Source of the DNA: Octopus bimaculoides
Lineage: Eukaryota
DNA: 33,118 nt
Assembly: GCF_001194135.2 (NCBI RefSeq)
Contig: NC_068994.1
Span: forward strand, 28,622,053 to 28,655,170
Direction of reading: 5' to 3'
The notes under the pieces: model-generated
The model's database searches: none
What the model was told of the DNA's origin: nothing
Seen by the model: only the letters and a program-made list of their open reading frames with translations
Part shown: positions 1 to 33,118 of the stretch, piece by piece
How the letters are laid out: every line of letters starts with the position of its first letter
How positions within the stretch are numbered: position 1 is the stretch's first letter
Position numbers and translations under genes: made by a program

Positions 1-1102
1 CCAGAGATGCCTCAACCTCAGCGCATGCCTGCGTATCTTTAGCCACCCTTTAGTGGCTGTTGACAACAGATAGAGTGCCTTACAAGAGGCCGTCTGCCCT
101 CCCACAAGAATTTAAAAAGCATGCATTCCAACTTGTTTAGCCACGAATCGGGGCACGGCACGACGGTTAGGCGGTAGGTAATGACAAATGGGTTAAACAC
201 ATTTTCCACCTCCACCCTCCCTTTCAGGGATAGCCTCAGCCCAGCCCAGCCCAGGTCTGAGTTATGAACGCCACCCTGCCCGTAACTTCGCTCCAATTCT
301 TCTCTATCTGGAGGCCTGGACCAAATCAGACTCCAAGCATTTTCACCGGATCGTCTGTCCTGCGTCCGACGACGTTGGACAGCATCGACTTGCCTCTCCA
401 GGTGCCGAGCTGCAAACCGACCGACTTATCTCGGTTAATTCTTACTCCTGCTACCTCTTCGTAATCCTTTAGGGCTTCACCTACCCTCTGTAGGTCCTGG
501 TCCCTGGATACGATGACAATGACATCGTCCGTATATGTTGTGACTGACTTTCAATGCCCTAGATCTTGCGGGTCGCCACTCGTAGCCTCCAATCTTCACA
601 GTAGTGACTCGAGAGTCAATACATACAGCAGGGGCGAGAGTGGACAACCTTGAGAACCGAGCGGTCGATATTGAACGGTTCCGAAAAGAAACCGTTCACC
701 GGAACTACCGACTTGATGTTGCTATATAAAGCATTGATCCAACCGCGGAATGTCGGGCCAAAACCGGCCGCCTCGAGGACCGCCGCCAGATGCCGATGGT
801 CTACCCTATCAAAGGCTTTGGATTGGTCCAAATGGACTAATGCCTCACCGTTGTCAGGAATCCTATTTACGCTTTGTAAGGTATAGCGTATAAGGTGGAG
901 ATTATCGTGCATGGTCCTGCCGGGGATGGCGCAGGCTTGCGCCTCCCCGACGATGCTATCCACGATTTTCGCCAACCTTTTTGCTAAAACCTTGGCCAGA
1001 ATCTTCAATTCTGCATTAAGCAGGTTGATGGACCTAATGTTGCCAGTTACGTCTCCCTTGTTTGGGTCATTTCTGATCAGTTCCACCATTCCCTGGCTCA
1101 CG
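1..1102 (-). mobile_element. 5'-truncated, frameshifted Tx1/L1-clade LINE ORF2 (reverse transcriptase); runs off the left edge of the window
   Basis: Minus-strand translation gives LKILAKVLAKRL, QACAIPGRTMHDNLHLIR, LDQSKAFDRVDH, QGCPLSPLLYVLTLE (after a frameshift near 650), YTDD (~525-537) and FKFLWEGRRPLV...GG. These are hallmark L1/Tx1 RT motifs. Confidence 0.92.
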
Positions 1103-1187
1103 AACTAACTCATTTACTCAGACTGCTCTATTTACATGTAGTGGTCTAGTCCATTCTCGCTAGGGAGCGTCGTACTCTCGCACAACA
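1103..1187 (-). repeat. 3' LTR, first 85 bp only (interrupted by the LINE at 1102)
   Basis: About 91% identical by eye (6 substitutions, 2 indels) to 7547-7633. It starts TG directly after the polypurine tract. Confidence 0.88.
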
Positions 1188-1198
1188 TTTCCTCTTTT
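1188..1198 (-). promoter_or_regulatory. Polypurine tract of the Gypsy element
   Basis: AAAAGAGGAAA on the minus strand abuts the LTR start TGTTGTG. Confidence 0.8.
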
Positions 1199-1550
1199 GA
1201 GATTTCGTGTTCCAAAGGAATAAAGAAATTTTTGTTTATGTATATATATATTTGTATCTCTTTCGTTTGGGCATTATCTCAAGGTGTTCGGTCTGCTTTC
1301 TTTTTCTGATGCTGGTTTTACGGGACTCTGTTACTTTTGGTACCGGTATGTGGAATATTTCACAGAATACTACCATGGGAATTTCTTCATGATCTTGGGT
1401 ATGCTTCTTCCTTAGTTGGTTTTGTATGTATTTTATGTTGACCATGTGACCCTTTAATTAGATACATCATACTTCCAATTTTTCTGATAACACGGCCATC
1501 TTTCCAGCCTTCTGTACTGTTTCTATAGGTTTTGAAATGCACTTTATTAC

Positions 1551-2261
1551 CTATCTCGACGTTTTCCGTTGGCTCTTTCGTATTTTTTTACGTCTTTTTT
1601 TCTGGTAATAGGTTATCAATTCTGCGGGAGACTTCCCTGATTGGGGGATCACTCTGTATATTCTTAAGAAATTTGTCAGTGCTTCGTCTTTACTTAATTC
1701 ATTCTTCGCTTTTCTTAACGCTCTCTTAAAGGTGTCCACAAATCTTTCTACCTGCCGGTTTAACCTCGGGTGGTAGGGTGAAGGGAAAATATGCTTTATC
1801 GCATGTCTTTTACAGAAGTTCTTGAGTTCATACTCAGAGATCTGCGTTCTGTTGTCTGAAACTAGCGTGTCAGGGATACCGTATCGTGCAAACAATTCGT
1901 TTAAGAACTTTGTAGTTGTCTTAAAGGTTGGTCTATAGCACCTGTAAACCTCCGGCCACTTGGTACAGCCATCAACTCTGATTAGGTAGTAAGCGCAGTC
2001 TACGGGTCCGGCATAATCAATGCGTAACCTAGGCCATGGGTTCTCCATCTCTGGCCACGATTGATATTTACCGGCGGGGCTTTGGCCGCGAGTGCGCAAC
2101 CTCGGCACATTCTCACCAAGTTTTCGATATCTCGGTCTGTAGACGGTCAATAGAAATAACTCCTCATCTGAGCCCTCATCCTTGCCATTCCTGGAAGTCC
2201 GCCGTGAAATCGTTGCTATACACCTTTTTGTAATGTAGTTGGAACACTTTTTTAGATCCAT
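1551..2261 (-). pseudogene. Gypsy integrase (rve core), preceded by a deleted RNaseH/IN junction
   Basis: PWPRLRIDYAGP...VDGCTKWPEV...GIPDTLVSDN...PYHPRLNRQVERFVDTFKRAL, a DDE integrase. Confidence 0.9.
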
Positions 2262-2279
2262 ATATCAACAGCAAAGGTC

Positions 2280-4650
2280 TGTGGTCTGTTTGCAATAAAA
2301 AACTTCTGCCATGCAGAAACCAATGAAATTTTTTAACTGCAAAAATAATTGCTAGGTCCTCCTTTTTAATTTAACTATATCTCTTCTCTGCCGCTTTTAG
2401 CGAGCGCGAAACATGAACCACTGGTTTTGTACTTCGTCTTCGTATTTATGAAGTAGAACTGCACCTAATACGTGCTCGGAAGCATCAGATACTACAGTGA
2501 TGACCATTTCGAGATCATAATGTGCTTCAAAAGTGTGCTGGCATTTAGTGGACCAATTACACTTTACTTATTTTAAAAAAATAAGTCGTTCAATGGAGCT
2601 CTTAACTTGTGCATATGTAGCTTTGATAATAGTTTGCTGACCCAAGAAATGCTTGTGAAGTTGGAATATTTGTCGGCTCAGTCATATTCCTTATTGCCTC
2701 TGCCCTCGGCGGGTCAGGACGTCTACCACTTTTATTAAATATTTGCCCTAAGTACTTAATTTGGGGTAGAAAGAATTCACATTTTTCTTCACTCAAAGTG
2801 AACCCGAAAACTTTAATTTTCTTAAACACAGTTTTTATGTGTTCCACATGCTATTCACAAGAATTACTCCTGATCAAAAGATCAAAATATCGTCCAAGTA
2901 CGGGATTGCAAATTCACAATCAGATAACTTAGTATCCATGATTTTCTGGAATATTGCTGGTGCAACTTTTAATCCAAAAGGTAATCGTGTGTATCTGTAC
3001 AATCCTCTGTGTGTATTTATTGGCAAATATTTTGAGTGTTTTCATTTAAAATGTCTTCTGCAGTCGGGAGCGGATGCTGGTATGTTTTTAAGCAGTCGTT
3101 CAATCCTGTAGAGCAGTGGTTCAAAAAAGTTTACGTGCCGGTCTCCTTACAGATTTTTCGAGGATTCACGGTCCCTTATAAAATGCAGGGTAATCAACAT
3201 GGAGAAAATTATATACATTCGTGTACCATAATTTCCGGACTATGAACCGCTCATATCTCATTCGGCATATCTCATTTTCTTTTTTGAAGGCATTATAAAA
3301 AAGATAAAATTCAGTAAACCAATTTAATATCATATATTTATTTCGCATTTATCATATACTACGGGTGTGCATATAAGACTTAGCACAGCTAGCTTTTGGG
3401 TGCACTAATCAACAATAAAGCTTACCTCTCACTAATCCAAAGTGAAATCCAAAAAGTGCATATGAAAATCCTAAGTGCATATGAGCGTTGTTTTGTCCGT
3501 AGATAAATCTCCGCGAATTGATAACCGTTGAGAAGACAGTTCTATCAGAACACGTTGTTATGAAAAACAACCATGCCTTATAAAGCCCAGCCACCATGCA
3601 GGATGCGAATTGGTGGCTGGCAAAGAACACAGTCATGCGGGAACATGCACCGATGAGGATAACGACGGCAAGAGGCATGCAAATGTGTGGACTGCAATAG
3701 TGGAGCGGTGAATCATGTGAGAGTAGAATACCGACAGCACATGCACGATCAACCGTTACACCCGCATATTTTCCATCGGCCAATCACACTTGTTGTACAA
3801 CAAGTGTGATTAGCAGATGAGTGTGTCGGAGTGGCGTGGGTTTTTGAGGCCAACGGCAAAAAAGGATGATAACTTATGAAAAATTGAAAGTCTTGAAATT
3901 TTGTAACGTAACTGTCTCAACCCACCCGTTTTCACGATACTCCAGCTTCCCTTCACGGTCCCCCTAAAGTCGCTCCGCGGTCCCCTAGGGGACCGTGGAC
4001 TCCAGTTAGAGTTACACTGCTGTAGAGAAATCAGCACACAGCCTAATCTTATTATTCTTTTTAAAATACATACCGTGGGTGCCGCCCACTTCGAGCAATC
4101 CACCTTTTTGATGACTCTACTCTTTTTGAGTCTGTCCAACTCTTCATTTACGGTTTCAATTGCCGCGAATGGTACTTTTCTGTTGGCTTTAAATACAGGT
4201 GCAGCGTTTTCACTTACTTGGAAATAGGTCTCTGTCTTTCTACATAGACCTAAATCCTCTGATAACACTTGCGGGAACATTTTTTTCAATTTTTTCATCA
4301 GCAGTTCCGAAGACTTGTTTTTAACGGAACGACCATTTATGTCATTGCAGTAAAAATTTATGGGGAAGTGCCATAAATCGAATAATTCTAACCAATCTGT
4401 CCCAAACAGATTGATTGTATTATCCACAACGAATAATTTTGCTTCGCGTGTCTCTCCTCGAAATGTGACATGAATACATGTTTTACCCATGAAATGTAAT
4501 TTATCGCCTGTTACACCACACGCTATTTTCGCTGTTTTACATAATCTTGGTTTACCAATTTTTTTTCCAAGTATCTGTATTTATAGAGATGTCACTACCT
4601 GTGTCTAACTGAAATTTGGTATTCACATCATTTATTTTTATGTGCACAAA
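2280..4650 (-). pseudogene. Gypsy protease, RT and RNase H, disrupted by the hAT insert, deletions and frameshifts
   Basis: FQLDTGSDISI (~4590-4615), KWAAPTVC, CADFST|GLNDCL split by the insert, RLPFGLKVAPAIFQ..PYLDDILI (~2885-2980), IKYLGQI, VSDASEHVLGAVL (RNase H, ~2460-2500). Confidence 0.9.
3114..4019. mobile_element. 906-bp non-autonomous hAT (Charlie/Buster-like) element inserted in the Gypsy RT
   Basis: Exact 8-bp TSD CTGTAGAG at 3106-3113 and 4020-4027, close to the NTCTAGAN Charlie preference. Ends read CAGTGGTTC... and ...GTTACACTG. Removing the insert restores RT CADFSTGLNDCL. Confidence 0.88.
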
Positions 4651-4662
4651 TTTCTGTTTCAA

Positions 4663-5330
4663 TCACTTCTCCGCTGAAAACACCTTAGAACTTTTTGTGT
4701 TTGAGCCTCGTAGTCTTCTTCTACAATGAGAACTCCTGTGTCCCAGTTTCTGACAACTATAGCACTTTTTGTTTTTAAATGGACAATCCTTTTTATAGTG
4801 TAGGCCTCCACAACCATAACACGGATTGGGGGCCTGACACTTTTTTTTATTGTGCTTCCCGGGACACATTTGAATTTCCGCAGAGTTTTTTTATCTTGTA
4901 TTTTTTTCACATCGTGTTTAAGATAATCTGACATTCTTCTGCGATGGTCTGTAGAGATAAATCCTGGTTCGCTTGCTCCACATTCGAGAAAATCCTGGTC
5001 CGAATTTCTCTATCTTCAGGGGCTGTAAGTCCTTGCACGAAGATAAGTGATTTGAACATATCCTGAGTGAGGTTCCTGGAGTTTGAAATTTTCGCACATA
5101 CGGTTGACTGCTCCGGTGTTGGTGATAAAATCATCCTCCACATTTTTTGTTAAGTTTCAACACTCCATTCTGGTGTTGAATAATGAACTTCTATCACAAA
5201 AAAAAAAAAAAAAAAAAAAAAAAATTTAAAGCAGTTCCGTGACGCAGAAATTGTATTTGTTTTGCAACTCCTGTAGCTGCTCCTGTTGCTTCTCTTGAAG
5301 CTGTATTGCTGCGGTTAATAGATTTTCCAT
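4663..5330 (-). pseudogene. Gypsy gag, internally deleted and frameshifted
   Basis: ATG at 5330 (MENLLTAAIQLQEKQQ), SLIFVQGL..EIRTRI, and two zinc knuckles CYGCGGLHYKKDC and CYSCQKLGHRSSHC. Confidence 0.85.
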
Positions 5331-5370
5331 GACGCAGAAATTGTCAAATAACCAATGTGAGTTTCGAACG

Positions 5371-5383
5371 ATCCTCCTCGCCA
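5371..5383 (-). promoter_or_regulatory. Primer-binding site, tRNA-Ser(GCT) type
   Basis: TGGCGAGGAGGAT matches TGGCGACGAGGAT (complement of the tRNA-Ser-GCT 3' end) at 12/13. It lies about 40 nt upstream of the gag ATG. Confidence 0.8.
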
Positions 5384-5386
5384 GAT

Positions 5387-5577
5387 TTATATCCTAATGG
5401 ATAAACGAATACACTGCAACAGTGTTATAACAATATAATCGAAACAAACGGCAGTAACCACATGGAACATAACAGCAATATTTTAAGAACCAACAATCCG
5501 ACACGCTAACTCGAACTGTAAACTTTGAATTCCACCTTTGAACTGTCAACACACGAACTGTAGAACTAGCAGGAACT
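5387..5577 (-). repeat. 5' LTR, distal (R/U5) segment
   Basis: Lies between the AATAAA end of the LINE insert and the PBS. It resumes with AGTT, the same motif that ends the 7547-7633 segment. Boundaries are inferred. Confidence 0.6.
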
Positions 5578-7296
5578 TATTTCTTTATTACCCATACGTA
5601 GCCAACATAGAGGGGACAGTACAAGGACAGACAAAAACACAAAAGTGGGAACCAAAAAATCGAATAAAAAGGATGAATTAAATAATGAAATGAAAAATGA
5701 AATGAAGCCACTCGACCCCACATCCGGGCGACTTCATTTACCTTTGTTATATACGATAATTTACTTATTTCAAAACACTTTAAACCTTATCCGCCACATA
5801 GAATGTCTATATAGTTCGTTGTAATCTACCGTTGTTGGTATACAGCTGGTGTCGATTTTCTTTTGCCAGTGAAAAACATTGTTCCTGTTTTCTTCCAGTC
5901 CTGATGTGTATTTAGGGTCCACTATCACGCAGTCATAGTAAGAGGGCACCTCCCTACACTCTACAGTGATTAACTTTATCCGCTCGTCCCAACTGTCTAC
6001 CTTCTTAGATAGCTTAGAATGTCTTGCATTGTAAATCACTGTACTTTTTTTTTTTCACAGATTGGGGGTTGGGAAATTTGGGGTTCTTGTGCGCTTGTGG
6101 TTAATTTGTCAGTGTTAGGTGAGGTAGGGTGAAGGTTAGTGTCTGCAGGGGAAGGGTGGAGCAGTGTGGGTGTGAGTGGGAGTCGGGTGGATGTGGGATG
6201 GGGGTTATCATTTACAGATTGTGCCTTTTTTCTCCTCTTTCTGCTCTTCTTTCCTGCAGTTTCCCACCCGTCTTTGGTTTTATTTTCTCCTTCTTCCTCT
6301 GTGCTAACCTCTCTTCTGCTGGTTCTCACCGGCGGTGGAGGTGCAGTTTCTATTACGATCATAGGTGCCTCTTGTGACTTTAGGGGTGGTGGAGGACATT
6401 CCACTCTAATGTGGCCTTTTTTTGCCACATTTGTAACAACGTGGGATCCTGCCCTCCACTCTAAGCCTGAGTATTACATCTTCGACTGTAATGGTGTCCA
6501 CTATATTTTCTAGGTTCTCCGGGGCTGCCTGGATTACCATATCCAGTCTCTGCCCTTGCCAATTTTATGTGGAGTGCTGGTAGCTTGGAGGACCACTATC
6601 TTTTTTTCCATGCCCAGCAGTATAGCAGCTACTAGCCAGGCCACATTTATTTCCAGAGGTATGTCTTCTACTCTTACCCTGGAAGTACGTCTTCCATGGC
6701 ATATGGGCAGAAGTACCACCTCATTAGTTTTTAAAGGGGTTGCCGAGTGTACCCTGGCAGTTGATTCATCTCAGAACAGCACCTCTACCGTTCTAAACTT
6801 TCTTTCTCTGGCAAGGTAAGAAATTCTCTGCCAGAAGGGGTTTAACGCCTTTTCAATTTGAATTGTCGTCATTCATTCGATTTTCTTGGTTTTGACAGAG
6901 TAAGTTCCATAGATTATCATTTTTTTTCTTTGATTTTCTGTAATACTTCTTGAGGAGGGAACACCTTTATGTCGTTCCCCTCCTTATGAAGCATATTCTT
7001 GTATTTACTAAGTTCCTTTACATCAATTTCTTTGTTGTGGCTTTTGGTCACGGTCGCAAAATTAATTTTTCCTTCTTTTTTGTCTATCACATAAATTGCT
7101 TTCAGCAGTTCTATCTCGGAAGAACTCAGATTGTCGTTCTCCATTTTTTAACACTATGCTACCCCCAACACGTCAACAAAACTGCTGTAACGCAGCAAAA
7201 CAAAGCGTTGTTCAACACAAAACAAGTAGAATAAACAGCAATTGAACAATACAGCAATTAATTTACTACAAATACGCCTTTTAACACTAGTACGAT
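5578..7296 (-). mobile_element. ORF1-only Tx1/L1-like element (HAL1-like): 5'UTR, frameshifted ORF1 (7144-5770), 3'UTR with AATAAA
   Basis: ORF1 pieces join across frameshifts, two of them at A-runs: ...RVEGRIPRCYKCGKKGHIRVEC (CCHC)...DGWETAGKKSRKRRKK. No EN/RT follows. AATAAA is at 5584-5589. Confidence 0.72.
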
Positions 7297-7546
7297 GATT
7301 TTATTCAAACCACAAAGGTTAAACAAATAGGGGATAATACACGGGACAAATGGGGTCGGGAACTTATTGAATAAGATTACATAGATGAATAAATACATTA
7401 TAATTTCGGATGAAAATGAAAAAAATGAATGGACGTGGAATGCGTTTGACCCCACCAACCACATTCCTGCATTGAACCATTTACTTCGTCCTTTAATTAG
7501 GCACCTACAAACCCAACATTCAGGCTACTTTCTCGCATCTTTTTTT
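7297..7546 (-). mobile_element. ~250-bp 3' end of a Tx1/L1-like LINE (ORF2 tail plus 3'UTR)
   Basis: Shares ordered motifs with the 3'UTR at 5578-5769 (GTAAATG, GTGGGGTC, TTCATTT..TTCATTT, GTTCCC, TGTCC..TCCCCT, AATAAA at 7300-7305). It begins KRCEKVA*MLGL*, resembling an ORF2 C-terminus. Confidence 0.6.
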
Positions 7547-7629
7547 AACTAACTCAACTTACTCAGACTGCTACTATTTACATGTAGTGGTCCAGTCCAT
7601 TCTCGGCAGGGGGCGTCGTACTCTTGCAC

Positions 7630-7633
<4 letters not shown>
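7547..7633 (-). repeat. 5' LTR, proximal 87 bp, flanked by a (CA)n tract
   Basis: Direct repeat of 1103-1187, starting TGTTGTG. Confidence 0.88.
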
Positions 7634-7670
<37 letters not shown>

Positions 7671-8159
7671 GTGCAAAAGTCTTCGGCCACTTTAAACTAT
7701 TGTAAATTTCTTCTAGTTGTGGATGTTTCGCATTGCGTTTTTTACAGATGAAACATTGGCCCTGTTGGAGTCATTTCCATACCTAATCATTATATTTTGT
7801 AGTAGGGCTTCTGAATGAGATGGGAAGATGTGAGACAACCACCAAAAAAGACCGTGCAAAAGATTTCGGCGACCTCACATAAACCAATCAATATAGTGTT
7901 TTAAAACAGAAAAATGTCTATAATGAAAATTTATTATATAATGTTCATTTCAAGAAGTCACTGTACATTGATAATATTTTGTGTGGCTTCTCTTAGCTTG
8001 AATAATTGCTTCAATGTGCCAAGGAAGAGATGCATACAAACCCTGCGCTATCTTCACAGTTATGAGATGCCATTGGGGATTGGTGATTTGCAGTACTGTT
8101 CGTGGGGGTTAATTTGTAATGGTGAACTTGGTGCAGGCAGTGCTAGGGGTGGCTGGCAC

Positions 8160-8370
8160 TAAGAAGGCATATCCGGGTTGTCAGCTGCCAGTGGCTTGAA
8201 ATTTACCAGAAGGGTGTACCTCTGGCGACAACAATACAATACCTCATACCTTTTGTTGATGGATACTGCGGGTTGGTAGATGATATGCAATTTTTCACAG
8301 AGGCACAGCTGGCAACTGGGGGTGCCGGGTGAATGTGATAATAATCTACTTAATGCTGGGTGTTTCATCT
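8160..8370 (-). mobile_element. Penelope-like element, GIY-YIG C-terminal fragment
   Basis: CQLCLCEKLHIIYQPAVSINKRYEVLYCCRQRYTLLVNFK matches the C..C..EK...I....NKR.E....CRH end of PLE endonucleases. Confidence 0.75.
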
Positions 8371-8485
8371 CAGAGGGAGAGCGACGCTAAGACAAAATGT
8401 TCAAATGGCTAACAGAGAAAAAAGTTATTGAGGATGGGTTATCTCTTCTGGACCAGAGGATAAATGGACATTAGGATCTATTTCG

Positions 8486-9718
8486 TTAAGGTTTCTTATT
8501 AGCTGAAACAGCAAACGGGAAAACCCCATTTTCCAGCAGGTAGCGCTTGAAATGAACACATTTTGAGAAAATTTCTTTACGAATATTTAATGCGCCAGGC
8601 TTAGCATAGTTCTTATGAATTTTGATTCACTCTGTGATGCAGATTTTGCAGTGCCCGCTCCCATTAGTATATGGGCTTGGATGTTCTATCATCTTCCACC
8701 TGATATCATATGGAGGTCTCTTGATCTTTGAAGTGTCACACATGGCCAGCGATGTGACAAACTATCTTTCTGGAACTCTGTAGGATGACTGGTGGTTGCA
8801 GAAGCGTTGCTTGAAATCTGTGCTGGCCAATCTGATATATTTCCAGGTTTGGGTACTGGCTATATTTGCATTCCTGGTGTATCTCTGGTAGGCTCCAGGC
8901 CTGAGGATGTTGTTGGTGTCACTGGTGTTGATATTGTCATTATGGCGGTTGGTCGAGCGGTGCTAGTATGTCTGTCGTCGCCATAGTTGTTATCACTGTG
9001 GTTGTAGTCTCTGGTCATATGGTTGGTGCTGATGCTGCTAGCGGTGGTGTGGGTGCTACTGCTGGTAACATAGCGTGTGAGGTCGGTTACTTCCTCAGTG
9101 TCGATGATACTAGTCTGGTCATCATCTCTGGCTGTGGTGATGGTTCTGTGGTCATCAGTTACCTCCTCTGTGTCATTGGTACCTGACTGGTCATCATCTC
9201 TGGCTGTGGCATTTGTACTGGGATCGATGGCGCTAGAGTTGGTGATTCTGCTACCATTGTTGTTGGATGTTACATCGCTGGTAATGTGGTTGCGAGGTCT
9301 AGGTATCACCATAGCCTCATAGATGACTCCTTCGGCCTCGCATCGGCCCCCTACTGTACAGTTCTTGTACACTCTGCAAGAGCAACCTGCCTCCTCCTTT
9401 GATTTGTGGGTGCTATTAAAAATACTTTTTATGTTTGGGGCACAACTAAAGGAGACCTTTAGGTTGTGCCTGTCAAATAAATACCTGTATCTGTGTGAAG
9501 TGTTTGTCTATTAATCTGAAGAATATCCTTCCCACACAAGTCTTGACATTGAGTGAGAAGGGTGGGGCAAACCAAATGACGTTTCGGCGGCGCCTCCTTT
9601 TCCAGGTGCTAGGGCCTGGGATGCAATCCTTAAACCCAATAGATACCAGTGCCTTGTTGTAGTAGGGGGCAGTGGTGCCGAAGATATATTTGGCTAGAGG
9701 ATAGGTTCAGGATCCTCA
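8486..9718 (-). mobile_element. Penelope-like element: RT C-terminal region plus GIY-YIG endonuclease, frameshifted
   Basis: RILNLSSS..F..TAPYYNKAL...RRRRNVIWFAPPFSLNVKT.VGRIFF.LIDKHF...KVSFSCAPN...CSC...C..GG.C...GVIYEAMV ... KYIRLASTDFKQRFCNHQSS ... YDIRWKMIE...CKICITE...LNIRKEIFSKCVH. Confidence 0.88.
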
Positions 9719-10132
9719 ACAGGGTTTGCAGGATATCCTCGTCCAGCTCTACAGATCTTCCAGGGCGAGGTTCATCTTCTAGGGTGTTGTTTCCGGTTTG
9801 GAATTTCTGAAACCACCGTTGACATTGGCTTACACTTATTGTCCGATCCCCATATACTGCATTAATATTTCTCGCACTTTCTGTTGTGTCGTTGGCCTTA
9901 TTGAACTCATAAACCAAAATATTCCAAATATGCATCTTTGTCACTTCCATTTTAGCTTTGAAAAATAACTGTTAAAATCAAACTGCACTCTTCAAAACTT
10001 GCACTAAGAATAACTACAAGGTAAAATTACTACCTGCTTTTATAGCAAGTTGATGCAGGTAATTTATCCCATCCCCCTCCGACTTTTAGTTCATGCAATT
10101 GAAAACACTGCATTATTCGTGGGATGACCCAG
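9719..10132 (-). mobile_element. mariner transposon, left end and transposase HTH region, truncated by the PLE
   Basis: TA|CTGGGTCATCCC terminus at 10132. ORF MEVTKMHIWNILVYEFNK...QRWFQKFQTGN.TLEDEPRPGRSVELDED is a mariner N-terminal HTH. Confidence 0.85.
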
Positions 10133-10141
10133 TATATATAT

Positions 10142-10954
10142 NNNNNNNNNNNNNNNNNNNNNNNNNNNNNNNNNNNNNNNNNNNNNNNNNNNNNNNNNNN
10201 NNNNNNNNNNNNNNNNNNNNNNNNNNNNNNNNNNNNNNNNNNNNNNNNNNNNNNNNNNNNNNNNNNNNNNNNNNNNNNNNNNNNNNNNNNNNNNNNNNNN
10301 NNNNNNNNNNNNNNNNNNNNNNNNNNNNNNNNNNNNNNNNNNNNNNNNNNNNNNNNNNNNNNNNNNNNNNNNNNNNNNNNNNNNNNNNNNNNNNNNNNNN
10401 NNNNNNNNNNNNNNNNNNNNNNNNNNNNNNNNNNNNNNNNNNNNNNNNNNNNNNNNNNNNNNNNNNNNNNNNNNNNNNNNNNNNNNNNNNNNNNNNNNNN
10501 NNNNNNNNNNNNNNNNNNNNNNNNNNNNNNNNNNNNNNNNNNNNNNNNNNNNNNNNNNNNNNNNNNNNNNNNNNNNNNNNNNNNNNNNNNNNNNNNNNNN
10601 NNNNNNNNNNNNNNNNNNNNNNNNNNNNNNNNNNNNNNNNNNNNNNNNNNNNNNNNNNNNNNNNNNNNNNNNNNNNNNNNNNNNNNNNNNNNNNNNNNNN
10701 NNNNNNNNNNNNNNNNNNNNNNNNNNNNNNNNNNNNNNNNNNNNNNNNNNNNNNNNNNNNNNNNNNNNNNNNNNNNNNNNNNNNNNNNNNNNNNNNNNNN
10801 NNNNNNNNNNNNNNNNNNNNNNNNNNNNNNNNNNNNNNNNNNNNNNNNNNNNNNNNNNNNNNNNNNNNNNNNNNNNNNNNNNNNNNNNNNNNNNNNNNNN
10901 NNNNNNNNNNNNNNNNNNNNNNNNNNNNNNNNNNNNNNNNNNNNNNNNNNNNNN
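10142..10954. other. Assembly gap (N); further gaps at 12035-12639, 22382-22602, 28077-28086, 30194-30247, 31309-31972
   Basis: N runs, several of them bordered by microsatellites. Confidence 1.
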
Positions 10955-11876
10955 TTTAAGTATAAATTGATTTCGAAAAAATGTTCCGGTAAATGGCGGA
11001 GGAATAACATTTGGGTGTGGTTGAACGGAGGGTGTAATTATTTTTAAGCTTCCAAGGGAAATAACCCACTCCCTCATTCGTAAATTATTTGGTAAAAATG
11101 AAATAGAATATCCTTATTTCTTAGTATTTGAACTATTTTAGTTATTTTCTCAATTTATCCAGTACAACGCTTAAACAAGTAAATATAAACTTCACACGCA
11201 CATTGCTTATGTGTCTGGGGAGGTTTTAAGTATAAATTGATTTCGAAAAAACGTTCGGGTAAACATTTGCAGCTGACAGGCTAGGACTTCAACGGTCCCC
11301 AAGTAAGTTTTGGCCATTAAAAGCTTTCACTTACCATCCCAGAAAACAGAATTTCACAGAAGCATGTTATGCCTTCATTTCAACCATTGCAAAAATCAAC
11401 AAACAGAGAAGAAGCACCGCAAAACAAAGACGCACCACATGGCAGTACAACGCCATCTGACGATGCTAGTCGGCAGACTGATATCTGAGGGTCGCATCAA
11501 GTGTCTTCTAGTGGCAGAACCTTGAACTACAACGGGCTTGTCCCACAGAGAATGTTTCTGGTTACTTTTGGGTACCCTCTCATATATATCTGAGTTTGTA
11601 TGATTGTGTATAGAACAATATATTAATCCCTGAAATTCCAACTTCATCTGATTTTTACATTTTTTGCAAAATAATAAAATGTGAAAATCAGATGAAGTTA
11701 GAATTTCATTGATTAATATGTATATATATATAATATAATAAATGCAGAAACTGATTTCTGTGTGTCAGTGTGTCACACTTTGACCCCCCTCTCTCACTAT
11801 TCAATGACACTTCTTCATGCTGGGGTAAGAGTAATCGTAGGCATAGTGACGGTGAGGGCAGTGGTGAAGACAAGGT

Positions 11877-11999
11877 GAGAGAGAGAGAGAGAGAAAGAAG
11901 GAAAAAGAGAGGGAGAGAAAGAGAGACAAAGAAATTTAGGGAGAGTTGATGATGTTTTATTAAAAGTTGTAGTGTTGATAGCTGCAATGGCAGTAATGA

Positions 12000-12034
<35 letters not shown>
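11877..12034. repeat. (GA)n tracts and GA-rich low-complexity DNA
   Basis: (GA)n at 11877-11894 and 12004-12034, the latter running into a gap. Confidence 0.95.
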
Positions 12035-12899
12035 NNNNNNNNNNNNNNNNNNNNNNNNNNNNNNNNNNNNNNNNNNNNNNNNNNNNNNNNNNNNNNNNNN
12101 NNNNNNNNNNNNNNNNNNNNNNNNNNNNNNNNNNNNNNNNNNNNNNNNNNNNNNNNNNNNNNNNNNNNNNNNNNNNNNNNNNNNNNNNNNNNNNNNNNNN
12201 NNNNNNNNNNNNNNNNNNNNNNNNNNNNNNNNNNNNNNNNNNNNNNNNNNNNNNNNNNNNNNNNNNNNNNNNNNNNNNNNNNNNNNNNNNNNNNNNNNNN
12301 NNNNNNNNNNNNNNNNNNNNNNNNNNNNNNNNNNNNNNNNNNNNNNNNNNNNNNNNNNNNNNNNNNNNNNNNNNNNNNNNNNNNNNNNNNNNNNNNNNNN
12401 NNNNNNNNNNNNNNNNNNNNNNNNNNNNNNNNNNNNNNNNNNNNNNNNNNNNNNNNNNNNNNNNNNNNNNNNNNNNNNNNNNNNNNNNNNNNNNNNNNNN
12501 NNNNNNNNNNNNNNNNNNNNNNNNNNNNNNNNNNNNNNNNNNNNNNNNNNNNNNNNNNNNNNNNNNNNNNNNNNNNNNNNNNNNNNNNNNNNNNNNNNNN
12601 NNNNNNNNNNNNNNNNNNNNNNNNNNNNNNNNNNNNNNNGAACACCATAATTGTGGTTTTATTTTTTGCTTTCTTTAATACGTACATACATATTTAGTAG
12701 AAAGTGGGTTATACATCTTTAGATTGTATACCTGACTTTCTACTAAAAGATTAAAGAAATTGACGGAACGCTGAACTCCAGACTAAACAACTTAAACAAC
12801 ATTTATTTACTTGGTAAAACATACATATCTTTTAGTTATACATCTTTAGAGGTGAGAATAACGAGCTGTCGAGTATAAGACCGAAAGATGTAGAGACAG

Positions 12900-13015
12900 C
12901 TTTAAACACACGTCCTTGCTCAATCGCTGGCCAGCGAGAAAGAGAATGAATTGAGCGGGAAACGCTTGCTTGTTTAATTTTACGCATGCGTAAGACTATG
13001 CATGCGCAGGCGTTA
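12900..13015. promoter_or_regulatory. CpG-enriched candidate promoter with NRF1/Ewg-like GCATGCG motifs
   Basis: TACGCATGCGTA and TGCATGCGCAGGCG at ~12981-13012 in a locally CpG-rich, otherwise non-repeat stretch about 1.9 kb upstream of the zinc-finger ATG. Direction unknown. Confidence 0.3.
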
Positions 13016-13089
13016 CTACACATACATACATACATACATACATCTCTCTTTCGGAGAGGCACAAGTACCTATACACAGATATACACACG

Positions 13090-13246
13090 CAGCAGTAACT
13101 TCTGCCTACCAAATTCAATTACAAAGCTCTGTTCGGCCTGAGGCTATAGCAGAAGACACTTGCTCAGGGTGCCACGCGGTGGCACTGAACCTGAAACCAT
13201 ATAGCTGGGAAGCAAGCTTCTTAACCACACAGCCATGCCTGCACCT
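13090..13246 (-). mobile_element. tRNA-derived SINE head (family A)
   Basis: Reverse complement of the 27932-28076 head, with A box TGGCTGTGTGG and B box GGTTCAGT. Confidence 0.88.
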
Positions 13247-13362
13247 ATATATATGTATATGTATATGTATATGTTTGTGTGTGTACATATATACATACAC
13301 ACACACACACACACACACAAAATACACTTCAATTGAAATACAGTTTTCCAAAATTAAACATA

Positions 13363-13747
13363 TCTAATATAATAAATGTGAATGTCAGTGTGTCAGTGTG
13401 TCATACTTTTTCAACTTTACTTCTAGAGGCTGTAGCCCAACATATCATACCATTTTGGAATCGGGCTGACTCTGTGAGTAAATTAAAAACATTCTGGGCT
13501 GAATCTGGACCTGCAATCCTGAAATTTTGGATTCTTGTTTTCATTACTGAGATTGTTTTCAGCAATTTTTTTTACATGATTTTTAGTGACGAATATGATC
13601 ATCCTTGGGGTATGACTCTGGAGGAAGCAATTGCAACAAATTCTCCCAAACAAGTCAGAGATTTGTTTGCAGATCTTCCCATTCAGGATTAGTTGCTCAA
13701 AAGCTACATACTAGCTTAAAAGCCACCTGATATGGCAGCTTTTAAGC

Positions 13748-13750
<3 letters not shown>
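13363..13750 (+). mobile_element. Helitron-like non-autonomous fragment carrying a RepHel peptide remnant
   Basis: Starts A|TCTAATATAATAAATG, a sequence shared with ~11730-11780. It encodes DEYDHPWGMTLEEAIATNSPKQVRDLFA, resembling the D..W..TL.EA....P.Q.R.LFA motif of Helitron RepHel. A terminal 12-bp hairpin lies at 13712-13749. Confidence 0.6.
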
Positions 13751-13787
<37 letters not shown>

Positions 13788-13829
13788 TTCTGATAGCTTT
13801 ACATATAAATCTCCTACCTACCTACCTAC

Positions 13830-13900
<71 letters not shown>
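13750..13900. repeat. (TA)n and (CCTA)n/(CTAT)n microsatellites
   Basis: Direct reading. Confidence 0.95.
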
Positions 13901-14371
13901 ATCTAATCTACCCTTCTTTATAATACTTGCTTTCTCTTCCTTCTCCTTTCTCTTAGCACTGAGTCTACATTGTCCCTTACATATTCCTTTCATGTGACAC
14001 AGTTGGAAATCAGAAAAATGAAAAATAAAAAGGGATGCATGACTTGACCTTTTGTCATATTGTTGCCTTATTATTAACTCCAGGATGGTCCCCTATCACA
14101 CTGATGCACACTCCAAACAAATCAAAAAGGCTTCTCTTCTTTGCAGACTACCTCATGTTCAACTGGAATCTTTTATTGAAATATTTCAAAATATCTAGTA
14201 GTGACTGTCAGATAGCCCCCTATAAAAGTGTTACATGTTCCAACCCAAGTAAAAGGACGTCTGTTGTGAAATGCTTATTTGTCAGATTTTATTTAGTATA
14301 CCAATGTATGATCATGTGACTCATGACTTTCATTAAGAATGGGTAAAACACGAGTGACAATTTAATTTAAG

Positions 14372-14480
<109 letters not shown>

Positions 14481-14888
14481 CATTTCCTAATCTTAGGAAT
14501 ATTTAACTGCTATTTCTAGAAATTCAAGGTTCCTTCATTGAGTGTGGTGAACATAGATATACATCAGTTAATATTCAGTTATCTAACCCTTTCCACTCCC
14601 ACAATGTGTTTTGGAAATGCATGAACATCACAACTTGCCCTTTTCATGTTTTCAAAAAAGTGGTTGTATTTATTATTGTATGTTCTTTTTATTGTTTATT
14701 TGTTTATCTAAAGCTAAAATGAATTATTTTATTTTCTACCATCTACAGAGCGTGTCGAGAGCAGCAGTGTTTTGTCAACTGACCATTCCATGAATGAGGT
14801 AGGATCTGTCTTACATTCCTACTTCTTGTAAAAGTGTTCAAGTCATCAAGTGAACCAAGGACTAGACTCAAGTGACCAACAACACATC

Positions 14889-17012
14889 ATGCTATTCGAC
14901 TGCGATGAGTGTATGAATCTTTCGGTTCAAAACAGTACATCAATGCCATGTAAAAAGAGAATTAATTCTTACAATGACAGCAATCCATATAAATGCCAGA
15001 TGTGCAACATCAGTAATAAGGGTGGCTGCTGTGGAGATGATAATGAGGAGCAAGGGGAATGTATCAACCCTTCATCCTGTGGAAGTACATCATCATATGG
15101 AGGAGACTGCTCTATGTCATGTGCGGAAAAGAACTGTAACTTTCAACTACCCCCACTACCAATGCCACCACCCTTATCAGGAAGATCACCAATGCAGGGT
15201 AATCCACTTCCACCCAAGCTGTTTGACTGCAAGATCTGCTGGAAAGCATTCAGTCAGCGATCCCATGTTAGTGTTCACAAACAGATCCATTCTGCAGTTT
15301 TGCCCTACAAGTGTGATCTGTGTGAAAAGAGCTTCCCACGTTTGCAAAACTTGGAACGTCACAAGAAAACACACGAGGATGGCAAATTGTTCAACTGTGA
15401 AGTTTGCAGTAAAAGTTTCCGCCAGCGATCGCATCTCAAGGCTCATACCCGTGTGCATTCAGGGGAGAGACCATTCAAGTGTGAGGTATGTGGTTATGCA
15501 TTTTCTCGAAATGGCAATCTGGCCAGGCACAATAAAATGCACAGATCCAAAAAGAAACACTTGTTTGAAAATTCATCATCAGAAAATGCTCTGGTTCTTC
15601 CACTTAAAAATGCTTCGAAAAAGAATGGCAAGTTACACAAAAATGGTTTTCTTAACAAAAATACAAACAAAGACTGCTTGATTTACAAGAAAGGAAATTT
15701 ATTAGACTGTGCCATTTGTTGGCGTGTTTTCAGCCAACGTTCACACGTTAGTGTCCATCGGCGTATTCACAAGGCTGTTCAGCCTTATCAGTGTTCACTT
15801 TGTGGCAAATCTTTTACCCAGTATGGCAACATGCTAAGACACAAGCGTCTACATATGGGCGAACGTAGGTTTGTCTGCAATGTATGTCCAAAAGCCTTTA
15901 CACAGCGTACACATCTGAAAGTGCATCAACGACTGCACACAGGAGAAATGCCATTTAAATGTGGCATTTGTGGTTTCTCTTTTACCAGGAATGGCAATCT
16001 CATGCGTCACATGCGGCTTCATTCAAAGTTAGGGCAATTTGGCCCTCCTGCAACGAACATTCCTGAGACTGGACAAGCTGTGTTCCCACAAAACCTGCAT
16101 TTAGATGAAGACGACAAGGATGGAAGTAACTGCAACATGGGTTTGGTGACTAATCAAGGTGAGGAGTGCGACCATGCAGATGACACAGACAACATGCAGT
16201 TAGACTGTGGTGCTTGCTGGAGGAACTTCACACGTTCACAGCAAGTGAGTAGCAGCAACAAATGGATGCAAACATTTGCTTGCAACATCTGTGGCAAAGG
16301 TTTTACCAACACGAATGACTTGGACCGCCATCAACGTGTACATATGCCTGGTGCCAAGCGATTCCCATGTGAAGTGTGCCACAAGACCTTCTCACAGAAA
16401 TCCCATATGAAAGCTCACATGCGGATACACACTGGAGAGCGACCATACAAATGTGAAGACTGTGGCTATTCATTTTCCCGTGTCGGCAACTTGATACGTC
16501 ATAGGCGTGGGAACAAGAAGAAAGGAAAACGGTGGAGTTGTGTCAACAGACGCAACCTTGAATCAGTTCCTATTAGCATCCCTAATACACCCATCAGTAT
16601 CACTTCAGCCACCACTACCTCCACTACAAACAACAACAACAACAACAGCAGTAACAACAGTAACAATAACAGCAATAACGGTGACAGCAACAACAATATC
16701 CAGTCAAGTGCTGACACCAAAGAGTTGCCCAGAGAAACTTCTCAACAAAACCTTCCCACCCAGATGGTGACCAGTGGGGTGGAAGAGGGCAGTATCACCC
16801 CTGTCACTAGCAGTGTTGCTAGCAGCAGCAACAGTAGCAGCAGTGAAAACCAATCAGGTACCAGCCCTCTCACTCACCAAGTTGGTATCCCACATCAGAT
16901 GTCTGTCCACCCACGACACTCCAACATGTCACACCACACCAGTGTGACTTCACATCATAGTAGCAGCTCATTGGGACAGGATCACCAGTTAGGGTTGTCT
17001 TCTGCACAGCAG

Positions 17013-17044
<32 letters not shown>

Positions 17045-17543
17045 GCAGCAGCAACAACAACAACAGCAACATGCATCACTTCCACAACTTCCTCCACCCC
17101 CACCTCCACCCCCACCCCAGACACATCACCAGCATCAACCACAAACGCCACACCCAACAGGTATGGGGGGTCATCACCATCCTCATCACCCCCATCAACC
17201 GCAACAACAGCATCATCATCATCAACAACAACAACAGCAACAGTCCCATTCCCACCATCAATCACTCAGCCTCCCACCCCACCACCCAACCAGCGTCCTC
17301 TCGCAACACACAAATGTCTCCACACATCCACTTGGCATGCCACATCATTCCAGCCTTCCACGTCACCTCAACATGATCCAACCCCACCCAGCGACCGTGC
17401 CACACCAGCTCAACGTGCTGCAGCAACACCATCACCACCAGCATGCTGGTGCTGCACCGCACCAGCTTGGCATATCACAACAGCTTAACCTCCCACACCA
17501 CATCAATGTCCCACTCTACATCAATGTACCAACCTCCACATAA
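14889..17543 (+). CDS. C2H2 zinc-finger protein: Cys-rich N-terminus, 10 canonical plus 2 degenerate fingers in three 4-finger modules, N/S/Q/P/H-rich C-terminal tail
   Basis: Uninterrupted ORF; the first ATG is at 14889 and the frame opens at 14832. Finger modules lie at 15222-15542, 15702-16022 and ~16200-16514 with (T/S)GE(R/M)P linkers. It includes Q21 (17007-17069) and P9. An upstream exon cannot be excluded. Confidence 0.93.
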
Positions 17544-17704
17544 AGGGAGAAGACGGTGATATATATAAATACAATCACACACATACACACACACACACAC
17601 ACAGATATATGATTGATTAAACTGATGTATCATGTATGCATATATATTTTATATTTCATGTAAATATATATATCATATGCATATATATGTATATTATATA
17701 TCAA

Positions 17705-17850
17705 TGTCGTCATCGTCATCATCATCATCATCAATTTCATATAAACTTTTCCATGCTTGCATGGGTCAGATTTTCAATGGTCAGATGCCCTTCCTGTTGC
17801 CAACACTTAGCTACTTCTGAGCAAGGTAATATTTCCCTTGGCCAAATATA
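17705..17850 (-). mobile_element. SINE/LINE 3' tail fragment with (GAT)n end in the probable 3'UTR
   Basis: Reverse complement of the GGTTGGC..AGGAAGGGCATC...CCCA.GC.AGCATGG tail seen at 30915-31060. Confidence 0.7.
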
Positions 17851-18159
17851 TCTTATATGTAAAACTGGAAATTAGGAAACATAAATAAACATATATAAAT
17901 GCACACATGCACACACACACACACACACATGCACACATTCACACACTATAAGTAAGAATATATATGCATCTCTATGTCTTCTTCAGGAACTTTAATCTTT
18001 TTATCCCATTTAAATAGAAAATAGCCACCTTTTTAGATGTTAGATAAGACCTACGATCCAAATTGCATTATCCCTACCCTAAACCCATTGAGAGTCTCCA
18101 TTATATCCATAAATTATCAAGTCATTCCAAATATGTTACAGAAGGCATAGTTAGAAATA

Positions 18160-19045
18160 TTGGGTTGCCAGACAAATTCATTTGTTTTTTGTTTTTCCAT
18201 TTATTTTAACCCCCTTTTTTTTATCAATAATCTTAAAACAGTCAATAATATATTCTCCTTCACTATTCACAACTTCTTGTCAAGATTCCACTAGTTGTCA
18301 ATGTCTTTGTTGTAGAGATCACCAAGTCTTGACTCAAAGAATTCATGAAGCCATGTTTTCAATTCCACATTGCAGACTCTTAGAGAGTGACCAAAAAAAA
18401 AGGTGTTAATCTGAAGTCACTATATCAGGTGTATATGGTGAGTGAAGTGGAACTTTCCAACCGAATTACATTTCTGATCAAATTAGAGATGTAGAGGTGG
18501 GCATTGTTGTGTTGAAGAAGCAAGCTATGTTGCTGGTTGGATCATTTCAGCTGGATTGCTGATCAAAAGAAAGTGACAGGCGATAGTATTATGAGAGTAT
18601 CCCATCTGCTGGGCTATTTCACTTGTAGATTGGTGTGGATCTTTGTGGATGAGCTTGTTCAATTGGTCCTTATTGAATTGAACAGGTCAGCTAGAACACA
18701 GAGAGTTTGTGAGATCAAATCTCCCTTCCTTGAAGCATGCAAGACATTTCTGTGCATTTCTTTCAGTAATAGCACATTCTCTGTACACAGCACAAATGTC
18801 TTGAGTGGTTTTGGCAGTTTTGGAACCACGATTATATGTGAAGAGAAGCAAATATTGAAAAGGCTCAGTTTTTTTCTTCTTGGCACTCCTTTGTTGTACA
18901 TCTGAAAATAGGTAAAATTTACACAAATTTATAAAGCAATAAACAAAAACTGTTGAGCAAGAACTATAAAACACTGCAATAAAAAAAATTTGTGTTACTT
19001 TAAATAACAGTAGATAGAAACAAGTGAATTCATCTGACAACCTAA
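18160..19045 (-). mobile_element. Internally deleted mariner (886 bp) with both TIRs
   Basis: TIRs TTGGGTTGCCAGACAAATTCATTTGTTT and TTAGGTTGTCAGATGAATTCACTTGTTT match at 23/28 and are flanked by TA. Remnants are FQYLLLFTYNRGSK...FKEGRFDL (HTH), LQHNNA and HSPYTPDIVTSD*HLF (degenerate YSPDLAPSD). Confidence 0.88.
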
Positions 19046-19188
19046 TATATTAATTAGGATATCTAACTTTTCCATGAATGAAAGAATCTTTAACAATAAT
19101 ACATACTATTCTAACAAGGTTTTCAACAGTTGCCATTATAGGAAGAAGGTTAAGTTATTCACCATTACACCCCCCCCACACACACACG

Positions 19189-19249
<61 letters not shown>

Positions 19250-19507
19250 GAATAACCTAATCCTCTCTATAATAGTAACTAGAAAACCTTGTTAGAATAT
19301 CATGTGTTATTGTCATGGTGGTGGGCAGCAAACACAAACACAAGACACACATACATAGATATATACATACATGCATACATATGCATAATGCACACACACA
19401 CACACACTATAGACTTCTTTCAGTTTCCATCTACCAAATCTACTCACAATATATACAAATATAATATGAATATATATAATATACATATATGCTATATATC
19501 TATATAT

Positions 19508-19873
19508 AGTGGAGGGGCAATGGCCCAGTGATTAGGGCAGTGGACTCGTGGTTGTAGGATTGTGGTTTCGATTCCCAGACTGGGTGTTGTGAGTGTTTAT
19601 TGAGTGAAAACACCTAAAACTCCACGAGGCTCCAGTGGGGGTGGGGGGAACCCTGCTGTATTCTTTCACCGCAATTTTCTCTCACTCTTTCTTCCTGTTT
19701 CTGTTATACCTGTATTTCAAATGGCCAGCCTTGTCACACACTGTGTCATGCTGAATTTCCCCAAGAACTATGTTAAGGGTACACGTGTTTGTGGAGTGCT
19801 CAGCCACTTGCACATTAATTTCATGCGCAGGCTGTTCTGTTGATCAGATCAATTGGAACTCTCGTCATTGTAA
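19508..19873 (+). mobile_element. tRNA-derived SINE (second family)
   Basis: A box TGGCCCAGTGATTAGG and B box GTTTCGATTCC, ~365 bp, inserted between TA-rich tracts. Confidence 0.75.
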
Positions 19874-19874
19874 C

Positions 19875-19891
19875 ACACACATATATATATA

Positions 19892-19939
<48 letters not shown>

Positions 19940-20045
19940 AATATATATATATATATAAATATATATGTAAATATATATATATATATATAAATATATATGT
20001 GTGTGTGTGTGTGTGTATGTATGTACGTATGCATATATGTATGTA
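19875..20045. repeat. Compound (TA)n/(TG)n/(TATG)n microsatellite
   Basis: Direct reading. Confidence 0.95.
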
Positions 20046-20116
20046 AATATGAGAAAAATTGTCATTTCTGTGATCAGAGCCTGCCCCTACTTAACTATAC
20101 GAACAATAATTTATTG

Positions 20117-20228
20117 AGTCATACCCCCTCCTCCTCCTCGTTGTCATCATCATCATCATTCCCATCATCATCATCATCCTCATCCTCATCATCATTCTCA
20201 TCCTCATCATCATTCTCATCCTCATCAT
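20117..20228. repeat. (TCA)/(TCC) compound trinucleotide repeat
   Basis: Direct reading; no coding support. Confidence 0.9.
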
Positions 20229-20626
20229 TAGCTTCAATTGTCATTTACAGGAATTTGTAGACAAAGATATACTAAAAAAACCATCCAGCAAGCTAAAAGT
20301 CTTCAATGTTTTCAGTGCCAATAAACATAACATACCAAGACATTTTCTATCTTTTATGAATTTGACTATCAGGAACTAACTGACATCACAGGACAAAAAT
20401 ATCACCAGCGTCAACTGCACAGTGGCTTGAATCTTATGATGAAGGCTATAAGATCTTCACTGATATCATTGGTGTCATTTCTTAACATCACATCATAACA
20501 TGGACTCAATCCCTTATCATACTATGATTTTTACAATATCATGTTGCAAGTCTTGTTATGTCTTGTTTATAAATGGACCCTAGTATAAACTATAACATTG
20601 GGCTTGACAATCTCAAACAATGTGTG

Positions 20627-20658
<32 letters not shown>

Positions 20659-20856
20659 TGTATATGTATATATCAGTCCATGAATTCCTATTCTTGGTCA
20701 CTGGAGTGAATTAATTTTCAAATACTTACAATCAAATCTTTACTCTACAAATATATTGAGTTCTCTCTTTCCTGGAGGATGTCATATCTAGTAAACTATA
20801 CTTATTCTTCAGCATATGTGCATATGTAAATATATATAGATGTGTGTATCTATGTT

Positions 20857-20917
<61 letters not shown>

Positions 20918-21096
20918 ACAATTAATGAGAGAGATGGAAGATGGAATATATGAGCATCTTTATTGATCACTACAATAGGCAGTGAATGTGCTATACTGGC
21001 AAACTACCAGGTGTGTGTGTGTGTGTGTAACTTAAATACATGCCGTTGGCCACTTTGAGTAATTCCCTTAGCTCATTTTTGTTTATATATATATAA

Positions 21097-21450
21097 AGTG
21101 CAGAAGTGGCTGTGTGGAAAGAAGTTTGCTTCCCTACCTCATGATTCTGAGTTCGGTTCCACTGCATTGCACCTTGGGCAAGTATCTACTATGGCTTCAG
21201 ACCAACCAAAGTTTTGTATGTTGATTTGGTAGAGGGTAACTGAAAGAAATCAGTTGTGTGTGTGTGTGTGTGTCTTTGTATCTGTGTTTGTTCCCCGCCA
21301 CTGTTTGACAACTGGTGTTGGTGTGTTTATGTCCCCACAATTAACAATTCAGCAAACAAGACTGATAAAATAAGTACCAGGCTTTAAAAAAAAAAAGTAT
21401 TGGGATTAATTCATTTAACTAAAATTCCACAAGACAATGCCTCAGCATAG
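21097..21450 (+). mobile_element. Family A SINE: head, (TG)n, tail
   Basis: Homologous to 27932-28330; contains the CORE-like CCTTGGGCAAGT motif. Confidence 0.85.
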
Positions 21451-23274
21451 CTGCACATTTGTACATACACACACTCACACACACACACATTACACACACA
21501 AAACATCATTAGATAGTTTCAAATCAGAAAAGTAGTATCACAAAGAAAATAATTCCTTCCAGCGGATTTGCATATGCAAATAGTGATTGTATAGGGAACA
21601 CATTGTTTTATTTGTTACTTATTTATTTCATAGTTATTAGTAGATCAGTCTAAAATCTGTGGCTTATGTACTTCAGAAACATTAAGTGATGTATATAATT
21701 ATCAAAATAGAGAACCTTGACAAGTGTAGCCATTTCGTAAAGTACTTTCTGGTTAACAAGAGATGCTCTTGATTCCTCACATAAGGATTGATTTTGTACA
21801 TTTTCTTTCACTCCTTCATTTAAAACTTAATTTACTTTGGAAAACACTTTCCCATTTTCTTTCTTCCCATCAAAGAGAAACTAACTAAAAAGCAAAACAC
21901 TTTTCATCATCAGGTCCTTGCAATAACAAGAGACACCTGTACATATATTATTTAAGGCACTTTACAAAATTTTCCAATTGATGCCTTCTCTGTTATAGTA
22001 TAGGTGATTTTTCTGACTTGAGTCTATTTGATGAATGCCTACATGCATGAAATTTCAAGTTATCCGTATTTGAATTTTCAGTTCTTCACTCTGTTCTCAA
22101 AAAAATTTATGTATCTGTTGATAAATATGTGTATATATGGCTCTGACCACCTGCATGTTTATATATGAATATAGAAATTTACACACACACACATACACGT
22201 ACACACACATGCGCACACACACACACACACACACACATTCATTGAAATTCATTCATATCAGTCTTTCTTTTCTAGCAACATTTCATATATTATTAATCAT
22301 ATTGATTAAAAAAGGAATTTTATATCTGAATAATTATTTTCTGAGTAAGACCAGGAAAATATAGACTGATCTTTGCTGTCCNNNNNNNNNNNNNNNNNNN
22401 NNNNNNNNNNNNNNNNNNNNNNNNNNNNNNNNNNNNNNNNNNNNNNNNNNNNNNNNNNNNNNNNNNNNNNNNNNNNNNNNNNNNNNNNNNNNNNNNNNNN
22501 NNNNNNNNNNNNNNNNNNNNNNNNNNNNNNNNNNNNNNNNNNNNNNNNNNNNNNNNNNNNNNNNNNNNNNNNNNNNNNNNNNNNNNNNNNNNNNNNNNNN
22601 NNGAGATAATTAAGGTCACCAGTCCAAATGATACAACATATTGAATTGTTTTAGGACATTTTATACAAACACACACACGCGCACGCACACACACATGCAC
22701 ACACACACTCACACACACACAGACACACACACACACACACACACATGTATATAATGTATGTGGGCTGACCAAAACGCTGTAAGTGAATTTAGTAGATGAA
22801 AATTTAAAAGGCCACAACTGGAGGTAGAAATGAGTCTATGTTAACAAGGGTTGTAAACAAAAATCCTGAAATGGAATTCTATTTGACAAATTTTCTAGGC
22901 AAGATGGAGTTATCTTCCTCAGATCTGTTCTAGTTACATCTGAAAGGGTCAGCATAATGGATGATTACTTTTCAGTAGTCATCAAGCAGAGAATTCCATG
23001 TTTCTAACATGAATTTTCTCTGATGAGCAACACACATACACATTTCTGGTTTCTGAGTCACTCACCTTGATACCTGATTATGCTTTCTTTTTTCCTAATA
23101 ACTGTGTATTCATTTGTTTATTTGTTTCCAGTTTAAAAAAATATTTATTTATTTGTTTATGTTTCTGAAGAGTTGGGATAAATTTTGAATCCAGTGAAGA
23201 ATATGTAAAAGAGATGAACAGCTGATCAAGAAATCCTAATTTTTGTCTTTGATACCCGGTGACTGGAATATCTA

Positions 23275-23305
<31 letters not shown>

Positions 23306-23340
23306 GCCTGCCTGCCTGCCTATCTATCTATCTATCTATC

Positions 23341-23381
<41 letters not shown>

Positions 23382-25611
23382 TGATTTGTTACTGTTTCAA
23401 TCTGACCTCCATTTCATGATTTATTGATCAAAAAAAGAAAAGAAATAATGAGCTACTAATCCTAAAGATCTAAAAAGCATTTCACTTCCAGTGATGTTAA
23501 ACAGCTGAAAGACAAAATACATCTACCCCTCTACAACATGGACAGGTAGCTTGGGTAATGTATTTAATTTGCCTGCAGGAGGCGTTGAATGAATTCAACC
23601 TGGTCAGCCAATGAAACTTTGATCACTTATACTGCAGCACAACATCAGTAAACTCAAAGGGAACTTCTGTGTATGCATTCCATCTGCTAGAAATAGCAGT
23701 CAAATCTTGTACAGGAGAAGGACACATTACATAAAGTGTCCCTTTATGCACACCACCTGAATAAAAGATAAGACGGTGAAGGCTGGAATATCTTTGTTTA
23801 AGTAACAATCTACTTACAGCATTGGGAACGGACAGTGGGCAGTACCAATGATAGGATATGAACTACTGACCACTTGGCTGAATGAACAGTAAGTCACTAA
23901 GCTGACAATCCATCTCCACTGGTTGGTGAAACTGATGAACTCAGGCTGTTAGCCTACAAAATGGCAATAAAATGTCATTAATGGTGTAGTAATGTTTTAT
24001 AATCTGTTGGTTGTTGGGACATCACTAAATGTTTCCTCTAAAGGTAGTGATCCATGGTGAGGCTGTGAAGTTTCCTGTTGTCTACATGTAAAATGATAAG
24101 CTTGCAGTGTCAGCTTAAAAACATTTCTCAGATATACAGCCATTGCCTGATATGTGACTTGAATCCCATGAACTGACTGAATCTATAGAAGGGTGACTGA
24201 AGACTACTATCAAACAGACATGCACAGCAATATACACTCGTGGTTTTTATCATAATCTCTGGGTTTAAGATTCAGAAATAAGTGCAAACCCTTCAAGCGT
24301 TTAATATACTTGTCAATTACATACAATGATTTGTGTTAATTAGACCCCACCAATTCAAGACTTTATCCATCTCACCCATTGAAAGCATGAAAAATATCAA
24401 TATACTTGTCATTTTATTCTATCCAAACATATAATGCCACTGAACCTGGTCATAAAAGGAAATAGTTATTGTGTGATTTTACTACTTTCTAAAAGGGACT
24501 TCAGCTTGGCTAATTTCTTACAATATCCTACCATTGCCAATCATAAAGAAGCCAATTGTTTTAACAGGTGTGATCATGTTAGATATTTGTCAGGTTTCCA
24601 TTTTGAAATATTTCTATTGCTCCACATTAGTGACATGACATCCTGAAATCAATAGGTGTGTGTGTTGCAACATTCTACATTTTTCTTTTAAAACTGACTG
24701 AGGAGAAAGTAAGAATACCATTGTAATAATAATAATAAACCAAAGAGAGTGAGTGAGGGAAAATGTGAGAGATGGAAGACTGTTGTAATATAATGTTTTC
24801 ACCAAAGTATTCACATCAAACTTTAGAGTTTATTTCACTCAAAATATTTAAATACTAATCTGCAAACAGTTGCCATAGACACCAGTAAATATGGAAGAGA
24901 AAGAAAAGAAGAAGGCAAGTTGACTGAAAAAGACTTAAGAATGAAGTTGACATGGTTGGAGTTGATTACCATTACTTCGTCTGGAACTAGTCAACAAAGA
25001 AATTGATAAAGAAGAAAGAGAATGGACAATAACAGACTTTAACTATAATCTATGCAGTGTAGCTGCCTCAGACATTTACCCAATAGCTACCTATCATCAA
25101 ATAAAATTATTATTTAATTCTTATATTTGCTACATTTATTTCAGTATTTTTTGTAAGAATTTTAAAGCAGATATTCTTAACAAAACTGGATGAGACAGGA
25201 TTGGGGAATGAGTTTTATTTCAGGGAATTTTTTTATCGACTGTTCTCAATGTAAACCATGACATGTTAATATACAAACCAACCAGGGACCTTCTACACAG
25301 CTACCCAAACTGCTAGAAATACCAATTAAAACCCTCAAAACACACCTGACCCTTTTAAATAAGTAGGACAAATTGGACTGAAATCTTTGACACACTTTGG
25401 TTGCTTTTGGAGTATCTCTAATCATAAATCTGTTGAGTCAGTACTGACCACACTCCTGGTAAAACTAGTTTAATCTGGTTAATTCCTTTCATATCGAACA
25501 GACCAATAACTTTATATATAGATTTTTAAAAATAATGATCTATTCTAAACACTTATGGAAATTAATAAAAATGTTCAATCCCTTTTATTGAATATTTCTT
25601 ATAAATTCTTT

Positions 25612-25735
25612 TATCCTTTTACTGGCTTCAGAAATTGGACTATGGTCATACTGGAACACTACATTCAAGGTTACAATGGGTTATATTGAACCCAGTACTT
25701 GATGGTAACTATTTTATCATCATAAAACGAGGTAA
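25612..25735 (-). mobile_element. Degenerate SINE tail fragment
   Basis: Similar to the reverse complement of the 28200-28330 tail. Confidence 0.55.
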
Positions 25736-26499
25736 CTAAATACCACAAAGTATTTTGTCCAATATTCTTACTAGAAATTCTAACATTCACAATTGTTATT
25801 CTTGTCTATCTCATTTCAATCACACAAATATTGATGATTCTGAGGATAAAAGTTCTTCCCAGTTCAAACAATGTTCACCTGATTACTTACTTCGTAAAAA
25901 TAGACACAACTATCTCTGTTGGTCACCTTCAATACACGCATCATTATTACTTCCAAGTATTACATATTTACCTTTGAAATTCTATTTCAGTTTAATATTT
26001 GTACTTTTAACCACTACTTTCCCACTTTACTCTTATGTTTAGTGGAGAGTTACCTGTATCTGTCACCACTACTACCATCAAATGGGAGTTATTTTTATTT
26101 CACACCATATATCCCCATTACTAAACACTCCAATTTAGTTGAGAGTTACCTATATCTTTTACCAATACAGTCCAAAATTATTTGCACATTTTGCTCTCTG
26201 GGTGTTCAGAAATTTGTTGATATTAAAACAAAATCAGTTGCTAACTCTTTAATTGATATATATATATATATATATATATATACTCATCCTTCCTATATCT
26301 ATTTTCAATACAAACTGTTACAATAATCAACATTGTCTTGTAACAAATACAATATTTCACTGTATATTGAAGTTAAATTACAAAATCCAGGGAATGTCAA
26401 TCAATAATAGAAATCAAGTTCCGCTTCACTACCAAAATTGCCAACTGCAAGATTGTTACCTTATTTACTACTCAGTCTAAAAAATTGTGTTGTTAGAAT

Positions 26500-26640
26500 C
26501 CCTTCTTAAAATACTGATTTCAAATTTTGGCACAAAGCCAGCAAGTTCGGGGAAGGTGTAAGTTGATTGCATTGACCCCAGTACTTGACTGGTATTTATT
26601 TTATTGACCTTGAAAGGACGAAAGACAAAGTCGACTTCAG
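26500..26640 (+). mobile_element. SINE fragment (GACCCCAGTACTTGACTGGTA...TGAAAGGACGAAAGACAAAGTCGAC family)
   Basis: Shares the ACCCAGTACTTGA..GGTA...TTTTAT block with 25690-25725. Confidence 0.6.
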
Positions 26641-27152
26641 TATATAAAGATGGACACCTCTTCTCAAAATATTACAAGCATCTTAAATTTTTACAATCAC
26701 TGTTTTTTTATTATTATTATTTTGTATGAAGCAGACAAACAATGACCTCATCAAATATTTTACAATACCAACAGACCCAAAATGTCATTTTCAGATATAT
26801 GAACACTATGAGTAGCCCATATTTTTAACTAGACCTCTTTCAATTTCAATTTCTTTCTATGAGTAACAACCCACAATCATAAAAACATGAGTTGTTGTAC
26901 CACATACTTGAAATAAAGAACATATATGACTTCACTGTCTAATTTCTCATACCACTAGCATTTCTACAACTAATATTGGCCAGGTAAAATCCTATAACTC
27001 AAGGAAACTAGTGATGATCTGTATTGGTAATAATTAGTTCATTATCAATGATGGTATTTTTCTCTCCTCACTATCAATGTGCTGGTAACATACTTCTCCA
27101 TGTAATACAGCAATGGTCTCTAGTTTATAAATCCATGGTATAATCCAAGGAT

Positions 27153-27306
27153 TAGTTGTATGCTGTCAGCTTAATGTGACAGTCCCCTGAAGGGAATAAT
27201 GCTGCTGTTGGTTAGACCTAGGAAGCTGCACTGCTTCCTAGGTCTAACCAACAGTAGCATTATTCCCTTCAGGGGACTGTCACATTAAGTTGACAGCATA
27301 CAACTA
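27153..27306. repeat. 154-bp inverted repeat: 74-bp arms, 2 mismatches, 6-nt loop
   Basis: Arms at 27153-27226 and 27233-27306, loop TGCACT. Confidence 0.97.
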
Positions 27307-27469
27307 CTTCATTGTATTACTACTGCATAAATCTCTCTGAGAGATTTAGAAATGTATTATTTCTAAAAAAAAAACAAGGATGTTACACACTTATGCAAAC
27401 CTTGTACTTATTTTAATCCAAAGATTTCTTGGTGGTTTAAACATATCTGCATTCTCTCAAAGTTTCCCA

Positions 27470-27800
27470 TCATATCAAGTTGGTATTCCTTGTCATTTCC
27501 CTGTCGTTATTCTTTCATCAATGACCTCTTAATCATCATTGAAATCATTTACTATGCAAGTATTACCACCCTCTATAATCTTTGCAATGTTAGTAAAAAT
27601 ATCCCCTTTCAATTGTGGATTTCAAAACATAAAAGTGTTTGTTGAATACATTGACCAAGGTCCACAAATGATACTTATTTTATTGATGAAAGTAAAGTTG
27701 ACCTCACAGAATTTAAACTTTGAATGTAAAGAGCCAGAAGAAACTCTACTAAGCATTTTTCTCTAACGAGCTAATTATTCTGCCAAATTGCTGCCTTGAA
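27470..27800 (+). mobile_element. Highly decayed CR1/L2/Jockey-type RT remnant
   Basis: GIP...FINDLLIIIEIIYYASITTLY resembles GVPQG...FINDL......YADDTTLY. Confidence 0.35.
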
Positions 27801-27931
27801 AAGTCACCAAAGCAGAAGTTTATCAAATATGTACTGTCTCTTACAAAGTGACATAAAATGAGAAAAAAGTATGGGGATGTCATACTGCTCCAAAAGTATT
27901 GTCAACAGAAAAGAAAAAATAAACATATTTT

Positions 27932-28330
27932 ATAGGCGCAGGAGTGGCTGTGTGGTAAGTAGCTTGCTTACCAACCACATGGTTCTGGGTTCAGTCCCAC
28001 TGCGTGGCACCTTGGGCAAGTGTCTTCTACTATAGCCTCGGGCCGACCAAAGCCTTGTGAGTGGATTTGGTAGACGNNNNNNNNNNATATATGTATATAT
28101 ATATATATATATGTATGTGTGTTTGTGTGTCTGTGTTTGTCCTCCCACCATCGCTTGACAACCGATGCTGGTGTGTTTACGTCCCCGTAACTTAGCGGTT
28201 CGGCAAAAAGAGACCGATAGAATAAGTACTAGGCTTACAAAGAATAAGTCCTGGGGTCGATTTCCTCGACTAAAGGCGGTGCTCCAGCATGGCCGCAGTC
28301 AAAAGACTGAAACAAGTAAAAGAGTAAAAG
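27932..28330 (+). mobile_element. Family A SINE, best-preserved copy: tRNA-like head, CORE-like motif, internal (TA)/(TG) microsatellite, ~200-bp tail
   Basis: A box TGGCTGTGTGG, B box GGTTCAGTCC, GCACCTTGGGCAAGTG. At least 5 head and 4 tail copies occur in the window. Confidence 0.9.
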
Positions 28331-28865
28331 AGTATATGATGGTCTACCAGTATTACCAAATAGCCCTGACATTCAGTGGACTTCTGTTCCTGCAATACAT
28401 TGCTAATCAACTTCCAGATGTGCTCTCCAGCACATCTCCTTTGCCATCCTCTGGGACAACGCTATTTCCATTTTGTCTGCCAGAACCATGAGGCAGATTA
28501 ACACGCGTTTTTAGATATTTGGTGCTTTTGAAAGATAGAGATGGTATATCATGGGTGTGTTAAACCAGATGGTTGGTTACCATAATATAATTACATTTTG
28601 CTTATATCATAGTTTAACAGCAGCCAATTGCTCATAAACTTGATATCACCCATTGAAAGAACCTCTATGTAGTTACTCAGTCTGCTAGAAATAACAGCTA
28701 AACCTCATTATACAACACACACATATCCACAGATATTTTGATGATTGAGTTTAGGCTGTGAGTTTATATCAGTATCCTTGGGATCAACAATTAATCCTAT
28801 TTTCCATCAGTTGTGGTCATTACAATAGAATATAAACCATGTTTTACTTGTTAAACTTTGTAAAT

Positions 28866-29030
28866 AGTAGCAGGCATGTCTGTGCAGTTAATAAGCTTAT
28901 TTTGCAATCACATGGTTTCAAGTTCTATCACACAGTATGGCACCTTAAGCAAGTTTCTTCTACAATAGCCTAAGATTGATCAATATCTTGTGGGAGGGAA
29001 TTGGTGGGGAGGAAACCTGTTTTGTGTAAA
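28866..29030 (+). mobile_element. Degenerate family A SINE head
   Basis: Aligns by eye to 27932-28076. Confidence 0.7.
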
Positions 29031-30247
29031 TATATATAAAATAGATGGACACAACAAGCATCCATTAGTAGCTTAATCACTAGTTCATTTAATAATTAAT
29101 GACATTAGAAGAGAACACTAATTACATGGGTTGTGGAAACATTTAATAAACAATGATAGTTATTGCGTTGACATAACTCAAGTTAAGAAGCAGGAATGAG
29201 AAGTGTATGCCTTCCAAATGGTATGACTAATGTAAGGCAAATGGTTCCAAATAAGAATCAACACACTGACTCATTTCAACAAGAGCTACATGCCCACATC
29301 ACAAAATATTTTATATGCCAACAAGCTAGTCTTTATGTAGTCATTCAACTAACTAGAAATAGGAGCTAAATATCCCACATTAGATTATATAACCTGAAGA
29401 GACATCAATCATGGAAAATAAAAAAAACAATGACAAGGTTTGAATGGCTACAACAAAAAGATACATTGATGAAAGTAAACAACAAATGAACATTTTCAAA
29501 TTGGTTTATTGTTAGAAATAACAGCCACATATTTTCTTCATAAAAATAGCAGTCTTTACTACAATGGAGAAGAAAATGTAAGTCACAGGAGAAATGCTTC
29601 AAGTGTAATCAGTGAAATTTCTGATTAAAAAGAATTATAACAAAATTGCAAAATATTTCAAACTTGTATTTTGCCATTGAAAAGCTGCCCTGAGTTGTCT
29701 AAGTTGTTTGTGAAGTGAAATGTAATTAAAATTTATAACTGTCATAAGGAATACCCTAAGGCACAGTTTCTTAAACTGAGTTCTTTGAGGAATTACTAGA
29801 GTACCATAAGATAAGGCGTCTTTTTACTAAAATTTTATTTTATAAAAAATGGTATTCACTGTTTTCAAAATAGTAACCATATCAGTGACTAGGTCACAGA
29901 TGGCGCAATGAAAATTTTGATACTGAATAATGAATGTAGTTTTGTGCATTTTTTAATAGTAGTATGTGTCTTTCACACTGTAATAATTTTGGTGTCAACA
30001 CATAGTACTGGATCAAATCACTTGCCTGGCAAGTATATCTCAGAATTCTCTATCTAGAAGAATTTTTATTTCATTTAAAACATAATGAAAATATCACAAA
30101 GAGCTATGTCATTAAACTACAGGTAGATGTAAGTATGTACATACATGCACGTATATATGCATATACTCATTTATTATTTATATATATATATATNNNNNNN
30201 NNNNNNNNNNNNNNNNNNNNNNNNNNNNNNNNNNNNNNNNNNNNNNN

Positions 30248-30645
30248 TGTGTGTCTTTGTGTCTGTGTTTGTCTCTCACCACCACTTAACTAGTGTTGGT
30301 GCGTTTACATCCCTGTGACTTATGGTTCAGCAAAAGAGACTGATACAATAAGTACCAGACTTTAAAAAAGAAAGTCCTCAGGTCAATTCATTCAACTAAA
30401 GTCCTTCAAGGTGGTGCCCCAGCATGGCCACAGTCAAATGACTAAAACAGGTAAAAGATAAAAGAGATATGTGTGTGTGTGTGTGTGTGTGTATATGTTT
30501 GTTCCCCAACACCACTTGACAACTTGTGTCAGTGTTTTACAGCCCTGTAACTTAGTGGTTTGGCAAAGGGACCAATAGAATAAAAACCAGGCTTTAAAAA
30601 AATAAATAAGCACTGGGATTGATTCATTCAACTAAAAAGAGATAA
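30248..30645 (+). mobile_element. Two tandem family A SINE tails separated by (TG)n
   Basis: 30248-30465 and 30490-30645 each align to 28120-28330. Confidence 0.82.
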
Positions 30646-30655
30646 AATAGATATG

Positions 30656-30699
<44 letters not shown>

Positions 30700-30701
<2 letters not shown>

Positions 30702-31060
30702 CTGATGCTGGTGTTGCATAACTAGGACCTGTGCCAGTGGCACATAAAAAGCACCTTTCGAGCATTGGGCCTCATGGAGGGAATGACAAATGACTGAGAC
30801 CTTTGGCAATATGCCATGCATGAGAAGAGGACCCATCGAGCCAAGTGAAACGGTAGTCATGGCAGATACTGGTGTCACACAACTGGCACCTGTACCAATG
30901 ACACATAAAAGCACCCATTACACTCTTGGAGTGGTTGGCGTTAGGAAGGGCATCCAGCTGCAGAAACCATGCCAAATCAGACTGGAGTTAGGTGCAGCCC
31001 TTCAGCTTACCAGCCTGGTCAAACTGTTCAACCCACGCTAGCATGGACAATAAATGAGAA
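30700..31060 (+). mobile_element. SINE/RTE-associated tail with an internally duplicated block
   Basis: GGAGTGGTTGGCGTTAGGAAGGGCATCCAGC...CCCACGCTAGCATGG. The block ACCTGT(G/A)CCA(G/A)TG(G/A)CACATAAAA(A)GCACC occurs at ~30728 and ~30889. Confidence 0.65.
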
Positions 31061-31066
31061 TCATGA

Positions 31067-31099
<33 letters not shown>

Positions 31100-31308
31100 G
31101 AACCAGGTGATACACGAAGGAGTCATACCCAATGACTGGTGTAGCAGCATCATAGTCAACTGCTACAAAGGTAAAGGGGACGCTTTAGATACAAATAATT
31201 ACAGAGGCATCAAGCTGTTAGATCAGGTTATGAAAGTTACAGAGAGGGTCACAGCCCAACTAATTAGGGAGCGAATCAATTTAGATGAGATGCAGTTTGG
31301 GTTCGTGC
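31100..31308 (+). mobile_element. RTE-clade LINE RT fragment, running into a gap
   Basis: EGVIPNDWCSSIIVNCYKGKGDALDTNNYRGIKLLDQVMKVTERV...LDEMQFGFV; the KGD...NYRGI.LL motif is characteristic of RTE. Confidence 0.88.
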
Positions 31309-31972
31309 NNNNNNNNNNNNNNNNNNNNNNNNNNNNNNNNNNNNNNNNNNNNNNNNNNNNNNNNNNNNNNNNNNNNNNNNNNNNNNNNNNNNNNNNNNNN
31401 NNNNNNNNNNNNNNNNNNNNNNNNNNNNNNNNNNNNNNNNNNNNNNNNNNNNNNNNNNNNNNNNNNNNNNNNNNNNNNNNNNNNNNNNNNNNNNNNNNNN
31501 NNNNNNNNNNNNNNNNNNNNNNNNNNNNNNNNNNNNNNNNNNNNNNNNNNNNNNNNNNNNNNNNNNNNNNNNNNNNNNNNNNNNNNNNNNNNNNNNNNNN
31601 NNNNNNNNNNNNNNNNNNNNNNNNNNNNNNNNNNNNNNNNNNNNNNNNNNNNNNNNNNNNNNNNNNNNNNNNNNNNNNNNNNNNNNNNNNNNNNNNNNNN
31701 NNNNNNNNNNNNNNNNNNNNNNNNNNNNNNNNNNNNNNNNNNNNNNNNNNNNNNNNNNNNNNNNNNNNNNNNNNNNNNNNNNNNNNNNNNNNNNNNNNNN
31801 NNNNNNNNNNNNNNNNNNNNNNNNNNNNNNNNNNNNNNNNNNNNNNNNNNNNNNNNNNNNNNNNNNNNNNNNNNNNNNNNNNNNNNNNNNNNNNNNNNNN
31901 NNNNNNNNNNNNNNNNNNNNNNNNNNNNNNNNNNNNNNNNNNNNNNNNNNNNNNNNNNNNNNNNNNNNNNNN

Positions 31973-32307
31973 TCTTATACGGTTGTGGTCTTTCATTGCT
32001 GGTCATCTATGTTATCGTCGCATAACATATCATGTATATCATCCATTGATATATATATTTGTATGTTCGACCGTGTGACGCGTTTAAATAAAAGGAGTCC
32101 TGTTTTTCCATTCGTCACCATTTCTCCTTTTATGAGTTCGCACGGTCATCCCTTACAATTGGTGACCCCGACGTCGGTCTTCCCTTACAATTGGTGACCC
32201 CCGACGTTGATTCGTTCATACAGCCCTTCTGATCTGTACAGCCAACGCGAGCCTGTTCACACAGTTTCCCTTACAATTGGTGACCCCGACGTCGGTCGTA
32301 CCTTACA
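31973..32307 (+). mobile_element. LTR 3' part with three LTR-end/tRNA-Trp PBS units
   Basis: CCCTTACA-AT-TGGTGACCCCGACGT at 32150-32174, 32182-32207 and 32268-32292. The final CCTTACA ends at 32307. Confidence 0.75.
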
Positions 32308-32942
32308 TATATATATATATATATACAAGTCAGCTCTACTGGCTGCAACGTTTGGTCCATTCTCCTCATGCTCTTGCAATTCTCCTCCACTTTGTTCCAA
32401 TTATGTACATATATAAATGTATATGCATAATAGGATAAAAGTGTCAACATACAAAGCAACTGGTATCAAGTTAGATTATGATATATCTTTAAATACGTAA
32501 CACATCATAAATCATAAGGAAGGAAGGAGAGTGAGACATAGATGATGAACTAGATCACTGCTAAATGGAGAGCTACTGCTTGTTTTGTACAACACACACT
32601 ATCTGCACATCTGTTCTTGAAACAGCTGTAAGAGGCTTTCTGCACACCTTCCTTCCTTCTTATAATTTGTAATCAAGTAATAATTCAACCATTATGTTTA
32701 AATATATAAATGTCAAAAATCTAACCTGATACCGGTTGTTTTGGCTGTTTATACTTTTATTCCATTATGTATGTACCCACTCGGTTGACAAATGACCTTA
32801 GGCCAATTATTACTATATAGCTATAATATCTCTGCTTTTAGTTGTTCAAGTTGGAGTCTTAGGCAACAAGCTAACCTTGAGCACTAATTGTAAGTACCTA
32901 TTACTTTACACTATCAGACAGTATATTACTAGAATCATATGT

Positions 32943-33110
32943 ATAGGCACAGGAGTGGCTGCTTGGTAAGTAGCATGCTTACCAACCACATGGTTCCGGG
33001 TTCACTCCCACTGCATGGCATTTTGGGCAAGTGTCTTCTAGTATAGCCTCAGGCTGACCAAAGCCTTGTGAGTGGATTTGGTAGACGGAAACTGAAAGAA
33101 GCCTGTTGTA
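32943..33110 (+). mobile_element. Family A SINE head
   Basis: Closely matches 27932-28076 over most of its length. Confidence 0.9.
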
Positions 33111-33118
33111 TATATATA

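Follow-up and report, generated by a model that had tools for sequence, protein, structure and literature searches.

A candidate LINE lineage of the L1/Tx1 type with a probable preference for one site in the LTR of an octopus Gypsy retrotransposon

LINE activity in the octopus genome has drawn attention. A locus of Octopus bimaculoides, at which both long terminal repeats (LTRs) of a Gypsy retrotransposon are interrupted by LINE sequence, raises the question of whether a LINE may be specialized for landing at a particular site of another mobile element. The DNA analysed, termed the window in the following, is a stretch of 33,118 nucleotides of contig NC_068994.1. The simplest reading of this locus is that at least two independent LINE integrations have taken place at one nucleotide. 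Judged from the sequences, the LINE is probably one with a preference for this LTR site and is a candidate for the L1/Tx1 type; LINEs of the L1 group in O. vulgaris have been annotated as L1-Tx1 (PMC13282606).

The host of the insertions displays an LTR pair, a primer-binding site (PBS), a polypurine tract (PPT), and the domain order gag-PR-RT-RH-IN, as is typical of Ty3/Gypsy elements (Table 1). The domains between PBS and PPT are strongly decayed, IN being present as the integrase core. Pol of this element has 598 homologues, the best of which share 46-54% identity; RVT_1, RT_RNaseH, and rve follow one another in this order in Pol homologues. Copies of the same family were not found in this homologue search (best match, 54%). 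The PBS-like sequence in the window was also read as TGGCGAGG. Given the PPT, the PBS-like sequence, and the domains between them, the identity of the window LTRs is judged to be sound. Within RT, a non-coding insertion of 906 bp is flanked by the 8-bp duplication CTCTACAG (4027-4020 and 3113-3106), and Pol homology picks up again beyond it; by its sequence, the insertion resembles a hAT-type MITE. A neighbouring zinc-finger gene has an O. vulgaris orthologue (P0241) with 97-98% identity.

Table 1: Gypsy element and LINE-derived pieces at the locus, with positions as numbered in the window
Feature	Position	Strand	Remarks
LINE fragment C	1..1102	-	5'-truncated just ahead of RT motif 1; leaves the window
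3' LTR, left part only (85 bp)	1103..1187	-	right after the polypurine tract
Polypurine tract	1198-1188	-	AAAAGAGGAAA; adjoins the 3' LTR copy
Internal region of decayed K02A2.6-like Ty3/Gypsy element (gag CCHC, PR, RT, RNase H, IN)	1188..5383	-	Pfam rve and zf-CCHC, frame analysis, homologues, tblastn with P0121
Non-coding insertion (906 bp) in Gypsy RT	3114..4019	-	CAGTG...CACTG termini, read directly
PBS-like sequence	5383-5369	-	TGGCGAGGAGGATCG; directly after the right part of the 5' LTR
5' LTR, right part	5384..5577	-	AGTTCCTGCTAG...GGATATAAATC; sequence read directly
LINE unit B (1.7 kb)	5578..7296	-	short 5' UTR, decayed ORF1, without ORF2; 3' UTR ends AATAAAGAAAT(A)
LINE fragment A (250 bp)	7297..7546	-	severely 5'-truncated: about 15 C-terminal codons of ORF2 and the 3' UTR; ends GAATAAAATC
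5' LTR, left part (87 bp)	7547..7633	-	TGTTGTGC...TGAGTTAGTT
Candidate target stretch at the LTR break			...TGAGTTAGTTCCTGCTAG...

The left parts of the two LTRs are 90.8% identical over 87 columns. In a self-BLAST comparison, this is the sole match between both regions, and it stops exactly at 1103/7547. Read on the minus strand, both copies begin with TGTTGTGC and finish with TGAGTTAGTT, past which divergence is complete, the 3' LTR continuing with CGTGAGCCAGG... and the 5' LTR with AAAAAAAGATGCG...; at the 3' LTR, the breakpoint can be placed only to within 1 nt, since the C at 1102 may be LTR or LINE sequence. Thereby, two claims of the first-pass annotation were borne out, namely that both LTRs are broken at one nucleotide and that a different LINE sequence follows in each of them (C in the 3' LTR, A and B in the 5' LTR). 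As the inserts beside the common break differ, they cannot be accounted for by LTR copying in the Gypsy replication cycle, as had been argued from the outset. The break sits within AGTTAGTT in an AGTT-rich stretch of the LTR. The tetranucleotide AGTT, which had been suggested as a possible target site duplication (TSD), is indeed present on both sides, but is uninformative, because it occurs 10 times in the LTR. Further landmarks are a TATA-like TAAATA at positions 54-59 of the left part of the 5' LTR and the LTR end GGATATAAATC, which is similar to the LTR end GGATATATCA of a further element (L085). Of the 3' LTR, the right half falls outside the window.

The makeup of the inserts is as had been described, with an RT-truncated LINE in the 3' LTR and, in the 5' LTR, a 250-bp LINE end, an ORF1-only unit, the remainder of the LTR, and the PBS. 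Fragment C encodes reverse transcriptase (RVT_1, E=1.9e-30; 1213 homologues), with 63-65% amino acid identity to the proteins P0001 and P0002 and 66.7% nucleotide identity to its closest RT relative, L001; it carries 3 frameshifts and several stops and has a G+C content of 52%. The 3' region of fragment A aligns with the 3' ends of unit B and L001, and its stretch AAGATG...GCCTAA was matched by eye to the ORF2 end of L001. Unit B combines a LINE 5' end, an ORF1, and a 3' tail without ORF2, which is the makeup of an ORF1-only (HAL1-like) element; neither RT nor endonuclease was detected in it by homology search of the window. Its ORF1, composed of an RRM-like region and a CCHC knuckle, is homologous to ORF1 of related LINEs. 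A and C differ in their 5' truncation, while both follow TGAGTTAGTT and both are in sense orientation. These three pieces are the only fragments of the LINE lineage in the 33-kb window, and all of them are located at the LTR break.

Full-length relatives were found in cuttlefish and in another organism (L002, L088), in both cases outside LTRs. They contain a B-type ORF1 upstream of a C-type ORF2; therefore, A, B, and C can be taken as parts of one lineage. ORF2 of L002 comprises Exo_endo_phos and RVT_1, with a zf-RVT ORF downstream, and P0001 combines RVT_1 with a zf-RVT of the pattern CPRC..H....C. The architecture of the L1 group (ORF1; ORF2 with AP-endonuclease, RT, and C-terminal CCHC) is thus assembled from two sources, the window giving only RT and ORF1, with the endonuclease domain absent from it, and the relatives supplying the rest. 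The two LINE copies in L002 share no common flank or TSD. A metagenome scan with the RT alignment returned distant LINEs only, with at most 43% identity (L003-L082). The NCBI match P0006 is a 1.5-kb contig without flanks.

A second locus was reached in O. sinensis via its Gypsy gene and is, hence, a non-random sample; it is a 21-kb piece (L084) of a chromosome-level assembly and contains 0 N. Its Gypsy element is related to that of the window (52% Pol identity; 66% nucleotide identity in the RT regions), and the LTR starts of the two are homologous (score 40 versus a shuffle mean of 18.1, standard deviation 3.6, maximum 34). After the PPT and about 66-72 bp into the LTR, two stacked LINE units are found, which share the ORF1-only structure of B, followed by a 100-bp repeat. 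The second copy of this repeat lies just upstream of a PBS-like sequence and has a third LINE unit ahead of it. All three units are B-like, mutually diverged, and in sense orientation. Their ORF1s match the window by tblastn at 6863-6424 (33-42%), and the B tail matches L084 at 9043-9160 (74%), 16618-16719 (71%), and 20649-20704 (88%). The stacked units 1 and 2 are only 58% identical. The third unit shares 68% identity with unit 1 and only 58-70% with unit 2, which occupies the corresponding position, as compared to 82% between the flanking 100-bp repeat copies; therefore, the L084 units are not simple LTR copies. The assignment of the 100-bp repeat is based only on its place before the PBS-like sequence and on its 82% duplicate, its homology to the right part of the window LTR being not significant. 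The point at which LINE gives way to repeat is shifted by about 50 nt between the two copies, and the 5' LTR lacks its start.

Taking both loci together, the three LINE units of L084 and A, B, and C of the window share the Gypsy sense orientation (6/6), and all six LINE-type units in 54 kb of Octopus DNA are located within an LTR of this Gypsy lineage, the second locus having been reached via the Gypsy gene; the sample on which site preference is judged amounts to four LTR contexts in these 54 kb. The idea of a LINE parasitising a Gypsy LTR, as put forward in the first-pass annotation, gains from the same association recurring in L084 with a different Gypsy family. Strict site specificity is less certain: the tail also occurs at a non-LTR site, and relatives reside outside LTRs. 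The former is seen in L084, where a SINE-like element of 230 bp that carries this LINE tail occupies a non-LTR site and is flanked by a 19-bp TSD; therefore, the machinery recognizing this tail can insert elsewhere. A tRNA head of this SINE-like element was searched for with ARAGORN and Rfam and none was found.

That the interrupting sequence is an insert follows from related Gypsy elements in another organism, whose LTRs of 239-254 bp (clean 252-bp LTRs among them) are free of LINE. The objection that it might be part of the LTR rather than LINE is ruled out by these clean LTRs. An intact LTR of the same family, representing the empty site, was not found within the window. The reconstructed empty site has its only near match (16/18) at 20366-20383, which is unoccupied; this stretch was rejected as an intact LTR, as it is without flanking homology (score 48 versus a shuffle mean of 42, maximum 61). 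The 19-mer GACCACTACATGTAAATAG, conserved in both LTRs, gave 0 matches in the metagenome, viral, and prokaryote collections, and the twenty ORFs of the window, M-start variants included, had no exact match in the protein collection.

A scenario of how the locus could have arisen would be as follows. Autonomous members of the lineage would possess an ORF1 (RRM-like region and CCHC) and an ORF2 (AP-endonuclease, RT, C-terminal CCHC) and would integrate by target-primed reverse transcription, with 5'-truncated copies and ORF1-only copies as derivatives. B and its counterparts in L084 presumably depend on mobilization in trans. All lineage members would end in AATAAA(G)AAAT without a poly(A) tail. 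The distance from the LTR start to the insertion point is about 87 bp in the window, as against about 66-72 bp in O. sinensis; the orientation is always the Gypsy sense, and successive integrations would be stacked head to tail. A and B would represent one or two events in the 5' LTR and C a separate event at the same nucleotide of the 3' LTR. The sequence preference would presumably be a property of the LINE endonuclease. The insertion site would be situated 21-33 nt past the TATA-like box and close to the predicted start of LTR transcription, and, because of this position, the very short 5' UTRs, and the polyadenylation signal at the end, the LTR promoter could drive the LINE units. Gypsy replication could, in addition, take along those copies that sit in the 3' LTR. 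It is even conceivable, albeit doubtful, that the lineage is specialized for landing in sense orientation exactly at the transcription start of Gypsy LTRs, with the LTR promoter expressing promoter-less LINEs as well as ORF1-only parasites and with the 3' LTR copies being multiplied by Gypsy, which would amount to a three-layer parasitism.

The same arrangement could be inherited, without any targeting, from one ancient LINE insertion in U3 of an active Gypsy element that was copied to both LTRs of its descendants, with subsequent deletions, nested insertions, and unequal inter-element recombination giving rise to the present differences between LTRs. A LINE in U3 of the 3' LTR would be inherited, the association is common to two Gypsy families, the LINE units of the window and L084 (57% nucleotide identity in ORF1, 71-74% in the tail) are about as diverged as the RT regions, and the PBS-like sequence after the downstream LTR in L084 is a sign of inter-element recombination. 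However, the sequences abutting the common break differ, and a deletion could produce this only by starting precisely at the junction; in L084, the units beside the repeat copies are non-counterparts, and the low identity of the stacked units likewise speaks against common inheritance. A and C would still require two fresh insertions at one nucleotide, and an inherited composite is, thus, considered unlikely. A single LINE split into A and C by an internal deletion was rejected as unparsimonious, since here, too, the deletion would need the LTR junction as its exact starting point.

A local hot spot for a non-specific LINE has to be weighed as well, where a short common nick-site preference would meet one good (AGTT)2 site in the LTR and resident copies would attract more. 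The AGTT-rich surroundings of the break are compatible with it, as are the end of L001 beside an (ATT)n run, the dispersed SINE-like element with the same tail and a long TSD, and the L002 and L088 copies outside LTRs. On the other hand, the window contains three further AGTTAGTT sites and the LTR itself about nine further AGTT sites, all of them empty, the sequence-diverged O. sinensis LTR was used in the same region, and all units have a single orientation; furthermore, A is located at the head of B and not in its A-rich tail, so that tail-targeting fails to explain the stacking. Such a hot spot is, therefore, held to be improbable. Finally, two unrelated LINE insertions might share a breakpoint by coincidence, or the scaffold might be mis-joined in repeats; the window stems from a gapped draft scaffold and is interrupted by six runs of N, and the region consists wholly of repeats. 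Positions 1-8400 are, however, without an N run, the chance of a second random insertion at the same nucleotide (+/-1) and in the same orientation of a ~280-bp LTR is about 0.002-0.005, presupposing landing inside the LTR, and the pattern recurs in another species in the chromosome-level, N-free L084. Coincidence or artefact is, thus, very hard to credit. In view of these considerations, it appears reasonably probable that an octopus LINE lineage of the L1/Tx1 type repeatedly integrates at one position of the K02A2.6-like Gypsy LTR, as suggested by the sequences of the two loci.

Provided that genome-wide data bear it out, the octopus lineage would be the first target-preferring LINE documented for a cephalopod and a well-resolved case of an LTR-landing LINE, its position and orientation being defined and its ORF1-only derivatives stacked. 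It would bear on the transcription of promoter-less LINEs and on transposon 'safe havens' in the repeat-rich octopus genome. A new category is not opened, because sequence-specific Tx1-type LINEs living in other transposons are established. The first-pass annotation, which knew of no described example, was wrong on this point; the crocodilian Tx1-clade LINEs Tx1-8_Crp and Tx1-4_AMi, which target LTR retrotransposons, are the subject of one published mention (Kojima 2015, PMC4494074). According to the same study, some Tx1 families prefer particular transposons, LTR retrotransposons included, and stack at the target; a family is rated as target-specific there if >20% of its copies are flanked by the same target sequence, and dependence on flanking transcription was proposed for the transposon-targeting Tx1 group (PMC4494074).

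Comparable features are known from several other systems. R1/R2, Keno, Kibi, and Koshi likewise display recurrent insertion at one nucleotide in fixed orientation, 5'-truncated copies at a shared target, and tandem stacking, but, in contrast to the LTR in octopus, multicopy genes of the host or simple repeats (rDNA, snRNA, microsatellite) serve as their targets; in addition, R2 uses a restriction-like endonuclease, whereas the relatives of the octopus LINE possess one of the AP type (Pfam Exo_endo_phos in L002). HAL1 (half-L1) of mammals resembles B and the L084 units, which keep ORF1 and the LINE 3' end without ORF2; HAL1, however, is dispersed and not known as target-specific, and the octopus ORF1 is of a different type (RRM-like region and CCHC knuckle). 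Composites arising from insertion at one site of another transposon family are represented by Tx1L in Tx1D (Xenopus), Tx1-Mar and SINEU in Mariner-N4_AMi, and Tx1-9_AMi in Harbinger, where the targets are DNA transposons and specificity was derived from many copies, in contrast to an LTR and four contexts in octopus. Closest to the present case are Tx1-8_Crp and Tx1-4_AMi, which are vertebrate families presented without detail on the position in the LTR element (PMC4494074); the octopus LINE, a candidate member of Tx1, differs from them in its cephalopod host, in a defined LTR point about 25-30 nt past a TATA-like box, and in occupants that are mostly ORF1-only.

On the minus strand of the window lies a decayed Ty3/Gypsy element, between the ends of which self-BLAST yields a sole match, that of 1103-1187 with 7547-7633 (90.8% identity over 87 columns), halting exactly at 1103/7547. 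Both LTR copies start with TGTTGTGC and end with TGAGTTAGTT, beyond which unrelated sequence follows in each. The first-pass annotation had described both LTRs as broken at one point and continued by different LINE sequence, and the 5' LTR as holding a LINE 3' end of ~250 bp (fragment A) and an ORF1-only element (unit B) before LTR and PBS-like sequence resume; both descriptions are borne out. Between the PBS-like site and the polypurine tract, gag zinc knuckle, protease, RT, RNase H, and integrase core are found, with numerous frameshifts. From the LTR pair, the polypurine tract, the PBS-like site, and the gag/Pol order it follows that the LTR is correctly assigned, its break coming after position 87. 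The insertion within the Gypsy RT, which looks like a hAT-type MITE in its sequence features, is accompanied by a perfect 8-bp target duplication, CTCTACAG, at 4027-4020 and 3113-3106. Related Gypsy copies in the ENA assembly ERZ21867824 have LINE-free LTRs of 239-254 bp, the end of which (GGATATATCA) is similar to that of the right LTR part in the window (GGATATAAATC); thus, the left and right parts make up a complete LTR into which the LINE material was inserted.

Features of the split Gypsy element and of its LINE pieces (window coordinates)
Feature	Position	Strand	Remarks
LINE fragment A	7546-7297	minus	right after break in 5' LTR; ends GAATAAAATC
LINE unit B	7296-5578	minus	next after A; LTR then resumes
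LTR right part	5577-5384	minus	leads into PBS-like TGGCGAGGAGGATCG
hAT-like MITE	4019-3114	minus	906 bp, non-coding; splits Gypsy RT; CAGTG...CACTG termini
Polypurine tract	1198-1188	minus	AAAAGAGGAAA; directly precedes 3' LTR copy
LINE fragment C	1102-1	minus	reverse transcriptase right after break in 3' LTR; RVT_1 E=1.9e-30

Fragment C is 5'-truncated just ahead of RT motif 1, its other end runs off the window, and it shares 63-65% identity with two metagenome proteins. Fragment A starts ~15 codons ahead of an ORF2-type stop, while in B a short leader precedes a decayed ORF1, which includes a CCHC knuckle, and the 3' UTR ends in AATAAAGAAAT(A); no ORF2 was detected in B. On L001, the contig of the nearest RT relative of C, the LINE has a similar 3' UTR and ends CCAATAAAAGAAATC, followed at 2019-2105 by at least 29 ATT repeats reaching the contig end, either a simple-repeat tail or a microsatellite insertion. 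In the full-length relatives on L002 (from another organism) and L088 (from the cuttlefish Acanthosepion pharaonis), a B-type ORF1 lies upstream of a C-type ORF2 encoding AP-endonuclease, RT, and a C-terminal CCHC motif, and the ORF1s of an O. sinensis locus (L084) match B at 33-42%. Judged by this ORF order and ORF1 homology, A, B, and C are of a single lineage, probably of the L1/Tx1 group, and B is its ORF1-only derivative. In a recent O. vulgaris repeat annotation, the L1-group LINE class is given as L1-Tx1 (PMC13282606). L002 carries two LINE copies of 4.6 kb each (1662-6295 and 8636-13255), which are 96% identical, equally oriented, and 7 kb apart; their upstream ORF1 regions are just 69% identical, and they may be chimeric or from different subfamilies. 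Neither a common flank nor a TSD was seen for these two copies.

L084, the chromosomal locus of the O. sinensis Gypsy homologue P0239, was reached via its Gypsy gene, the Pol of which is 52% identical to that of the window element. After the polypurine tract of this element comes an LTR start, TGTTGTGTGG..., homologous to that in the window (alignment score 40; shuffles, mean 18.1, sd 3.6, maximum 34). About 66-72 bp into this LTR, two head-to-tail ORF1-only LINE units begin (mutual identity 58%), unit 1 ending ATAATAAAGAGAAA. Beyond them lies a 100-bp segment, repeated at 82% just upstream of the 5'-side PBS-like sequence, where a LINE unit sharing that tail likewise stands in front of it. 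The two junctions with this segment differ by ~50 nt, and the start of the 5' LTR is absent, both of which count against strict specificity. At L084 16717-16816 and 16817-17218, the LTR downstream of the Gypsy leads into PBS-like and leader sequence (TGACAAAGGTACGCC..., a CpG-decayed copy of TGGCGAAGGTACGCC), which suggests an array of LTR elements, either tandem or recombinant; immediately beyond sits an inserted SINE of another kind, which matches window 27960-28338 at 88% identity.

Elsewhere in the window, members of one or two families of short interspersed repeats occur at 27921-28338, 32933-33118, 13100-13260, 21100-21451, and 30248-30637, with 74-90% mutual identity and tails unlike the LINE tail studied. 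These families are present in L084 too, and short repeats in the window match O. sinensis DNA at 88-90% identity. An intact 897-codon ORF (14850-17543, plus strand), 7-14 kb downstream of the Gypsy/LINE complex, encodes a C2H2 zinc-finger protein with 11 zf-C2H2 matches and a long Q/H/P-rich tail, which shares 97-98% identity with 'finger 665-like' of O. vulgaris. By these identities the window would belong to Octopus, and presumably to a species other than O. vulgaris. Six N runs (10142-10954, 12035-12639, 22382-22602, 28077-28086, 30194-30247, and 31309-31972) show the scaffold to be a draft with gaps, all of them outside the Gypsy/LINE region.

The simplest account would be that one LINE lineage integrates repeatedly, and oriented, at a favoured position in this LTR lineage, new copies stacking there. 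The first-pass proposal of an LTR-targeting, site-specific LINE is reasonably likely to hold as a site preference, given the different units at the break, the stacking in L084, and the Gypsy sense orientation of every LINE unit in the window and L084, strict specificity and the mechanism being hypothetical at present. Simple copying of a single composite LTR does not account for the units, since the L084 5' unit is closer to unit 1 (68%) than to its positional counterpart, unit 2 (58-70%). Against strict specificity stands a ~230-bp SINE-like retroposon in L084 (20650-20900, minus strand), with a B-box-like GTTCAAATTCC and the LINE 3' tail ...GTCCCCTCTATGTTTAGCTCCCTGTGGGTAATAAAGAAAC, its last ~60 nt matching the 3' end of B at 88%. 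No tRNA was found in it by ARAGORN or Rfam. A perfect 19-bp duplication, AGATAACAGTTACTTCATA, borders the retroposon on both sides, and its site bears no relation to any LTR; enzymes using this tail can therefore insert elsewhere. Likewise, the L002 and L088 LINE copies lie away from Gypsy elements, and three further AGTTAGTT sites in the window are unoccupied. At 20366-20383 (minus strand), TCAGTTAGTTCCTGATAG agrees at 16/18 positions with TGAGTTAGTTCCTGCTAG, the empty LTR site as reconstructed (chance expectation ~0.001-0.005 matches); its flanks are without LTR homology and without an inserted LINE. The proposed 4-bp TSD, AGTT, is uninformative because it occurs 10 times in the LTR. The sample for specificity comprises four LTR contexts at two loci, the second having been found via its Gypsy gene.

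A TATA-like box (TAAATA in the window; TATATATA in L084) precedes the LINE junction by 21-33 nt in both species, and the LINE units have very short leaders (23 nt ahead of the ATG in L084 unit 2) and ends carrying AATAAA. The preferred site would thus lie near the predicted LTR transcription start, and the LTR promoter might drive the inserted units. LINE copies in the 3' LTR would also be passed on through Gypsy replication, so that targeting and hitch-hiking may both contribute.

Target specificity is found in many Tx1-clade families, with Xenopus Tx1 residing in a piggyBac-type transposon, Tx1-Mar in a Mariner, and Tx1-9_AMi inside Harbinger families at a fixed distance; stacking of elements at such transposon targets and crocodilian Tx1 families preferring LTR retrotransposons have been reported as well (Kojima 2015, PMC4494074). 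From these examples, the earlier statement that none had been described is incorrect, and the novelty claim was overstated. If confirmed, the new details of the present case would be the cephalopod host, the defined LTR position near a putative transcription start, and the ORF1-only derivatives stacked at that site.

Follow-up and report, generated by a model that had tools for sequence, protein, structure and literature searches.

A twelve-finger C2H2 zinc-finger protein of Octopus with an alternating contact pattern predicted to favor GA-rich DNA

The window, i.e., the whole 33-kb stretch of Octopus bimaculoides DNA that we analyzed, has about 36% G+C, six N gaps and numerous microsatellites. 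Its forward strand carries a long open reading frame that encodes a zinc-finger protein. The best protein match was P0001 from O. vulgaris ('finger 665-like'), with 97% amino-acid identity. The gene comprises the following features.

14850-17543, forward strand: open reading frame of 897 codons, uninterrupted, with the finger region (15222-16514) inside
14889-17543, forward strand: first in-frame ATG to stop, with an A at -3 of the ATG
14892-15050, forward strand: Cys-rich N-terminal stretch, compared by eye with fingers F1 and F2
15222-15542, forward strand: module 1, predicted site 5'-GAG AGA GAG AGA-3'
15702-16022, forward strand: module 2, predicted site 5'-GAG AGA GAA AGA-3', i.e., GAGAGAGAAAGA
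16200-16514, forward strand: module 3, partly decayed, with an F11-F12 pair predicted to read GAGAGA
16515-17540, forward strand: low-complexity tail, N/S/T-rich to about 16877
17007-17068, forward strand: poly-Q segment of the tail
17091-17118, forward strand: poly-P segment of the tail, followed by a His/Gln-rich stretch
16877/16878, forward strand: candidate splice donor CAA/GTTGGT, the donor of the O. vulgaris gene model
20373-20482, forward strand: homologous to the final exon in the O. vulgaris model, with an AG acceptor present

In the O. vulgaris gene model, the start codon is the ATG at 14943 (MPCKKR). Module 1 is 100% identical between the two Octopus species and module 2 99%, and amino-acid identity is about 97% throughout, spacers included, so that this comparison is powerless to single out the helices. 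On the evidence here, the gene is intron-less across the finger region; an exact-product look-up of genomic records for P0001 and for the window ORF returned no entry. The poly-Q, poly-P and His-rich part of the tail is in open frame but lies downstream of the donor used in the O. vulgaris model. At the putative last exon (20373-20482), a 1-nt indel between the two Octopus species shifts the frame, and the peptide is not conserved. Judged by this frame-shifting difference, the segment is probably no genuine conserved coding exon. At the other end of the protein, the stretch encoded at 14892-15050 contains 'LFDCDEC' and, 31 amino acids on, 'PYKCQMC', the same lead-ins as in F1 and F2, without His ligands. 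Pfam gave no match for this stretch, which probably consists of relics of a decayed (fourth) module.

Translation of the ORF and scripted finger extraction yielded 12 C2H2 fingers, grouped as three paralogous modules of four. Pfam assigned 11 zf-C2H2 (PF00096) stretches in the ORF (E = 8.9e-61), and finger families only. The fingers and their recognition helices (positions -1 to +6) are listed below, all on the forward strand.

15222-15290: F1, module 1, QRSHVSV
15306-15374: F2, module 1, RLQNLER
15390-15458: F3, module 1, QRSHLKA
15474-15542: F4, module 1, RNGNLAR
15702-15770: F5, module 2, QRSHVSV
15786-15854: F6, module 2, QYGNMLR
15870-15938: F7, module 2, QRTHLKV
15954-16022: F8, module 2, RNGNLMR
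16200-16268: F9, module 3, RSQQVSS, both His ligands lost (dead finger)
16275-16343: F10, module 3, NTNDLDR
16362-16430: F11, module 3, QKSHMKA
16446-16514: F12, module 3, RVGNLIR, last His replaced by Asn (HRRGN)

All four zinc ligands in C-X2-C-X12-H-X3-H spacing, together with DNA-type contact residues, are present in 10 of the 12 fingers. A 4-aa insertion follows F9 in O. vulgaris. In DNA-binding arrays, five-residue linkers of the TGEKP type connect the tandem fingers. Inside modules 1 and 2 every linker has five residues; the canonical (S/T)GE(R/M)P form occurs only at F3-F4, F7-F8 and F11-F12. Four of the six linkers within modules 1 and 2 (SAVLP, EDGKL, KAVQP and MGERR) depart from the canonical sequence, so that some fingers may not dock canonically. 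The modules are separated by spacers of about 50-60 aa. A first-pass annotation of this DNA had listed the residues at helix positions -1/+3/+6, placed the finger region at 15222-16514 and named the first three of these linkers as non-canonical. Our translation and finger script reproduced the residues exactly, and the limits were right as well, 15222 being the F of F1 and 16514 the end of F12; among the linkers, MGERR joins the three already named.

Throughout modules 1 and 2 and in the F11-F12 pair, fingers of the type Q/H/x at positions -1/+3/+6 alternate with fingers of the type R/N/R, with Q/N/R in F6. We compared this pattern with a reference set drawn from two database searches, namely the 265 poly-ZF proteins that matched best, with 5,885 fingers in all. 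R/N/R made up 0.36% and Q/H/[AVSTIL] 2.2% of these fingers. Runs of at least three adjacent alternating fingers were found in the orthologue P0001 only and were absent from the 264 other poly-ZF proteins. The alternation of Q/H/x and R/N/R is beyond chance.

Fingers at the same position of a module resemble each other most, with 17/23 identical residues for F1/F5, 12-15/23 for F3/F7/F11 and 13-14/23 for F4/F8/F12. Identity was 11-17/23 among odd fingers and among even fingers versus 5-9/23 between odd and even ones. Read from these finger alignments, the modules are positional paralogues, and the alternation is inherited and not chance-assembled. Probably, a two-finger unit was first doubled into a four-finger module, and the module was triplicated afterwards. 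Between modules, synonymous sites have reached saturation (pS 0.8-1.0), with 55% of nucleotides identical; an origin of the pattern by recent duplication or gene conversion was therefore rejected. F1 and F5 have identical helices despite four synonymous codon changes, which points to selection on the DNA-contacting residues, not to recent copying. For module 1 versus module 2, pN was 0.22 at contact positions and 0.30 in the remainder. Together, these substitution patterns argue for an old triplication, with contact residues kept by selection.

The DNA specificity given here is deduced from recognition rules and from engineered fingers with matching helices; any role in vivo is wholly inferred. 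In published helix-triplet tables, QLAHLRA is assigned to AGA, QRANLRA to AAA and DSGNLRV to AAC, RSDNLVR and RSGNLTR to GAG, and QSSNLVR and QSGNLTR to GAA. A survey of natural fly fingers likewise found well-defined preferences of R-1 for G and of N3 for A. It has also been published that the simple code can be overridden by within-finger context. F4, F8 and F12 share the core R-G-N-R (positions -1, 2, 3, 6) with RSGNLTR, and F6 has the Q-G-N-R of QSGNLTR. F3 and F11 have Q-1, H3 and A6 in common with QLAHLRA, and F3 also L4. Helices with A6 or V6 (QRANLRA, DSGNLRV) serve triplets with a 5'-A, so that it is reasonable to take A as the 5' base of the odd fingers' triplets.

With the C-terminal to N-terminal fingers written 5' to 3', module 1 is predicted to read GAG-AGA-GAG-AGA, i.e., (GA)6, module 2 GAG-AGA-GAA-AGA and module 3 GAG-AGA-GC(A). 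The first-pass annotation had derived GAG NGA GAG NGA and GAG NGA GAA NGA for modules 1 and 2, in agreement with the published finger-triplet tables. With (GA)n, all 10 of the specified bases agree in module 1 and 9 of 10 in module 2, compared with at most 6/10 for (CA/TG)n and 4/10 for (TA)n. Because the TG strand of CA repeats meets all six G contacts, specificity may be broader; moreover, A6 and V6 form no hydrogen bond, and the odd fingers hence specify their 5' base weakly (A or T). A two-finger period, i.e., 6 bp, would be what a reader of 3 bp per finger requires to stay in register with a dinucleotide repeat. From helix residues and recognition rules, we give a probability of about 0.5 to our main reading, namely that the protein prefers GA-rich, GAGAGA-containing DNA.

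GA tracts are found at a single locus of the window, about 2.8 kb upstream of the gene.

11877-11934, forward strand: imperfect GA-rich tract with exact matches to both predicted 12-mers; GAGAGAGAAAGA matches exactly at 11887-11898
12004-12034, forward strand: perfect (AG)15 tract, ending at an assembly gap (N run 12035-12639)

The gap truncates the (AG)15 tract, and its full length is therefore not readable from the assembly. These are the tracts that the first-pass annotation had placed at 11877-12034. Its further remark that GA microsatellites are abundant is contradicted in this window: among 45 perfect dinucleotide runs, 24 are CA/TG, 19 TA and only two GA, the rarest class. The suggestion that the protein autoregulates its gene found no support, there being one GA locus, 2.8 kb upstream and adjoining a gap. 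The microsatellite nearest to the gene is (CA)53 at 14374-14480, some 400 nt before the first ATG. Its TG strand would meet the six predicted G contacts (6/10 bases), and it may be a weaker target that lies much nearer to the gene than the GA tracts.

In searches for relatives, a query in which both the fingers and poly-N were masked, run against 5.8 billion clusters, returned P0001 as the sole match. An exhaustive phmmer search with module 1 matched 191,693 proteins with fingers; of the 150 best of these, only P0001 showed module-level identity, at 69% over three stretches. Other matches were generic poly-ZF proteins with 26-38% identity over the full finger region and 32-47% over module 1. 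Orthologues outside Octopus were sought among the matches of the full finger region, the masked query and the module 1 phmmer search, and none was found. The next Octopus match, P0053, was 35% identical, and no close paralogue was seen; the 33-kb window has no second ZNF ORF. The gene has so far been seen only in Octopus. The saturated divergence of its modules suggests that it is older than this species sampling shows.

Pfam detected no BTB, KRAB, SCAN, ZAD or other effector or repressor domain in the ORF. In the upstream ORFs the Pfam scan likewise found no BTB or other effector domain, only fragments of transposable elements (TEs). A sequence search of the PDB returned generic arrays only (ZNF568, Aart, CTCF, PRDM9), which have no bearing on specificity. 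Large expansions of C2H2 genes have been described in cephalopods (PMC12513265); that paper does not mention binding motifs or repeats. Genes of this expansion are lineage-restricted and have numerous close paralogues, which are often clustered. Literature searches for a cephalopod GA-binding factor and for the dinucleotide-repeat composition of octopus genomes yielded nothing relevant.

Several known systems invite comparison. GAGA factor (Trithorax-like) pairs a BTB/POZ domain with just one C2H2 finger, flanked by basic regions. The octopus protein resembles it in its predicted GAGAG-type target and in the Gln-rich C-terminus of the open frame. However, the octopus protein has 12 fingers and no BTB domain, and splicing may remove the poly-Q part; both structural hallmarks of GAGA factor, the BTB/POZ domain and the single finger, are thus missing. 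The parallel with GAGA factor drawn in the first-pass annotation is therefore a poor one, although its observation that a BTB domain is absent was borne out by Pfam. As for the Q-rich C-terminus to which it pointed, the poly-Q segment is present in the open frame but lies beyond the donor of the O. vulgaris model.

CLAMP (Drosophila CG1832) consists of one N-terminal finger, a Gln-rich region and six tandem C-terminal C2H2 fingers (PMC4945028). It binds long GA repeats directly, and more fingers give a longer motif (PMC4945028); its domains have been described as conserved in insects. Like CLAMP, the octopus protein combines multiple C2H2 fingers with a Gln-rich region (in the open frame) and GA-repeat reading (predicted). 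In contrast to the 1+6 fingers of CLAMP, its fingers are arranged 4+4+4 on long spacers and followed by a low-complexity C-terminus. Compared by architecture and predicted target, CLAMP appears to be the closest functional analogue, better than GAGA factor; the two proteins are likely of independent origin.

Engineered polydactyl fingers (Barbas modules) provide the nearest helix matches, i.e., for AGA (QLAHLRA), GAG (RSDNLVR, RSGNLTR) and GAA (QSSNLVR, QSGNLTR), and the engineered protein Aart was among the best PDB sequence matches. Engineered polydactyl proteins have uniform canonical TGEKP linkers, whereas the octopus linkers are partly non-canonical and helix residues +1, +2 and +5 differ. 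With generic poly-ZF proteins (ZNF665-, ZNF271- and ZNF112-like) the protein shares the C2H2 fold, and they are the source of the automatic name of the orthologue. Unlike them, it has three spaced modules instead of one long array, lacks KRAB, SCAN and ZAD domains, and carries a contact pattern unique among the reference set. By its sequence features we would class the protein as a new C2H2 transcription factor, restricted to its lineage and with a predicted CLAMP-like specificity.

We propose that the protein would act as a sequence-specific C2H2 transcription factor built from three copies of a four-finger module that arose by duplication of two fingers. Within each two-finger unit, the finger with Q-1, H3 and A6 or V6 would read AGA, and the next one, with R-1, N3 and R6, would read GAG. 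One module could thus follow the major groove over about 12 bp of a GA alternation, with TC on the other strand. Module 3 would have kept only the pair that reads GAGAGA and one divergent finger. Held on flexible spacers of about 50-60 aa, the three modules may together bind long or clustered GA tracts with avidity. An effector function would fall to the low-complexity tail, which is N/S-rich and possibly Q/H/P-rich. It seems unlikely that the protein is a dedicated GA-microsatellite reader in vivo. Equally tentative is the wider proposal of a dedicated reader evolved in Octopus, its 6-bp periodic code phase-locked to the repeat, as a further independent origin beside GAF/Psq and CLAMP.

Other accounts of the gene have to be weighed against a preference for GA-rich DNA. 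It might be an ordinary lineage-specific C2H2 factor that uses a subset of its fingers, e.g., F3-F4 and F7-F8, on a unique, purine-rich, non-repetitive site, any affinity for GA microsatellites being incidental. Canonical linkers at F3-F4, F7-F8 and F11-F12 only would fit such use, as would the departures from a pure GA code (GAA in module 2, NTNDLDR in F10, the dead F9), the influence of within-finger context on specificity and the rarity of GA tracts in the window. However, the two-finger periodicity has been kept over three old module copies, and the alternating pattern is absent from the 264 other poly-ZF proteins; both are hard to explain unless a periodic site is read. We regard this account as possible, if doubtful. 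Alternatively, the fingers may chiefly bind RNA or protein, or the gene may be decaying, which would make a code-based DNA prediction irrelevant. F9 and the N-terminal relics have indeed decayed, F12 is without one ligand, and the C-terminus is defined inconsistently between species. Against this stand the uninterrupted 897-codon ORF, ten fingers with intact ligands and DNA-type contact residues, and the near-complete identity to O. vulgaris even in the spacers, and we hold it to be very improbable.

The protein could also belong to the cephalopod C2H2 expansion and silence a GA-rich segment of a TE or satellite in the manner of KZFPs, without activator or pioneer functions of the GAF/CLAMP kind. 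Its occurrence in Octopus only, the large C2H2 expansions of cephalopods (PMC12513265) and the TE fragments around the gene are in line with this. Yet Pfam found no repressor domain, the 33-kb window contains no further ZNF ORF, the contact residues are conserved, not diversified, between the old modules, and the low-complexity tail looks more like an activation region. Such a silencing role is hence improbable.

In flies, GAF and CLAMP have key roles as pioneer and architectural factors, and to our knowledge no equivalent reader of GA repeats has been described in molluscs. Were the octopus protein a dedicated reader, it could act at the GA tracts of cephalopod genomes as a pioneer or boundary factor. 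Binding to (GA)n, if true, would offer an entry point to the use of microsatellites in cephalopod gene regulation and a clean natural case in which a code with a two-finger period fits a dinucleotide repeat. Otherwise, the gene would be one more lineage-specific zinc-finger gene.

The remainder of the window contains the following features.

616-1101, reverse strand: RVT_1 reverse transcriptase fragment (Pfam), retroelement debris
1551-2261, reverse strand: rve integrase fragment (Pfam), retroelement debris
3810-4490, reverse strand: ORF adjoining the retroelement fragments, no Pfam match
8860-9372, reverse strand: ORF, no Pfam match
10142-10954, 12035-12639, 22382-22602 and 31309-31972: assembly gaps (N runs)
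32143-32207: tandem repeat

The start of the ORF at 8860-9372, CTVGGRCEAEGVIYEA, resembles the lead-in of a GIY-YIG nuclease and is followed by Thr/Asp-rich internal repeats. The tandem repeat at 32143-32207 consists of two copies of a 32-bp unit, CGGTCATCCCTTACAATTGGTGACCCCCGACGT, with 93% matches, and adjoins an RT-like ORF that begins at 30969 and is interrupted by a gap.
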